A stretch of DNA of 64,000 nucleotides, taken from the IMG/VR virus record IMGVR_UViG_3300042869_000764; one strand, written 5' to 3'. Shown one piece after another: positions 1 through 64,000 of this stretch. The notes below the pieces were generated by a model, which worked only from the letters and a program-made list of their open reading frames with translations, did not search any database and was not told the DNA's origin. The position numbers and the translations under genes were made by a program. Every line of letters starts with the position of its first letter. The first letter of the stretch is position 1. This stretch comes from an uncultured virus (IMG/VR IMGVR_UViG_3300042869_000764). Taxonomy: Duplodnaviria > Heunggongvirae > Uroviricota > Caudoviricetes.

Positions 1-432
1 GTATTTGCTTTGTTGTTAGCAGTTAACGCATGGTACGGCGGCAAGTTGTCCAGCACAGTATTAAACAATACACTAGGTGCTAACAATACTTGGGCACAGT
101 ATCAAGCCAAAGCAGGTCGCGGTGTTAGCTACGAAATTGCGGCTAAGACAACAGCCGATCCAAAGATCAAAGCAGAGTTCATGGCTGAAAAAGAACGCAT
201 GGATGCTGACAAGAAAGAAATTGCCGAAAAGGCTCGTGCCATGGAAGCAGCACGTGAAGAGGCTAAAAAGTCTAGTCCATGGATCGGTTATGCATCAACA
301 GCATATCAATTAGCAATCGTTGTGTTATCAGCAAGTATTCTTGCAGTTAGTATGGCCATGTTCTGGGGCAGCTTTGCTGTAGCAGGATTTGGAATATTAT
401 TAAGCCTAAACGGTTTATACCTTTGGTTTTAA
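1..432 (+). CDS. Membrane protein, DUF4337-like (5' truncated by window edge)
   Basis: Frame open from base 1; 'WAQYQAK' motif, coiled-coil middle and two C-terminal hydrophobic helices. Confidence 0.55.
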   Translation, partial: VFALLLAVNAWYGGKLSSTVLNNTLGANNTWAQYQAKAGRGVSYEIAAKTTADPKIKAEFMAEKERMDADKKEIAEKARAMEAAREEAKKSSPWIGYASTAYQLAIVVLSASILAVSMAMFWGSFAVAGFGILLSLNGLYLWF

Positions 433-458
433 ATAGTAAAGACAAATAGGAGCGAACT

Positions 459-1001
459 ATGTCAGAAGCAGTGAAAAGCGAAAGCGAACAAAAGAAAGAA
501 GATTGGATGAACAGCAAGTGGCGTCCAATGATGGGTTGGATGTATATGTTGGTATGTATGTTTGACATGATCTTATTCCCAGTACTATGGAGTTTGTTAC
601 AAACAGCAACTCATACTCCAATCACTCAATGGAATCCATTAACACTACAAGGTGCTGGTTTGTTTCACATCGCAATGGGTGCTGTTTTAGGTATTGCGGC
701 ATTTGGTCGCACACAAGAAAAACTAAATGGAGCAAACAATGGCGGCATGCAACCAGTGGCACAGAGCGTCACAACAACATATGGCGCACCTCAACCAGGA
801 TTTGGTGCACAGGCAGGAAGCTTCAGTGCTCCAGCATCAAGTGGCAGTTTCGGAGGCAGCTTTGGAAGCACATCTACTACTCCAGCACCGAGCAGCTTTG
901 GTGGCAGTCCAGGATTCGGAACGCCAGCGGCTAAACCATCAGTAGGCGTTTCTAGCAGTGGCAAACCAATGCCTGCACAGCCAGAGCAACCGGAAATTTA
1001 A
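459..1001 (+). CDS. Putative holin (3TM gene-transfer-agent holin-like) with Gly/Ser/Pro-rich tail
   Basis: WRPMMGWMY...LGIAAFGRTQEK pattern, hydrophobic helices, SD AGGAG, TAAATA just upstream. Confidence 0.65.
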   Translation: MSEAVKSESEQKKEDWMNSKWRPMMGWMYMLVCMFDMILFPVLWSLLQTATHTPITQWNPLTLQGAGLFHIAMGAVLGIAAFGRTQEKLNGANNGGMQPVAQSVTTTYGAPQPGFGAQAGSFSAPASSGSFGGSFGSTSTTPAPSSFGGSPGFGTPAAKPSVGVSSSGKPMPAQPEQPEI

Positions 1002-1013
1002 AAGGAGCAGGAT

Positions 1014-1136
1014 ATGTTAGATACATTACTATGGATAGCAGTAGGAGCATTTGTAGGATGGAATTTTCCACAGCCATTTTGGGCAAAGATTATTCAAGAA
1101 AAAATTCAAGCTATGATAGCTAAAAAAGGAGACTAA
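1014..1136 (+). CDS. Small membrane protein (40 aa, not in ORF track)
   Basis: SD AAGGAG then MLDTLLWIAVGAFVGWNFPQPFWAK...; fills gap between neighbours. Confidence 0.7.
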   Translation: MLDTLLWIAVGAFVGWNFPQPFWAKIIQEKIQAMIAKKGD

Positions 1137-1137
1137 T

Positions 1138-1362
1138 ATGAAGAACATTATTTTTGTAGCAGGACTTGCATTAGCGATGTCATTCCCTATATATGCAGCC
1201 GATGATACCAAACCAAAAACTAAAAAAGTCTGTGTGGATCAACAGGGCAAAGATGGTAAGCCTGTAATAGATCCTAAGACCAACAAACCAAAACAAAACT
1301 GCAAAGAAGTCAAAGTGCGTGAAAAACATGAAGGCACAGCAGTTCCTGAAAAGAAAAAATAA
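1138..1362 (+). CDS. Small exported protein with signal peptide and a Cys pair
   Basis: MKNIIFVAGLALAMSFPIYA signal-like N-terminus, Lys-rich mature part, SD AAGGAG. Confidence 0.65.
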   Translation: MKNIIFVAGLALAMSFPIYAADDTKPKTKKVCVDQQGKDGKPVIDPKTNKPKQNCKEVKVREKHEGTAVPEKKK

Positions 1363-1386
1363 AGCTCAGTAAATTTCTAATTAAAT

Positions 1387-1416
1387 AAAAGGACTGCTTG
1401 ACACAGTCCTTTTTTT
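1387..1416 (+). terminator. Intrinsic terminator (possibly bidirectional)
   Basis: AAAAGGACTG-cttgaca-CAGTCCTTTT stem-loop followed by T run. Confidence 0.8.
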
Positions 1417-1426
1417 ATCATATAAT
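1398..1426 (+). promoter_or_regulatory. Consensus sigma70 promoter for dnaJ (probably leaderless mRNA)
   Basis: TTGACA(1398-1403)-17 bp-TATAAT(1421-1426); ATG at 1433, no SD. Confidence 0.85.
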
Positions 1427-1432
1427 ATAAAC

Positions 1433-2269
1433 ATGGATTACTACGCTACCCTAGGACTAAAACGAAACGCCAGTGATGCCGAAATAAAAAAGGCATACCG
1501 AAGCATGGCCATGAAATATCACCCAGATCGAGGCGGTGATGAAAAGAAGTTCAAAGAAATATCACAGGCTTACGAATTTCTTAGCGACCCCCAGAAAAAA
1601 CAAATCATAGACCTTGGCGGTGATCCTAATGCACAGCCGGGCATGGGTAGAGGTCAAAATCCGTTTGAGTTTCATTTCGACACTGGTAATATGCATGACA
1701 TTTTCGGTAACTTTGGCTTTGGCGGATTTGGTCGCCAGCCTCAACGCAGAAATAGATCCCTAAACATCAATGTAGAAATTACCTTAGAAGATGTGCTTAA
1801 CGGCAAAGACTTTACCGCTGAAGTTTCAATCCCTGGTAAGAATAAGATGATCAACATTCAGATTCCTCCGGGCATAGAGCATGGACAACAAATTAGATAC
1901 GAAGGCATGGGTGATGATTCAATACCCAGTCTCAAACCAGGAGATTTATTGGTTAATGTCATAGTGCGTGAACACCCCATATACCGACGAGAAGGCACAT
2001 CGTTGATCGTAGAACGAGAAGTAAGTGTATGGGATGCATTGCTGGGAGCTAGTATAGAAATACAAACACTAGATCGTAAAACATTATCAATGAACTTGCC
2101 ACCCGGTACACAACCGGATACAGTAATGAGTTGCAGAGGTGAAGGTTTGCCCAATATGCGCACAAGGCAGCGAGGTAACTTATTGATAAAAATTAAAGTA
2201 TCAATCCCAAAAATTCTACAACCCGAGCAAATCGACCTAATACAACAGATCAAACAAGGAAATATGTAA
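1433..2269 (+). CDS. dnaJ: DnaJ/CbpA-type co-chaperone lacking the zinc finger
   Basis: J domain with HPD, G/F-rich linker, C-terminal substrate-binding domain, no CxxCxGxG repeats. Confidence 0.92.
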   Translation: MDYYATLGLKRNASDAEIKKAYRSMAMKYHPDRGGDEKKFKEISQAYEFLSDPQKKQIIDLGGDPNAQPGMGRGQNPFEFHFDTGNMHDIFGNFGFGGFGRQPQRRNRSLNINVEITLEDVLNGKDFTAEVSIPGKNKMINIQIPPGIEHGQQIRYEGMGDDSIPSLKPGDLLVNVIVREHPIYRREGTSLIVEREVSVWDALLGASIEIQTLDRKTLSMNLPPGTQPDTVMSCRGEGLPNMRTRQRGNLLIKIKVSIPKILQPEQIDLIQQIKQGNM

Positions 2270-4626
2270 TGATTGAACCCAGTAAGAGCCTACAAGAAAT
2301 TTTTGAAAAATCTATAGAGATGGCCAAGACTTTGAGTCACGAGTACATAACCATTGAACATATTATCTATGGCATTATGGATGATGAGGATTCTTATAAA
2401 CTATTAGAAAGTTTTGGTGCTGATGCTAAATTTGTTAAAACAAATATAGAACACTACTTAAAAAACAATCTCAATGATATTAAAACTACCAATGCCAACG
2501 CAAAACCTAAAAAGACCAACAGCGTAGAACGTGTGTTGAATCGTTGCTTTACACAGGTGTTGTTTAGCGGTAGACAGCGCATGGAGATAGCAGATATCAT
2601 TATCAGTGTGCTGTCAGAGAAAAACAGTTTCGGTTACTACTTTCTTACCAAGGCCGGGGTGACTAAAGAAAAGTTTGTAAAGTATTTCCAAGAAAATGTG
2701 CAGGTTACCGAAGACGCCGAAGTTGAAACAAGAATAGTGAACTCAAATCAAATAGATCGAATATTGAATCAGTTTTGTACCAATCTCAGTCTCAAGGCCA
2801 AACAGCGAAAACTTGATCCTGTAATAGGCCGTGATGACGAAATAGAAAAAATACAATTGGTATTGGCACGTCGAAACAAGGCCAACGTGTTAATGGTAGG
2901 TGATCCCGGAGTGGGTAAAACTGCTATTGCTGAGGGCATTGCTCGTAAGATTCACGAAGGCAAGGTTCCTAAATTTATCAAGGACCATCAAGTCTATACT
3001 TTGGACATCAGTGCTCTCCTAGCAGGATCAAAGTATCGTGGTGATTTCGAAGAACGAGTTAAAGCGGTGTTGGCTGCACTAGAGAAAAAAGGCAAGATCA
3101 TCTTGTTCATCGACGAAGCACACATGATGAACGGTGCGGGTGCTGCAAATGGCAGTTCAAACGACATGGCCAATATGTTGAAACCCATACTTACCAAAGG
3201 TGTTCTCAAGCTGATAGCATCTACCACATGGGAAGAATATCGCAAGCACTTCGAAGGCGATCGTGCGCTGATGCGTCGATTCCAACGTGTGACCGTTGAA
3301 GAGCCTACACCAGAAATGGCTGTGAAGATCCTTAAAGGTCTAAAGAAATACTACGAGCAACATCACAATGTAAAAATATCCGATGCAGCCATCGAACAAG
3401 CAGTTAAGCTCAGTGTCAAATATATGAGTGATAAAAAACTGCCTGACAAGGCTATTGATATTATTGACTGTGCCTGTGCTAGATATAAGCTCAAAGATGA
3501 TGAGGGCATGGAAGGTGTTACACAGATTGTAGACATCGAACAGGTCACCTACGAACTCAGTAAGATGATTAACATGCCATTAGAAACCGTGGCGCAAAAA
3601 GAAAGCAAAAATCTTTCAGAGTTAGACACTCAGATGAAGGGTGTGGTCTACGGACAAGATAATGCTGTAGATACATTGTTAGATAAAATCTTTGTGAGTC
3701 AGGCTGGCATGAAGGCACCTAACAAGCCTATTGGGTCATTCCTATTCTTGGGACCCACAGGCTGTGGCAAAACCGAAACTGCTAAACAATTATCAGATAA
3801 AATGGGTATGCAGTTAATCCGATTTGACATGGGTGAGTATCAGGAAAAGCATTCAGTAGCAAGATTAATTGGTGCTCCTCCGGGTTATGTTGGTTACGAA
3901 GATAATGCTGGTATGTTGATCACCAAACTACAAGAAACACCCAACGCTATCTTACTATTAGACGAAGTTGAAAAAGCTCATCCGGATGTTATGAATATTC
4001 TTCTAGCGTTCATGGACAATGGTTTTATCACCGGATCCAATGGCAAAGTAGCAGACGGTCGTAATACTATTTTGATTATGACGTCAAATCTCGGAGCCGC
4101 TGACAACGAACTCAACACCATCGGATTTGGCGAACTAGAACGTGATGGCGAAGATGACAGAGCCATTAAGAAACATTTCAGCCCAGAATTCCGCAATAGA
4201 CTAGATGCTGTAATCAAGTTCTCTAAACTCAGTGGCGATACTGTGATCCAGATCGTCAAGAAGTTTGTGGCTGATCTCAACAGTCAATTAAAAGACAAAG
4301 GCATTGAGATCGTGGTTAACGCCAAGGCCACACGTTGGCTAGCAGATCGAGGCTACGACAAGAAGATGGGTGCTAGACCATTGGCACGAATCATCGACAA
4401 TGAAATCAAGAGCCCACTAAGTCGCAGAGTGCTGTTCGGTGATCTAGTAAATGGTGGAAGAGTTACCGTGGATATCATCGATGACAAATTGGATTTCACA
4501 GTGGTTGAGATACCAAAACCGTTGACCAAGGAAGAAAGAAAAGCTCTTAGGGCGCAACGAATTGCTGAAGCAGCAAATACACAAGAACAAGATGCTACAA
4601 CTGAAAACCAAATCGACCAGTCGTAA
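2269..4626 (+). CDS. clpA: ClpA-type AAA+ unfoldase
   Basis: Clp N domain, Walker A GDPGVGKT and GPTGCGKT, GSKYRGDFEER, GAPPGYVG, IGF ClpP-docking loop, no ClpB middle domain. Confidence 0.92.
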   Translation: MIEPSKSLQEIFEKSIEMAKTLSHEYITIEHIIYGIMDDEDSYKLLESFGADAKFVKTNIEHYLKNNLNDIKTTNANAKPKKTNSVERVLNRCFTQVLFSGRQRMEIADIIISVLSEKNSFGYYFLTKAGVTKEKFVKYFQENVQVTEDAEVETRIVNSNQIDRILNQFCTNLSLKAKQRKLDPVIGRDDEIEKIQLVLARRNKANVLMVGDPGVGKTAIAEGIARKIHEGKVPKFIKDHQVYTLDISALLAGSKYRGDFEERVKAVLAALEKKGKIILFIDEAHMMNGAGAANGSSNDMANMLKPILTKGVLKLIASTTWEEYRKHFEGDRALMRRFQRVTVEEPTPEMAVKILKGLKKYYEQHHNVKISDAAIEQAVKLSVKYMSDKKLPDKAIDIIDCACARYKLKDDEGMEGVTQIVDIEQVTYELSKMINMPLETVAQKESKNLSELDTQMKGVVYGQDNAVDTLLDKIFVSQAGMKAPNKPIGSFLFLGPTGCGKTETAKQLSDKMGMQLIRFDMGEYQEKHSVARLIGAPPGYVGYEDNAGMLITKLQETPNAILLLDEVEKAHPDVMNILLAFMDNGFITGSNGKVADGRNTILIMTSNLGAADNELNTIGFGELERDGEDDRAIKKHFSPEFRNRLDAVIKFSKLSGDTVIQIVKKFVADLNSQLKDKGIEIVVNAKATRWLADRGYDKKMGARPLARIIDNEIKSPLSRRVLFGDLVNGGRVTVDIIDDKLDFTVVEIPKPLTKEERKALRAQRIAEAANTQEQDATTENQIDQS

Positions 4627-5275
4627 GTTCTACAACAAATGGTTATATAAAATCAGCCTGCAAATAGACGGCTGTGTGATATTTCGCACACAGCCTATTT
4701 CAAATATCAAGGACTGGTTAGAAAATTCTAACAGTGACAGCGGATATCATTATGATAATTGGCGTAGGGCCACAGCTAATAAAGAAATAATAAGCAGCGT
4801 TTGTGACTTTTTTAGTTCCTACGACGAAGATGCATACGCAACAAGGGTTGAAAGGAATAGACTAGATGTTTATACCAACGATGCCGAGTTCTACGAAAAA
4901 CTCAGCCTAGCTAGCCAAGATTACTTGGTGCATAGATTTGAACCCAACATCAACAATCTCGATGTGTTGAATAATTCACAGAACTGTATCACAGTGAGTA
5001 AACTGCCCAAGGACAGATATCGCTATCGCGTGTATCTCATGCCGCATAAAATGGCCAAAGATCGTGAAGGCAAACAGAAATATCTAGCCTGGCTGAAATC
5101 ACAAGCCCCTAGAATAACCTGCACTCCTGCGATCGAACGTTGGTTCTTGACCACAGATTGGAATTGGGACCGTAGATATGTATTAGTTGAAGATGAATCC
5201 ACACTGCTAATGATGAAACTGCGTGGTGCTGACGTTGTGGGCAGAGTATATAACTTTATAGTATGCGATAAATAG
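4592..5275 (+). CDS. Hypothetical protein
   Basis: Long ORF overlapping clpA end; ATG at 4592 chosen. Confidence 0.7.
   Translation: MLQLKTKSTSRKFYNKWLYKISLQIDGCVIFRTQPISNIKDWLENSNSDSGYHYDNWRRATANKEIISSVCDFFSSYDEDAYATRVERNRLDVYTNDAEFYEKLSLASQDYLVHRFEPNINNLDVLNNSQNCITVSKLPKDRYRYRVYLMPHKMAKDREGKQKYLAWLKSQAPRITCTPAIERWFLTTDWNWDRRYVLVEDESTLLMMKLRGADVVGRVYNFIVCDK
5267..5274 (+). promoter_or_regulatory. T4-like late promoter (GATAAATA), near-leaderless
   Basis: Matches recurrent nATAAATA motif; ATG 4 nt downstream. Confidence 0.55.
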
Positions 5276-5278
5276 TTG

Positions 5279-5644
5279 ATGAGCAGAGAAACCATAGTAT
5301 TATTATCAAATATCACTGACGATAGTCAGCCCTCTACGTGGCAATACGGCGAAAAACACATAGGTGCAGGCTATTACAAAAACGGTAACGGTGTGCATAC
5401 TATGACTTTTGAGCTGAATAATTTCAAGGGCAGCATTAAAATACAGGCCACTCTAGACCTAAATCCCGGTGTCAACGACTGGGTTGATGTAGTTCTCGAT
5501 AGTTCAGACACTGTGTTAACTGCTATAGATAGCACACCTGTTACTACTAACGCTGCCTGCACATTCACTGGTAAATTTGTGTTCATACGTGTGGCGTATC
5601 AGCTGGAACAGGGCATAATCACCGAAGTTCGGTATAATCACTAA
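5279..5644 (+). CDS. Hypothetical beta-rich late protein (possibly virion)
   Basis: ORF behind late-promoter motif; alternating beta-strand pattern. Confidence 0.65.
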   Translation: MSRETIVLLSNITDDSQPSTWQYGEKHIGAGYYKNGNGVHTMTFELNNFKGSIKIQATLDLNPGVNDWVDVVLDSSDTVLTAIDSTPVTTNAACTFTGKFVFIRVAYQLEQGIITEVRYNH

Positions 5645-5656
5645 ACTGTTTGAGAC

Positions 5657-5691
5657 GATAAATATAGTATGACCTCGAGAGGAATACTATG
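5657..5691 (+). promoter_or_regulatory. Late promoter with RBS-sequestering hairpin
   Basis: GATAAATA 5657-5664; ATAGTAT(5664-5670) pairs with ATACTAT(5684-5690), which covers the start codon; SD lies in inner stem/loop. Confidence 0.65.
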
Positions 5692-6765
5692 AGAGACCTG
5701 TTATCTAAATTAGACGCTATAGTAAGCGAAACAGCATTAAAAAATCCTGAAGATCTTCAGGCCAAACGCAAAGCCCTGGCAGATCTTGAAAAAGATCCTG
5801 TGGCTAGCACCGATCCAGAAATCAGCAGTGCAATTACACAAAGAAAAACAGATCTCGAAAAAGAGGCCAAATCTAAAGGATTTGCAGAATCATTTGAAGT
5901 AGGTGACGAGTTTGGTATCAGCTTTTCAGAAGATCACGAGATTGCCACTACTATTGTAGATATTCTAGAAGATGGCATTGTAATCGAATTAGATGACACC
6001 GCACTAGAGATGCTGACTAATGAAGGCTTACAATTCTTAGAAGGTGAACTAGTAGAAGACAAAGTCAAAGGCACACACGGCAAGGCCTGTTGGAAAGGCT
6101 ATCGCAGAGTCGGCAAGAACGACTGCACAAAGATAGGTGAAAGCGGATTACAAAGATATACAGGTATTAAAAAATACGGCAAAGATGGATTTGAAGCACT
6201 ACAGAAAGCAGGGCGTGAGGGTGCTGACGAAGAAGAAAAAGGTCGTATCAAGGACAAGTATCTAAAAAAAGAAGATCACGGTCCCGAGAATCCAGATGCA
6301 CCTGTGAACTACGGCGAATATGATCGCGAAGGCGACATGGCCAAGGATGATCTACGCACCATAGACAGTGCTGCCGAAGAACTATACAGTATTCTACAAG
6401 CGGACGACAATCTTCCAGAATGGGTGCAGAGTAAGATCACCAAAGCTGTGGACTATATTGACACAGCTCGTGATTATATGAAAGCACAGAAATACGAAGA
6501 AGGTGTAGCAGAAGGAGATGTTGACGAAGCAAAGTATCAAGGCCGCGAAGTTCCATTAGGTAAAAAGATGGCTGGTGATGTCAAGAAATCCAAAGTATAT
6601 GTTCGCAAGCCTAATGGTAACATTGTCAAAGTAAACTTCGGTGACAAGAAAATGCGTATCAAAAAATCCAATCCTGCACGTAGAAAATCATTCCGTGCTC
6701 GTCATAATTGTGCTAATCCAGGACCTCGTCATAAAGCCAGATACTGGTCTTGCCGGAGCTGGTAA
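5689..6765 (+). CDS. Modular putative internal head (poly)protein
   Basis: Patchwork of short acidic and basic/Cys modules separated by [ILV]xE sites (IVSE, LVE, IGE, VAE, VDE). Confidence 0.6.
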   Translation: MRDLLSKLDAIVSETALKNPEDLQAKRKALADLEKDPVASTDPEISSAITQRKTDLEKEAKSKGFAESFEVGDEFGISFSEDHEIATTIVDILEDGIVIELDDTALEMLTNEGLQFLEGELVEDKVKGTHGKACWKGYRRVGKNDCTKIGESGLQRYTGIKKYGKDGFEALQKAGREGADEEEKGRIKDKYLKKEDHGPENPDAPVNYGEYDREGDMAKDDLRTIDSAAEELYSILQADDNLPEWVQSKITKAVDYIDTARDYMKAQKYEEGVAEGDVDEAKYQGREVPLGKKMAGDVKKSKVYVRKPNGNIVKVNFGDKKMRIKKSNPARRKSFRARHNCANPGPRHKARYWSCRSW

Positions 6766-7100
6766 TGTTATTAAAAGAAATGTTCAGTGCCATTGGCGCA
6801 CCCAAAGACGAACAACAAGAAATCGATTGGTTGGATGATTTAAAATTTTTCATCGACAACGATTCAAAAATGCTGGACCAGTATTTTTTCCCTGCGGTGA
6901 AACGTCATCGCGAGCACAGAGGCAATCCCAATGTATTCAAGGTCTACATCCGACCATTAGAAAAGTGCATGGGTCATTATTGCGACAAATACGATATCGA
7001 CGATGCGGAACAAAAGTTTCCCAAAGACAAGCTCATAGACTTGGCCAAACGTATTGCCGGTGAGCAAGAAAAACACATAGAAAAAGGCGACTACGATTAA
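6765..7100 (+). CDS. Hypothetical protein with MLLKEMF N-terminus
   Basis: TAATG coupling to upstream gene; N-terminus resembles neighbours. Confidence 0.7.
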   Translation: MLLKEMFSAIGAPKDEQQEIDWLDDLKFFIDNDSKMLDQYFFPAVKRHREHRGNPNVFKVYIRPLEKCMGHYCDKYDIDDAEQKFPKDKLIDLAKRIAGEQEKHIEKGDYD

Positions 7101-8245
7101 TGCTGTTAAATGAATTGTTCGAAGCCGGAACCAAACATGTGACATTCTGCTTTGGCAGAATGAATCCACCTACCATTGGTCACAAACAGGTATTAGATAC
7201 CATGAAAAGCCAAGGCGGAGAAATGAAAATTTTTGTCAGCCAAAGTCAAGACAAAAAGAAAAACCCATTGGACTATGCTACCAAGATCAAATTCATTAAG
7301 GAAATGTTCCCCCAGTATGCCAAGGATGTTGTAGAGAATGCAGCATTAAACACCATCGGCAAGGTGGCCAGCTACCTACATGAGCAGGGTTACAACGCAG
7401 TTACCTTCGTAGCAGGCTCAGATCGCCTAGAAGACATGAAAAGCCTTCTCACACAATACAACGGTGTCGAAGGCAAAGCACATGGTTTTTATAAGTTTGA
7501 CGTAATTGATTTTGCCAGCAGCGGAGACCGTGAAGACGGTGCCGAAGGTGTAGCAGGAGTCAGCGCCAGCGGTGCAAGAGCAGCAGCAGCTAATAATGAT
7601 TTCGAAGCATTCCAAGAATCCACTGGCGCAGGCGAGTTGTCCAAACCGTTGTTCGCTGCTGTGAGAAAAGGCATGGGAATCAAGGGCGAAGTAGAAGAAG
7701 GCTGGAAAAGCAAAGCTGCTGGTGCAGCATTGGCCGCCGCCAATCTTTTAGGAAGTCCTGCTCAGGCAGCAGAAGAACCTGTTAAGCCTATCACCATTGC
7801 CTATGTAATGATTGACGGCGAGGTTAGAAAATATAATTTAGGTGATAAATTCGATAATGCTAGAGAAGCAGAAAAATTTATCAGCGGAGTTTTAGATAAA
7901 CAAGGACTGCAGGGATATACGTTAAATATCAAACACGGATATCCTAAAAAGAAAGAAGAAGTCAAAGAAGCTCCAATTGAAATGGATCCCAGCGATCCCA
8001 TGGATCCAATGATATATGGTACTGGCAGCAATCCTGCTAAATTAAAATATCGTATGCTACGTGCTGCTGGTCAATTAAAAGATCTTGCAGCTCGGGCAGA
8101 AAACGCCAGTCCGGGTGAATGGCAAATCATGGCTCGTCAGTTTGAAGAACTGAAAATGAACATGGAACAAATTCGTCATGCGCTCGAAGAGCTAGGTAAA
8201 ATCAAAAGCAAGGGCGGAATACGATCAAGAGGTATTACAGTATGA
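7100..8245 (+). CDS. Cytidylyltransferase-like (HxGH) nucleotidyltransferase with fused C-terminal modules
   Basis: FGRMNPPTIGH, VAGSDR, VSAS motifs; MLLNELFE leader; extra modules after VEE and VKE. Confidence 0.75.
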   Translation: MLLNELFEAGTKHVTFCFGRMNPPTIGHKQVLDTMKSQGGEMKIFVSQSQDKKKNPLDYATKIKFIKEMFPQYAKDVVENAALNTIGKVASYLHEQGYNAVTFVAGSDRLEDMKSLLTQYNGVEGKAHGFYKFDVIDFASSGDREDGAEGVAGVSASGARAAAANNDFEAFQESTGAGELSKPLFAAVRKGMGIKGEVEEGWKSKAAGAALAAANLLGSPAQAAEEPVKPITIAYVMIDGEVRKYNLGDKFDNAREAEKFISGVLDKQGLQGYTLNIKHGYPKKKEEVKEAPIEMDPSDPMDPMIYGTGSNPAKLKYRMLRAAGQLKDLAARAENASPGEWQIMARQFEELKMNMEQIRHALEELGKIKSKGGIRSRGITV

Positions 8246-8622
8246 GAGCCAAAGACATTATACCAGCCAGCCGGCCTAGAAACTTTGTTGCTAAAAATTC
8301 TAAAAGCGCAGGTGCTGGCGCTCACAAAGATAAAAAGCGGGCAGAGAAACAGGGCGACACTAAACATAAGAAAGATTTGATTCCTATGGAGCAAGATGTA
8401 GCGGAAGGTAAAAGTCTTCAAGACTACATAGAAGCAGGTGTATGCCCTATATGTCACGGAGACATGGTCTCAGAAGACCAACTTGAAGAAGGCAAGAAAG
8501 ATGCCTGCTATCACAAGATCAAAGCTTCGTCCAAGGTTTGGCCCAGTGCCTATGCGTCAGGACGATTGGTACAGTGTCGCAAAGCAGGTGCTGCTAATTA
8601 TGGCAAGGGCAAGAAGAAGTGA
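8242..8622 (+). CDS. Basic modular protein, putative internal head protein
   Basis: ATGA coupling; VAE/LEE sites; CPIC module and 'DACYHK...WPSAYASG...CRK' module. Confidence 0.65.
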   Translation: MRAKDIIPASRPRNFVAKNSKSAGAGAHKDKKRAEKQGDTKHKKDLIPMEQDVAEGKSLQDYIEAGVCPICHGDMVSEDQLEEGKKDACYHKIKASSKVWPSAYASGRLVQCRKAGAANYGKGKKK

Positions 8623-8987
8623 GAGCATATGAGTTTGTCACTGAGAAGTGGACTAAAAAATATAAAAAGTCCATAAACTGTTCTAACCCCAAAGGGTTTA
8701 GTCAACGAGCTCACTGCCAAGGTCGTAAAAAATCAGAAGACATAGCACCCATAGATGAAAATCTGCGTCAGTGGTTCAAAGACAAATGGGTCCGCTTTGG
8801 ACCAGATGGCAAGATACGTGGCGACTGTGCTAGAGACAGTGAGAAAGAAGGCAAGCCTAAGTGTCTACCACAGAGCAAGGCTCACGCACTAGGCAAGAAA
8901 GGTCGTGCCACTGCTGCTGCTCGCAAACGTCGTGAAGACCCCAATGCCAATCGCAAAGGAGCAGCTAAAAATGTCAGAACTAGATGA
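8619..8987 (+). CDS. Basic two-module protein, putative internal head protein
   Basis: GTGA coupling; MRAYEFVTE leader; Lys/Arg-rich Cys-pair modules separated by IDE. Confidence 0.65.
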   Translation: MRAYEFVTEKWTKKYKKSINCSNPKGFSQRAHCQGRKKSEDIAPIDENLRQWFKDKWVRFGPDGKIRGDCARDSEKEGKPKCLPQSKAHALGKKGRATAAARKRREDPNANRKGAAKNVRTR

Positions 8988-9186
8988 ACTGAAAAAATTA
9001 GCTGGTATCACAGAATATCAAGGATATCAACCATATGCTGGCAGTAACATAAGTATAACTGGTAATGAAAAAGGTGAACTTATGAAAAAACATGATATAA
9101 GACCAGGCACCGAAGAATGGTTTAAGCTATGGTTTAGTTTGCCTTACTTAACAGGCGAAAAGCCTATTGGAAAACAAAATGGTTGA
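8971..9186 (+). CDS. Hypothetical protein
   Basis: SD AAGGAG then [15 protein letters not shown]... Confidence 0.7.
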
Positions 9187-9505
9187 AATAACACAATCAG
9201 CGAAATCAAAGATTATGGATTTGCTGCTAGAAGAAAATAATCCCAAGCTGGCATTGCGCACCTTTGTGCAAGGTGGCGGTTGCAGTGGCTTCAGTTATGG
9301 CTTTACCTTTGACGAAACAAAGAACGAAGACGACTTTGAATTTCCTATCAACGAACAATACAACGTGTTTGTTGATGCAATGAGTATGCAATATCTACAA
9401 GGTGCTGTTATTGATTACAAAGAAGAAGCCATGGGCAGTCAGTTTGTTATTAGTAATCCCAATGCACAATCTACCTGCGGGTGTGGATCAAGTTTTTCAG
9501 TATGA
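9179..9505 (+). CDS. erpA: A-type Fe-S carrier (ErpA/IscA/HesB family)
   Basis: GGGCSGFSY and C-terminal CGCGSSF motifs. Confidence 0.9.
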
Positions 9506-9579
9506 ACCCAAACAATTATCCAGTGTATCCAGATGATGACGGATACGACACTCCAAAGAATCCTTATAGCCCAGTATGA
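9502..9579 (+). CDS. 25-aa Tyr/Pro/Asp-rich peptide (not in ORF track)
   Basis: [29 protein letters not shown] overlaps at both ends. Confidence 0.6.
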
Positions 9580-9896
9580 GAGCAAGTGAATTTATAGTTG
9601 AAAGAAAAAAGAAACGTAAAAAGCCACGTTGGGCTGCTTACGGTCCGGGTCCTTACGGCGGTTATGGCTATGCTGTAGGTTATAGTGGAGATGGTGGAGG
9701 AGATGGTGGAGGTGTAGGAGAAAACTTTGCGGATGGCAAGAATCCTCAGGACAAAGGCGACAGCAAACGACACGGCATTAATACCAAAGCATCAGTAAGT
9801 AGTCTACGTAAAACTGCGAAACAAGGCGGGCGCAAAGGACAACTAGCGCACTGGCTAGCTAACATGAAAGCAGGTCGTGCTAAGAAGAATAAATAA
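9576..9896 (+). CDS. Basic Gly/Tyr-rich modular protein, putative internal head protein
   Basis: MRASEFIVE leader, RKKKRKKPR, YG-rich segment, VGE site then basic module. Confidence 0.65.
   Translation: MRASEFIVERKKKRKKPRWAAYGPGPYGGYGYAVGYSGDGGGDGGGVGENFADGKNPQDKGDSKRHGINTKASVSSLRKTAKQGGRKGQLAHWLANMKAGRAKKNK
9888..9895 (+). promoter_or_regulatory. Late promoter motif (AATAAATA), near-leaderless
   Basis: 5 nt before ATG 9901, no SD. Confidence 0.5.
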
Positions 9897-9900
9897 TAGT

Positions 9901-10086
9901 ATGAAAATACGTGAAATTGTAGAATCAGCAACAGCAGGCGCTACCAGTGCTGGTAACGTAGCTATAGGTGCGGTATACAAAAATAAACCCGGAAAAACGG
10001 CAAAAAACAAAGACGGAACCGCAAAAAACGCATTAGATCTCAAGGGAACTAATCTGTTAACTGGTGGGTCTTTGGTAAAAAGATAA
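9901..10086 (+). CDS. Small protein with MKIREIVE leader, putative internal head protein
   Basis: MKIREIVE-SATAGATSAGNVA..., Lys-rich. Confidence 0.65.
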   Translation: MKIREIVESATAGATSAGNVAIGAVYKNKPGKTAKNKDGTAKNALDLKGTNLLTGGSLVKR

Positions 10087-10089
10087 ATA
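10082..10089 (+). promoter_or_regulatory. Late promoter motif (GATAAATA)
   Basis: Upstream of SD TAGGA and start at 10116. Confidence 0.55.
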
Positions 10090-10115
10090 CATAATACACT
10101 TTTAGGAATGTGAAC

Positions 10116-10973
10116 ATGGACTTCAAATCGTTAATCAGCAAAATAGAAAGTATCGACGGCAAAATCGATACTCCAAAAGCACCAGAGCTGCCAAAATCTG
10201 TGCAATTAAATGAAGACGCACAACTGCGTGTTCTAAGTGGCCGCACTACCTACGTTGCTGAAGCTAAGAAAAAAGCTGAAGAAGACGTTAAAGAAGCGGA
10301 CGACATGAAAGTAGGCGATAAGAAAAACATTGCTACTGGCACTGTTGAAAAAACAAAAACAGGCATTGTTCACAAGAGCAGCAAGGCCTATGGTGGCAGT
10401 GAAGAAAAAGAAGCTGATGACGAAGACAAGCCAAAGAAAAAAGCCAAAAAAGAAAGTGTAGAACCAGAATTTAAAAGCAAATTCATGAAAATGGTAGAAG
10501 CCAAGAAAGATGAAGCTGCTGATAAGAAAAAGAAAATGGCCAAGAAAGAAAAAATGGCAGAAGGATCTAAGCCAGATTTCCTAGACCTCGACAAAGACGG
10601 CGACAAGAAAGAGCCAATGAAGAAAGCTGCCGGTGAAAAGGGCGGCGACAAGCCAGCTAGCAAGAAAGGTATGAGCGACAAGCAGGCCAAATACTTTGGT
10701 AAGAAAAATGAATCAGTAACAACTTCTAAGAAAGTAGTTGCTGAATCAGTAGAAACAAAATTATCTTTCAAACAAATGGTTCAACTGGTTCAAGAAAGTG
10801 GCGGCCAGCAACAAATTGATCCTGTAGACAAAGCTCTGTTTACATGGGCAGAGCGTGTAGCTCGTAACAAACTAGGCGAAGGCATGAAAGCAGACTTATA
10901 CGCAGGGTTGGTCTATGAACGCAACGGTGGCGTATTTGAAATGTATGATGTACTAAGCGAAGCACAAAAGTAA
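10116..10973 (+). CDS. Lys/Glu-rich putative prohead core/internal protein
   Basis: Many hydrophobic-x-E sites (LNE, VAE, VKE, MVE, MAE, VQE, LSE); DLDKDGD EF-hand-like loop. Confidence 0.6.
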   Translation: MDFKSLISKIESIDGKIDTPKAPELPKSVQLNEDAQLRVLSGRTTYVAEAKKKAEEDVKEADDMKVGDKKNIATGTVEKTKTGIVHKSSKAYGGSEEKEADDEDKPKKKAKKESVEPEFKSKFMKMVEAKKDEAADKKKKMAKKEKMAEGSKPDFLDLDKDGDKKEPMKKAAGEKGGDKPASKKGMSDKQAKYFGKKNESVTTSKKVVAESVETKLSFKQMVQLVQESGGQQQIDPVDKALFTWAERVARNKLGEGMKADLYAGLVYERNGGVFEMYDVLSEAQK

Positions 10974-10990
10974 TTCAACCAAAAAGTGTT

Positions 10991-11023
10991 AAAAAGCCAG
11001 TCTATCATTGACTGGCTTTTTTT
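10991..11023 (+). terminator. Intrinsic terminator (possibly bidirectional)
   Basis: AAAAAGCCAGTC-tatcatt-GACTGGCTTTTT plus T run. Confidence 0.85.
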
Positions 11024-11036
11024 ATGACTATATAAT
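11008..11036 (+). promoter_or_regulatory. Sigma70 promoter for the replication module
   Basis: TTGACT-17 bp-TATAAT. Confidence 0.8.
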
Positions 11037-11056
11037 AGTCGTATAGGAGAGAACAA

Positions 11057-11317
11057 ATGTCAAAAATGTATGGACCGGAAGAAAAAGCCAAACTCGAAAG
11101 ATTAATCAACGAAGGATCTAATGTGCTTCGTGAAGTAGAAGATCTCAATGAAGGTCTTAAAGAAACTGTTAAAGCTGTCGCAGAAGAATTACAAATCAAA
11201 CCCAGTTGGATCAACAAAGCCATACGTATCGCACACAAAGACAATTGGAAAGACCATGAGGCAGAGTGGAGCGAGATTGAAATGATTCTCGGTGTTACTA
11301 AAAAACTTCCTGAATGA
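11057..11317 (+). CDS. Small dsDNA-binding protein (T4 DsbA/GapR-like)
   Basis: Helical 'LKETVKAVAEELQIKPSWINKAIRIAHK' pattern, size 86 aa. Confidence 0.55.
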   Translation: MSKMYGPEEKAKLERLINEGSNVLREVEDLNEGLKETVKAVAEELQIKPSWINKAIRIAHKDNWKDHEAEWSEIEMILGVTKKLPE

Positions 11318-11604
11318 ATGAATTATTAAAACCAACTTTTGATTGGATCAGAGATGACTGGCACAGCAATCGCTTCCGTTTTGTTGTTGAGCTGCTTGCC
11401 TGGGCTGTTAGTATCGGCTGCTCAATCACTATGGCGCTTACAGTTCCCAATCCGCCTTTACTTGTGTTGTATCCTATTTGGATCGCTGGCTGTGCCATGT
11501 ATGCTTGGGCTGCTTATACTCGGAAATCGTTTGGCATGTTGGCTAACTACATCTTGCTAACCGCAATTGACACATTCGGCCTAGCAAGAATGCTAATTAA
11601 TTAA
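11314..11604 (+). CDS. Small membrane protein
   Basis: Three hydrophobic segments. Confidence 0.7.
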   Translation: MNELLKPTFDWIRDDWHSNRFRFVVELLAWAVSIGCSITMALTVPNPPLLVLYPIWIAGCAMYAWAAYTRKSFGMLANYILLTAIDTFGLARMLIN

Positions 11605-11621
11605 ATAAAGTAAGAAGGTAG

Positions 11622-11666
11622 GCGGGCCATAAACCGCACATTGGTATTTGCAAGCCTAAAATTGCA
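11622..11666 (+). promoter_or_regulatory. Tandem hairpins in the polymerase leader (putative translational operator)
   Basis: GCGG-gccataaa-CCGC and TGCAA-gcctaaaa-TTGCA directly before SD TAGGAG. Confidence 0.55.
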
Positions 11667-11677
11667 TAGGAGAAAAA

Positions 11678-14347
11678 ATGAGTTTCGTGGACGCATACTA
11701 CGATCGCGACGATGACATGATACGTGTTGTTGAGCGTGACGACAAAGGGCAGAGGCATTTCAAAGACTATCCTGCCAGACATATATTCTATTACAACGAC
11801 CCCAAAGGCAAGTTCCAATCCATTAAGCGTGAACCTCTTAGCCGTGTAAGTTCAAAGAATGTCAAAGAACATCGCAAAGAACTTGCCATACATTCAAACA
11901 AAAAACTTCACGAAAGCGATATTAATCCCATATATCGTTGTTTAGAAGACAATTATCTCAATCAAGATGCACCTAAGCTAAATGTAGCGTTTTTCGATAT
12001 TGAGGTAGACTTTGATCCAGAACGTGGCTATGCATCACCAGATGATGCGTTCATGCCAATTACTGCGATTGCTGTCTACCTACAATGGATGGAGACCATG
12101 GTGTGTCTAGCCATACCTCCCAAAACACTCAGCATGGCAGAAGCCACCAAGCAGGTTGAAGAATTTCCCAATACCATGCTGTTTGACAACGAAGCAGACA
12201 TGCTAAACACATTCTTGGATCTCATACAAGATGCTGATGTGCTGAGTGGTTGGAACTCGGAAGGCTTTGATATTCCATATACTGTTAATCGTGTTACCAA
12301 GGTTCTCAGTAAAGAAGATACCAAACGTTTTTGTCTATGGAATTGTTTGCCTAAGAAACGAGAATATGAAAAGTTCGGTAAAACTGCCACTACATATGAC
12401 TTCATTGGCCGTGTGCATATAGACAGTCTTGAACTTTATCGCAAGTATACCTATGAAGAACGTCACACCTATCGATTAGATGCTATTGCCGAATATGAAC
12501 TAGGTCAGAGAAAGACTCAGTATGAAGGCACATTGGATCAATTATACAACAACGATTTTAAAACATTCGTTGAATACAATATCAACGATTGTAAACTGTT
12601 AGATGATCTAGATAAGAAACTGAAATTTATTGACTTAGCCAATACAATTGCACACGAAAACACAGTGCTGTTAGCAACTACTATGGGTGCAGTGGCTGTG
12701 ACTGAACAAGCTATCATCAACGAAGCTCATCGCAGAGGTATGATAGTTCCTAATCGCAAAAAAATGGAAGAGCACGGAGACACTCAAGCTGCTGGTGCCT
12801 ACGTTGCATATCCCAAGAAAGGTATACATGAGTGGATCGGCTCGCTAGATATTAACTCACTGTATCCTAGTGCTATTCGGGCTTTGAATATGGGTCCTGA
12901 AACCATCGTAGGTCAGTTGAGACAGGATGGGACCAAGGATTTTATTGCAGCAGAAATGTCAAAAGGAAAATCATTTGCGTCCGCTTGGGAAGGCATATTT
13001 GGTAGTCTTGAATATTCCGCTGTGATGAATCGAGAAGTGGGTCGTGAAGTCACTGTCGATTGGGAAGGTGGCGGCTCGGATACGCTAAGTGCGGCTCAGG
13101 CCTATGATCTTATATTTGACAGCAATCAACCTTGGATGATCTCAGCCAACGGCACTATATTCACATATGAAACTGAGGGTGTTATATCCGGACTGCTAGC
13201 ACGTTGGTATAAAGAACGTAAAGAAATGCAGGCCAAACTGCGAGAATGTATCCAGGCCGGCAACAAGATTGAAGAAGAATACTGGGACAAGCGACAGTTG
13301 GTCAAGAAGATTCTACTAAACAGTCTGTATGGTGCAATTTTAAATCCAGGCTGTAGATTCTTTGATAACAGAATTGGACAGTCCACAACTCTCACCGGAA
13401 GACAAATTGCCAAACACATGGCATCAAAAGTAAACGAAATTATCACTGGAGAGTATGATCACATCGGTCGAGCAGTAATCTACGGTGACACAGACTCTTG
13501 TTATTTTTCAGCGTATACTACCTTGAAAAAAGACATTGAGAAGGGACTGATTCCCTGGAACAGAGAATCAGTGGTCGAACTTTACGATACCATAGGAGAT
13601 ACGGTCAATGGCACATTTGTCAAATTCATGCAGGACGCATTTCATGTCCCTCGAACCAGAGCCGAGGTCATCAAAGCAGGTCGCGAAATTGTTGCAAGCA
13701 AAGGACTGTTCATCACCAAAAAGCGATACGCAGTTCTCTACTACGACAAAGAAGGCAAACGAGCAGACACAGAAGGCAAACCAGGAAAAATTAAAGCGAT
13801 GGGGCTTGATCTCAAGCGTTCAGATACCCCGGTTGTTATACAAGACTTCTTGAGTGAGGTGCTGACTAAGACACTAACTGGTGTGACCAAAGAAGAGATC
13901 CTGCAATATATCACTGATTTTCGCACAGAATTTAAAACTCGACCGGGTTGGGAAAAGGGCTCGCCTAAGCGAGCCAACAATATCACAGAATACGCTGCCA
14001 AAGAAAAAAAAGCAGGCAAGACTAACATGCCCGGGCATGTTAGAGCTTCATTGAATTGGAACACTCTCCGGCGTATGATGGATGACAAATACTCCATGCA
14101 GATTGTAGATGGCATGAAAGTAATTGTATGCAAGATCAAAGACAATCCTATGGGGCATACTTCCGTGGCCTATCCTGTGGATGAACTGAGATTGCCGCAG
14201 TGGTTCAAGGATCTTCCTTTCAACGATGCAGAAATGGAAACCACTGTGATAGATGAGAAGTTAGGAAACCTTATTGGTGTTTTGGAATGGGACATCAGTT
14301 CAACAAGGTCGGATAATACATTTAACAAACTGTTTGATTTTGAGTGA
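11678..14347 (+). CDS. Family B DNA polymerase (T4 gp43-like)
   Basis: Exo motifs FFDIE, GWNSEGFD, YNIND; pol motifs DINSLYPS, KILLNSLYG, YGDTDS. Confidence 0.95.
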   Translation: MSFVDAYYDRDDDMIRVVERDDKGQRHFKDYPARHIFYYNDPKGKFQSIKREPLSRVSSKNVKEHRKELAIHSNKKLHESDINPIYRCLEDNYLNQDAPKLNVAFFDIEVDFDPERGYASPDDAFMPITAIAVYLQWMETMVCLAIPPKTLSMAEATKQVEEFPNTMLFDNEADMLNTFLDLIQDADVLSGWNSEGFDIPYTVNRVTKVLSKEDTKRFCLWNCLPKKREYEKFGKTATTYDFIGRVHIDSLELYRKYTYEERHTYRLDAIAEYELGQRKTQYEGTLDQLYNNDFKTFVEYNINDCKLLDDLDKKLKFIDLANTIAHENTVLLATTMGAVAVTEQAIINEAHRRGMIVPNRKKMEEHGDTQAAGAYVAYPKKGIHEWIGSLDINSLYPSAIRALNMGPETIVGQLRQDGTKDFIAAEMSKGKSFASAWEGIFGSLEYSAVMNREVGREVTVDWEGGGSDTLSAAQAYDLIFDSNQPWMISANGTIFTYETEGVISGLLARWYKERKEMQAKLRECIQAGNKIEEEYWDKRQLVKKILLNSLYGAILNPGCRFFDNRIGQSTTLTGRQIAKHMASKVNEIITGEYDHIGRAVIYGDTDSCYFSAYTTLKKDIEKGLIPWNRESVVELYDTIGDTVNGTFVKFMQDAFHVPRTRAEVIKAGREIVASKGLFITKKRYAVLYYDKEGKRADTEGKPGKIKAMGLDLKRSDTPVVIQDFLSEVLTKTLTGVTKEEILQYITDFRTEFKTRPGWEKGSPKRANNITEYAAKEKKAGKTNMPGHVRASLNWNTLRRMMDDKYSMQIVDGMKVIVCKIKDNPMGHTSVAYPVDELRLPQWFKDLPFNDAEMETTVIDEKLGNLIGVLEWDISSTRSDNTFNKLFDFE

Positions 14348-14355
14348 TTTCTAGG

Positions 14356-14384
14356 TTGATTTTTTCTCAAGATCTAAATATAAT
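14356..14384 (+). promoter_or_regulatory. Sigma70-like promoter (overlapping TAAATA)
   Basis: TTGATT-17 bp-TATAAT. Confidence 0.6.
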
Positions 14385-14407
14385 CTTAATATACAGGAGA
14401 ATTCTTA

Positions 14408-15145
14408 ATGAAAGATATTTTACAAGACATCGTTAGCCACACACAGAACCTCGGCTTCTTGACCACAGTTAAAGTCACAGGCACAGACAAAGGCACAACT
14501 ATTAACTCAATGGCAGATGACCGTTCAGTGATCATGGAAGCAGAAACTGCTAATCCGTATCCAGATATGATTGGTGTGTTTGGCATGCCGCAACTGAACA
14601 AGTTGAAATATCTGTTGGAAGGTGCAGAATACAAAGAAGGTGCAAAGATCAGTATCACCACAGCAGAACGCAATGGCGAAACTTTGCCAGTAGGTCTACA
14701 CTTTGAAAACAAAGACGGCGACTTCAAGAACGACTATCGCTTCATGAATCAAGAAATCATCAATGAAAAGATGAAGACTGTGAAGTTTCGTGGTGTTAAG
14801 TGGGATGTTGAAATCGAACCATCAGTGACTTCTGTGATTCGTTTTAACTTTCAAGCAGGTGCTAACTCAGAGCATCCCACATTCCTTGCTAAAACTGAAG
14901 GCGGTAATCTTAAATTTACATTCGGTGATGCATCAACACACGGTGGTGAGTTTGTGTTTGCACAGAATGTTGCAGGCAAATTAGATCGCGGTTGGACTTG
15001 GCCAGTTGCTCCGATCTTGAGCATACTTAAGATTTCAGATACCAACACTGCTAAGATGTCGTTGAGCAATGAAGGTGCTATTCAGATCACTCTAGATAGC
15101 GGACTAGCAACTTACAAATATATTATCCCAGCACAGGCTGCTTAA
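14408..15145 (+). CDS. Probable DNA sliding clamp (gp45/PCNA-like)
   Basis: 245 aa, two-domain alpha/beta pattern, directly after the polymerase; no diagnostic motif. Confidence 0.55.
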   Translation: MKDILQDIVSHTQNLGFLTTVKVTGTDKGTTINSMADDRSVIMEAETANPYPDMIGVFGMPQLNKLKYLLEGAEYKEGAKISITTAERNGETLPVGLHFENKDGDFKNDYRFMNQEIINEKMKTVKFRGVKWDVEIEPSVTSVIRFNFQAGANSEHPTFLAKTEGGNLKFTFGDASTHGGEFVFAQNVAGKLDRGWTWPVAPILSILKISDTNTAKMSLSNEGAIQITLDSGLATYKYIIPAQAA

Positions 15146-16756
15146 ATGAAACCACCAGTTAATCTAACACCATTACAAAAGGACTATGCAGTATATCTGC
15201 CGGCAATTAGTTCTTTTTATTCTACCTATGTTGCAAAACAGCGACTAGAAGAGTTTGTACCAAAGGATCGTATTCCTGCAGGCTTTGATCAAGGAATTGA
15301 AGGAATGAACTTTCTTAATCCAGATCAAGGATACTTTACCTATAAGTATGCTCTGTATTCAGCAGGACACGCTCAACTTGATGTTATCAAAGCACAGGAT
15401 CAAGAATCCATGATACAACAGCGTGATCGCGGACAAACAATGATTTTAGGCGACTCCGGTGGTTATCAGATCGGTAAAGGTGTTCTCAAGTTTGATTGGT
15501 TGAACTTTGAAGGTGCAGAAGCTACCAAGACACGTCAAAAGATTCTTGAATGGCTAGAAGCAACTGCTGATTGGTCAATGATGTTAGACGTGCCTACATG
15601 GGCCTGTGATCACATCCACAGTCCGAAGACTGGATTGAAAACATTCGAAGACTGTTTAGAAAAGACTCGTTATAATAACAAGTATTTTCTAGATAATCGG
15701 TTGGGAGCTACCAAGTGGCTTAATGTATTGCAAGGCGGTGATTGGGATACTGCAGAAAAGTGGTATCGTGGCGTTGTAGAGTTCAGCGATCCCAAAGGAC
15801 CATTTGCAGGAAAAGAAGCAGAAGGTTGGGCATTTGGTGGTGCTAATATGTGTAAGATGGATATCACACTCAAACGTCTAATGACCATGCGTGACGAAGG
15901 AATGCTAGACGGCAAGAACTGGATTCACTTCTTGGGCACAGCACAATTAGATTGGTCATGCTATCTAACTCAAATTCAACGTCAGATCCGTAAACACATC
16001 AATCCAGAACTCACAATCAGTTTTGACTGTGCAAGCCCGTTCATTGCTACTGCTCACGGACTTGTTTACACAAATGCACAACATACCAACAAGCGTTGGT
16101 CAGTGATCATGGACAAGGCTCCTGATAATAAAGCACTTTCAGGACGATTTGATATTCCGTTTCCTTTTGAAAGTGAATTCGGAAGCCGTTTGACCATGGG
16201 CGATATTGCATATTACAATTACGGTGTTCGTAAGACAGATGCCGAACTCGGAGATGTTAAGTTTAATCACTTGAATCCAGAACACTATCACGAAGTTCCG
16301 AGACTTAACAAGCTAGGTAAGATTCCAAACAAGACTAGTTGGGATAGTTTCAGTTACGCACTAATGATGGGGCATAATGTCGAATGTCATATCAAAGCGG
16401 TGCAACGTGCTCAACAGTTAATGGATATTGAATGTGCTAGGTTTACTCCAGACTGGCGTATGAAGAGCATTGAAGGCAAGAAAGAAATTGAATTCAGCGA
16501 TTGGGTTCCAAATAAAATTCTTTACTTCGGTACATTTGTTGAAGAACTATTCAATACCAAAACCAAAGCAGAAGCGTTTGATATGATTGAAACTGGTGCG
16601 CAGTTCTTGAAATCACTAGAAGGTTCACGTTTACAAGGCGGTCCTGCTGCTAACACATTTGGTAACTTATTTGATTTCGATGATGGTAAGAAAGCAGGCG
16701 AAATTGATTTTGCCAATCCAGACGATGACGAATTAAACAGTTTGGTTGTAGAATAA
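15146..16756 (+). CDS. dpdA: TGT-fold guanine transglycosylase, DpdA-like (DNA 7-deazaguanine insertion)
   Basis: GDSGGYQ, LDVP, VLQG, GWAFGG, HFLG, SFD motifs; context with folE/queE; no CxCxxC zinc site of tRNA TGTs. Confidence 0.75.
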   Translation: MKPPVNLTPLQKDYAVYLPAISSFYSTYVAKQRLEEFVPKDRIPAGFDQGIEGMNFLNPDQGYFTYKYALYSAGHAQLDVIKAQDQESMIQQRDRGQTMILGDSGGYQIGKGVLKFDWLNFEGAEATKTRQKILEWLEATADWSMMLDVPTWACDHIHSPKTGLKTFEDCLEKTRYNNKYFLDNRLGATKWLNVLQGGDWDTAEKWYRGVVEFSDPKGPFAGKEAEGWAFGGANMCKMDITLKRLMTMRDEGMLDGKNWIHFLGTAQLDWSCYLTQIQRQIRKHINPELTISFDCASPFIATAHGLVYTNAQHTNKRWSVIMDKAPDNKALSGRFDIPFPFESEFGSRLTMGDIAYYNYGVRKTDAELGDVKFNHLNPEHYHEVPRLNKLGKIPNKTSWDSFSYALMMGHNVECHIKAVQRAQQLMDIECARFTPDWRMKSIEGKKEIEFSDWVPNKILYFGTFVEELFNTKTKAEAFDMIETGAQFLKSLEGSRLQGGPAANTFGNLFDFDDGKKAGEIDFANPDDDELNSLVVE

Positions 16757-16765
16757 GGAGTTGAT

Positions 16766-16993
16766 ATGTATCAAAATAGAATCAAGCATCTAGAAGAAGC
16801 TCACCGTGCTTTGGACAAACAGATAGACAGTATGGAAAAAACTGGTATCTTTGATGACCTAAAAATAGAAGAATTGAAGAAACAAAGGTTGCGTTTAAAG
16901 GATGATATTGTTATACTTAAACACAAGCACGAAGCAGTGATGCAAGAAGCGCAGGCAGAACAAGAAGCAAGAAGAAATGGACTAGAACTATGA
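16766..16993 (+). CDS. DUF465/YdcH-like coiled-coil protein
   Basis: HRALDKQI...LKKQRLRLKDDI. Confidence 0.65.
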   Translation: MYQNRIKHLEEAHRALDKQIDSMEKTGIFDDLKIEELKKQRLRLKDDIVILKHKHEAVMQEAQAEQEARRNGLEL

Positions 16994-17136
16994 AATGCGA
17001 CACATGCAGGCAAGAAATCACAGTTAACTGTGATTGGCAACAAGGTCGTTGTCCGCATCGAACTCCATTCTTAACCGACTATCATTTTCGATTTCTTAAT
17101 CTAATCCGATCAATTCAAAATTTATTTAAAAAATGA
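16990..17136 (+). CDS. Small Cys-rich protein (48 aa, not in ORF track)
   Basis: MKCDTC...CDWQQGRCPH; ATGA overlaps at both ends. Confidence 0.65.
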   Translation: MKCDTCRQEITVNCDWQQGRCPHRTPFLTDYHFRFLNLIRSIQNLFKK

Positions 17137-17666
17137 AAAGAAATTACGATTCAGGTGTTGCTGATAGCATTACCTTCTTCACCGGCGTAGAGATTGAACA
17201 TACTCCTGCCTACGGAATGAAAACACTGTTTGTTGTAGGTGTGCATGATCCATATATTATTATGGAATTGGCTCGTAACAACAGGTGCAAACATATTTAC
17301 TTTGGTGCTAATCAAAGTTTTAAGACTAATGGTGTTAACGATACAGAAACATGGCGTCCTTGGGAAGATATGATCTATGTCTGCTTAGATGCAGAGGACG
17401 AATTTTGGTGTACCTTAGACTTTGATGTTCGTGAAACGGAAGGATTGCTTGAAAGTGGTCTTACCGAAAAGCGTAGATTTATTCCGCAGATTAGTGTAAA
17501 ATTACCTTATATTAATCAACTAGGCTATAACGCTACGCTGAAAATTGATGACAAAGACTTTAAAGCAACTAATCACGGAGTGTGGTGCCATAACCTCCAT
17601 GACCTACTAGATAGAAATAAGTTTACTAGTTGGGATCAATATGGTAAAGATGAGATTATCAAATGA
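17133..17666 (+). CDS. Hypothetical enzyme-like protein in the deazaguanine cluster
   Basis: Coupled ORF; EHTP, HIYFGANQSF segments. Confidence 0.7.
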   Translation: MKRNYDSGVADSITFFTGVEIEHTPAYGMKTLFVVGVHDPYIIMELARNNRCKHIYFGANQSFKTNGVNDTETWRPWEDMIYVCLDAEDEFWCTLDFDVRETEGLLESGLTEKRRFIPQISVKLPYINQLGYNATLKIDDKDFKATNHGVWCHNLHDLLDRNKFTSWDQYGKDEIIK

Positions 17667-18037
17667 GTGGTGGCTACGCAGTAGCATCGGTGACAAAGGT
17701 TCCAAGAATCCGCGGTGCTAATAAAATTAATCGTGCAAGAAGTGTAGTAGAAAAGAAACCTATGAAATTAACATTTAAACAAAAAATTCGCAACTGGCTA
17801 ATGAACGACGAAGAAGATTACAGTAATCAGCTTATTTCAGTTGACAGCGAAGGCCCAAACATTGCATCACAAGGTTTTCGACTAAATGTCTATGGCGCTA
17901 GTGGCGGTACTATCATTGAAACTACCAAGTATGACCGAAAGAACGATGAGAATCGACACAGTCTACATGTGGTCACTGAAGATAAAGATCTCGGTGAAGA
18001 ATTATCTAAAATTATAACCATGGAACAACTAAGATGA
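17663..18037 (+). CDS. Hypothetical protein
   Basis: Coupled ORF. Confidence 0.7.
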   Translation: MSGGYAVASVTKVPRIRGANKINRARSVVEKKPMKLTFKQKIRNWLMNDEEDYSNQLISVDSEGPNIASQGFRLNVYGASGGTIIETTKYDRKNDENRHSLHVVTEDKDLGEELSKIITMEQLR

Positions 18038-18423
18038 ACATTCGACAAGACGTTAGACCTAACAAAATGATTTGGGTTACCTTTCAGAAAGAAGGTATGC
18101 ACAAATATCCAGCTGCACTTACAGACCCAGCACTTGCTACAGGTGATGAATATGATGTAAGTTTTCTAGGTTATCCGCATCGTCACATCTTTCACTTCAA
18201 AGTTTGGATTGGCGTTACACACGATGATCGTGATATTGAGTTTATTCAGTTTAAACGATGGTTGCTAAATCTCTACAAAGATGCTACACTAAGTTTAGAT
18301 TATAAGAGTTGTGAAATGATGTCAGGCGACTTATATGACGTCATTAGCAAAAAGTATCCAGGTCGCGAGATTTGGATTGAGGTCTCCGAAGACGGAGAAA
18401 ATGGTTCATTCATCAAATACTAA
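18034..18423 (+). CDS. T-fold QueD paralogue (DpdL-like)
   Basis: HKY...LGYPHRHIF...IEF...SCE...VSEDGENG; LxxxHRHxF instead of QueD CxxxHGH. Confidence 0.65.
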   Translation: MNIRQDVRPNKMIWVTFQKEGMHKYPAALTDPALATGDEYDVSFLGYPHRHIFHFKVWIGVTHDDRDIEFIQFKRWLLNLYKDATLSLDYKSCEMMSGDLYDVISKKYPGREIWIEVSEDGENGSFIKY

Positions 18424-18434
18424 AAGGAACATCG

Positions 18435-18659
18435 ATGAAAAACTACAAGGACTACAGGTACTTTGAAAATCGTCCTGACGTTGTAAAGGTGTGGGAGGAC
18501 CTCGAGGCCTACCACGATTGGTGCAGATTTCAACTCTGCGATTTTAATCCTGCAGATCTCTATCGCAGGGATAGTCAAAACTATGGATCCTATCTTGCCA
18601 GCAAACGGCCAAGACGTCCATATCAAGGCAACAGACCACACTTTCAAAAAAGAGGTTAA
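18435..18659 (+). CDS. Hypothetical protein
   Basis: SD AAGGA, ORF in operon. Confidence 0.65.
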   Translation: MKNYKDYRYFENRPDVVKVWEDLEAYHDWCRFQLCDFNPADLYRRDSQNYGSYLASKRPRRPYQGNRPHFQKRG

Positions 18660-18662
18660 TTA

Positions 18663-19727
18663 ATGGCACGAGTTTTTCTCATTGATCTTGAAGCAGTAGA
18701 GACTAGATATACGGGTCAGTGGAAAACTCACGTGCCGGCAATCCTTAAAAAAGCAGGGCACCATGTCAACATTATATCAGGTCCTACGGACATTCCTAGT
18801 GCTACCACTCCTGGAGCATTTCTCAACTTTGGCGGCACGAATATCTACAAGGCTAGTCAAATTGAACAAATGGGTAGGTTATTTTGTAACGGATCCATTC
18901 ATCCCGGCGATCACTTTATCTTTACTGATGCTTGGCATCCTGGTATCATAAATTTAAAGTATATGAGTGAGCTACTGGGAATTCCAGTAACTACACATGG
19001 TCTTTGGCATGCTGGCTCATATGATCCGCAAGACTTCTTAGGACGCCTTGTAGGAAATAAACCCTGGGTTAGAAATGCTGAACAAAGTTTCTATCATGCG
19101 TTTGATCACAACTACTTTGCTACACAGTTTCATATTGACATGTTTTGTGAAAATTTGTTAGGATTTACTCCAGCAAAAAAACTATATGATACTAAGATTG
19201 TGCGCACAGGTTGGCCTATGGAGTATATGGAGGACACGTTAACAATGTATAAAAACATGACTAAACGTGATCTTATCTTGTTCCCGCATCGTATCGCTCC
19301 AGAGAAACAGGTTGAAATCTTTCGTGACTTGAAAGAACACTTACCGCAATATGAATTTGTCGTCTGTCAAGATCAACAACTAACAAAAAACGAATATCAT
19401 AATTTGCTAGGCGAAGCCAAATTGGTGTTTAGTGCAAACCTGCAAGAAACCCTAGGCATCAGTTGGTATGAAGGTGCTATTGTAGGTGCCATTCCTATGG
19501 TTCCTGATAGACTCAGCTATAGTGAAATGGCTTTAGATACATTTAAGTATCCTAGCAAATGGACTGAGAGCTACGATGCATATACTGTATATCGTCCAGA
19601 TATTTGTAGAGAAATAATCCAGCATATGGATAATTACGAAACTCGACTGCCTAGCCTAAATAAACAGGTAGCTATACTACAAGAAAACTTTTTTAGTTGT
19701 AATAAACTATTAGAGATGTTAAAATAA
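18663..19727 (+). CDS. GT-B (GT4-like) glycosyltransferase
   Basis: FPHRIAPEKQ and ETLGISWYEG...P donor-binding motifs. Confidence 0.8.
   Translation: MARVFLIDLEAVETRYTGQWKTHVPAILKKAGHHVNIISGPTDIPSATTPGAFLNFGGTNIYKASQIEQMGRLFCNGSIHPGDHFIFTDAWHPGIINLKYMSELLGIPVTTHGLWHAGSYDPQDFLGRLVGNKPWVRNAEQSFYHAFDHNYFATQFHIDMFCENLLGFTPAKKLYDTKIVRTGWPMEYMEDTLTMYKNMTKRDLILFPHRIAPEKQVEIFRDLKEHLPQYEFVVCQDQQLTKNEYHNLLGEAKLVFSANLQETLGISWYEGAIVGAIPMVPDRLSYSEMALDTFKYPSKWTESYDAYTVYRPDICREIIQHMDNYETRLPSLNKQVAILQENFFSCNKLLEMLK
19697..19725 (+). promoter_or_regulatory. Extended -10 sigma70 promoter for folE
   Basis: TTGTAA-17 bp-TAAAAT with TGn. Confidence 0.55.
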
Positions 19728-19734
19728 CTATTAT

Positions 19735-19760
19735 ATGACATCCACGTCATTAACTCGGAG
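19735..19760 (+). promoter_or_regulatory. Compact structured folE leader (hairpin/pseudoknot candidate)
   Basis: ATGAC-atccac-GTCAT-taactc-GGAG; loop TCC complementary to SD GGA. Confidence 0.4.
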
Positions 19761-19766
19761 AATAAA

Positions 19767-20513
19767 TTGACAAATAAAACAGAAACAGGCCTGGACGCAA
19801 TGGCAGGCGATGGCGGATATAAAGAAGCATATCTAGGTGATCACATTCGTTTTAAGATGAAACGTGAAGGCAAGCGTTTCTGGGCCGGTGACAACATCAG
19901 TGATTATCTGCATGACGGCGACTTAGAAAAATTAATTGACGAAGCAACTCCTGCATTTGAACAAGTGCTAGACAGTTTGCTTATTGATCGTGAAAATGAT
20001 CCCAACAGTAAAGGCACAGCACGTAGACTTGCTAAAATGTATTTTAATGAAATCATGTCAGGTAGATACGACCCTGCTCCAGATGCAACAGCGTTTCCGA
20101 ATGATAGTGAGGATAGATATGAAGGAATGTTGGTTGTTAGAAGTGAATTGCGTAGTATGTGTAGTCATCATCACCAGCCTGTATCTGGGGTGGCTTATAT
20201 TGGTATCATTGCTGCCAACAAACTTATTGGCCTTAGCAAGTATACTCGTATTGCTCAGTGGTGCGCTAGGCGTGGCACTCTCCAGGAAGAACTCTGCAAT
20301 GATATTGCAAGAGAAATAAGTCGAGCTACAGATAGTGAAAACATCGGAGTATACATACAAGCCACTCACGGTTGCTGTGAGAATCGTGGCATTATGGCGC
20401 ATTCGAGTCTAACACAGACCACTGTACTCAAAGGTGCATTTAAAGATGATCCAGGAACAAAGAAAGAATTCTTTGACAATATTAAAATGCAGCAAGAATT
20501 TTCGCCACGATGA
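19767..20513 (+). CDS. folE: GTP cyclohydrolase I
   Basis: TARRLAKMY, SMCSHH, GLSK, QEEL, HGC...RG; TTG start with SD GGAG. Confidence 0.93.
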   Translation: MTNKTETGLDAMAGDGGYKEAYLGDHIRFKMKREGKRFWAGDNISDYLHDGDLEKLIDEATPAFEQVLDSLLIDRENDPNSKGTARRLAKMYFNEIMSGRYDPAPDATAFPNDSEDRYEGMLVVRSELRSMCSHHHQPVSGVAYIGIIAANKLIGLSKYTRIAQWCARRGTLQEELCNDIAREISRATDSENIGVYIQATHGCCENRGIMAHSSLTQTTVLKGAFKDDPGTKKEFFDNIKMQQEFSPR

Positions 20514-20623
20514 GATACATTACTAACAAGTTTGATAGCGTTCGCTTACCAGTTGAAGCGGGCTTGTTAGAGTGGTTGCAGGTGCAATACCCTGCATCAA
20601 AATACTTTATTAAGGAAATATAA
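20510..20623 (+). CDS. Small hypothetical protein (37 aa)
   Basis: ATGA and TAATG couplings. Confidence 0.55.
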   Translation: MRYITNKFDSVRLPVEAGLLEWLQVQYPASKYFIKEI

Positions 20624-20796
20624 TGGATAAATTTTTTATATGGGTTGGCCGTAACAGAAAAGAAATTAGCCTTACAATCGGCGGACTAAACTTACTATCT
20701 GGATTGAGTGCGTTAGTTAACGGTAACTACGGACTTGCTATTGTAGGATTTACAATTGGCGGTGCTCTTATTCTTGATGCTTACAAGGGAATTTAA
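20623..20796 (+). CDS. Small membrane protein (57 aa)
   Basis: SD AAGGA; two hydrophobic segments. Confidence 0.6.
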   Translation: MDKFFIWVGRNRKEISLTIGGLNLLSGLSALVNGNYGLAIVGFTIGGALILDAYKGI

Positions 20797-21282
20797 ATGA
20801 GTCAAGTATATGTAATCAAACCACTGGAAAAGAAAAGCATTGTCTACCATGTAGAAATGTATCGTAAGAATCCAGATGATAGCATCAGTTGGTTTAACAT
20901 TGACGAAACCTATCGTTGGGGACAAGGCTTTGTTGAAGGTGATTTAGATTGCAATCTTCCCTGGGAAGGTGATCCTGTTGCCTATGCTCGAACCGATTGT
21001 GGTTGGGGTTGTGAGTTTGACGACAGTGTCAGTGTTGAGTGGGAATTCAGTGATGACATTAGCGAATTAGAGCAACAAGAACTCAAAGAACTCTACTACG
21101 AAGGTGGTGCAGGTTGGCTCTATGACGGCGAACATGATTGGTCAGAAGAAGATTGTGCAGTGCATATCATTGCACCGTATCAAGTTGACCTGTGTGATGA
21201 AATAACAGGTGACGTTATTGAAGAGAATGTAAAATTAAAAACTCGACCAGAGCCAAGTAAAGCGTGGCCCTTCCCAACTTAA
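20797..21282 (+). CDS. Acidic hypothetical protein
   Basis: ORF with SD; C-terminal AWPFPT. Confidence 0.7.
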   Translation: MSQVYVIKPLEKKSIVYHVEMYRKNPDDSISWFNIDETYRWGQGFVEGDLDCNLPWEGDPVAYARTDCGWGCEFDDSVSVEWEFSDDISELEQQELKELYYEGGAGWLYDGEHDWSEEDCAVHIIAPYQVDLCDEITGDVIEENVKLKTRPEPSKAWPFPT

Positions 21283-21290
21283 GGAATATT

Positions 21291-21485
21291 ATGCAAATAA
21301 GAGTTAAAGAAAATGCAGAAGAATTTGGTAAATGCGGATGCGGCCGAAGCCCGACTGGTAAATGCTGTGGATGGCATGGACTTTCAGAAGAAATGTATCA
21401 ACATCAAAAAATGTTGTGGATGGAAGATCAACTGCGTCAAGATGCCGAAACAGAGAACAAGAATATAGTTCGGGGACAGCAATGA
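21291..21485 (+). CDS. CDGSH-like Fe-S/zinc-finger small protein
   Basis: [15 protein letters not shown] resembles the CxCxxS...CDGSH motif. Confidence 0.55.
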
Positions 21486-21700
21486 ACACAGCCAAAGATC
21501 TTACAGATAATTTAATACACAGAATGAAGCATCTACAAGAGTTTGTTGTAGAACGAGATTGGAATCTTATCCCCGCTGGTGTGATAAAGTTTAATATTCA
21601 GCACACTGTCGGAGAACCTGCTAGAATCTTTGTTCATGCAATGACCCGAGAAGAAGCAGAACGTCAAGTTGATGAATGGTTTGACGAGGATGTAGAATGA
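21482..21700 (+). CDS. Hypothetical protein
   Basis: ATGA coupling, start MNTAKD. Confidence 0.65.
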   Translation: MNTAKDLTDNLIHRMKHLQEFVVERDWNLIPAGVIKFNIQHTVGEPARIFVHAMTREEAERQVDEWFDEDVE

Positions 21701-22116
21701 TTAAACCTCTACGTGACGATCTAATGGTGCAACAACAAGTTGACAATGCTTGGCAGCATTTTGTTGGGGTAATTATGTTAAATCAAACTGGTCGCAAAGC
21801 TGTGAAGACCACTCTGCCAGAATTTCTATATTGGTTTCCTACAGCACTGGCATTGCTACAAGCAGACGAAGAGTTTGTCAAAAGCATAATCCAACCACTC
21901 GGAATGGTTAATGTTCGTTATACTCGATTGATTAGAATGAGTCAAGACTATTTGACTTGGGACGGAAATGATGCTACAATGTTATATGGCATTGGAAAAT
22001 ACGGCAGCGACAGCTATGAGATTTTTTACAAGAACAATTATAGTGTATCGCCCACAGATAAAGAACTGATAAGATATCTCAAGGAAGAAGTTAATAATGT
22101 TTTTGAAACTGCTTGA
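21697..22116 (+). CDS. Minimal HhH-GPD DNA glycosylase, MBD4-like
   Basis: IMLNQT, IIQPLGM, LYGIGKYGSDSYEIF, PTDKEL. Confidence 0.75.
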   Translation: MIKPLRDDLMVQQQVDNAWQHFVGVIMLNQTGRKAVKTTLPEFLYWFPTALALLQADEEFVKSIIQPLGMVNVRYTRLIRMSQDYLTWDGNDATMLYGIGKYGSDSYEIFYKNNYSVSPTDKELIRYLKEEVNNVFETA

Positions 22117-22564
22117 ACGACTGGGCCGCAAGCGTATCATTTATGATCGTGTTAATAACGAACCGTATCTCGAACGGTATTATCTCTTCTTGAAAGAAAG
22201 AGATCGTTTTCCATTCAACGTATTTTTACATAAATTCCTCAAAGGTGATCCTGACGATGTTCATGATCATCCGTGGCCCTATGCTACACTGATACTAAAA
22301 GGTGGATACTATGAATATACTCCTAATTTCGAAAATGGCCAAATGATTGGAGAGACCAAGCATTGGCGGGGTCCTGGTCACTTCCGTATTTGTGGTTCTA
22401 ATAGCTATCATCGCATCGAACTTCAACCTGGAATAACTGCTTGGACCCTATTCATGCCTGGCCCGCATAAACGTGAATGGGGATTTTTAGTCAACAACAA
22501 ATGGATACAACACGAACAATATCTCAAGGATAGAAATGAACAAACTCAAAATCAACCAGCATGA
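22097..22564 (+). CDS. Cupin-fold protein
   Basis: HDHPW...GGYYE...HRIEL...WTLF metal-binding pattern. Confidence 0.65.
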   Translation: MFLKLLERLGRKRIIYDRVNNEPYLERYYLFLKERDRFPFNVFLHKFLKGDPDDVHDHPWPYATLILKGGYYEYTPNFENGQMIGETKHWRGPGHFRICGSNSYHRIELQPGITAWTLFMPGPHKREWGFLVNNKWIQHEQYLKDRNEQTQNQPA

Positions 22565-23075
22565 AGTAACCGGACTAGTCGGCAAGATTTGTAGAGAGCT
22601 TGCTATAGGAACGTGGAGGCCCGATTATATTGTAGGAATTACTCGAGGGGGATTGATTCCTGCTGTTATGATCAGTCAATATTTTAATATTCCGTTACAT
22701 ACTCTCAATGTAAGTCTACGAGATAGTGAGATTGGTCCGGAGAGTAATTTATGGATGGCTGAAGATGCTCTAGGACCGTTGTCCAAGGATCGTGCAGTTG
22801 ATAGCGATACTGCTTTTAAAAACATTTTAATTGTAGATGATATCAACGATCAAGGCACCACACTTAACTGGATCATGAAAGATTGGCCAAGTGGTTGCTT
22901 TCCAGATGATCCAGCCTGGGAAGAAGTGTGGAATAACAATGTTAAATTTGCTGTGTTAGTAGATAATCTCGCCAGCAAGTGCAATGTTAAGATGGATTTC
23001 GTTGGCATGGAAGTTAACAAGGCAGAGAAGGATGTATGGATTGATTTTCCTTGGGAAGATTGGTGGACAAAATGA
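22536..23075 (+). CDS. Type I purine phosphoribosyltransferase (Gpt-like)
   Basis: GITRGGLIPA, ILIVDDINDQGTT PRPP loop, WIDFPWE. Confidence 0.85.
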   Translation: MNKLKINQHEVTGLVGKICRELAIGTWRPDYIVGITRGGLIPAVMISQYFNIPLHTLNVSLRDSEIGPESNLWMAEDALGPLSKDRAVDSDTAFKNILIVDDINDQGTTLNWIMKDWPSGCFPDDPAWEEVWNNNVKFAVLVDNLASKCNVKMDFVGMEVNKAEKDVWIDFPWEDWWTK

Positions 23076-23299
23076 TCGATTCTAAGATTAAAGTTCATTG
23101 CACTGACGCAGGTAAAGATTTTGATATGCATGTTCTAGGTTATAAGCCCAAGGCATTTTTAGATGTTGCATTTCAAACTCTTAAACTACGATTAGTTTAT
23201 ATGGAACGCACTAAAGCATTTGCAGGCAGTCTAGGCGGCCGTGAGTTTGTTGTACGAGAAGATGACCTACCTACAGAAAGAAAGGAATATAAACGATGA
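23072..23299 (+). CDS. Hypothetical protein
   Basis: ATGA coupling. Confidence 0.65.
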   Translation: MIDSKIKVHCTDAGKDFDMHVLGYKPKAFLDVAFQTLKLRLVYMERTKAFAGSLGGREFVVREDDLPTERKEYKR

Positions 23300-23673
23300 A
23301 CTTACATTATTCGTTAGACGATGCACGTGATGCAGGGCAGGCACCATGGAACGATGTTGTACAAGACGACTTTCATGTGGTTGTTTTTAAAGACAAGTAT
23401 CCTGTAACAGACGGTCACTTGTTGTTTGTGCCTAAATATTCAGCTGTGGGAGTTATTGAAGATTGTTTTGCTGATGCTCTGAGAGTAGGGCAGGCAAAGG
23501 TTAAAAATGGTGAGTGGGATGGATTCAATATTGGCCTTAATTGGGGCGAAGCTGCTGGACAGACTGTGCCGTATCCACATGTTCATTTGATTCCTCGACG
23601 CAAAGGTGACATGGAAGACCCCACAGGCGGTGTCAGACATGTTATTCCAGAAAAAGGTAATTATAAAAAATGA
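23296..23673 (+). CDS. HIT-family nucleotide hydrolase
   Basis: GHLLFVPK, GFNIG.N.GEAAGQTV, YPHVHLIPR. Confidence 0.88.
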   Translation: MNLHYSLDDARDAGQAPWNDVVQDDFHVVVFKDKYPVTDGHLLFVPKYSAVGVIEDCFADALRVGQAKVKNGEWDGFNIGLNWGEAAGQTVPYPHVHLIPRRKGDMEDPTGGVRHVIPEKGNYKK

Positions 23674-23683
23674 GTGAGATATT

Positions 23684-23890
23684 GTGTCTGATCTAAAAAC
23701 AATTTTAGTTCCTTGGAAAAAAGAACAAACTGGATTTTGGTGGAATGAAACCTGTGCCATGGTGTTGGAACACTTTGGCTTGCCAGGCGATCGATACACT
23801 AGTCATCCAGAAACAGATCAAATGACATTTAAATTTTATCACGAACATGATGCCATGCTGTGCAAAATATTGTTAAGCGACAGAATATGA
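23684..23890 (+). CDS. Hypothetical protein
   Basis: GTG start, coupled to next gene. Confidence 0.55.
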   Translation: MSDLKTILVPWKKEQTGFWWNETCAMVLEHFGLPGDRYTSHPETDQMTFKFYHEHDAMLCKILLSDRI

Positions 23891-24069
23891 AGAAATACAT
23901 CATTGGGTTTGTTGTTGCCTGTGTGCTTTGGATTCTCTTTCTTTCTCAAGTAGACGTGCCAGAATATAAGGTATACGATTGCAGTATATCCGAATGGCAT
24001 CCTGATGTTCCTAATGAAGTAAAACAAGAATGTCGTAAGCGTAGATCACAACCAGGAATGATAACATGA
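23887..24069 (+). CDS. Small membrane-anchored protein
   Basis: N-terminal TM helix, YDC...EWHPD...C. Confidence 0.6.
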   Translation: MKKYIIGFVVACVLWILFLSQVDVPEYKVYDCSISEWHPDVPNEVKQECRKRRSQPGMIT

Positions 24070-24230
24070 CTCGATGGACAGTTACTCTTGAAGAAGATCC
24101 CGATACTGGTGATCTCATTATGCCAATACCACAGGAAGTATTGGATCTGCAAGGTTGGGGCGAAGGCGACACATTAGAATGGCTAGATCAGGGCAATGGC
24201 TCTTGGCAATTACAAAAAAAGAGTGTATAA
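24066..24230 (+). CDS. AbrB/MazE-like small protein (54 aa, not in ORF track)
   Basis: GDLIMPIPQEVLDLQGWGEGDTLEW swapped-hairpin pattern. Confidence 0.6.
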   Translation: MTRWTVTLEEDPDTGDLIMPIPQEVLDLQGWGEGDTLEWLDQGNGSWQLQKKSV

Positions 24231-24231
24231 T
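24203..24231 (+). promoter_or_regulatory. Sigma70 promoter for queE (leaderless)
   Basis: TTGGCA-17 bp-TATAAT; ATG 5 nt after -10. Confidence 0.6.
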
Positions 24232-24236
24232 AAACT

Positions 24237-25091
24237 ATGAGCAAAATAAAAATAGCAGAACTTTTTTACAGCATACAAGGCGAAGGCCGATATATGGGTG
24301 TCCCTAGTGTGTTCTTACGCACGTTTGGATGTAACTTTACTTGTGACGGCTTTGGTATGTCACGTGGTGAACAAAGCAAGGAGCGTGATTTTATTGCGGC
24401 CGATATTAAGAAGTTTTTTAAATATCAAGACTTACCATTAGTAAGCACAGGTTGTGATAGCTATGCCAGCTGGGATCCTAGATTCAAAGATCTTTCGCCC
24501 ATGCTAACAACTGATGCGATTGCAGAACGCATCATGGAAATATTACCTTACAAGCGTTGGGAAGATGAACACTTGGTTATCACTGGCGGTGAACCGTTGT
24601 TAGGTTGGCAACGTGCTTATCCGGATCTGTTGAATCATCTGAGTATGACAGGTCTTAAAGAAATTACTTTTGAAACCAACGGTACTCAAAAGCTAACTCC
24701 GGAGTTTAAAAAATATCTACAAGAATGGGCACAGAATCCTCCTTTTGCCAGTAGAGAAGTTACATTCTCGGTCAGTGCCAAACTCAGTTGTTCAGGAGAA
24801 CAGCCTAGTGAAGCTATACGCCCAGACATAGTCTGTGAATATCAAGAAGCTGGTCATGTATATCTCAAATTAGTAGTGGCCACTGAAGGTGATGCAGAAG
24901 AAGCTCTAGAAGCTGTGGATATCTATCGTGCAGAAGGTTTCACTGGTAATGTTTATCTCATGCCTGTGGGCGGGGTTGAAAGTGTATACACACTAAATAA
25001 CCGCAGAGTAGCAGAACTGGCAATGAAACATGGACTGAGATATTCAGACAGATTGCAGGTGCCATTGTTTAAAAATGAATGGGGAACATGA
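24237..25091 (+). CDS. queE: 7-carboxy-7-deazaguanine synthase (radical SAM)
   Basis: ELFYSIQGEG, FLRTFGCNFTC...CDS, TGGEP, ETNG, LMP, RLQV. Confidence 0.88.
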   Translation: MSKIKIAELFYSIQGEGRYMGVPSVFLRTFGCNFTCDGFGMSRGEQSKERDFIAADIKKFFKYQDLPLVSTGCDSYASWDPRFKDLSPMLTTDAIAERIMEILPYKRWEDEHLVITGGEPLLGWQRAYPDLLNHLSMTGLKEITFETNGTQKLTPEFKKYLQEWAQNPPFASREVTFSVSAKLSCSGEQPSEAIRPDIVCEYQEAGHVYLKLVVATEGDAEEALEAVDIYRAEGFTGNVYLMPVGGVESVYTLNNRRVAELAMKHGLRYSDRLQVPLFKNEWGT

Positions 25092-25531
25092 TGAATAAAT
25101 GGATTGAAAAATTATTTGGTATTGACAAGATCAGAGCAGAAGCAGAACGATCAATAGGCATTGCAGCACAAGCCTCTGAAACAGCCAAAGCAGCCACTGA
25201 AGCTGCCGAACGTGCTACAGAAGCAGAGGCACAGGCCAAATTATCTCCAAAAGAACGTGCAACACGTAAAAAAGAACCGTGGGTAGGCGTAATCGAAACA
25301 CATGTCAACAAAGATAATGTTCGTAATGGCTTTTTTGAGCTTGACTGGAACGACCTTTTTGTGTTAAAATTAAAGCAAGAGGGATATGGTGAGGACGGAG
25401 ACAAAGACGAAGAAATTATAGATCGTTGGTTCCGTGAACTGTGTGCCAATGTAGTAGTCGATGGCGATTTCGGCGGTCCTGTAAACACAGGCGTAATTGA
25501 TATTAAAACAGTGAAGAAAGATAATCTATGA
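25088..25531 (+). CDS. Hypothetical protein
   Basis: Coupled ORF; Ala/Glu-rich coil then EPWV...FELDWN. Confidence 0.7.
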   Translation: MMNKWIEKLFGIDKIRAEAERSIGIAAQASETAKAATEAAERATEAEAQAKLSPKERATRKKEPWVGVIETHVNKDNVRNGFFELDWNDLFVLKLKQEGYGEDGDKDEEIIDRWFRELCANVVVDGDFGGPVNTGVIDIKTVKKDNL

Positions 25532-26514
25532 ATTATATCTTAGTTGATACAGCAAACACATTCTTTCGTGCTCGTCACGTTATCAACGGTGACGCTGATA
25601 TCAAACTAGGCATGGCATTTCACATCACATTAAACAGTATTCGCAAAGCATGGCAGCAGTTCGAAGGTAGTCATGTTATCTTCTGTTTAGAGGGTAGATC
25701 GTGGCGCAAGGACTACTATGCTCCTTACAAGCGTAATCGTTCAGATGCTCGTGCCGCACACACAGAAAAAGAACAAGAAGAAGACAAAATCTTCTGGGAA
25801 GCATTTGACACGTTCAAAGAATTTATTGCAGAAAAGACTAACTGCACTGTTTTGCAAAATCCGCAACTAGAAGCTGATGATTTAATTGCAGGGTGGATAC
25901 AAACACATCCAAATGACAAACATGTGATCATCAGCACAGACACAGACTTCGTTCAATTGATTGCACCCAATGTCACACAATACAATGGTGTTATGGAACA
26001 TGTTATCACTGACAAAGGAATATTTGATGACAAAGGCAAACCTATCATTGACAAAAAAACACAAGAGCCTAAGCCTGCACCTAACCCAGAATGGCTGTTG
26101 TTCGAAAAATGCATGCGTGGTGATACCAGTGATAATGTCTTCTCAGCGTATCCAGGTGTGCGTACTAAAGGCACAAGCAAAAAAGTGGGTCTTAGTGAAG
26201 CGTTCGAAGATCGTAAAAGCAAAGGATTTGCGTGGAACAATCTCATGTTACAGAGATGGTCCGATCACGAAGGCAAAGAACATAGAGTCTTAGAAGATTA
26301 TGAACGCAATCGTCGACTGATTGATCTAAGTCATCAGCCAGATAACATCAAAGAAATAATTACAAATACCATTTCTACTGCAACCGCCGAACAAAAGAAT
26401 GTGAGTCAAGTAGGTATAAGATTGATCAAGTTCTGTAATTTGTGGGACTTGAAAAAGATTGCTGATCAGGCACAGAGTTATGCAGAACCACTTAATGCGA
26501 GGTATACACAATGA
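25528..26514 (+). CDS. rnh: 5'-3' exonuclease / RNase H (T4 rnh-like)
   Basis: LVDTAN, EADD, STDTDF, GDTSDN. Confidence 0.88.
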   Translation: MNYILVDTANTFFRARHVINGDADIKLGMAFHITLNSIRKAWQQFEGSHVIFCLEGRSWRKDYYAPYKRNRSDARAAHTEKEQEEDKIFWEAFDTFKEFIAEKTNCTVLQNPQLEADDLIAGWIQTHPNDKHVIISTDTDFVQLIAPNVTQYNGVMEHVITDKGIFDDKGKPIIDKKTQEPKPAPNPEWLLFEKCMRGDTSDNVFSAYPGVRTKGTSKKVGLSEAFEDRKSKGFAWNNLMLQRWSDHEGKEHRVLEDYERNRRLIDLSHQPDNIKEIITNTISTATAEQKNVSQVGIRLIKFCNLWDLKKIADQAQSYAEPLNARYTQ

Positions 26515-26987
26515 CAGATATACATGCTAAACCTATCATAGCAAATAAATTTTGGATCGTAGAGGAGAACGGTGAGAAGATTGCCACTCTGAGAAAAGAC
26601 GACGACAATAGATTTTTTATGAGCAACGAGTCGGGTGTGAAAATTTACGAAACCAAAGACAGTCTAACTCGTCAGTTTGGTAAAAAGTTTTTCACAGTAA
26701 AAATTGTCAAGGAAGCCGACACAGCTCTACCTAATGAGGTTCATGGATACTCCACCAGTGCCGAACCTCACAATGCCATGTTTGATATTCGTAAGAAACT
26801 GCCGCTATTCACCAAGAGCAGCGATTCCAAGAGTCTATACTGTGCAGGTTACTACTGTATAAAATTTGACAAAGGATGGGTTAAAAGTTTTTGTCCAAAA
26901 AAAATCACACTGGAACGATATCCATATAAAGGTCCGTTCAAAACAGAATTAGAAATGAAACAGGTATTGGCTAATGTTGCAAAATAA
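26511..26987 (+). CDS. Hypothetical protein
   Basis: Coupled ORF. Confidence 0.7.
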   Translation: MTDIHAKPIIANKFWIVEENGEKIATLRKDDDNRFFMSNESGVKIYETKDSLTRQFGKKFFTVKIVKEADTALPNEVHGYSTSAEPHNAMFDIRKKLPLFTKSSDSKSLYCAGYYCIKFDKGWVKSFCPKKITLERYPYKGPFKTELEMKQVLANVAK

Positions 26988-27222
26988 TCTACCAGATACA
27001 CTGCCCACTATACAGAAACTGTTGCAGAGAATTCAAGTAGCTGAACGCAGTCAACAAAAAGAAATACGCATTAGTTTACAAGAAGCACGTGATCTGACCA
27101 CAGAACTGGCACTCATGTCTGCTAAACTAAGCAAGACTGTGGGCGAAATACATCAAATGCTGGCAGCAATCAAAGAATCAACCACTCAAATAGACGTAAA
27201 ATTCGACGGCGGCAAGTTCTAA
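26974..27222 (+). CDS. Hypothetical coiled-coil protein
   Basis: Overlapping ORF. Confidence 0.65.
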   Translation: MLQNNLPDTLPTIQKLLQRIQVAERSQQKEIRISLQEARDLTTELALMSAKLSKTVGEIHQMLAAIKESTTQIDVKFDGGKF

Positions 27223-27227
27223 AAAGA

Positions 27228-27265
27228 TATAAATATATACGTGGTTAATTAGGAACACGTATATG
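27228..27265 (+). promoter_or_regulatory. Late promoter TATAAATA with start-codon-sequestering hairpin
   Basis: ATATACGTG(27235-27243) pairs with CACGTATAT(27256-27264). Confidence 0.7.
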
Positions 27266-27547
27266 AGTAGACCCAAACCTAAAATTCTTTTAGAATATGC
27301 TAACAAAGAAACCTACAAGGTTGAGCAAATTCTCGATTCAGAAGCTATCTGGGCTGTGTTCTATAACGGCCAACCTTTCAATCTCAAGAGCGGTAGTTTG
27401 GTAGCCAGCTATCCCGGACCAAAATATAAAAAAGTCTCATTTTCAAATCCAGGTCATGCACATAATCTGGCAAAGAAATTAAATCGATTGTTCAAGACCA
27501 AAGACTTTGCTGTATATAAACTCACTGCAGGTGAAGAGATTAAATGA
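27263..27547 (+). CDS. Hypothetical protein
   Basis: MSRPKP... ORF with SD AGGA. Confidence 0.75.
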   Translation: MSRPKPKILLEYANKETYKVEQILDSEAIWAVFYNGQPFNLKSGSLVASYPGPKYKKVSFSNPGHAHNLAKKLNRLFKTKDFAVYKLTAGEEIK

Positions 27548-27548
27548 C

Positions 27549-27947
27549 ATGAACAAAGATGCCTACACCAAGGCGTTCTTGCAGGCAGCAGAATTACCGG
27601 TTAATGAAAAAAACATCAAAGACTACAAAGCTGTATGGTGGTGGAGTTTTAGGAAAAAAGATCAAGGTGGTTTAAGATTAACTGAACAGGCTCTCGAATT
27701 CATTGAGAAATATGCCAAAATTAAAACCTACAAAATAGAATTTCCCAAAGAATTTGCATTCACTCCGCAGGTGCTGCTTTGGTTAGATAACTACATTGAT
27801 TCTCCTTTCTTTGTTAATAAAAAACACATTATAGTAATGAAAGAAAAAGCTGCATTTGAGTTATATCTTCTTAGTGGAGATGTTAGAAAGCTAGGACACA
27901 ATCGAGCCATGAGTAAAAGACTTAGCCAAGAATCTACCCCCGAGTAA
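27549..27947 (+). CDS. Hypothetical protein
   Basis: ATG at 27549. Confidence 0.7.
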   Translation: MNKDAYTKAFLQAAELPVNEKNIKDYKAVWWWSFRKKDQGGLRLTEQALEFIEKYAKIKTYKIEFPKEFAFTPQVLLWLDNYIDSPFFVNKKHIIVMKEKAAFELYLLSGDVRKLGHNRAMSKRLSQESTPE

Positions 27948-27955
27948 TCCCCCTG

Positions 27956-27963
27956 TATAAATA
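27956..27963 (+). promoter_or_regulatory. Late promoter TATAAATA
   Basis: Exact T4 late consensus 8 nt before ATG 27972. Confidence 0.65.
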
Positions 27964-27971
27964 TTTTCACT

Positions 27972-28241
27972 ATGTTTGACCTTAATCCAATGGACGTACT
28001 ACAACAGCGAAAGCTGAAGACTGTGGCCCCACATTTCACTGAATTGAATATTTCAGAATCTGAAATATTTGAAGGCATCGAAGATTGGATCAAAGTCAAA
28101 CTCAAGGGCAGATATTATATCTGCAAAAAACCTGCTCTAGACCAGAGTGGAAATTTAAGATCTTCGCATTTCGTAGGTTTTGAAGATCAAAAAGAATTAA
28201 CCTATTTCATGCTTGCATGCCCACATCTAAGGAGAAACTAA
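27972..28241 (+). CDS. Hypothetical protein
   Basis: ORF behind late promoter. Confidence 0.7.
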   Translation: MFDLNPMDVLQQRKLKTVAPHFTELNISESEIFEGIEDWIKVKLKGRYYICKKPALDQSGNLRSSHFVGFEDQKELTYFMLACPHLRRN

Positions 28242-28480
28242 TGTCAGAAGAAGTTAAAGATCAAGTCGTAGAGACACCAGCCCAAGCAGCGCCTGCGGCA
28301 ACAGAAGCACCTGCAGCACAAGGTCCTGATTTAAATATCAGCGATCTGTTAGCCGTAAAAAATATCATCGAAGTTGCAACAAGCAGAGGAGCGTTCAAAG
28401 CAGCAGAATTGGAAGCAGTTGGTAAAAGTTTCAACAAACTAAATTCCTTCCTTGAAGCTGTATCTAAAAAGGAAGCCTAA
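28241..28480 (+). CDS. Hypothetical protein
   Basis: SD AAGGAG, TAATG coupling. Confidence 0.7.
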   Translation: MSEEVKDQVVETPAQAAPAATEAPAAQGPDLNISDLLAVKNIIEVATSRGAFKAAELEAVGKSFNKLNSFLEAVSKKEA

Positions 28481-29131
28481 ATGAAAAGCCTTAAACACAT
28501 AGGTAGAATTCAAAACACAGGTGCCAAGGTATTGGTAGTGTTTAGAACGTTGCCCGGAGAGTCAAACATGGCTCTAGTATTACCTGTAGCTCAACTGCCA
28601 GATCAATATCATGATTCGATTATGACTTTGGTAGAAACAGAACAAGCGCAGGATGCATTTGAGTTTGGCGAAATCATGCACATACGCCCATTCCCGGATG
28701 GTAGACCTATGTTGCGGGCCATGCAAGCAGATGGCAGATTGATTAAAGTAGCCACAGATGCTGTAATGATGACACCTACTACCAACGATACTGTGCTGTT
28801 GGCTAATCTTAACACGCTGATAGCAGAACAGAAAAACTGCACCGTAGATGATCTATGCACATTTGTAGCAGGTGCTCCGTCTGCTAAAGCTGAAGTTAAA
28901 AATGCAGCCACAGTAAATGATACGATTCCTGCGGTAGATTCAGATATACCTGCTCCTATACGAGCGCAGGCCGCAACCGATGCTGTACTAACTGACAAGG
29001 ATCTAGCAAAATCATATCGTAGCCAAGCTGATGCTATGTATAAAGAAGCAGCAAGATTACGCAAAGAAGCGGAAGAACTCGATCCCACTGTTAAAAAAGT
29101 TAAAAAGGTAGAAGAAACTGCTGATGCCTAA
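28481..29131 (+). CDS. Hypothetical protein
   Basis: Long ORF with SD. Confidence 0.75.
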   Translation: MKSLKHIGRIQNTGAKVLVVFRTLPGESNMALVLPVAQLPDQYHDSIMTLVETEQAQDAFEFGEIMHIRPFPDGRPMLRAMQADGRLIKVATDAVMMTPTTNDTVLLANLNTLIAEQKNCTVDDLCTFVAGAPSAKAEVKNAATVNDTIPAVDSDIPAPIRAQAATDAVLTDKDLAKSYRSQADAMYKEAARLRKEAEELDPTVKKVKKVEETADA

Positions 29132-29429
29132 TCCCTTGTTCAAACCTCCGCGCCATCTTGTAAAAGAATGGCCGGAGGTTTTTGAAGATCTCTACATGAA
29201 TACCATGCCGGTAGCCTATCTGGATTCAGTACGACTGGATTTTATAGATGGCAGAGTATGGGAAATCGATGTAAAAAATGAATTGACTAAACAAACTTCC
29301 GAAAGCATCGCTGACGTATTGCTTAACACACTCCAAGAATACAAGGATGAAATCAAAAAGATCGATTTTAAAGTTGATGTGACCCGCTTGAAAACTGATA
29401 TTGCCAGCGAAACTAATAAATTGTTCTAG
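29124..29429 (+). CDS. Hypothetical protein
   Basis: Overlapping ORF. Confidence 0.7.
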   Translation: MPNPLFKPPRHLVKEWPEVFEDLYMNTMPVAYLDSVRLDFIDGRVWEIDVKNELTKQTSESIADVLLNTLQEYKDEIKKIDFKVDVTRLKTDIASETNKLF

Positions 29430-29442
29430 ATGATTAAAAGCA

Positions 29443-30108
29443 TTGTTAGATTTACTTATGTATAGAGTCGATGATTCATCTGTAGAAAAAGAAGTAATAG
29501 AGATTTTAACATCTCGACCAATGTCGTTGATGCCCATGAATAAGTTAACACCTATTATCAAAGCAATCAATGATTATAAGTTAACACAAATATTAGAAAT
29601 TGGAACATTTGCAGGCGGCACTACATATATACTAGCAAAAGAATTCCCAAGCAATTCAATAACAACCGTTGACCCTAGCAACTTTGAAGAATACTTCGCA
29701 ATGAAAGGTCTCTCAGATCATTTAATGCACCTACGATCGAAGTATCCCGAACTTATGTTAGAGCCCGCATCTTTTAGACATATTCAAAAATTGTATAAAA
29801 AAGAGTGCGATAATATTACGTTAATTACAGATGTAGTGCATAATGTTGATATTTCTCAAATGAGTTGTATAATACTCGATGGTAGCCATAAGGACGAAGT
29901 TTTAAAAACTGACTTAGAATATTGTTATGCGAACATGAAGCCCGGTATTATATTTGTCGACGATTGTATGTATGAACATATTAACAAGTGTGCCAACAGA
30001 TTTGCCAAAGAACATCATTTAGAATTAGTCTATTTTAATATCGAACACAACGGACTCTGGAAACTTGATCTATGTGCAATAATAACAAATCCATTAATTA
30101 AATTATAG
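29443..30108 (+). CDS. Class I SAM-dependent methyltransferase (Methyltransf_24-like)
   Basis: LEIGTFAGGT, ILDGSH, FVDD; start uncertain (29443 or 29458). Confidence 0.75.
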   Translation: MLDLLMYRVDDSSVEKEVIEILTSRPMSLMPMNKLTPIIKAINDYKLTQILEIGTFAGGTTYILAKEFPSNSITTVDPSNFEEYFAMKGLSDHLMHLRSKYPELMLEPASFRHIQKLYKKECDNITLITDVVHNVDISQMSCIILDGSHKDEVLKTDLEYCYANMKPGIIFVDDCMYEHINKCANRFAKEHHLELVYFNIEHNGLWKLDLCAIITNPLIKL

Positions 30109-30130
30109 CAGAACAATTTCTCTATTCTGG

Positions 30131-30973
30131 TTAGTTGATAATAACATGCTCTTTGTAAAGCTGTTCGGCGAAAGATTTATGAGCATCCTCATTTAAATGT
30201 CCATGTGGTAATGTAGTTTTTTCCGTTTTAAAATCGTATAAACAACAATCTGTAGTTGCAAATAGTTGAGAATTATGTAATTGATTTATTATTTTGTTAA
30301 AAAATAAAGCATTCTCAAGTGACGCTACCCGATATGTGCCGTAAGCGTGTGTGCTGGGCCAAAGACATAATTCTTCACGAATTTGTTCCATAGGGATCAC
30401 AAACAATCTGCCATTTATTTTCTGTTTTATTGATTCGAATACTTTTAAATCTCTATAATAATTCCACAAGAGTCTATCGTCTGTGAAATATTTTGTTATA
30501 TGTTCTGATAGTTCGACTTTGTACGATTCGATATTTGAAAGTAAAAACGGCACAGGTTCTGGATAGGTACTAGAGAAAAACATAGATCGCTGGGTTCCGG
30601 TTGTTCCGACCAAAATTAAATCGTCATCGGTAATTTCTCCCGAATTTAATTTTTGTTCTATCTGCCAACACATGAGTTCATTACTATTACCAGGCTTTGC
30701 ATAATTTATAAAGTTCACACCCAAGTAAGAAGCTAGATGTGCCGGCCAAGAATGGTTGGGTTCTTGTTTTCGAATTTCTAGCTGTAGCTTCATCTGATCT
30801 GGATCTTTTTTAAGTTTTTCCCACCACTGATACGCATCTAATTTATTTTTTAAATCTACAAAATAGGGATTTAATTGATAATCTAGTATTTCGGTCCCGG
30901 CTGTAAAACTGCAACCGAATGCTACGATTCTTTTTACATTAAATGTATTTTCTTTGATAGTAAGTTTTACCAT
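30131..30973 (-). CDS. SGNH/GDSL-like hydrolase or acyltransferase
   Basis: AFGCSFT, NYAKPGNSN, C-terminal HGHL. Confidence 0.65.
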   Translation of the reverse strand: MVKLTIKENTFNVKRIVAFGCSFTAGTEILDYQLNPYFVDLKNKLDAYQWWEKLKKDPDQMKLQLEIRKQEPNHSWPAHLASYLGVNFINYAKPGNSNELMCWQIEQKLNSGEITDDDLILVGTTGTQRSMFFSSTYPEPVPFLLSNIESYKVELSEHITKYFTDDRLLWNYYRDLKVFESIKQKINGRLFVIPMEQIREELCLWPSTHAYGTYRVASLENALFFNKIINQLHNSQLFATTDCCLYDFKTEKTTLPHGHLNEDAHKSFAEQLYKEHVIIN

Positions 30974-32166
30974 GTGTTTACCTTGAATTGTTTTGCGTAT
31001 TCTATAAAATGAGGTTTGATTTTGAATAAATTTTGATTACGTATCATATCATAGTTTTTTTGCATTTTAAAAAATTCGACCACCCTTTTAGAGTCCACAT
31101 TTTTAGATTTATCTATTGCTTCCTTAATCATATTTAATAATTCATCTGCTCGATGCAACGATGTATTTCTATACTTTTGTAATTTGCTGTGTGACTCTTC
31201 CAAAACATGCAAGGGTGTTATGTCAAGCTCATTGAATTGAACTACCGGAATAAAATAAAAGCTGAGTTTATTATCTGATAGTTCATGCATGCTATCAATA
31301 AGTTGGTCTAAGTTATCAACATTTAAATTTTGCACAGTGGTGGCTATTCCAGGTAGTATATTCTTATTCTGTTTAGAATAATCAATTACAAGGTTTATAT
31401 TTTTATGTAATTTAGCCCAATTTCCAGGCCACCTTATATACTCATAAGTATCACCATGGCCGTCTATACTGATGCTTAAATCTATATTTCTAAATTTTTC
31501 CCATACTTCTAATTTACGTTCAGCATCAATTTGTAGGTTTGTATTGTAATGCAAGATTAAATTTTTTGATCTACCGTTCGCAATGAGCAGTTCAACAATC
31601 TCATCGTGAAATTCAGATACCAGTGGTTCTCCTCCCAACATGTATATTTCTGTTAAGTTAACAGATTTGTTGATTGTGTCAAGTATTTTGTCTTTGGTAG
31701 ATCTATCAAATTCGATGATTTCCTTGTGACCCTGTGATTTATTAATGATATTCCATTGTTTGGCAACTAAAGAACTGCTATAAGGACTGCACATTCGACA
31801 GGCGAGATTACATTTATTTCCTAGTGTAATATCAAGATACTGTATATTTTCAAAACCTATGTGACTTTTAAATTCAATCGTCTTGTTATTTTTTATTCCA
31901 TAAGATTGATTTTCATTTGCTACGTGTCTAAAACTAGGATTCCCGATAGCCTCCATGTTCCAGCATCGATCACAGTTACTAGGCTTTTGTCCATTTAAAA
32001 AATCCTGTCTTAGTTCTACAATTTTTTTATTATTAATGAATTCTTCAGGAGTTAAATCCTTGGCATATAATTTGAATCCATTGGTTCCACTGCTACAACA
32101 AGCTCTAAATTGCCCGACTGCATCTATGCTTATGCTATTAAAAGGTAAGACACATAAATTATTCAT
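30967..32166 (-). CDS. Radical SAM protein with N-terminal twitch/SPASM-like Cys cluster
   Basis: CNLACRMC, GGEP, YNTN, SIDG, YIR; N-terminal C...CC...CDRC; SD before ATG 32166. Confidence 0.88.
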   Translation of the reverse strand: MNNLCVLPFNSISIDAVGQFRACCSSGTNGFKLYAKDLTPEEFINNKKIVELRQDFLNGQKPSNCDRCWNMEAIGNPSFRHVANENQSYGIKNNKTIEFKSHIGFENIQYLDITLGNKCNLACRMCSPYSSSLVAKQWNIINKSQGHKEIIEFDRSTKDKILDTINKSVNLTEIYMLGGEPLVSEFHDEIVELLIANGRSKNLILHYNTNLQIDAERKLEVWEKFRNIDLSISIDGHGDTYEYIRWPGNWAKLHKNINLVIDYSKQNKNILPGIATTVQNLNVDNLDQLIDSMHELSDNKLSFYFIPVVQFNELDITPLHVLEESHSKLQKYRNTSLHRADELLNMIKEAIDKSKNVDSKRVVEFFKMQKNYDMIRNQNLFKIKPHFIEYAKQFKVNTW

Positions 32167-33385
32167 TGTTTTCCTTGATAATGTATGAATCTTTTTTGTT
32201 TCCAAGTTCTCCAAAATCGAGACCATTAAATTCTACACCACAGCATTGTCCGCATTTCGCTGGACGCATTGAAGTATTACCATTTTCGTTATCCCACGTG
32301 TCGGGAATCCATTTCTGGAAAATATCTAATTGCAGTATGTCGTAGATATCGTTGATATGCATATTAAGTCTATGTAGTCCACCTTGAGCATTAATCATAC
32401 TGATATAATTTTCGTCTCGGTCTTTAACTTTGGTATCTATCATAGGCTCGGAACCTAAAAAACAACAAGGAGCAACATGTCCTCCTGCACTTACAAATAT
32501 TTCATTGTGCGGTTGATGCATTCTAGCATCTTTGACTGCGCGGCACGCTATGTTAAGTGAATCTAGATCAATAGTTTCCCATTTTCCATTTACAAATCTC
32601 ATGTCCCCATTCTTGATACCTACCATATTTTTAAAATCATTCAGCGTGATACTTTGATATTTGCTCTGCTTGAAGTATTGCGAATCTTCAAAGTTGTGTT
32701 TGAATTTATCTTCATTGGGTTGTTTAAGATCATACAAGTGTATGCCTTTGGAATAAACAGGATATGACCCAACACCGTCTTTGTATTTTGCCCAACGGGT
32801 AGTTCTTTTAACGTTAAAGTTCTTAAAGCCCATAGAACGTGCTAGTTCTCTAGCTTCCTCAACTTGATGTTCATTGTGCTCAAATACAATAAAATCCCAA
32901 TGAGCAACACCGCCAGCATCAATAAATGCTTTGGCGTTTTCCATGATTTTTTTCCAGTTGGTATTTCGACGATAAAGATGATTTGTGTCTTCAAGTCCAT
33001 CTAGACTAAACGTACAGTAGTTACCTAGATTTTGATCTTCACGCATCACAGCCCCTAACCGACTCCACCATGCTGGATTTCTAAGGCTACCGTTAGTGTT
33101 ACAGGCAAGCCCCATGCCTGGATTGATTTCTCTGCAGTATTCATATATGTCTACAAATTCTCTACAGGCGCAAGGATCACCAAAGTTACCACAAGCAAGT
33201 ATCTTTTGCAATTGCGATAAAAATTTTACAGACCATGCTTTTTTAAAACTTTCTAAAGTCCATTCTTTATTTTCTAATGTGCTTATCTCAAAACCTTTTG
33301 AATCATATCTTGGACACATAGAACATCCACTGTTACATTTGTCTGTTGGTTCCCAATGAACCTGTGTTACTGCATCATTCCACAT
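32159..33385 (-). CDS. Radical SAM protein with C-terminal SPASM/twitch domain
   Basis: CNSGCSMC, GNFGDP, NTNG, SLDG; C-terminal C...PCC...CGQCC. Confidence 0.88.
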   Translation of the reverse strand: MWNDAVTQVHWEPTDKCNSGCSMCPRYDSKGFEISTLENKEWTLESFKKAWSVKFLSQLQKILACGNFGDPCACREFVDIYEYCREINPGMGLACNTNGSLRNPAWWSRLGAVMREDQNLGNYCTFSLDGLEDTNHLYRRNTNWKKIMENAKAFIDAGGVAHWDFIVFEHNEHQVEEARELARSMGFKNFNVKRTTRWAKYKDGVGSYPVYSKGIHLYDLKQPNEDKFKHNFEDSQYFKQSKYQSITLNDFKNMVGIKNGDMRFVNGKWETIDLDSLNIACRAVKDARMHQPHNEIFVSAGGHVAPCCFLGSEPMIDTKVKDRDENYISMINAQGGLHRLNMHINDIYDILQLDIFQKWIPDTWDNENGNTSMRPAKCGQCCGVEFNGLDFGELGNKKDSYIIKENNE

Positions 33386-33393
33386 ATTATATC

Positions 33394-34596
33394 CTATAAG
33401 TATTTTTTAATTTCGTTGAAATATTCAGGAAAGATCTCTTTGAAAGATTCTTTTCTTATTGTATCTCGCTTTTCGAGTTCTGCCCAAAAATTAATCCAGT
33501 CTGATTCAAAAAATTCTGTGTTAGATAGGTATTGTATAACCATATTTCTATCATTGTTCCACTGTTGTGGCAGATATTTAGATTCAGATGCATTGAGTCT
33601 ATTAATTATTGATTGTTTTAATTCACAAGGCAACACTTTGATACTATGATGATCGTGCACCATATTAACATATATACCGATGCCCTTGCTGGCATAATGC
33701 TCAAATGTTTCAAAAAAATCATATACATTAAATGCTGAAACAGAAATACAAGCAGATAGCAACCATTCAGTTTTGCTATTATTTTTTGCAGAAATAAACT
33801 TATCAATATTTTCTTCTACTTCTTCCCAAACAGCTGGATGACGGCAATATTCAAATTTCTTACCGACACCATCACTGCTGATTTGTATATCCACAAGTCT
33901 AAACTCTTCTAGCAATGACATATATTTCTCTGGGTAGATAGTGCCATTAGTGTTATAATGAATGTGTTGTTTTTTACTCCACCCTTCCTCAACGCATTTG
34001 TTTACAATACTCCAGTGTTTTTCGATATAAAAAGGTTCGCCTCCGGCAAAATCAAATTTAGTTACATTGGGCAATAATGCAGTAATATCATCCCACAGAA
34101 ATTTATTTTCGTAATCAAAACTATCTTTAACAGTTTGCCACCTCGGTTGTTTTAAATATGCTTGTTTATTATTTGGAAAATGTATACTAGCTTCTTCAAT
34201 CATCCAAGGAGTAGAGTGTGTTGGGCTACATATCCTACATTTTATATTGCATAGATTTCCCATACTTAGGTCTACAACTACTGGTAACATGTCACTATCA
34301 GTAATAATACTTGCATACGTTTTATTGTCTCTAATTCGTTTGCTTTCCTTGCCGGCTTCCTCTTCTTGCCAGCAAAATGTGCATTCCGGTATTTTAACCC
34401 CGTTATTAAGATTGCTAATCATTTGTTGACGATCTTTACTATTCCAAAACTCCAAAATACTAGCATTATTAATGGTAGTCTTCCCTGAGTCAGTAACCAA
34501 TTCTCGAGTACTCATGCAGCATGTTTTAACTATGCCTTTAGGATGAATACTTAGATTCATGTATGGATTCACACAGTAAGTGGATTTATTTGTCAT
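33394..34596 (-). CDS. Radical SAM protein with N-terminal twitch/SPASM-like cluster
   Basis: CNIKCRIC, GGEP, YNTNG; N-terminal C...CC...CTFC. Confidence 0.88.
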   Translation of the reverse strand: MTNKSTYCVNPYMNLSIHPKGIVKTCCMSTRELVTDSGKTTINNASILEFWNSKDRQQMISNLNNGVKIPECTFCWQEEEAGKESKRIRDNKTYASIITDSDMLPVVVDLSMGNLCNIKCRICSPTHSTPWMIEEASIHFPNNKQAYLKQPRWQTVKDSFDYENKFLWDDITALLPNVTKFDFAGGEPFYIEKHWSIVNKCVEEGWSKKQHIHYNTNGTIYPEKYMSLLEEFRLVDIQISSDGVGKKFEYCRHPAVWEEVEENIDKFISAKNNSKTEWLLSACISVSAFNVYDFFETFEHYASKGIGIYVNMVHDHHSIKVLPCELKQSIINRLNASESKYLPQQWNNDRNMVIQYLSNTEFFESDWINFWAELEKRDTIRKESFKEIFPEYFNEIKKYL

Positions 34597-35944
34597 AATT
34601 TTCGTAAATTTGTTTGCACAGATTATAAAATTCTGTGTATTCTGGAAATGTCTTTAGTAAATCTGTACCTAGACGTTTGTCATTTTCTTTAAAAAAACTA
34701 TAAAAGTCTCTTCTGCCAGCATGAATCTTTTCTTTGCTTACCGGATTCTCTTTCATATAGTCTGTAACACGAAGCATTTTTTCATATTCGACGTCGGTGA
34801 ACCATTTTTTATTGTCTACAATAAATTGTAATTGACGTTCTTGATGTGCTATAAAATCATCTGTGAGAATGTTAATCATCCAATGTGGTGGTTCTTTCAA
34901 GTACGGTGTATCAAAAGACACTGACTCAAATCCAAACTTCTCGCGCCATTCGATTACCTTTTCTAATAGTTGTTGAAAGTTAGTAACGCACAAGACATTA
35001 TAGGTACACATCAAATTTACAGTAGCACCTGCCTTGATTACTTCTATCATATTGCGTTCCCAGTGATCACATTTAAGTCCTGTACGCATATATTCTGCTT
35101 GCTCGCCCCAACTATCAATGCTTGTAAAGAAACTAAATTTACGGATCTTCTTTTGACGAACAAGACTAGTTACTCTTTGAATAAGTCTGTCAACACGATC
35201 AAAGGTTACACCTAGATTACTGTTTAATGTAATTTCTAAATGAGGACTTGGTTCTGTTTCTAGCAAATCAAAAAACTGCATAGCCCCTGGATTCATTAGA
35301 GGTTCGCCGCCAGTAATACGCAGAGTATGTAAGTCATTTTTTAAACTTGGCCACCATTTCCAGAATGCTTCAATGTAGGGATTTTCGTCTTTAGGACCGT
35401 AGTATGTTCCGTTGGTCATAAACTCAATGCCATACTGATTATAGGTTAGATCGTAATTGCCATGCTTCTTGATTTCTTCTGTCCACATGGTGCTTGCTTG
35501 TGGGCAGCAATAACCGCAACGATAATTACATCCGTTACCAAAACTCACTTCTAAGTAACGAGGATTAACCGGAGCATCCCAAGGTAATTCTGCTAGTTTT
35601 TCAATCAGTGGTTCGCTGAAATCACTGGAACTATGTATCATTCTGTCACTGATATGCTCGCCTGGTAGATCTTCAATATTCCAACAATATTGGCATTCGT
35701 TAGGGCGACCGCCTTCTAACATGGTTTTACGCTGTTCTTTTTTCCATTTTGTATTGTGTAATGCACTAGGATCTGCTGCAATTTCATCTAAACCAATATG
35801 ATGTGGGCGCGGATGATAGCAACTGTGATTATCACCGGTGTGTAGATACAGAGTTTGGTGCAACCACTTCATTGCACAGAATCCCGTACCGACTTTGTTT
35901 AATCTATCTCTTACGTTTTTAATATATTGTAATTTATGACTCAT
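34586..35944 (-). CDS. Radical SAM protein with N-terminal twitch/SPASM-like cluster
   Basis: CNYRCGYC, TGGEP; N-terminal C...HSCYH...CQYC. Confidence 0.88.
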   Translation of the reverse strand: MSHKLQYIKNVRDRLNKVGTGFCAMKWLHQTLYLHTGDNHSCYHPRPHHIGLDEIAADPSALHNTKWKKEQRKTMLEGGRPNECQYCWNIEDLPGEHISDRMIHSSSDFSEPLIEKLAELPWDAPVNPRYLEVSFGNGCNYRCGYCCPQASTMWTEEIKKHGNYDLTYNQYGIEFMTNGTYYGPKDENPYIEAFWKWWPSLKNDLHTLRITGGEPLMNPGAMQFFDLLETEPSPHLEITLNSNLGVTFDRVDRLIQRVTSLVRQKKIRKFSFFTSIDSWGEQAEYMRTGLKCDHWERNMIEVIKAGATVNLMCTYNVLCVTNFQQLLEKVIEWREKFGFESVSFDTPYLKEPPHWMINILTDDFIAHQERQLQFIVDNKKWFTDVEYEKMLRVTDYMKENPVSKEKIHAGRRDFYSFFKENDKRLGTDLLKTFPEYTEFYNLCKQIYENYDK

Positions 35945-36614
35945 TATGTAACCTGTTTTTTAAATTAATTTGACCTGCTAGTCTATGATGAAAAACATCA
36001 TCTACTATTTTAAATAGTTCGTCGTGCAATTTTTGGTTAGCCATATGATTAGGTCTCATATCTTTAGAGGCAAACTCAAGCAGTTTTTCTTCTGTGTTTA
36101 AATATTTTTTTGGTATTTCTATTCTAGAGAAATATATCAGAGCTGGCCTAACTTCGTTTTCAAATGTGTGCGAATAAACTAAGCTATCCTCGGATACAAA
36201 TTTAGTAGATACCCAATTGCTCGAATCACCGTATCCGGAAGGGAAAGCCCAGAAAAACAACATGCGGATCTTTCGTTCTTTAACAACCGCTTCGATCTTA
36301 TCCAAATACATATCAGACTGCATTTCAAGAAGACGTTGATTATAAAAGTGTTTATGATACAACTGGTGAATTTCTTGTGTCTTCTTAGAATCTTTCTGAT
36401 AATATCTTTGATTCTCAGACCAACAAAAAACAACTAAATCGTCAGGTGTTATACGGTCTAAGTCTTCCATGAATCTTAAAAATATATAATGATTGCTTGC
36501 ACCTGCAATTGATCGATTTATTAGTTGATGTTTTCCATGTAATTGATCAATCCACGAAGTGCATCTCACTTCACTAGACATGCTAAAACTATCACCGTAT
36601 ATGAAAATCGTCAT
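35934..36614 (-). CDS. SGNH/GDSL-like hydrolase or acyltransferase
   Basis: IYGDSFS, SIAGASN, PNH; ATGA coupling at 36614. Confidence 0.65.
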   Translation of the reverse strand: MTIFIYGDSFSMSSEVRCTSWIDQLHGKHQLINRSIAGASNHYIFLRFMEDLDRITPDDLVVFCWSENQRYYQKDSKKTQEIHQLYHKHFYNQRLLEMQSDMYLDKIEAVVKERKIRMLFFWAFPSGYGDSSNWVSTKFVSEDSLVYSHTFENEVRPALIYFSRIEIPKKYLNTEEKLLEFASKDMRPNHMANQKLHDELFKIVDDVFHHRLAGQINLKNRLHNES

Positions 36615-38044
36615 TGCTTGTGTATTGCTTTCTTGCATTTTACCTCGCATTCTTTCCAGAAATTTTCTAACTCTGGAAAAGTATTTAAAAAATTTGTATC
36701 TCTACGTGCATCATGCTGGCTAAAGAACAAATAAAAATTTTCCATCGCCAGCTCACGATTAAAACCTGTATCCGATTTAATCCAATCAATTAAACGCTGA
36801 ACCTTACTAATTTCAAAATCACTAAATCCTTTAAATTCGTTCCAGCGTGTTTCAGGATTGTATTTCATAAATTCTATAGTGCGTTCTAATTCACTAACCA
36901 TTTCTGGTAATAATTTAGGATTTAAAAAATCAGGATCTAATAACTGTGGAACATCAAACCAAACTAATTGACGTCCTTTGTTATATTGTTTTCTAAGTTT
37001 TAAAATATTTTCTATGTAAGAATAAAATCCTGTATAACTTAATGCGGTAAAAGTTATAATAAATGTTAAACTGTGTTTATCACTATTTTGCAAATAATCA
37101 CATACATTATTATACAGTAGATTAAAATCCATACCGTTGCGAATATATTCTGCTTGATTACCCCAAGAGTCTAAACTACAATACAACATAAAATGATCAA
37201 TTGCATCTACATCTGTAATCTCTTTAAGACTAGTCATAAATTTAGCCCACTGATCACCCGGCGGACAACAGTTACTAGTAATACTTAGATGCAGATCTTC
37301 TTTAGGATGTTCTTTAACATAGTCAAACATACGGAACGTGTTCTTATCCATCAATGGCTCACCGCCAGTCATACGGAATGTATGTAGTGTTGGATATATC
37401 TGTGGCAACCATTCCCAGAACGCTAGCAAGTAAGGATTGTTTGGCCCGTTATCTATGTTAAGACTCTTCATCCAATTAATATCATTGTGCCAACGATCTT
37501 TTAAAATAAACGCACCGTTATGTTGAATATCGTTGTGCCATGCTGTACTTAGATGAGGGCTGCAATAACTACATTTAAAATTACAGGCTTGATTAAAATT
37601 TACTTCAACGTAGCGTGGATTAGGATTTTCTACTAACTGTGCTTCTTCTATTAAACCGTGTTCGTAAACATCTTTACTTCGATATGCACGATCACTTAAC
37701 TGCGTACCACTATCTTCTATCTGCCAACAAAATTCACATTCTTTAGGACGTTCTCCAGCTAACATTAATTTGCGTTGTTCTTTTTTATATTTTGTATTAT
37801 GTAATGCACTAACATCAATTCGAACTTCTTCTAAAGGAACTTGATGTGTCCTAGGATGATAACAACTATGTGTTTTTCCCGTAGGAATGTGTAGACTAAC
37901 ATTATACCATTTAGCAAGACAAAAGCTCGGACTAACTTTGTTTAGTTCTTTATACACGTAGTCAGCATCAGCAAGATATCGAGATTCATATCTACCGTTA
38001 ATCTCTTTAAGTTCGTTGCCTTTTATATTACGATTGTATTCCAC
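36611..38044 (-). CDS. Radical SAM protein with N-terminal twitch/SPASM-like cluster (paralogue of 34586-35944)
   Basis: CNFKCSYC, TGGEP; N-terminal C...HSCYH...CEFC. Confidence 0.88.
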   Translation of the reverse strand: MEYNRNIKGNELKEINGRYESRYLADADYVYKELNKVSPSFCLAKWYNVSLHIPTGKTHSCYHPRTHQVPLEEVRIDVSALHNTKYKKEQRKLMLAGERPKECEFCWQIEDSGTQLSDRAYRSKDVYEHGLIEEAQLVENPNPRYVEVNFNQACNFKCSYCSPHLSTAWHNDIQHNGAFILKDRWHNDINWMKSLNIDNGPNNPYLLAFWEWLPQIYPTLHTFRMTGGEPLMDKNTFRMFDYVKEHPKEDLHLSITSNCCPPGDQWAKFMTSLKEITDVDAIDHFMLYCSLDSWGNQAEYIRNGMDFNLLYNNVCDYLQNSDKHSLTFIITFTALSYTGFYSYIENILKLRKQYNKGRQLVWFDVPQLLDPDFLNPKLLPEMVSELERTIEFMKYNPETRWNEFKGFSDFEISKVQRLIDWIKSDTGFNRELAMENFYLFFSQHDARRDTNFLNTFPELENFWKECEVKCKKAIHKQ

Positions 38045-40337
38045 TGAACTGTTCCTTTAACCAATCAAAGTCATTAATTTTCTTAAGGGCCTCTGGATTG
38101 TTTTTGTTAGTTTCGCCGTATTCTCTACCTGCCTGAGCACCTTTAATTGCATATTTGCCAAATAGTTTATCAACACCAACTGAGCACCATACATCTAAAC
38201 GATGTGTAGTTTCTTCCTCGTATTGTCTTTCGATTACACGACTAGCTAGTTTACAACATTCTCTAAATGCTGATCTCCATGTAGCAAATTCATCTGTGTT
38301 AAATGAATTCGTGTTAGACACAGTATTCATAGCTTTAAATTTTTTCGATATGCTAGTGGTCATATCGGGCGAATTAACATCAACAGATATTGTTAATTGT
38401 CTTGGTAATAACTTAACACCTCCGTTGCCGTATTCTAGATTGTTAATAGGATTGCGGCTTTTCCAAACATGAACACAGTCTATGTCGTAACTACTCATAA
38501 CTAAATTAAAATTAAAATCATTTTCGACAATAGCATCACCGTCAACGATCCATATCATGTCAGTATTGCACATTTTAGCTGCTTGTATATGCGCCTGGTG
38601 AATTCCTTTAACTCCGTGAATACGTTTTGCTCTTGGACACATTTCTAATAACTTGTTACAGTTTTCATCGGCATTGGGTTCGTTATAAGAAATAAAAACA
38701 ACATCATATAAAGAATGTTTAGATACTAATCTATCATGTTCTTTTTTCTCAATTAAAAATCTGTGTTTAAATTCTCTTTGACCAATTATTTTATCTTTAG
38801 ACAATAACACTACACCGTTAACAAAAATTTCTTTTTCATTGAATAAGTGTTTAAATGTATGATTTTCTTTTCGATCGTGTTCGTATTTTCCGTCATTGGG
38901 ATCAAAATATAAATCAAATATCGATTCGTCGATAATATCTATTTCGGGCCAGATTCCCCAAAATAGTGGTTGGGTTTCTTTTTTAACAATGTCGGTATAC
39001 TCGTCATATGACGATAACACATATCTATTATATCTGTAACGGCTTACAACTTCTGCATGTTCTTTTTTATCTATTAAATATCTTCTATTAAATTCTTTCT
39101 GTGAAATAACTTGTGTTGTTGAAAACAATACTAATCCACAAAGATAAGTTTCTTTATCGTTACACAAATTTTTAAACATATGATTTGTTTTTCTATCTTG
39201 ATCGTATTTTCCGTCATTGGGATCAAAATATAAATCAAAAACAGAATTATCTGTAACAGCTATTTCGGGCCAGATACCCCAGAATAAAGGTTGAGTTTCT
39301 GTTTCTATAATTTGTTTATATTCTTCGTAACTGGAAATATTGTATCGATTATATCTATACCTACTAACTATGCGGGTATGTTCTTTTTTGTCAATTAAAT
39401 ATTTTCTATCAAATTCTTTCTTAGAAATAATTTTAGATTTAGAAAATAAAACAACTCCGCTTAGATATGATTCTTTATCATTGCATAAATTTTTAAATAC
39501 ATGATTTTCTTGCCTATCATAATCTAATGCACCATTGTTAGGATCAAGATAAAAATCAAATATTGTATCGTCAATAATTTCTATACTAGGCCACTGACAC
39601 CAAAACATTTGTTGTTTTTCATTGTCAATAATCTCTAAATAATCAGCATAAGAATTAATTTTATAAACTGGGTATTGATATTTGCTGACAACTTTGTTGT
39701 GCTCTTTTTTATCTACAGCATACTGTTTATCAAACTCTCGATTTGATAAAGGTTTATATTTGCTGCAAAGGATTACTCCGCTGAGATAAGATTCAACACT
39801 ATTGCAGAGATTTTTAAATACATGATTTTCTCTGCGGTCATAACTATTATGATGACTAAAATATATGTCAAAAATTGATTTGTCAGTTACAGTAACTTCT
39901 GGCCATACTAGCCAAAACATGTCGTCGGTTATGTGTTGGTATTCGTTGAATGTATTAGGACTGTATGTTTTATATTGTTTTGGAATACTAGCAACAATAT
40001 CAATTTCTTTTTTAGCTGTAAAAAATCTATGATGAAATTCACGCTGAGAAATCGTCAACGATTTAGGAAACAAACAAATACCATCATAGTGTTCTCCGTT
40101 TTTAAAAACGTGAACATACATGTCATCCCACTTAGTGGCTTTATAATCTAATAAATTAAATTCTGTAAGATTTATATCGTCCCAGATTACCCAGAACATT
40201 TTTGTAAAAGATTTAGATCGAATTTCTTCGTAAGACTTTATGTTTGTTAATTTTTGAGCAAGGGGATACCTAGACTTTATTGCATTCCAATCTTTAGTAT
40301 TTCCTTCGCCTTTTGAAACATAAAAAATATCATACAT
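38028..40337 (-). CDS. Glycosyltransferase-like protein with tandem ~107-aa repeats and a C-terminal GT-A domain
   Basis: Repeated 'FW..WP...FD.YFDP...YD...NH.FK...G..L.S....KEF....I.KKEH'; C-terminal DVVFISYNEP...WIVDGD. Confidence 0.7.
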   Translation of the reverse strand: MYDIFYVSKGEGNTKDWNAIKSRYPLAQKLTNIKSYEEIRSKSFTKMFWVIWDDINLTEFNLLDYKATKWDDMYVHVFKNGEHYDGICLFPKSLTISQREFHHRFFTAKKEIDIVASIPKQYKTYSPNTFNEYQHITDDMFWLVWPEVTVTDKSIFDIYFSHHNSYDRRENHVFKNLCNSVESYLSGVILCSKYKPLSNREFDKQYAVDKKEHNKVVSKYQYPVYKINSYADYLEIIDNEKQQMFWCQWPSIEIIDDTIFDFYLDPNNGALDYDRQENHVFKNLCNDKESYLSGVVLFSKSKIISKKEFDRKYLIDKKEHTRIVSRYRYNRYNISSYEEYKQIIETETQPLFWGIWPEIAVTDNSVFDLYFDPNDGKYDQDRKTNHMFKNLCNDKETYLCGLVLFSTTQVISQKEFNRRYLIDKKEHAEVVSRYRYNRYVLSSYDEYTDIVKKETQPLFWGIWPEIDIIDESIFDLYFDPNDGKYEHDRKENHTFKHLFNEKEIFVNGVVLLSKDKIIGQREFKHRFLIEKKEHDRLVSKHSLYDVVFISYNEPNADENCNKLLEMCPRAKRIHGVKGIHQAHIQAAKMCNTDMIWIVDGDAIVENDFNFNLVMSSYDIDCVHVWKSRNPINNLEYGNGGVKLLPRQLTISVDVNSPDMTTSISKKFKAMNTVSNTNSFNTDEFATWRSAFRECCKLASRVIERQYEEETTHRLDVWCSVGVDKLFGKYAIKGAQAGREYGETNKNNPEALKKINDFDWLKEQFSGIQS
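38881..39239. repeat. Exact 38-bp direct repeat, 321 bp apart, inside the repeat GT gene
   Basis: TCGTATTTTCCGTCATTGGGATCAAAATATAAATCAAA at 38881-38918 and 39202-39239. Confidence 0.9.
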
Positions 40338-41247
40338 TGGCTGGCACCGGCATCTTAAAATAAGTGTCGTTGAGATTCATGGTTTCATTATACAAATCTA
40401 AAGTAAATTTACTTTGCTGCGCATCAAGAAACGGCCAATCTAATCCCAAACTCATTTTTATTTTTTCGCCTAAATTTTTAATCTCATCTACTAGACCATC
40501 ACCGTTTACATCTTCATACGGTTTACCGTATTGATTCCATATATCTCTGAGTATTTCAAAATCTCGAACATCGACATAATTCCACTGTGTGCAATTAGCC
40601 ATCCATGTTCCTAATCTAGCACCATATACTGCATAAATTCCGTTTTCTTCGTGAGCACCCACAGTTGACCACATGCGCAGTCTATGGATATTGTGCCACC
40701 ATATGCGTTCTTTAATTTCCATAGGAGGAACTTTGACCCCGTCTAGCAAAGTCATCTTAACACCTTCACGGAATCCTGCTCTCCATGCTTGGAATGGTGA
40801 TCCTGTGATAACGCTTTCACTGAACGTCAATGGAAAATTTCTATACCCATCTTCCCAACAAAAGTCTACTTGGCCGCGATCACTGTTGGAGTTTTCATGC
40901 GTTTTCATGTTAAGAACAAAATCTTTACGCCAGATTTTCAATCCACCGTTGCCATATCGAAGACCATTAATTGCATTGCGGCCGCACCAACCATAGACCT
41001 GTATCTTGGGATCACTCATGTCAAGGTCGATATTAAAAAATCTAGGATCTACAATATTATCAGCATCAACAGTGATAAACCAATCTGTTTCACTGGCTTC
41101 TGCTGCGGCTTTATGGGCGTGGTCTGATCCTTTGACTCCGTGAATACGTTTAGCCCAAGGTACTTTATTACACAAGTCAGCATAATGCAGATCTGCGTTA
41201 GGTTCGTCGTAACTTAAAAAAACTACATCAAATTCAATTACTTTCAT
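40330..41247 (-). CDS. GT-A-like glycosyltransferase
   Basis: DVVFLSYDEP, RIHGVKG, TVDADN (DxD), YGNGG; paralogue of the C-terminal domain of 38028-40337. Confidence 0.7.
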   Translation of the reverse strand: MKVIEFDVVFLSYDEPNADLHYADLCNKVPWAKRIHGVKGSDHAHKAAAEASETDWFITVDADNIVDPRFFNIDLDMSDPKIQVYGWCGRNAINGLRYGNGGLKIWRKDFVLNMKTHENSNSDRGQVDFCWEDGYRNFPLTFSESVITGSPFQAWRAGFREGVKMTLLDGVKVPPMEIKERIWWHNIHRLRMWSTVGAHEENGIYAVYGARLGTWMANCTQWNYVDVRDFEILRDIWNQYGKPYEDVNGDGLVDEIKNLGEKIKMSLGLDWPFLDAQQSKFTLDLYNETMNLNDTYFKMPVPANV

Positions 41248-41861
41248 TTATATTCAATCACATAATTTTTAAATAGGCGTCTTGTATACACACTAAACTT
41301 ATCATAGTCAATATTTTTAATTGTTACATTATGCCCTATTAGTTCATTTAGTTTAACAGAAAACATCTGAAAAATCAAGTTGGGATCGTTGTAATCTGTG
41401 ATTAAAAAATCCAGATCGGTGCTACCATCCCAAATAAATTTTCTTGTTCCGTCGTTGCCTTTGTATTTTTTGGTTCCGCCGTATTCTGTAGACAGTTGAA
41501 TTTTCAAATATTTGTTTTTTGAATTATATGTTATATGTATATCCGATTCAATTTGATCTGAATATTTGATATCAGGAATTCTATGCAACACATCATCTAA
41601 TTTGTTTAGTGTCTTTTTTTCAGCTATGTCTAACTGTCCTGACTCTACATTTATTTGACAGTTGTGTATCTGTATTTCAGCTGTGATTATGGATTCAGCA
41701 ATTTCTTGTGATATCTGCACTATATGTTTTTGATCTGCAAAAGCATGATCTGGCCCCACGCTGATAACTTGACCCGTATTTGGATCAAACACCGCTACAT
41801 ACTGTGTAATTGGTGGCTTGTATTCTCTCAGCCATTTATCAAAATCTTCTATAGTTTCCAT
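41244..41861 (-). CDS. Hypothetical protein in the glycosylation operon
   Basis: Coupled ORF. Confidence 0.7.
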   Translation of the reverse strand: METIEDFDKWLREYKPPITQYVAVFDPNTGQVISVGPDHAFADQKHIVQISQEIAESIITAEIQIHNCQINVESGQLDIAEKKTLNKLDDVLHRIPDIKYSDQIESDIHITYNSKNKYLKIQLSTEYGGTKKYKGNDGTRKFIWDGSTDLDFLITDYNDPNLIFQMFSVKLNELIGHNVTIKNIDYDKFSVYTRRLFKNYVIEYK

Positions 41862-42688
41862 GCTTTAGTCTCCAAGATATGTATACACTCATTTGTGATT
41901 AAATTTTTCTCTACGTAATGCACAATATCATTCTGTTGAAAATTTCCTATCTTTAGTCTAGCGTCTGCATTAAGATAAAATCCCACATGATCGCTCCAAG
42001 TATCAGCCGGCCATGGCCATTTTTGCAGCATTGGTTTCATATGCACTACTCGAGGAAATGGTAAATCGTAGGCAATGTCGTCAGTGATGTCTAGTATGTT
42101 AGCAGCCAATGCGAATGCTTCATCTGTGCCAATTACCTTAGGCCTGTGTTCACTTAAAAACTGATTGGCGAATTCGCGGGGATTTTTTATAATCTGTCGA
42201 CCTAATTCAAAAAATTCTTGGCATAGCACAGATCCTTTAGAGAAAAAAGTCCACATGGAGTATAAATCCGGCAGACAATTTCTGTCAAAGGTTTTTCTAT
42301 ATGTGCGATCTGTGATTGTTTCGCCTCTATAGGTATAGACCTGATTGGCCACATACAATTCGCTGTTGGCAATAAAATAATCAATCCAATGACTGTAATC
42401 TCGTAGGAATAACATATCAGCATCAAGGCATACTGTGTGATCAAACGGAGACAGTTGGTCCATCCATGATCTGCCATCCCAATATTTCTCTTGGTCCCAT
42501 TCGATCACTGTGTCAAACACCCACGGACTTGATAATTTTGCAAGTGATTCTTTGTTGTCAATTACCAGTGCCACCCTGTCATACCCTGGTTTTTGAGTGG
42601 TTTTTATACTCAAAGCTAGAGCATAGGCGCACTTGAGATAATCAATGTCATCATAGTGTGCTACAAACAACAGATATCCAAAGTTCAT
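41849..42688 (-). CDS. GT-A (GT8-like) glycosyltransferase
   Basis: YLKCAYALALSIK, SPFDHTVCLDADML, TDEAF, VHMK. Confidence 0.7.
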   Translation of the reverse strand: MNFGYLLFVAHYDDIDYLKCAYALALSIKTTQKPGYDRVALVIDNKESLAKLSSPWVFDTVIEWDQEKYWDGRSWMDQLSPFDHTVCLDADMLFLRDYSHWIDYFIANSELYVANQVYTYRGETITDRTYRKTFDRNCLPDLYSMWTFFSKGSVLCQEFFELGRQIIKNPREFANQFLSEHRPKVIGTDEAFALAANILDITDDIAYDLPFPRVVHMKPMLQKWPWPADTWSDHVGFYLNADARLKIGNFQQNDIVHYVEKNLITNECIHILETKAWKL

Positions 42689-43545
42689 ATCAACTCCATT
42701 AACTGTTGTCGATGTCTCAATATACTTTGTTTATTCATCACATGTATATCAACTCCAGTCACAGATGCTGCACAATATGTGGCATCTAATCGATGATCAA
42801 TCAAGAATGTTAATTTGTCTTTGTCGACAGCAGTGAGTATGTCTTTGTCCATGACTGATAACACGGGTGGGAGTGTTGGTGTGTGCATGTTCTCAAATCC
42901 ATCTAGCATGTGTTTGGCAACACTAAACGCTATGTCATTTCGATATTGTCTGTGATCGAATCGGAAGACATCAGCATAGTGCTTGTAATTTTCTTTGACT
43001 AAATTCACAGTATCAAAAAACAGTTTAGATTGTGGATTTTTCGTGAACATCACTGTGGTTGCCCAATACATTTTACAGCTGGTTTCACAGACATATCTAT
43101 CAAGGTAGCCTAATCTTTCTTCACTGTAGATATCGTTGATCGAATCACCTATCATTACGTCAGCTTCCACATTCCAATATTTGTTTAGATTATCACTGAA
43201 TATCAAAAAATCGCTGTCTATCAGTAGCGTTCTATCGTAGGGTGTGAGGTCCCATACAGAGTGTCTATTGGTATTACAAAATGGTATTTTTTTATTGATT
43301 ACACCGTCGTGTAATCCACGTTGATTATCTGTGACAGGTTTATCTACAATTATCACATGCTCGAATACTGTTTCAACCTGCTGCCATGTATGTGATTCAA
43401 TCAACCATTCCTTGGTGCTGAGATCTGTGACCAATGAAACTGGAACATTAAGATGTTTTTTTGCAAGACCGCCGCTGATCACTGCTAATAATCCATAATC
43501 TACTTCACGATTATTGTGTGCGAAAATTAAAATGCCATTGGTCAT
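42685..43545 (-). CDS. GT-A-like glycosyltransferase
   Basis: TPYDRTLLIDSDFL, RNDIAFS, HVMNK. Confidence 0.65.
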   Translation of the reverse strand: MTNGILIFAHNNREVDYGLLAVISGGLAKKHLNVPVSLVTDLSTKEWLIESHTWQQVETVFEHVIIVDKPVTDNQRGLHDGVINKKIPFCNTNRHSVWDLTPYDRTLLIDSDFLIFSDNLNKYWNVEADVMIGDSINDIYSEERLGYLDRYVCETSCKMYWATTVMFTKNPQSKLFFDTVNLVKENYKHYADVFRFDHRQYRNDIAFSVAKHMLDGFENMHTPTLPPVLSVMDKDILTAVDKDKLTFLIDHRLDATYCAASVTGVDIHVMNKQSILRHRQQLMELI

Positions 43546-43892
43546 TGTGTGATAAGTTTTTCTACAGATCTAGATTTCTTGATTTTATCAAATTCTTGAA
43601 AGTATTCATTAGTGACTTCGAAATATCTGCTGAAGATTTCATCACGAAAAGCTTCTAGATTTTCTATCAATATGGGATTTTCATTGACGTCTAACAGCAC
43701 CGTTCCAGAAACTCTGCCTTTGCTACACAGCATTTCAACAAATGTCAACAGATTTCTATCAATGGCAAACAGCCCGCCGGAGAAACCGTACATCAGTTTG
43801 GCAGCTGTGCGTTCTTTGAGAATTTTTTTGTGGATTGAAAAAGTCTGCTGATAATTGGCAAAATCCAATACAGCTTTTAACTGTGCGTTCAT
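43542..43892 (-). CDS. Hypothetical protein, first gene of the late modification operon
   Basis: SD AAGGAG, late promoter upstream. Confidence 0.75.
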   Translation of the reverse strand: MNAQLKAVLDFANYQQTFSIHKKILKERTAAKLMYGFSGGLFAIDRNLLTFVEMLCSKGRVSGTVLLDVNENPILIENLEAFRDEIFSRYFEVTNEYFQEFDKIKKSRSVEKLITQ

Positions 43893-43893
43893 G

Positions 43894-43934
43894 AGTTCTC
43901 CTTGATAAACTGCGTAGTTTATTTATAGAGAACT
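43894..43934 (-). promoter_or_regulatory. Late promoter TATAAATA embedded in an RBS-sequestering hairpin
   Basis: TATAAATA at 43927-43920; outer stem 43894-43900/43928-43934, inner stem 43905-43911/43916-43922. Confidence 0.7.
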
Positions 43935-43951
43935 ATGTGGTGTGAAATAAA

Positions 43952-44932
43952 TTACGAGCCAGTGACAGCCCCAATAGAAACTGTGGGTTGAGTTACGGTG
44001 AATACTGCGCTGCTAGGAGCCATGATACCCGTGGCAAATAATGTCGAAACACTCACTGTGAGAGTACCATCTATGTCATCACCCGGGGGTGGGTTTAAAA
44101 ACGGAGGACCTATTGCACCCGAGTCGGTGTATCCGTCTGTGAACAACACTCGTATTTCACCGCTAGCCGATGTGCCTCCGCTGTTCGAAGGTACATCAAC
44201 ACATCTAGCTTGTAATCGATAGTTGTTAGATCCGTAAGGGCTACTGGCTGTGGCTGTATAAAATGTTTGAAAAGTATTAGTGGTTTTATACCAATTGGTG
44301 CCATCGTTAGGAGAAGTTCCTGCACTAGGCACAGCACCGCCAAAGTTCTGTGTACCTGCAGCACTGAGAAGACTAGTCCAACTAGTGTTTTGCTGGGTGC
44401 CAAGCACCCCACCGGTTCGACTCGCACTGATCCTAATTTTACCGCCACTATTGAACCAGTATCTAGCATCATTGGCATTGGTCCAATAAAACTGTATGAC
44501 GCATTCACACTGGCTGATCCATGCTCCGGTTCTGCTTGATGTGGTCGCTGCTGTGGTAGCTGATTCACTAGTGGCTATCGTAAATCTATTAGTTGTGATA
44601 TTATCGGCCCAATCATCATATTGCTTTTGCGGTACGTCGAGAGTTCCGGTATCAGGAGTAAATGAACTGGTATATCTAATAGTATCACCGTCTGCGACCA
44701 CAGCCGTAGTCGGATTAGATCCGTTGATGTGCTTGTAGGCATTGATGATGTCAAATCGTAGATTTGCCCATTCGTTAATGGTGACTCGTTGTCCTTCAAG
44801 AACTTCTGTAGAGACTATTCTGACCTGTTGACCATATCCAGAGTTTCCACTGCCGTTGCCTAACACAGCAACGATTTTGTTTCTTATCGAATTGTAGTCT
44901 GCTTGGACTATTGTACTGTTAACAGCTGGCAT
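43952..44932 (-). CDS. Virion structural protein (paralogue of 44949-45851)
   Basis: Thr/Ser/Gly-rich; shared ARYxFNSGGKIRI and SSPY..NNYRL motifs; TAAATA 5 nt upstream. Confidence 0.7.
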   Translation of the reverse strand: MPAVNSTIVQADYNSIRNKIVAVLGNGSGNSGYGQQVRIVSTEVLEGQRVTINEWANLRFDIINAYKHINGSNPTTAVVADGDTIRYTSSFTPDTGTLDVPQKQYDDWADNITTNRFTIATSESATTAATTSSRTGAWISQCECVIQFYWTNANDARYWFNSGGKIRISASRTGGVLGTQQNTSWTSLLSAAGTQNFGGAVPSAGTSPNDGTNWYKTTNTFQTFYTATASSPYGSNNYRLQARCVDVPSNSGGTSASGEIRVLFTDGYTDSGAIGPPFLNPPPGDDIDGTLTVSVSTLFATGIMAPSSAVFTVTQPTVSIGAVTGS

Positions 44933-44948
44933 GAGAATATTTAAGAGA

Positions 44949-45851
44949 TTATGATGCTACAATGCTTGAAAGTGAATATGTCGGTCCTGTAACTGTAAAA
45001 TTGCCTGATGGCTGTAGCAGTCCAGAAGCTTTGACTTCTGCCACATTTACTGTCAACGTGCCCGATACAGAATCTCCTGGAGGTGGACTAGGTTCTGGTC
45101 CAGGATCAGTATACGTGTCTGTCAGTGTAATACGTATCTGAACTTGCGTAGCTGTTCCTGTGGAGTTATTTGCTACATCGGTCTTGGCTTCAAGTCTATA
45201 ATTATTTGCAGAATAAGGGCTGCTGAGAGAATCTTGATAGAATGTCTGATAAGAATTTGTCAGAGTGTAGTAATTAACTGTAGGATCCGTGCCGGCACCA
45301 AAGCTTCGTGTTCCAACACTGTTCAAAAAGTTTACCCAAGCTGTAACCTGCGCGGTTGATACACCAGCTGTCAACGCCGATGTAATTCTGATTTTTCCAC
45401 CACTATTGAAAAAATATCTGGCTGTGGTAGCATCAGCAAAGTTACAGGTCAATACTGTCTGGGCTTGTGTTGTCCACGGAGAACTGAATGTCTGTGTGGC
45501 TTTAGCTGAGACTACGGATTGATTGTCGGCAAGATTGAATCTATTTGTAATAGCCTGTTCTAACAATATATCGTAATTGGTATTTGGAGAACTTGGTCCA
45601 AATCCAATTGCATCGCCGACATTAACTTGCACCACATTGGGCATCACACCGTCTTGATGTAATCTTATATTGATGATATCAAATCTCAATAGATCCCACT
45701 GTGCTTTGGTGATCGAGTTGCCGATGAAGACATCCGAAGATTGCACTGCTTGCCCATATCCCCTAGTAGCAGATCCTATGCCTAACAAAGATTCGGCCTT
45801 GTCCTGTATGGCCACATACTGCGAAGCAAATATTTGTGTTCCGCTAGTCAT
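44949..45851 (-). CDS. Virion structural protein
   Basis: Paralogue of downstream gene, in tail cluster. Confidence 0.7.
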   Translation of the reverse strand: MTSGTQIFASQYVAIQDKAESLLGIGSATRGYGQAVQSSDVFIGNSITKAQWDLLRFDIINIRLHQDGVMPNVVQVNVGDAIGFGPSSPNTNYDILLEQAITNRFNLADNQSVVSAKATQTFSSPWTTQAQTVLTCNFADATTARYFFNSGGKIRITSALTAGVSTAQVTAWVNFLNSVGTRSFGAGTDPTVNYYTLTNSYQTFYQDSLSSPYSANNYRLEAKTDVANNSTGTATQVQIRITLTDTYTDPGPEPSPPPGDSVSGTLTVNVAEVKASGLLQPSGNFTVTGPTYSLSSIVAS

Positions 45852-47653
45852 TACAGCACCAATACTTCAATGATATTGCCAGTTCGTGTTCCGGTTGATT
45901 CTAGAGCAACTGCAAACACATTGGCATAATTACCGTGGGCTGCCATAGCTGTGCCGCTTGGGCCAGCTATCAGTCTATCTCCTTTTGTTACTGAACCGTA
46001 TGCCTTACATGGAACCCTTCCTTTGAGAGCAACATATATCCCACCTTCGAGATCTTTGTTCATCATAAAAGCAGGATCTGCACTAACGACTCCTATAGCA
46101 CGAGTATTAACATCACCGGCTGTAACTTCTTTTTCTCCACCTATTATCATCACTGTTCCTGCTTCGTATTCTTTATCAGCAAGATATTTTTCAGCTAAAT
46201 CTGCATAACGAGCAGCTGTGGCTGTGCCATTAAAAATATTTGCGGTGATGTTACCGCTGACATCTCTAGCTGCTATACTGTAAGCTGTGGCTGTGATTCT
46301 TGCAGTTCTATATTGAGTGCTGGCTGTGCCATCCGCCCACGTAGGATCAATTCTTGCGTTGGTTCTATCGATGAACGTTCTATCAGCGTTGTCTGCTATA
46401 CCTACAAATTGATTGGCTAATATATCGCCGTTGGAGTTTCGCACAGCTATTGTCGAAATTGCTAATCCAGGTATAACAGCACTCGGATCTAAATTGTTTA
46501 GTTTACTGGCATTTACCGCTGTTGACGCAGACCCAGTAACTGACCCAGTAAGAGTACCAATAATATTAGCACCGGCAAATCCTATTTCTTTCGTCGTAGC
46601 GTTTATCAGAACTGTACTGTCATTGGCTAACACATTACCTGTATGAACTCCTGTGGTGTTTCCGGTCACTGCTCCGGTTAATGCACCGGTGAATGCTGTA
46701 GAAAAAACATTGCTCCACCGCTTTGTAGTTGATCCTAATGTGTATGCATTAGAGATACCAGGTTCTACGCCTGTGCGTTTTATAATCGCAATATCTCTCT
46801 CATCGATAACATCGTCTACTGTGATCCTAAATGTTATATCATTGCCTAAACGATTTTCTACAATTACATCAGTACCGTTTTCAACCCTGACTCTGAGATC
46901 GTTGCCATCGCCCAATTGAAATCCAGGATCACCAAAATTCACTTCAGAAATAAATGCACTTTCACCTGTTTTAATATATTGATCAGCGGTGAACCCGCCT
47001 AGCTTGGTAGCATTGCTTGCGGTGCCCCAAAAGGTAAAATCATCCGTAGAAACACCAGTCTGTGATTTTACTAATGTTACACCTTTCTTAATCACTGTGA
47101 AATCGTCAATGGGGTTTTTACTAGTGTCGAGAGTAAAAGCAGTCTTGCTGATCACAGCTATGGTTTTGTTGTCTGCTATGACTTTAAGTATAGTATGAGG
47201 ACCTTCTGCAGTAGCCAATGTTCCATATACCACTGCCGGACTAATAATTGATGTGCCTAGATCGGGACTAGCTATAGGACCAATGAGTGTGAAATCATTC
47301 CCGGTGTATGTATACAACTGTTTAGCCGCTGTGTCCCACCAAAAATCACCGATAGATAATCCACTAGGTGCTGATGCGCTGGCTTCAGCACCACCGGCTG
47401 TTTTAAACTTAGCGCCATCATAAAATTTTAGTTTTTTAATTGCTGTATCAAACCAAATTTGTCCGGTTATGGCTTTTGGTGGTGCTGTTGTATTGGCAAA
47501 ATTTTCCAATAGGTGCACAAAATTTTCATTCTGCACTTCGCCGTAACCTGCGTAATTTTTACCTACTAGCCTTAGGTCGGTATTGGTGTCGATGGTGCCG
47601 TCGGCTACAGACGTTAAAAATACACCGTTAAATTTGTTGACTTCATATGCCAT
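45851..47653 (-). CDS. Tail fibre protein with C-terminal autocleaving chaperone-like (peptidase G2-type) domain
   Basis: Shared N-terminal module; C-terminal YADLAEKY...GVVS..PA..MN...VALKGRVPCK. Confidence 0.7.
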   Translation of the reverse strand: MAYEVNKFNGVFLTSVADGTIDTNTDLRLVGKNYAGYGEVQNENFVHLLENFANTTAPPKAITGQIWFDTAIKKLKFYDGAKFKTAGGAEASASAPSGLSIGDFWWDTAAKQLYTYTGNDFTLIGPIASPDLGTSIISPAVVYGTLATAEGPHTILKVIADNKTIAVISKTAFTLDTSKNPIDDFTVIKKGVTLVKSQTGVSTDDFTFWGTASNATKLGGFTADQYIKTGESAFISEVNFGDPGFQLGDGNDLRVRVENGTDVIVENRLGNDITFRITVDDVIDERDIAIIKRTGVEPGISNAYTLGSTTKRWSNVFSTAFTGALTGAVTGNTTGVHTGNVLANDSTVLINATTKEIGFAGANIIGTLTGSVTGSASTAVNASKLNNLDPSAVIPGLAISTIAVRNSNGDILANQFVGIADNADRTFIDRTNARIDPTWADGTASTQYRTARITATAYSIAARDVSGNITANIFNGTATAARYADLAEKYLADKEYEAGTVMIIGGEKEVTAGDVNTRAIGVVSADPAFMMNKDLEGGIYVALKGRVPCKAYGSVTKGDRLIAGPSGTAMAAHGNYANVFAVALESTGTRTGNIIEVLVL

Positions 47654-47680
47654 GTTAGTAAGAACCTCTGCTATGTTTTA

Positions 47681-47688
47681 TATTTATC
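47681..47688 (-). promoter_or_regulatory. Late promoter motif GATAAATA
   Basis: Intergenic, upstream of SD GAGG and ATG 47653. Confidence 0.55.
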
Positions 47689-47701
47689 TATTCAAATACT
47701 A

Positions 47702-49804
47702 TTAGTTTCTTCCAACTAAAACTTCAATAATTCCTTCAGTTCCGTCAAAATTTTCTAAAGATTTACCTATTATATTACCGAACTTCGGTTGATTAGTTGC
47801 TTTAGCAAACCCGTTACCGGCGCTGACTAACATATCACCTTTATTAATTTTTCCTGTAACTTTACACGGAACTCGCCCTTGCAATGCTACAGCAACTACA
47901 TTGTTGCCTGCACACAAGGAATTCATTAAATACGCAGGATTAGTAGAAACAACACCAGCAATTTTATTAGTTTCTGGGTGAGCTAAAGTAACTTCATATT
48001 CTCCGCCAATTTCCAAAACTGTGCCAGGTTCATATTCTCTGTCAGCTACATAATTTTCTGCTAGATCCGCATACTGAGCAGTTGTTGCTGTTCCTCTAAA
48101 TAACCCGGTGGTAAAAATATCATTACTACCTGTATCTAAAACTTTGTTTAAAACCCACTTGTTACCAATGCTTGAATACATAACCGAAGCGCCAGACCCA
48201 TTAATAAATATACCAGCACCGTTAGCTTCAGCTGCTGTAGCTGCTCCGCTGGCCAATGTTATTAATTTGTCTTCGATTGTAAGTTCTGTAGAATTGACTG
48301 CTGTTACATTTCCTTGAACTGTTAAATTTCCAGTTACAATTAAATTGCCGTTAGCTGTTATATCATTACCAGGGTCTGCCGACGTTATGCTATTAACTTC
48401 AACATTAGTGCCCTTGAAATATGTTGCATACACATTCTTAAATTTATGACCTGGAATACCTAAATTTGATGTATTATCAGAAATAATTGCAGGCTCGTTA
48501 GGACCGCCTAAAGACAATGATTCCGGAGCATCTATAAACGATAACTCGGGTCCTATTCCTAACATATCAAATTTTAATTTTCCGCTAGTAGATCTTATCG
48601 TAGGACCACTCGAATGAACAAACAACCTCAGTTGATTTCCACTGCCTAACAATATTCCAGTGTCACTGACATTCAACGAACTCAGTGTTCCTAGCTGTGT
48701 GAGTCCACTCAGTGTCACAGAATTATTAAGACTGCTTCCCGTCAAGGTTGCAGCATCAGCTGTGACTGTGATATTGTTAGAACCATCAAAATTCACACCA
48801 TTAATAGTTCTAGCAGTAGCTAATCTAGTAGCAGTGTTTGCATTTCCGGACAACTGTTCACCAATAAATTGGGTGGCCTGAACTATGTTAAATGTGCTGG
48901 TTCCGCTGGTTGCTGTGACATTTCCGGTAAGGTTGCCAACGAAATCTGCTGTAATGATACCTGCTGAAAACCCGCCCTGTGAATTTCTGGCAACTATCTT
49001 GCCTATAAGATTGGCAGACGATGCGTCTACGTTCCATGTTCTTTCCACCGCACCATTGAAATCTGATCCTACAATATAATCACCTTTTTTCAATGTATTG
49101 GTAGTATTTGCTGTGATTGTGATATTTGACGCAGCTGTAAATGGTACTCCATTGATTAGTCTAGGTGTTGATAACTGATCAGCTGTGGCAGCATTGCCGG
49201 TTACACTGCCATTGATCTTGGCTGTGCTAGAAAGATTGATTCCCACCAATAGACTGTTGCCGAACCCCTCAACTTGATTGTTTGTGTTGATAGTAAAAGC
49301 TGCCGCAGTGCAGATAGCAAATATCACGCCATTGGTTTCTAAGAATATCACTGGACGAGGATTACCGGTATTGTCGTCCAGTGTTCCTGATCTTGCTTTG
49401 GTAGATCCAAATCCTTCTACGGCCTCTGGACCTATCAATCTCCATGATGTACCGGTATATGTAAACAATTGATTGATAGGAGTCTTGAACCATAACGATC
49501 CCGGGCTAGCACTGGATGGGACTGTTGCACTCACAATAGCAGATCCTATAGGATTCCATTGTGTGCCATCATAGGCATGAGCTATGTCGTTTGTGGTATT
49601 AAACCATATCTGTCCAGTCAACGGTCTTGATGGAGGAGCTGTATTAGCAAAATTTTCTAAGAGGAACACAAAATTTTCATTCTGTATTTCGCCATAGCCT
49701 ACATAGTTTCTACCAACCAATCCTAGACTAGTAGTAGTATCAATGGTGCCATCTTGCAACACCACTAATTGTTCCTTGTTGAACTTGTTTATTACATAGG
49801 CCAT
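47702..49804 (-). CDS. Tail fibre protein with C-terminal autocleaving chaperone-like domain
   Basis: Shared N-module; GNA.TA..L.T.R.INGV.F repeats; YADLAENY...VALQGRVPCK. Confidence 0.7.
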   Translation of the reverse strand: MAYVINKFNKEQLVVLQDGTIDTTTSLGLVGRNYVGYGEIQNENFVFLLENFANTAPPSRPLTGQIWFNTTNDIAHAYDGTQWNPIGSAIVSATVPSSASPGSLWFKTPINQLFTYTGTSWRLIGPEAVEGFGSTKARSGTLDDNTGNPRPVIFLETNGVIFAICTAAAFTINTNNQVEGFGNSLLVGINLSSTAKINGSVTGNAATADQLSTPRLINGVPFTAASNITITANTTNTLKKGDYIVGSDFNGAVERTWNVDASSANLIGKIVARNSQGGFSAGIITADFVGNLTGNVTATSGTSTFNIVQATQFIGEQLSGNANTATRLATARTINGVNFDGSNNITVTADAATLTGSSLNNSVTLSGLTQLGTLSSLNVSDTGILLGSGNQLRLFVHSSGPTIRSTSGKLKFDMLGIGPELSFIDAPESLSLGGPNEPAIISDNTSNLGIPGHKFKNVYATYFKGTNVEVNSITSADPGNDITANGNLIVTGNLTVQGNVTAVNSTELTIEDKLITLASGAATAAEANGAGIFINGSGASVMYSSIGNKWVLNKVLDTGSNDIFTTGLFRGTATTAQYADLAENYVADREYEPGTVLEIGGEYEVTLAHPETNKIAGVVSTNPAYLMNSLCAGNNVVAVALQGRVPCKVTGKINKGDMLVSAGNGFAKATNQPKFGNIIGKSLENFDGTEGIIEVLVGRN

Positions 49805-49823
49805 TTATGCCGCTCCTGATTCA

Positions 49824-51638
49824 TTATGGAGGTAGTGGTAGATCCGACTGCCATGTCCACACTCCTCCGATTATTCGAAATACTTTGATAATTCTTGTTA
49901 CCGAGACACTTGCCGCAGCTATAGTTGCTGTGGGGAAACTAATGTTTGTGATTGCTTGGCTGCTGGCTCCACCAAGATTGGTTAAAAATGCTGCTGTGGA
50001 AATTGACGGTGGCAATGAATTTATACTTAAAGATTGAGCGTTATTGCTTATCAAATTACATAAAATTCTAGCATATGTGAATGCTCTATACTCGCTCACA
50101 GGAGCAAGATTATTCAATATGTTTGTAATAATATATGTATTAGATTTGCCATCGGATAAATCAATAGTAAAAATCACAGGTCTTGATTCCACCCTGTTAT
50201 CTGTATACTCTTTGGTGGCAGCATCTTGAGCTGCCACAGGATCTTGCATGCCGGTGATTCTTGGAGACCCGATCAATGCAACATTTCCTGAGCCGTCTGG
50301 TTCTAACTCAATATCAAAATTCGTACTCACCGTGCTGATTCTGTGATTTTCCAGTCTCATCTGAGTGACTGCAGGAGCACCCGGACCTATGTTAACTACA
50401 GTCTGTGTACCAAAGGAACTAACTCCTGGAATACTTGTAATAGCCGAACCCAGACTGTTGCCATCTATTACCTTAGTTCCGCCAATATATACTGCTCGTC
50501 CTGCGGCTAAATTCAGTGTCTCGGATATATCAAGCCAATTACTACTGTTGTTGTAAGTTATAGTTTTATCTGTAGACGCTTTGATTGTGATACCTGCACC
50601 ATCGGCCGTGATGTTTGTAGGACTAACCACATTAGCTATAACAATATTTTTGTCTTCTATCGCCACTGTTGTGGTATTAATAGTTGTAGTCGTTCCTTCG
50701 ACTGTGAGATTACCATTGACTATTAGATCGCCGCCGGCGACCACTGTGCTGTTGGTAAATCCAGAATATAGATCGATGTTTCTTGTTGCTGCATTAATCG
50801 TGATAGCTGCTTCTTGTGTAATACCCTTTCGAACACTCAACTGAATATTCCTATCAGTTGCAGCATTGCTTATCAATACATCTCCTGCACTAACAAATAG
50901 ATTTGCCTGGCCTGCTGAACCTACTGTGATACCTAAATCACTAGTAATCTGCAGTTGCCCATTTATGCTATTAGAAGTGTCAGTTCTAACATAGGTGGTT
51001 GCCGGAGCTCCGCCTAAACTATCGCTGTTTATACAAGTCGCACGTATTTTAAAATTAGATAATGTGCCTGCATTGAAACCAGGTTCTATATTGCCATTAA
51101 ATCCTATGATTCCTACTTTGGGTGTAAAACTGTCTTTGGAAAAAATTCCCAGTAACACACCATTATTATAAAGACTAGTTACTACCCTAGTTTGATTTAG
51201 TGTATCTAAAATAGTATCTACTCTCAGTCCGCTAAGACCTTGCACACTACTATACGCCGGTGCAAGTAACACCGCTGTAACCCCATCAAAAAAGTATAGT
51301 TGTTTTCCGATATCGTCATACCAAAGGTCACCGGTGGCCAGTGTGCTTGGTTGGGAGCTCGATACCGTAGCCGAACTTACCGGAACAAAAGTAATACCGT
51401 TGTAAACTTTTAATTTTGACTGGCTAGCGTCAAACCATATTTGACCTTTAATGGGGTGTATGGGGGCTGTATTACTAGAAAAATGCTCTAGCAATTTAAT
51501 AAGATTCTCGTTAAATGCTTCGCCGAAACCGCTGAAATTCTTTCCTATAAGAGTGATATCAGTGGAAAGATCGTCGATCTGGCCGTCTGCTACAGTTGCT
51601 ACAATTGTGCCGTCAGTTTTGTTTATTTGATATGCCAT
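49824..51638 (-). CDS. Tail fibre/baseplate-associated protein
   Basis: Shared N-module; GNLTVEGTTTT, EDKNI, DAATKEY fibre motifs. Confidence 0.7.
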   Translation of the reverse strand: MAYQINKTDGTIVATVADGQIDDLSTDITLIGKNFSGFGEAFNENLIKLLEHFSSNTAPIHPIKGQIWFDASQSKLKVYNGITFVPVSSATVSSSQPSTLATGDLWYDDIGKQLYFFDGVTAVLLAPAYSSVQGLSGLRVDTILDTLNQTRVVTSLYNNGVLLGIFSKDSFTPKVGIIGFNGNIEPGFNAGTLSNFKIRATCINSDSLGGAPATTYVRTDTSNSINGQLQITSDLGITVGSAGQANLFVSAGDVLISNAATDRNIQLSVRKGITQEAAITINAATRNIDLYSGFTNSTVVAGGDLIVNGNLTVEGTTTTINTTTVAIEDKNIVIANVVSPTNITADGAGITIKASTDKTITYNNSSNWLDISETLNLAAGRAVYIGGTKVIDGNSLGSAITSIPGVSSFGTQTVVNIGPGAPAVTQMRLENHRISTVSTNFDIELEPDGSGNVALIGSPRITGMQDPVAAQDAATKEYTDNRVESRPVIFTIDLSDGKSNTYIITNILNNLAPVSEYRAFTYARILCNLISNNAQSLSINSLPPSISTAAFLTNLGGASSQAITNISFPTATIAAASVSVTRIIKVFRIIGGVWTWQSDLPLPP

Positions 51639-51649
51639 GTTTTACTCTG

Positions 51650-53767
51650 TTAGAAAGCTGGTGGTCCAGATCTTATAATATAATTCATTGCCAAGAAAGG
51701 ATTCATTAAACCTACTGGTGTTGCTAGTGTTACTCCCACGGCTTTTTTTACTCCGCCGCTGTCTTTGAGATATTGTGCCTGACCTGGGGCTGTTGGGCCA
51801 GGTCCGGAAGTGGCTAACGGATCGAGTGTTGTTGTAAGTGCAACTGCAGAATAGTCTTGAGTGGGAGTTGACAGTGTATGACTGTGTTCTGGTAGGTTCG
51901 GCAATGTCAACGCTACAGAACTTTGTCCTGCTGACCCCCCAAGTATTGTGGCCTGCACATCCGGAACTCGGCCTGCAACGCCGCCGCCAGCATCTACATA
52001 AGGACCTGCAATAGTCGGCACGGTGCCAGCATTATCCATATTATCCTTACCAAGTGCAAATCTACCTCTAAGATCAGGTAATCTAAATGTGTTTACTCCT
52101 AGTAATGGTGTGGCTCCATTATATACATTGCCGATCACATCAAACAGATCTGTAAACTTTACCCTTTCAATTTCTGAACCGTCACAAAACAAGTAACCAT
52201 CAGGAGCAGTAATACCTGCATACGGCAGAATAGCTCCTATCGGCACTGCTAGATCACCAAGAAACACTTCTCTGGTTTGTTTAAGAAGACCAGAACTAGC
52301 TAGAGTGCTTTCACTAGGTCTGTAGGTTAAAATAAAATCGCCTTTTTTGCCACGATTAGGCACCGGAGTTTCTTTACCTGCAATAATATTTGCTGTGAGT
52401 GTGGCATTAAGAATTTTAGTAGAACTGCCTACTTGCCCGTCAAATTGCACAGCCGGTGAAATCACATCACCTGCTAATTGAAAACTAGTAATTGTGCTGA
52501 GAGATGTCGCAGTGTTAGCATTGCCACTGATGTTTCCGTCAAGCACTCCTTGTATAGTATCTGCGATGATTGTTTTGGCACGTATATTATTGAAGCGTCT
52601 TGTTGCAGTGCCTATATCATATGTGTTTGTAATTTTTGGTAATATAAACGCAGTTTGCAGTGGACCGGTAACATCGATGCCGTCGCCGACAATTATGTTT
52701 TTTGCAACTGCAATTCCACCTTGAGTAACAATACTGCCGTTATTTAAATTGGTGCTGGCTAAGCTACTGGTAGTAAAAAAAGAACCTGTGATTTTTGCAT
52801 TGCCTTGAATGTCTAACGCTTCTAGTGGATTGCTTTGATTTATACCAACTTTGTTGTCAACAATTCTTAAAACCGTTGCTGGAATACCGTTGCGATTTGT
52901 CTGTAGATCTATAGAACTGCCTGCAGCAGAGTTATAGATATTACTAGATGTTGTTGTAGCTGATAACTTGAATGTCTCATCAGCACCTATAGAGATACCG
53001 TTATTGTTTTTGATCTTTATTTCAAAATTAGTGGTGTTGATGGTATCTGATCTAAGGAATGTTCCCGCAGCTTTTTCTACTCCCCCTACTAACAATGCTT
53101 GAGCATTTCTTGCTGTGCCATTTAGCACAGGTAAAAATCCCCCTACAAAATTTGCAATTTCACCTGACGTTGCAGGAGCACTGATGTTGATGCCTGATTT
53201 TATCAGAGCAAATCCAGTGATCAAAGTCTTCGGTGTAAAACTGTCTTTGGAAAAAATAATTACAGGAATATCTGCAATATAAAATGTTAAAATAAATCTA
53301 TCTAAGTTATCAGAATCTGATATTTTTTCTATAACCGGTCCATATCTCAAGCCACCAACTGAACTCTCAACCGGCCCAACTAATATCCATCGTGTGCCTG
53401 TGAATATCCGTAGTTGTTGATTGGTAGTGTCTACCCATAATTCTCCTACTTTACTAGTTTCTACTGAAGGTTGACTAACTCCTTTTTGTATTCCGGATGC
53501 TGCTTTCCATGCAGTATTATCCCATATTTTTAGGGTTTGTGTTCCACTTGTACTATCATACCAAAGCTGTCCTTCTACAGGGTTAACTGGTTGACTAGTA
53601 GATGCAAAATTTTCTAGCAGTGATAAAAAATTCTCTGCGATAATCTGACCGTAGCCGGTAACATTACGACCTGGAAATTTGAGACTAGTGTCTGTACTAG
53701 AAGTATTATCAAACACCGTGATAGGACTTTTGTTTTCTTTATCTGTAAAATTAACTATGTATGGCAT
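51650..53767 (-). CDS. Tail fibre protein with tail-collar domain
   Basis: PIGAILPYAG...GYLFCDGS...LFDVIG...FRLPDLRGRF; C-terminal NPFLAMNYII. Confidence 0.8.
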   Translation of the reverse strand: MPYIVNFTDKENKSPITVFDNTSSTDTSLKFPGRNVTGYGQIIAENFLSLLENFASTSQPVNPVEGQLWYDSTSGTQTLKIWDNTAWKAASGIQKGVSQPSVETSKVGELWVDTTNQQLRIFTGTRWILVGPVESSVGGLRYGPVIEKISDSDNLDRFILTFYIADIPVIIFSKDSFTPKTLITGFALIKSGINISAPATSGEIANFVGGFLPVLNGTARNAQALLVGGVEKAAGTFLRSDTINTTNFEIKIKNNNGISIGADETFKLSATTTSSNIYNSAAGSSIDLQTNRNGIPATVLRIVDNKVGINQSNPLEALDIQGNAKITGSFFTTSSLASTNLNNGSIVTQGGIAVAKNIIVGDGIDVTGPLQTAFILPKITNTYDIGTATRRFNNIRAKTIIADTIQGVLDGNISGNANTATSLSTITSFQLAGDVISPAVQFDGQVGSSTKILNATLTANIIAGKETPVPNRGKKGDFILTYRPSESTLASSGLLKQTREVFLGDLAVPIGAILPYAGITAPDGYLFCDGSEIERVKFTDLFDVIGNVYNGATPLLGVNTFRLPDLRGRFALGKDNMDNAGTVPTIAGPYVDAGGGVAGRVPDVQATILGGSAGQSSVALTLPNLPEHSHTLSTPTQDYSAVALTTTLDPLATSGPGPTAPGQAQYLKDSGGVKKAVGVTLATPVGLMNPFLAMNYIIRSGPPAF

Positions 53768-53769
53768 GA

Positions 53770-54444
53770 TTATATCTCAGTGAATCCGGTTAAACTCTGC
53801 ACACGGATAGTGTAGTCAATCTGTAACAGTCTGTTAAGACTTTTCTGCACAGGGTGAAACACCACATGTGTTAATAGTTTTCCCTCAGCACCGTTTTGGC
53901 CGATGCTTTTTAATCCTAATTCATCAAACACAAATTCACCATTCATGTCAACACTGTTGTCAAATGCTTCTTGTTCTAATGGTTCTCCATAATCTAACAA
54001 GCAGCTGATCACAATATCACTATAAGTCGCTCCGCTGATATGTCTAATTTCCATTTTATTTCTTACAGGATCTTGGTTTTCAATAGCATTTTGATCCACT
54101 ACTTTTTGGTAGGTTTGATTATAGAGGCTAGAATTAACACCAACAGTATTGGGTGTAAGATAAGTGATAAGACCTGTAGGATCGACTGTGGTTCCGCCTG
54201 TACCAAAAATCATCTGATATACTGTACCGTATCCTTGATTACTAAGACTGTTGACCATGGCCACACTCATATTTTCATAGTGAATAGCATTGCGTTTGTC
54301 TACAAAAATTTCTTTGGTCTCAGGATCGTGAATCTTGATATGACCTTCAAAATTAAATCCGCCCGTTTCGTTGGGTCGAGATTGTGTATTTTGAGCTGAT
54401 TGATCTTGATTTTTAGGCATTTTTATCTCTTTTTGTTCCATCAT
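53770..54444 (-). CDS. Probable baseplate/tail structural protein
   Basis: FDELGL...LLTHVVFHPVQKS...IDYT; late motif AATAAATA at 54453-54446; start 54444/54441/54420 uncertain. Confidence 0.65.
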   Translation of the reverse strand: MMEQKEIKMPKNQDQSAQNTQSRPNETGGFNFEGHIKIHDPETKEIFVDKRNAIHYENMSVAMVNSLSNQGYGTVYQMIFGTGGTTVDPTGLITYLTPNTVGVNSSLYNQTYQKVVDQNAIENQDPVRNKMEIRHISGATYSDIVISCLLDYGEPLEQEAFDNSVDMNGEFVFDELGLKSIGQNGAEGKLLTHVVFHPVQKSLNRLLQIDYTIRVQSLTGFTEI

Positions 54445-54448
54445 GTAT

Positions 54449-57400
54449 TTATTCAGGGATGTCAGTGGTCTTTTCCACAATGAATCTAGCCACCGGCGTC
54501 AAACTGTCTATTAGACTCACACCATCTGCTGCTGTAGTATTGCCCCTCGTATACCAAGTTTGTCCTAGTCGTTTAAGTACGGTAACCCTAGTTCCAGCAG
54601 GTAACGCAGCGGTTAATCTAATTTGCTGTGAAACACCGTCCACACTAAACTCAGCTTCTTGTGTTTGATCTGCCTCAGGACTTGCCGCTCCATTAATTTC
54701 GGTGTATACATCCTGTGGATCTTTTTTTAATCTACGGCCTGCTGCAAAAACTTCAAGTTGGTCGCACGGTCCATAAGTTAGCGGAATAGATTTTCTATAC
54801 CAGAGACCGCTTCGTGAGCCTTTTACAGGAGTAAAATCCAATGGCCCAATCAGTAATGTGCTACCGTCGCTGGTAAAATCAATCCGCTGTTGTGTTTCAT
54901 TGTAAGGAATCGTTTCACTATACCCTACATCAGCAACCACAGTGTTTATAGCATATGTTTCTGCGATCGATGTTCCTTGCACTCCTCTACGCAGCTGGCT
55001 CAACACATTTCCTGTCTTCAACATATATTCAATGCGTTCGCCCTCAATGAATATAGTTCCTGGTAAATTTCTAGACATAATCGGATGCCCTAACAAACTA
55101 GCATCTGATACTTCTATGGTCGTATCAAAATATCTCAAAGGTTTTGTTAATTTGCATGATGCTTTTGAAAATCTGTTAAAGTGATATACATTTAACATGT
55201 CTTTATGGATTTCGTAAGCTGAGGGCAATTTAAAAATATCATTTCCAAAAGTAATTATTTTGATATCATCGTCAAGTGTGGTCGTGACATTGAGGTACAC
55301 CACTGCTCTTGGCAGGCTCACAAAGTAATCTTTTTCTTGTTGAAGTCTGATGCCGTTTAAGTATACCCATACATAACTGGCCGATATAGGAGATCTAGCC
55401 AATTGATAATTCACTTTGCCGCCTTTGATTTCATCTTGAATAATATCCATAGAAGGATATTCACCAAACCAAGTAACATTGATTGCAGGATATGTTGAAT
55501 CGGATATTGTAGAATCTCCAGGAAATCCAAAATCAAATTCACTGTCAATAATTACATTATTTCCTTGTATAAAATACTGTGCATTTAAATCGTTTTCAAT
55601 TTTGATTTTATCGCCCAGTGATAGCTTTTCTGGTTTGATGATCAATTCCTTGGTAGGACCGTTGAATGTGTAATCAATCACAAACGTGCTGGGATCATCA
55701 TTAATGTAAACTTTTAGATTAGAAGGTAATATGCTGCCTCCTGATTCAAACGGATCTACTCCAAGTATGAACTGATTATTAGTGCCGTCATATATTACGT
55801 AGTTAGTGTCTGGACCTCTAAGTAATTGCCCGTTGACTTCCACAATCGCAGAACTTAGAGACGATCCTCTGGCTAATTCACTAAATCCATCGAGATCAAA
55901 ACTGCGTGTGCTACCTTCGTAATAAAATGTCTGAGTATTTACATTTACTAGGGACAGTCCTAATGAATCCACATCCGACGATGCTGCTAGACATGCTATT
56001 TTAATTACATCGCCAAGCTGAGGTTTTATTGCAAATTCAACTAAAGTTTTTCCTACAGCATCTATGATATCTGTGCTGTTGCGGAAGCCTACATCAACTC
56101 GAGATCCATTTAGTGTAACAAATACACCACTAGTAGCATCATAGTCTGCATTGGTAAGAAATAATCCAGTAGTGCCATCTGCTATGTAACTTTGATAATC
56201 TAATATGCCGAGGCCGCCAATTCCTATGCTTAATATTTCCACTAGTTCGCCTATTGCTGGGGCTGAAATAAAATTCACAGTTGCAGCTGAACGGTCTATG
56301 GTGTAGTGTTGATTCAACGCTTTTGCAGTGTTATCAACATAAACAAATACTGAGGAGTTTTCTAAAACTGTCTGACCTATAGCAAACGCAGTGTCTTGAC
56401 CATTGGAAATAGTAATCTTTGATTGTAACGCAGCTGCTCCGGATGTTTTGTTGTTATATACTTTTATCGAAACACTGTCTATTACTTGTCCTGGTATGTT
56501 TTCTTCAGGTGCCGGAACGTTATCTTTGTCAATGAATGTTCCGCCCAAGATAGATATCTCTTCTGCAGTTTTGCCTGTAGCTGTGGCGTAAGCAGAACTT
56601 ATAGCTGACAACGAGCCACCGCTGAGTTTGGTATCAAGTATATTATCATCTGTAATTACTACAGATCCATCACTGTCTGTAGGACGGAAAATAAGGATAT
56701 CACCATCTTGAGTGCTGATATACGGGCCTATTAATACTACAGCATTTACGCCATCACCTACAAACGTTGGCATTTCTGCTGCAGGATTAACACCTGTGCT
56801 TGAATCTTGTGCCGATGAGTAATTTTCATCATCTATACGCACAGTGATGTTTGTGTTTTTACGTTTGATATATATGTTGATTTGCTGTCCAGCTGCTGGT
56901 ATATATGGTAACGTCACTGATCCGGTGCTTCCGTCCGCTACGTGATAATAATCTGAGCTGATCTCTACTGAATCCCAACTGTCGGTGAACCAAGGCAAGG
57001 CATCCCAACCACCGGTGACATCAAATGTCGTGCCTTGTATTCTCACTCCGCCAAAATCAATACCAGTCATGAGTTGATTTATTTCTTTGCCTGCCATTCC
57101 TGTTTTTGGGTTATAGGACTTTTCTATTCTATTTACAGCATCCAATAACAAAATGTTCTTGTCATAAGTCACTATAATTTCATCATTTATAGTCGGAGCA
57201 GTATTAAATATCAGTTTTCCACGAAGCAAATTATAACCACCGGTGGCTTGATAATACAGAGATACCTGATAGTCACTAGCTAACACAACTTGTGTTTTTT
57301 GCGTGGCAAATATTTTTCTAGTTACCTTGATTCGAGTTTTATCATTAGTCGGTGCATAATTTAAAAAGAATACAGCACTGCTGCCACCGGCAATAAATGT

Positions 57401-60400
57401 CTGTGTCTGCGAAAAATTTTCATAGATGCCGTTAGCTGAAAGTCTATCAAATTTCAAAGCAACATCAAACATACGAACTTGAGAATTTCCTATGATTGCA
57501 GTGGCTTTGGCCTGTACAGCAGTAGATGAATTTCCTCCTACCAATGTCACTGTCGGAGCTTTGATATATCCTGAACCTTGAGTTAACATTTGTATGCCTG
57601 CCACTTTACCATTCGAGATAAATGCTCTAGCAGTAGCGCCGGTGCCGTCTCCTTCTATCAAAACTCTAGGCGGAGTTAAATATTCTGTGCCCTGCTGATA
57701 TACCTCTATAGCGGTGACTGCATAGCCTTTATTATCTGCCCACCATTTCCATGGATACTGTGATATTTCTAGTGATGATGCATTAACAGGATTGGCACGA
57801 CCGTCAAAGATTGAATACGACGGTGGCAAATCAAAATCGATCGCTGCCGATGCGTATGATTCTGGTTGATCATAACGGCTGATATACTCTCTAACTGTGG
57901 TTCTAAATGGTTTAACTTCGTTGATGTAATCTTGATAACTTGATAAATTATCATTTTTGTAATTCGGTGGGCTTGCTAATGTGCCAATGTTATGCGTGGC
58001 ATTTAGGAAACTGGTTTTAAACACCCAATCTACATACTGTTGTTCGCTGAATACATGTCTTATTGAAGCAAAAAATAATTTGTTCCATTCTACTGCGTAA
58101 TCACCTACAAAAATATTTTCTTTTACTGCTGCAAAAATATTTCTAAGTTCTTGTGAATTTTCAATGTCATAGGTTGTGGTATCAAACGCCTGTGTATTAT
58201 CGAATCCTACTCCAACTGCACTGGTGTTATATAGTATAGAATCAAATTGTATTGTACCGTTTTGTCTACCGACCAATAGATACTTGTCTAAAAACGTTTG
58301 ACCTATTTCTTGAGTTTTTTGGAATTTCGCCCAGCCGCCGGCAGCATATTCTTTGACTTTGATTATGTCACCAATCGTCACAAGGCTATCTACAACTTCA
58401 TAAATGTTAGAATACTCTTTAACAACACGTTGAGTATCATTATATCCGGATCTAAACCAATCCACTTTATTCCAATACTTGGTGGTGTCGTAAGCCTGTG
58501 ACCTACTACGGAAATACGTCTTACGTAGATCGTCCCAAGAATATATACTCCAGAAATTATTTAAAGTTGCATCATTGTTTACTAAAACAGAAAAATATCT
58601 AACATCAACTTTGATGACACCGTAATTTTTACCGCGATTGGTGACCACCACAGCTATTACTCTGCCTTGACCGTCAATGTGACACACTGCTGTGGCATTC
58701 AAACCATCTCCGGTAATAATCACCGGAGGGCCAATATAGATTCCGGGCTGTTCTTGATCAAATAATTCTTTAGGCTTATATCCGTATCCCGGATCTATTA
58801 TATCTATTGTGTCTAATTCACCGTTGATCAAATTACCACGCAATACAGCACGTTTGGTATTAGTTGTTCCTACTGTCTGTAACTCTATTTCAGTGTCTAC
58901 TGCAATGTCATAAAGATTCAACTTATCACTAGGAGCTGTATCAACTTTATTTAAATTAGTATATTCTATGGTTTCTGCAAAAGTTTCATTTAATAATATA
59001 TCATTGATATATTCTATAACGATTTGCAATGCCAGCAACCTATCAACAAACATAGTCTGTCGAGGTCTATATTGTATACCATATTTTTGTTTAGCTGGAA
59101 GATCGATATCAGGAATTTTATTTCCTGCTATATCTGAACCAATAAGACTGTCAATCCATTTGTTTTCTAATTTTAAAGATGGTAAATTATCAGCCACGCC
59201 TTCTGTAAGTAGTTGATATTCGTTGTGAATTGGTCTTTGAGATTCTAAGCTGTTGCTAATTTGTAGATTCAACAACGCTGTATCAGACTGCATGATTGTT
59301 TTAAAATTATATGTGAGGAATTTGTTAGATTCTATCAATGCAACAAAAGCTAGATTTGATCCTGCTGGATTTGCAATTAATCCGGCCACATCAGCAGCTG
59401 ATTTTGTTCGATCTGGCATATTAGATGGTGTCACAGCTTTGCTACGTACCCAATAATAATATAATGTTTCTGAGACAAGTCCAGTGGTTGGGCTAAAGAA
59501 AAATTTCACACTGTAAACATCATTGTTGGGATATAATGGTTGTCCGCTAACTCCTTGAGCTAGTCCTGCATTAGTGTCTGCCAATGCTGCCCATTCGTTA
59601 GGCAATAACACAGTTTCGACCCACTCATACACATCTATGCTCGAACCCACTGCCTGTTGATTCCAATTTCCTGTTTTGTAAGCAGAATCTTTTTGTTCTG
59701 CATATTGAAATTTTGCAGTGCTAGTATTCCACCATAATTTTCCTACATTTTTTTCTAACCAGTTTATTGTGGAATCTACTACTACTTCAGCAGTTCCTAT
59801 TGAATACACTGCAGGATCATATGGAGTTTTGTATTTTATTTCTTGCTCAGCTATATTAAGAATTTTTCCTCTAGCTGCATCGACGAAATCTATGTCTTGT
59901 ATTTTTACATTGTTTACATTGTCATAAAGTTCAATTTTTTTAATTTTTCTTAAATCTACCAATGGTCGTTGGCTTGTAAGCACAGTCCAACTTGCATCTG
60001 CACTAGCTGTGAACAGACGTGCTATGCCTTGATATGCTTTGGTAGATGTGTTTTTATAATAAGGTGATCCTACTAGTATTTTTGAACCTATACAGTCTAT
60101 GCTGTGTCCAAATGATTCGTCTGTCTGTAGATCGCTGTCTAGTTTTTCTGTAAGAAAGAATATTTGATCTTTGTTGTCAAACACATAGACACCACCAGTA
60201 AATCCTTGATCAATATAAAATCTTGTTCTTGCATTATCAAATGTTGTGCCTTCTAGTAGATCAAAATTGATAGAGAAAGGTGTTTTTGTATTTCTAGCAC
60301 CGACTGCTATTTTAGAACTGTCTGGACTCACTGATACGGCAAAACCAAAATATTCATCAGCATAGATTTCATAACTTTGCAGACGCTGTTTTACTCGGAA

Positions 60401-63400
60401 TTCAGTTGTTGATTGATCTAATTCTAACACATATACTGCACCTTGATCTTGATAGTTTACATCTGACCTAGGACTAGAAACTACTAGTGTATTTCCATTG
60501 GCATCTAAATCCATGGCAAATCCAAACTGATCCCCAGTACTAATCACCAACCCAGAATCTATGTCGGTGAACGACGACAGTGTGCCAGCATTGATCATTT
60601 GAACAAATTCATAGGAATCGTATGCAGTTTTTTTATATACAAAAATCTTACCGCTAGGTGTAGTAGTGCTGTCTCCTACCTGATGCCAATTAACACTAGC
60701 AGATGGATCTTCATTATAGCTACGATACGTGCTGTCTGTACTGTCAAATGTGTTACCTAATTGATAATATTGATATGCTGTGCCAGGTGATCCTTGAAAT
60801 CTTACAGTCTCTCCTTCAACATATTCAACGTCTGGTCTCCATAGTCCTCGATAGTTTGCAAAATATTGTCCATCGCTGTTTGGAGCACCTATAACTAAAA
60901 TATTTCCATCGCCACTCATGGCCATAGAAAAACCAAACTGATCTCCTTGCTTGACTAGTTCTGCTTTCTGAGTGTTAGTTAACAGTCCAGTGGTTGTAAA
61001 CTCCTGTGTGGAACCATCATCTTCCACAGAGATATTTGTTGGTAGAGAGCAGTGTGTTGATATGTCGCTAACTTTCAGCCAATTCTGTGAATCAAGAGTG
61101 ATAGTGCTTCCATCTGATGTTGATCCGTCTAGACTCTGCCATAAATTGCCACGTGCTGTTTCTAAGATAGGATCTTGTGCTGCTTGCCATACTATGTCAC
61201 CTTGCTTGTAGGAATCGGATAGATTGTATATGCCTTTATACAAAGGATTTTCCATATGTATCCACTCTGTTCCTGTGCCTTTGATGAGATATACCCTGCC
61301 TGTGTTGTTGTAAGATCCTACAGCAGATACTGCCAAATAGTATTCAGATCCGTTTACGCCAATGGCAATTTCAGAACCAAATTTTTCATTGTCAGCGGGT
61401 CTAGGAGACACAAATGCTGAGACATTGACATACCTGCCGCCGACAAATTCATAGATAGCAACCATGCCCTGCTGATAGTATCCAAAATCGCTTGCTGATG
61501 TCTGTGCAGGAATGACTGTGGTATGGGGGATCCAGTCATCTGAATTTACAGCTATTTCCGAACTACCGTCAACGACTGCTGTGTTAGCGTTCAGAGCTCG
61601 ATACAATCTACCGCCATATACGACAATATCATCCTGTGCATAAAACACATCTACTGCCCAAGCACCTCGAAATCTACTGGTCACTCCGCTGGCTGTAGGA
61701 GCACCTATTACAAGATATTTGCCGTCCGGACTAACTGCTATCTTGTCGCCAAACGATCCTAACGCTGTTTCAAAGAAACCAACTGGCGGTGCTATGATTT
61801 GTTTTAACGAAAGGCCTGTATCAGTTTCCACATATACATTTACAAAACCTGACTGAGGAATAGCAACAATAGTATGTTTATTAGCATTGTCATATATGAC
61901 CTTAGTGCCTAAGCCTAATGGATTAGATATCCCAATACTGTCTATATTTTTTGCAGAATAAGTTTTATTCTTTTCAATAACTTCCCATTGATCATTTTTA
62001 TTATTATCAACAAAGACCAAAGATTTGTTTTTTAACAGTGCTGCGGCCTGTTGATCAATATTAGAATAATCAAAAAATCTAGCAACGGTTAGTAACTGCA
62101 GATTAGCTGTGGTACTTGTGTCTATCTCAGGATCATCTATATCTGCGTTTACTGTGATTGTTATGGTTGTGTTTGTTACTGCACTGATCTTGAAAAATCC
62201 TTGCAGATTTGCAATTTCACGAATACCTATGTAGTCATCAACTGATATAACGTGTGGACGATTTAGTGTTAGTATCACTATGGTATCGTCTGGTCTGGCT
62301 ACTGCCACTACATAAAGCAGCGAAGATTCATTTACTCGTAGAACTTGCCACGAATCTTGATAAAACGTCACCCAGATGTGATCATTTTCGTTAACTGTAT
62401 CGATGGCTAAGGTAGTTAAATCATCCAAGGTTCGAATAGTATGTTGATACTGACCGGCACTTACGTAACCAGCTGTGAACAACGGCTCAGTCTGTGTCGT
62501 AGTAGGTAAAAAATCCGCTGTGTAGGGCACAGGAGCAATAGTGAAATCGGTGGCAGTGATACGATAGAATGAATCTACAACTTGGGAATTCACTGAGAGA
62601 TTAGAAATGTGCAGCTGAGGATTCAGTTTAAATTTAGCTTTTTCCAACTGTATTTCAACTTCTGTAAACTGGTCCGTGCCGCCAACTTGTCCTAGTCTAA
62701 ATGCCCATTCTTCATTGAGAGTAACACTGCCTGCCGAAGATCTACTTAACTTATCAAATATCTTGGTTATGCTGTTTGCTGTACCTTTTTCTCTGATAAA
62801 TCCTTGATATAGTTGAAATTGGCTCACAGAATCTTCTGCTAGATTTTGTAGATAATCTCGCTGTTGATATCCTATAGCGTGTCTAGCAAGTTCTCGTTGA
62901 CTTTGATTTATACCTTGTGATGTAGTTTCAAAGTAGTCACTGAACTGATTTATTTTGTAATCAAAATTAGAAACCAGTTGTTTAACAGGAGTGGAATCTA
63001 ATTTAGTCCACGTCGCATCGTTAAAGTTTTCCGAACCTAATTGATTAACTAAACTAGTCCAACTATATGATTTGTAAGATACAATGTCTCCTAATTTGTA
63101 ATCTTTGAACGGTTGCCAAACTTGTATATCGACATTGTCGAATAAAAATCCTGGACTGGTGTAATCTCCGTCCCAATCTACTGTACGGAAAGCCTGCATT
63201 TTTATGCGTCCTTGCCGGTATCCTGTGGTCTTGTCATAGATGATATCATTAAATACGGTACGATCATCAAATACAGTTACATGCTCTTTGATAACATAAT
63301 GTAACCGTGCGTAATATATACCGTCAGTGGTATTTGTTGTTTCTAATTTAAAATTCTGAAAACTTCTATTAACATTAATAAATCTAGGAGCCAATACTGT

Positions 63401-64000
63401 GCCATCGCCTTTAAGTATCTGGTAGTCATAGAATCCGTCTAAGAGATTATCCGGTGTTCCTACAGGCACATTAATTTCTAATTTTTGCGCTGAGGGGCTT
63501 AGAGCTATAATTGCGCCAGGTTCCCAATTGTGTTTGGTCCAAAACATAAATTCTTTGGCAGCACTTAACCAATCCTGGCTAGTAGCATTCTGAGGATCAT
63601 AGTTATTGAATACAATACCCTGTGTTTTAAGATAACTGTCATAACCTAACAACAGATCCACCACTTGTTGTATACTGGTTAGCAATGTGCCATAGCTCAT
63701 CTGTCGCACTGTGATGGTATTAAAAACTCGTCTTCTCAGTGCTTCTACCGCGCCTAATTTAGGAACGTCTCTTAATTTCTGCCATTGATTGCGATCAAAC
63801 TCGTCGGTACTGCGATGTGTCTTCAATGCACGATAAAAATTGCTTTGATATCTTACTAATACACCGTTATTGTAGTTTTTTTCTTCAACCCAGTCTGTGA
63901 ACGGTTCACTTAAACCGCCTACTGAAATCACTGGATCTTTGCTGCTGGCTTGTGGCTGATGATAATTGAAATAGGGATGTATGTCATCATAACCTGCTAC
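54449..64000 (-). CDS. Giant baseplate wedge-like structural protein (>3180 aa, start beyond window)
   Basis: Frame open to 64000; YINEVKPFRT and G.GY...P.V...G.G..ATA motifs; FG-GAP-like repeats. Confidence 0.75.
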   Translation of the reverse strand, partial: VAGYDDIHPYFNYHQPQASSKDPVISVGGLSEPFTDWVEEKNYNNGVLVRYQSNFYRALKTHRSTDEFDRNQWQKLRDVPKLGAVEALRRRVFNTITVRQMSYGTLLTSIQQVVDLLLGYDSYLKTQGIVFNNYDPQNATSQDWLSAAKEFMFWTKHNWEPGAIIALSPSAQKLEINVPVGTPDNLLDGFYDYQILKGDGTVLAPRFINVNRSFQNFKLETTNTTDGIYYARLHYVIKEHVTVFDDRTVFNDIIYDKTTGYRQGRIKMQAFRTVDWDGDYTSPGFLFDNVDIQVWQPFKDYKLGDIVSYKSYSWTSLVNQLGSENFNDATWTKLDSTPVKQLVSNFDYKINQFSDYFETTSQGINQSQRELARHAIGYQQRDYLQNLAEDSVSQFQLYQGFIREKGTANSITKIFDKLSRSSAGSVTLNEEWAFRLGQVGGTDQFTEVEIQLEKAKFKLNPQLHISNLSVNSQVVDSFYRITATDFTIAPVPYTADFLPTTTQTEPLFTAGYVSAGQYQHTIRTLDDLTTLAIDTVNENDHIWVTFYQDSWQVLRVNESSLLYVVAVARPDDTIVILTLNRPHVISVDDYIGIREIANLQGFFKISAVTNTTITITVNADIDDPEIDTSTTANLQLLTVARFFDYSNIDQQAAALLKNKSLVFVDNNKNDQWEVIEKNKTYSAKNIDSIGISNPLGLGTKVIYDNANKHTIVAIPQSGFVNVYVETDTGLSLKQIIAPPVGFFETALGSFGDKIAVSPDGKYLVIGAPTASGVTSRFRGAWAVDVFYAQDDIVVYGGRLYRALNANTAVVDGSSEIAVNSDDWIPHTTVIPAQTSASDFGYYQQGMVAIYEFVGGRYVNVSAFVSPRPADNEKFGSEIAIGVNGSEYYLAVSAVGSYNNTGRVYLIKGTGTEWIHMENPLYKGIYNLSDSYKQGDIVWQAAQDPILETARGNLWQSLDGSTSDGSTITLDSQNWLKVSDISTHCSLPTNISVEDDGSTQEFTTTGLLTNTQKAELVKQGDQFGFSMAMSGDGNILVIGAPNSDGQYFANYRGLWRPDVEYVEGETVRFQGSPGTAYQYYQLGNTFDSTDSTYRSYNEDPSASVNWHQVGDSTTTPSGKIFVYKKTAYDSYEFVQMINAGTLSSFTDIDSGLVISTGDQFGFAMDLDANGNTLVVSSPRSDVNYQDQGAVYVLELDQSTTEFRVKQRLQSYEIYADEYFGFAVSVSPDSSKIAVGARNTKTPFSINFDLLEGTTFDNARTRFYIDQGFTGGVYVFDNKDQIFFLTEKLDSDLQTDESFGHSIDCIGSKILVGSPYYKNTSTKAYQGIARLFTASADASWTVLTSQRPLVDLRKIKKIELYDNVNNVKIQDIDFVDAARGKILNIAEQEIKYKTPYDPAVYSIGTAEVVVDSTINWLEKNVGKLWWNTSTAKFQYAEQKDSAYKTGNWNQQAVGSSIDVYEWVETVLLPNEWAALADTNAGLAQGVSGQPLYPNNDVYSVKFFFSPTTGLVSETLYYYWVRSKAVTPSNMPDRTKSAADVAGLIANPAGSNLAFVALIESNKFLTYNFKTIMQSDTALLNLQISNSLESQRPIHNEYQLLTEGVADNLPSLKLENKWIDSLIGSDIAGNKIPDIDLPAKQKYGIQYRPRQTMFVDRLLALQIVIEYINDILLNETFAETIEYTNLNKVDTAPSDKLNLYDIAVDTEIELQTVGTTNTKRAVLRGNLINGELDTIDIIDPGYGYKPKELFDQEQPGIYIGPPVIITGDGLNATAVCHIDGQGRVIAVVVTNRGKNYGVIKVDVRYFSVLVNNDATLNNFWSIYSWDDLRKTYFRSRSQAYDTTKYWNKVDWFRSGYNDTQRVVKEYSNIYEVVDSLVTIGDIIKVKEYAAGGWAKFQKTQEIGQTFLDKYLLVGRQNGTIQFDSILYNTSAVGVGFDNTQAFDTTTYDIENSQELRNIFAAVKENIFVGDYAVEWNKLFFASIRHVFSEQQYVDWVFKTSFLNATHNIGTLASPPNYKNDNLSSYQDYINEVKPFRTTVREYISRYDQPESYASAAIDFDLPPSYSIFDGRANPVNASSLEISQYPWKWWADNKGYAVTAIEVYQQGTEYLTPPRVLIEGDGTGATARAFISNGKVAGIQMLTQGSGYIKAPTVTLVGGNSSTAVQAKATAIIGNSQVRMFDVALKFDRLSANGIYENFSQTQTFIAGGSSAVFFLNYAPTNDKTRIKVTRKIFATQKTQVVLASDYQVSLYYQATGGYNLLRGKLIFNTAPTINDEIIVTYDKNILLLDAVNRIEKSYNPKTGMAGKEINQLMTGIDFGGVRIQGTTFDVTGGWDALPWFTDSWDSVEISSDYYHVADGSTGSVTLPYIPAAGQQINIYIKRKNTNITVRIDDENYSSAQDSSTGVNPAAEMPTFVGDGVNAVVLIGPYISTQDGDILIFRPTDSDGSVVITDDNILDTKLSGGSLSAISSAYATATGKTAEEISILGGTFIDKDNVPAPEENIPGQVIDSVSIKVYNNKTSGAAALQSKITISNGQDTAFAIGQTVLENSSVFVYVDNTAKALNQHYTIDRSAATVNFISAPAIGELVEILSIGIGGLGILDYQSYIADGTTGLFLTNADYDATSGVFVTLNGSRVDVGFRNSTDIIDAVGKTLVEFAIKPQLGDVIKIACLAASSDVDSLGLSLVNVNTQTFYYEGSTRSFDLDGFSELARGSSLSSAIVEVNGQLLRGPDTNYVIYDGTNNQFILGVDPFESGGSILPSNLKVYINDDPSTFVIDYTFNGPTKELIIKPEKLSLGDKIKIENDLNAQYFIQGNNVIIDSEFDFGFPGDSTISDSTYPAINVTWFGEYPSMDIIQDEIKGGKVNYQLARSPISASYVWVYLNGIRLQQEKDYFVSLPRAVVYLNVTTTLDDDIKIITFGNDIFKLPSAYEIHKDMLNVYHFNRFSKASCKLTKPLRYFDTTIEVSDASLLGHPIMSRNLPGTIFIEGERIEYMLKTGNVLSQLRRGVQGTSIAETYAINTVVADVGYSETIPYNETQQRIDFTSDGSTLLIGPLDFTPVKGSRSGLWYRKSIPLTYGPCDQLEVFAAGRRLKKDPQDVYTEINGAASPEADQTQEAEFSVDGVSQQIRLTAALPAGTRVTVLKRLGQTWYTRGNTTAADGVSLIDSLTPVARFIVEKTTDIPE

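Follow-up and report, generated by a model that had tools for sequence, protein, structure and literature searches.

A predicted clamp-docking peptide may tether a DpdA-like transglycosylase to the replisome of an uncultured jumbo phage

Introduction

The gp45 sliding clamp of phages T4 and RB69 is bound by client proteins, among them the polymerase gp43 and the non-polymerase proteins gp55 and gp33, which carry a hydrophobic-acidic peptide on a flexible linker, the linker varying and the peptide being kept. Comparison of the T4 gp43 and gp55 tails shows a comparable hydrophobic-acidic end peptide common to both, and the accessible part of PMC2988020 describes an end peptide of this type as the gp45-binding epitope, interchangeable between proteins and functional also when internal. 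T4 DNA ligase docks on the same clamp (PDB 6drt) through what the accessible text of PMC6212786 calls a "unique mode" of interaction, and not through a C-terminal polymerase-type tail.

Phage and bacterial DpdA proteins are DNA transglycosylases (PMC10516641; PMC6884629). As described in the accessible part of PMC10516641, bDpdA and DpdA1-4 have a fold of the TGT superfamily, the phage genes lie beside FolE/QueD/QueE-type genes, and the expected activity is the exchange of guanine for 7-deazaguanine in DNA; the word "clamp" occurs 0 times in that part. In eukaryotic Dnmt1, a PCNA-binding motif results in the modification of newly replicated DNA, with methyl transfer to hemimethylated CpG serving epigenetic inheritance (PMC9690074, accessible part). 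Our literature searches found no published description of clamp docking by DpdA, so that the novelty claimed in the original prediction holds for DpdA; the general idea has precedents in Dnmt1-PCNA and in the contested binding of T4 alpha-glucosyltransferase to gp45. The latter interaction was reportedly first described by Sommer et al. in 2004. It represents one earlier claim of a phage DNA-modifying enzyme binding the clamp, and the accessible part of a preprint (10.64898/2025.12.06.692756) states that no interaction was found in vitro or in vivo.

Results

Organization of the locus

The stretch of DNA analyzed, a 64-kb window, comes from an uncultured jumbo phage of 281.7 kb related to Pseudomonas phage PA5oct (whole genome 281,658 bp, with 329 crude ORFs and 93,594 residues), and constitutes its module for replication and DNA modification. 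It contains a co-oriented trio of genes, all on the plus strand, encoding a family B polymerase, a sliding clamp, and a TGT-fold enzyme in that order, and the TAA stop of the clamp ORF (15143-15145) directly abuts the ATG of the transglycosylase-like ORF at 15146. The 889-aa polymerase (11678-14347) is T4/RB69 gp43-like, matching Pfam DNA_pol_B (E 1.5e-34), an exonuclease domain (E 4.1e-20), and phrog_262 DNA polymerase (E 2.3e-197); its last 289 aa align with RB69 polymerase chains in the PDB (E 9.8e-15), the alignment ending before the tail. The order polymerase-clamp-enzyme is retained in the clade of the window, in the lineages L084-L092, L094, L105, L112, and L114, in PA5oct, and in Vibrio phage 2.275.O.

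The middle gene (14408-15145, plus strand) had been proposed to encode a sliding clamp, and AlphaFold2, Foldseek, and VIA-align bear this out: by predicted fold, its 245-aa product is a full sliding-clamp protomer of the two-domain PCNA/gp45 type. The AlphaFold2 model (pLDDT 90.3, pTM 0.88) covers residues 1-245 and has two topologically repeated clamp domains; three copies placed together in complex prediction gave pLDDT 90-91. The top Foldseek matches are all PCNA (E 2.4e-11, TM 0.62-0.70), and VIA-align against 48,161 chains gave Z 18.5 for PCNA (rmsd 3.2, 221 aligned) and Z 16.6 for T4 gp45 (6drt_A; rmsd 3.2, 213 of 230 aligned). In that comparison, every one of the first 38 rows is a clamp or processivity factor; split-PCNA fragments take rows 39 (Z 9.8) and 41 (Z 6.0), with a de novo design between them (row 40, Z 7.0), and Z drops to 4.0 or less from row 42 onward. 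The ORF matched no Pfam family at E <= 0.01, clamp families included, and its sole PHROG match is phrog_12062 "unknown function"; its homologues are annotated as PCNA or sliding clamp in some phage records. A clamp-loader homologue (phrog_168 "clamp loader of DNA polymerase", E 4.6e-76; G000:C1:187024-187935) lies ~4 kb beyond the window edge, and in type this loader and the clamp fold agree with those of T4/RB69.

Genes of 7-deazaguanine synthesis lie near the transglycosylase-like gene within the window, namely GTP cyclohydrolase I (FolE; 19767-20513, plus strand; Pfam GTP_cyclohydroI E 1e-38, phrog_2197 E 7.9e-44), which catalyzes the first step, and a QueE-like radical SAM enzyme (24237-25091, plus strand; phrog_2076 "QueE-like radical SAM domain", E 6.6e-54); a weak match to QueC (16.6 bits) lies elsewhere in the genome. 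In PA5oct and Vibrio phage 2.275.O, the enzyme homologues have annotated QueE, QueF, QueC, and FolE genes as neighbors. A Lon-like protease is also encoded nearby (phrog_4871, E 4.1e-249).

The transglycosylase-like enzyme

The third gene (15146-16756, plus strand) encodes a 536-aa protein with a predicted TGT fold, a long form with a C-terminal tail. Its AlphaFold2 model (pLDDT 88.7, pTM 0.89) matched tRNA-guanine transglycosylase in 50 of the 50 rows listed by Foldseek (E from 2.3e-7, prob 1.00, TMt ~0.5), and VIA-align gave Z 17.5-18.6 over ~300 residues against bacterial, archaeal, and human TGT, including the T. maritima enzyme (Z 18.6, rmsd 4.4, 301 aligned), archaeosine TGT (Z 18.0), and human TGT (Z 17.9). 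Searches with sequence models returned no match in Pfam (E <= 0.01), PHROGs, NCBIfam (E <= 1), or PADLOC (E <= 1); a profile of the enzyme family recovered no TGT from PDB sequences, and PF01702 (TGT) was touched by only 2 of 20 distant relatives (E 0.007-0.011, graded below cut-off).

In an alignment of 83 diverse family members (A1), a candidate active-site loop, GDSGGYQ (residues 102-108; 15449-15469, plus strand), has three invariant residues, D103, S104, and G106, and two that are conserved in 90% or more, G105 and Q108. This loop may be the counterpart of the catalytic Asp loop (Asp-Ser-Gly-Gly, general acid) of TGT. D294 (16025-16027, plus strand), an Asp likewise invariant in A1, is a candidate nucleophile.

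The label "DpdA-like transglycosylase" given in the original prediction stands as far as fold and gene context (FolE, QueE-like) are concerned, as the TGT fold and the neighboring genes are shared with bDpdA and DpdA1-4 (PMC10516641, accessible part), and finds no counterpart in the sequence models, since neither PF01702 nor the PADLOC DpdA models match. The protein differs from DpdA in its length of 536 aa, which includes a helical C-terminal domain followed by a tail. CxCxxC, part of the zinc-binding cluster (CxCxxC...H) of canonical TGT, is absent from it; a distant relative in Vibrio phage GR7B has the CxCxxC cluster. The phiST group has a probable DpdA3, which is only distantly related (hhalign prob 65%, E 6e-5, 84 columns) and lacks a tail of this kind. 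On fold and gene context we regard the product as a DpdA-like transglycosylase, for which the context makes DNA a candidate substrate and guanine exchange a candidate activity.

The shared peptide

The polymerase ends in NTFNKLFDFE (14315-14344, plus strand; a TGA stop comes next), a presumed clamp-docking peptide, and the enzyme carries NTFGNLFDFD (residues 503-512; 16652-16681, plus strand), a copy of the polymerase tail and the proposed clamp-docking peptide; direct reading finds both where they had originally been placed. The enzyme's copy lies in a disordered linker and tail (residues 496-526; 16631-16723, plus strand) with AlphaFold2 pLDDT below 50, in keeping with the low-complexity C-terminal tail noted earlier, and is followed by a 24-residue acidic stretch to the C-terminus, the peptide not being terminal in the window clade.

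The two decapeptides are identical at 7 of 10 residues, a match to the polymerase tail which is unique in the genome; other ORFs reach 6/10 nowhere and 5/10 in 17 windows, and matches of 7 or more arose by chance 3 times in 200 proteome shuffles. Among the 329 crude ORFs, the strict peptide pattern occurs in the C-terminal tails of the polymerase and the enzyme only. Synonymous sites differ between the codons of the decapeptides (e.g., Leu CTG vs. TTA), indicating that the likeness is maintained in the protein and does not stem from a recent DNA duplication.

Across 80 closely related viral loci, F..LF.F[DE] stands at the extreme end of all 75 readable polymerase tails, and the peptide is found in all 77 readable enzyme tails (70 canonical F..[LFH][FY], 7 worn, 0 without), in which length and sequence otherwise differ except for two motifs (alignment A3). 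A further set comprised 150 listed 50%-cluster representatives (870 matches at E <= 0.001), and tail statistics were based on the 114 of these with at least 400 aa. Of these listed full-length representatives, 18/114 have F..[LM]F within their final 45 residues vs. 3/1033 body windows, a ~50-fold enrichment in tails over protein bodies, and 31/114 have [LM]F within their final 12 residues vs. 153/4028 body windows. The last 45 residues are without [LM]F in 60/114, and the shorter forms of the enzyme (400-480 aa) mostly do not have it (present in 16/59 of those listed).

The enzyme tail resembles that of its own polymerase in seven of the nine lineages in which both are readable, with one further partial and one absent case. 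The paired tails (polymerase/enzyme) outside the window clade read ..DLFDF/..NLFDF in L084-L092 (10 of 10 polymerases fit, and LF is present in 8 of 9 enzymes), KAMKLFNY/KAKSLFEF in L094, NSMFSF/HNLFDF in L105, TFQQLFDFK/QFNNLFEMA in L112, HFDSLFGW/SFNSLFDV in PA5oct, and NNTDLFDW/NNNDLFGW in Vibrio phage 2.275.O. In five of these lineages (L084-L092, L094, L105, L112, and Vibrio phage 2.275.O), the enzyme has the peptide within its last 2 residues. In L114 the gene order is kept, yet the enzyme tail is without an LF peptide, and the Phosso enzyme, encoded beside primase and helicase genes and far from the polymerase, ends only in ..EGLF. The expected conservation of the motif in transglycosylase-like homologues is found, and the motif tracks the cognate polymerase tail.

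Complex prediction

Three copies of the clamp predicted together with the 56-aa enzyme tail gave an ipSAE of 0.57 (runs 0.55, 0.58, and 0.57), with a partner pLDDT no lower than 42, agreement of contacts in 58% or more, and no interface in the output; controls with unrelated partners, or with an unrelated protein replacing the clamp, gave 0.00 as the best of 3. In the calibration of the tool, 116 of 157 solved complexes attained the mark, as did 2 of 215 mismatches; only 18 of the 116 solved complexes, and both mismatches, fall at 0.60 or under, and the value of 0.57 is therefore rated as weak support, a band which the tool describes as "more often wrong than right unless likely beforehand".

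Discussion

The shared peptide, together with the clamp-fold gene lying between its two carriers, suggests a probable coupling of DNA modification to the replication machinery of this phage. We consider it likely that a T4-type clamp-docking peptide tethers the DpdA-like DNA transglycosylase to the replisome, binding to the clamp being predicted. If the peptide docks on the clamp in the manner of T4 gp43/gp55/gp33, then the enzyme would sit on a free protomer of the clamp, loaded at primer ends by the phage clamp loader, and would move with the polymerase or just behind it, where guanine in freshly made duplex could be swapped for a 7-deazaguanine base from the neighboring FolE/QueE pathway. 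The benefit would be that nascent phage DNA is modified fast and thoroughly. The originally proposed self/non-self discrimination via tethering is conjecture which the data do not require, and a gain in the efficiency and timing of modification is no less likely to be the benefit.

The proposed arrangement resembles that of the T4/RB69 gp45 clients (as far as the available sources describe them) in that a polymerase and a non-polymerase protein carry a hydrophobic-acidic peptide on a flexible linker, which varies while the peptide is kept. Unlike in T4, the client would be a base-exchanging DNA-modification enzyme and not a transcription factor, with clamp binding here predicted; the peptide reads F-x-x-L-F-D-F instead of L-D-F-L-F, and in the window clade 24 more residues with a second conserved element follow it. 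As with T4 DNA ligase, a non-polymerase phage DNA enzyme would dock on the clamp, and as in the claim made for T4 alpha-glucosyltransferase, a phage DNA-hypermodifying enzyme would cooperate with replication by clamp binding; T4 a-gt and b-gt are without a gp43-type tail, whereas the enzyme here carries a polymerase-type peptide. Dnmt1 is likewise a DNA-modifying enzyme with a clamp-binding motif, but motif and enzyme families are unrelated, and here the whole base would be exchanged, in protection of the virus.

It is rather unlikely that the shared peptide is a docking motif for some other common partner, such as the clamp loader, a gp32-like single-strand binding protein, a helicase, or a chaperone or protease, of which the nearby Lon-like protease (phrog_4871) would be an example. 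Conservation and co-variation show the same constraint on both tails and not the identity of the partner, the clamp-tail prediction is weak (ipSAE 0.57), and T4 tails are not necessarily confined to a single site (PMC2988020, accessible part). The same source, for one well-studied relative, nevertheless places the clamp-binding epitope at the homologous position of the T4/RB69 polymerase; moreover, the clamp gene lies between the polymerase and enzyme genes and is translationally abutted to the latter, and the controls of the complex prediction gave 0.00 against 0.57.

That the enzyme is instead a tRNA-guanine transglycosylase, or another non-DNA enzyme of tRNA or nucleotide metabolism whose tail is irrelevant to DNA modification, we judge to be improbable. 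Structurally, tRNA enzymes make up all of the best matches, DpdA models are unmatched, and sequence cannot reveal the substrate; however, in many lineages the gene is embedded in a replisome operon, a tRNA enzyme would have little use for a polymerase-type tail, and phage DpdA subfamilies are themselves very distant TGT homologues reached by profile methods only (PMC10516641, accessible part). PA5oct virion DNA, furthermore, behaves as G-modified, resisting several G-containing restriction enzymes, with no transglycosylase named in the accessible text of PMC12191111. Very unlikely is an origin of the likeness by chance, from the acidic and low-complexity nature of the tails, or through local gene conversion between neighbors: the motif is short, a 7/10 match appeared in 3/200 shuffles, and acidic tails are common in replication proteins, but the likeness recurs in 7/9 lineages in lineage-specific versions, the peptide is kept while the surrounding tail varies in length and sequence, the codons differ at synonymous sites, and F..[LM]F is enriched in tails as given above.

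Beyond the proposed clamp-docking peptide, the enzyme tail holds a second conserved element, IDFANPDDDELNSL (residues 520-533; 16703-16744, plus strand), which is acidic and partly helical, with a helix predicted by AlphaFold2 at residues 528-535, and whose acidic-Leu-x-x-Leu pattern is present in 77/77 readable tails. This acidic helix may bind a further part of the replisome. Lookalikes of the element occur in the tails of PA5oct (in which the homologue of the 536-aa enzyme is EST35_0316), GR7B, and several 50%-cluster representatives.

A peptide shared by the polymerase and a nearby enzyme

The window occupies G000:C1:118741-182740 on the minus strand of a single viral contig of 281,658 bp. 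Its family B polymerase ORF (11678-14347, +; 889 aa) ends in NTFNKLFDFE (14315-14344), and a similar decapeptide, NTFGNLFDFD (16652-16681), forms residues 503-512 of a 536-aa enzyme ORF (15146-16756, +), where it is followed by 24 mostly acidic residues. Between the two lies a 245-aa ORF (14408-15145, +) whose TAA stop codon immediately precedes the enzyme's ATG at 15146. The peptides, ORFs and positions from which the original prediction argued were all present in the sequence.

Seven of the 10 residues are identical between the two decapeptides. Comparison of the polymerase tail with 329 crude ORFs of the whole genome (93,594 residues) returned no other stretch matching at 7/10 or 6/10 and 17 matching at 5/10, and a 7/10 match to this tail arose 3 times in 200 shuffles of the proteome. 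Recurrence across lineages, described below, is a stronger argument against chance than these within-genome match statistics. Because the codons of the two decapeptides differ at synonymous positions, their likeness is explained by selection on the peptide rather than by a recent copying of DNA.

Outside the polymerase and the enzyme, the same 329 crude ORFs contained the peptide only internally, as QAFGSLFEIQ in a 1154-aa ORF and as a further copy in a tail-fibre-like ORF, and it was absent from the exonuclease, QueE and six other window ORFs checked. The 1154-aa ORF (G000:C1:111011-114472, +) lies outside the window and adjoins a giant ORF of 4605 aa; QAFGSLFEIQ, 54 residues from its end, is the only other near-copy of F..LF close to a C-terminus in this genome. 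Since this ORF is probably structural, the match may be due to chance. Additionally, a Lys/Glu-rich, low-complexity 287-aa ORF of no family (10110-10973, +), some 0.7 kb ahead of the polymerase gene, has a hydrophobic-acidic end, ..GGVFEMYDVLSEAQK.

A replication module of the T4 type

The polymerase was assigned to family B by Pfam (E 1.5e-34) and by phrog_262 (E 2.3e-197), and its last 289 residues align with RB69 gp43 chains (E 9.8e-15) in an alignment that stops short of the tail. The 245-aa protein matched no Pfam family and a single, unnamed PHROG. Its AlphaFold2 model (32-row alignment; pLDDT 90.3) placed PCNA alone at the top in Foldseek (E 2.4e-11), and VIA-align, which works independently of Foldseek, gave PCNA at Z 18.5 and T4 gp45 at Z 16.6 (rmsd 3.2 over 213 residues) in a search of 48,161 chains, in which bacterial beta clamps reached Z values near 16. 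The first 38 rows were all clamps or processivity factors; below them, one designed protein and two fragments of split PCNA stood at Z 6.0-9.8, and everything else at Z 4.0 or below. The sliding clamp proposed at 14408-15145 thus has a PCNA/gp45-type fold by both structural searches of the model. The genome also encodes a homologue of the clamp loader (phrog_168, E 4.6e-76), some 4 kb outside the window on the side of its start; polymerase, clamp and loader of this phage are of the T4 type.

In the Sinorhizobium phage Phosso, a 241-aa 'virion structural protein' beside the enzyme gene was considered as the clamp and rejected, as the true clamp homologue adjoins Phosso's polymerase elsewhere in the genome. 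A homologue search with the clamp of L094, a related viral locus, returned a single protein. Two separate ORFs make up the polymerase gene in the PA5oct locus (L001 1605-6831) and in two further loci (L085 754-5093; L094 2922-7151); the C-terminal piece retains the tail peptide, and in PA5oct the two ORFs flank an annotated Hef-like homing endonuclease. Upstream of the window's replication genes, a 785-aa Lon-like ATP-dependent protease is encoded at 2269-4623 (+; phrog_4871, E 4.1e-249).

The 536-aa protein is a DpdA-like enzyme outside the named subfamilies

By sequence, the 536-aa protein had no relevant match in Pfam, PHROGs, NCBIfam, PADLOC or, by phmmer, the PDB, and the profile of its family found nothing relevant among PDB sequences. 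Its closest cultured relatives are the Pseudomonas jumbo phage PA5oct and kin (43% identity), with homologues at about 30% identity in Phosso and Vibrio phage 2.275.O. The AlphaFold2 model, built on an 83-row alignment of diverse relatives (pLDDT 88.7), matched tRNA-guanine transglycosylase (TGT) in all 50 Foldseek matches listed (E from 2.3e-7), and VIA-align to TGT gave Z 17.5-18.6 over about 300 residues. Residues D103, S104, G106 and D294 are invariant in the family and are candidates for the catalytic loop and nucleophile of a TGT. Nearby genes encode FolE (19767-20513, +) and a QueE-like protein (24237-25091, +), and the PA5oct and Vibrio phage homologues adjoin annotated QueE, QueF, QueC and FolE genes. 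On the basis of the TGT fold and this 7-deazaguanine gene context, the protein is therefore filed as a TGT-fold, DpdA-like enzyme. The predicted DpdA-like transglycosylase is thus borne out by fold and by the FolE and QueE neighbours and finds no match among Pfam, NCBIfam or PADLOC models; the protein belongs to none of the named DpdA subfamilies. Membership of the DpdA3 family was rejected, as the probable DpdA3 of phi19:2/phiST is a 259-aa, remote protein (hhalign probability 65%) without such a tail. A tblastn search with the latter found no Campylobacter phage, the phages that are 100% modified.

Two further genes were noted nearby. The 354-aa gene at 18663-19727 (+), for which neither Pfam nor PHROGs has a family, accompanies the transglycosylase gene, and homologous-looking ORFs of about 355-370 aa directly follow that gene in PA5oct (L001 9617-10678) and Vibrio phage 2.275.O (L003 9726-10838). 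Within the deazaguanine cluster, a 129-aa protein (18034-18423, +) matched phrog_17812, of unknown function (E 3.2e-30), and no Pfam family at E <= 0.01; it is possibly a T-fold protein of the QueD/PTPS or DpdL type.

Conservation of the tail in close and distant relatives

In the model of the enzyme, residues 496-526 are disordered (pLDDT below 50) and a short helix is predicted at 528-535. Among 80 close viral loci the polymerase tail was readable in 75, all of which end in F..LF.F[DE], and the enzyme tail was readable in 77, with F..[LFH][FY] in 70, a worn variant in 7 and no case of absence. Among these 77 tails there are 46 distinct sequences, of varying length and with different residues separating the motifs. 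All 77 also carry a second conserved element (16703-16744, +; residues 520-533 in the window's enzyme), a partly helical acidic run followed by L-x-x-L, which is recognizable in PA5oct, Vibrio phage GR7B and several distant representatives.

A full HMMER scan recovered 870 members of the enzyme family at the level of 50% clusters, and tail statistics were taken from the 114 proteins of at least 400 aa among the 150 of these 870 representatives listed. The dipeptide [LM]F occurred in the last 45 residues of 54 of the 114 tails (47%) vs. 14.2% of body windows, the longer F..[LM]F in 18/114 tails vs. 3/1033 body windows, and [LM]F in the last 12 residues in 31/114 vs. 153/4028. By length, [LM]F was found in 38 of 55 longer forms (at least 480 aa) and in 16 of 59 shorter forms.

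In a descriptive comparison, the enzyme tail resembled the polymerase tail of its own genome in seven of the nine lineages where both were readable. Beside the window clade (polymerase NTFNKLFDFE, enzyme NTFGNLFDFD), the pairs, polymerase tail given before enzyme tail, were ..DLFDF and ..NLFDF in the L084-L092 clade of related loci, KAMKLFNY and KAKSLFEF in L094, NSMFSF and HNLFDF in L105, TFQQLFDFK and QFNNLFEMA in L112, HFDSLFGW and SFNSLFDV in PA5oct, and NNTDLFDW and NNNDLFGW in Vibrio phage 2.275.O. Phosso is a partial case, its polymerase ending in TTFNDLFTF and its enzyme only in ..EGLF, and locus L114 is a counter-example in which gene order is kept and the polymerase ends in TFADVFDF, yet the enzyme tail has no LF peptide. 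The expected conservation of the enzyme peptide therefore held in all readable close tails, worn forms included, and, as like tail pairs, in most of these lineages.

The clamp gene sits between the polymerase and enzyme genes in most lineages. A further clade, made up of L106-L111 and L116, has a QF..[LM]F.. peptide at the end of the enzyme; in L110 and L116 no polymerase or clamp gene was found in the 10 kb readable upstream, and the remaining loci of this clade are short contigs. Searches for the genomic context of family representatives P0178, P0179, P0217 and P0154 in viral contigs, and of P0217 also in genome contigs, found nothing.

An annotated 'TGT domain-containing protein' of GR7B (L095 3611-5227; 539 aa) is a remote relative (E 8e-3) with a CxCxxC cluster; it has a ..TLFG.. 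peptide and an acidic helix as in the window's tail, and then a long lysine-rich end. A search for the GR7B polymerase with that of the window gave 0 matches. In L105, the replication module is followed downstream by five tandem paralogous ORFs (16393-19321; about 155-282 aa), each with nearly the same C-terminal sequence, ..NPILKKAWESG.REEFN.VKALIS.

The clamp as the likely partner

The T4 record shows a common hydrophobic-acidic peptide at the C-termini of gp43 and of gp55, the late sigma factor. In the available text of PMC2988020, the gp45-binding epitopes are the tails of gp43, gp55 and gp33, which are freely swappable between proteins and are carried on linkers that vary and probably lack structure; when placed internally by fusion, a gp55 epitope was still functional, which is relevant here because the enzyme peptide of the window clade is not terminal.

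Complex prediction for three copies of the clamp and the 56-residue enzyme tail, with alignments for both, gave an ipSAE of 0.57 (runs 0.55, 0.58 and 0.57), with partner pLDDT of at least 42 and at least 58% of contacts agreeing between runs; controls with two unrelated partners, and with an unrelated protein in the clamp's place, scored 0.00 each. The mark was reached by 116/157 solved complexes and 2/215 mismatches in calibration, with only 18 of those solved complexes and both mismatches at 0.60 or under, and the tool grades the present result as 'weak support'. Since the comparative data give a strong prior, we read this score as mild extra support and not as proof. By analogy with T4, the clamp is the likely partner of the enzyme's peptide.

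Proposed coupling to the replication fork and its significance

We propose that, through the peptide, the enzyme would bind an unoccupied protomer of the clamp trimer; so docked, the enzyme would therefore follow the fork and could swap guanine in the nascent duplex for 7-deazaguanine supplied by the adjacent pathway. Such tethering might, as originally suggested, permit self/non-self discrimination, since the clamp would be present only on DNA that the phage machinery has primed and loaded; a simpler benefit would be the speed and completeness of protection before packaging. A bolder and rather doubtful reading makes the enzyme a true replisome subunit with a two-part tether, in which the peptide would hold the clamp and the second, acidic helix another protein of the fork. 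If this were so, base exchange would be chemically post-synthetic and physically co-replicative and processive, and the phage clamp, not a sequence motif, would select the DNA to be modified; it would also account for the replacement of a large part or even the whole of the guanine in some phages, and for the failure of distant DpdA subfamilies when expressed alone in E. coli. The tail-coupling interpretation is upheld in every computationally testable part, and its functional claims, clamp docking included, remain predictions.

The available text of PMC10516641 describes DpdA enzymes and their subfamilies as free and post-replicative, with a level of 7-deazaguanine replacement that ranges from 0.1% to 100% for no known reason; DpdA3 replaces all G, and DpdA3 and DpdA4 did not work in E. 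coli. The word 'clamp' has 0 occurrences in that article. Adding the clamp and its loader is suggested as a practical fix for such failed heterologous reconstitution. Dnmt1 with PCNA is a precedent, in the accessible part of PMC9690074, for a DNA-modifying enzyme coupled to a clamp; one has also been claimed for T4 alpha-glucosyltransferase with gp45, which was not reproduced according to the accessible part of preprint 10.64898/2025.12.06.692756. Unlike the window's enzyme, T4 a-gt and b-gt have no gp43-type tail. A full-text literature search, with subscription journals largely outside its scope, found no description of a clamp-docking tail on a DpdA-type enzyme. A polymerase-type tail on a widespread, long-form DpdA-like family offers a concrete and testable way in which base exchange could be coupled to the fork and, if true, would bring an enzyme of DNA hypermodification into the 'tool belt' of phage clamps, which is of real interest to the fields of phage DNA hypermodification and clamp 'tool belts'.

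Furthermore, therapeutic jumbo phages of the PA5oct type have DNA that behaves as G-modified and a transglycosylase that is still unnamed, for which the family provides a candidate: as far as the available text of PMC12191111 goes, PA5oct DNA resists G-containing restriction enzymes, QueE and PTPS genes are noted and a transglycosylase is not named. In the portion of Iyer et al. (2021; PMC7824862) available, PA5oct is credited with a 'deazaguanine synthesis/incorporation system', and its enzyme may already have been recognized there; 'five momylating enzymes' are also mentioned for this phage. In the window, five adjacent genes at 30970-37765 (-) all match PHROG 'radical SAM domain-containing protein' families.
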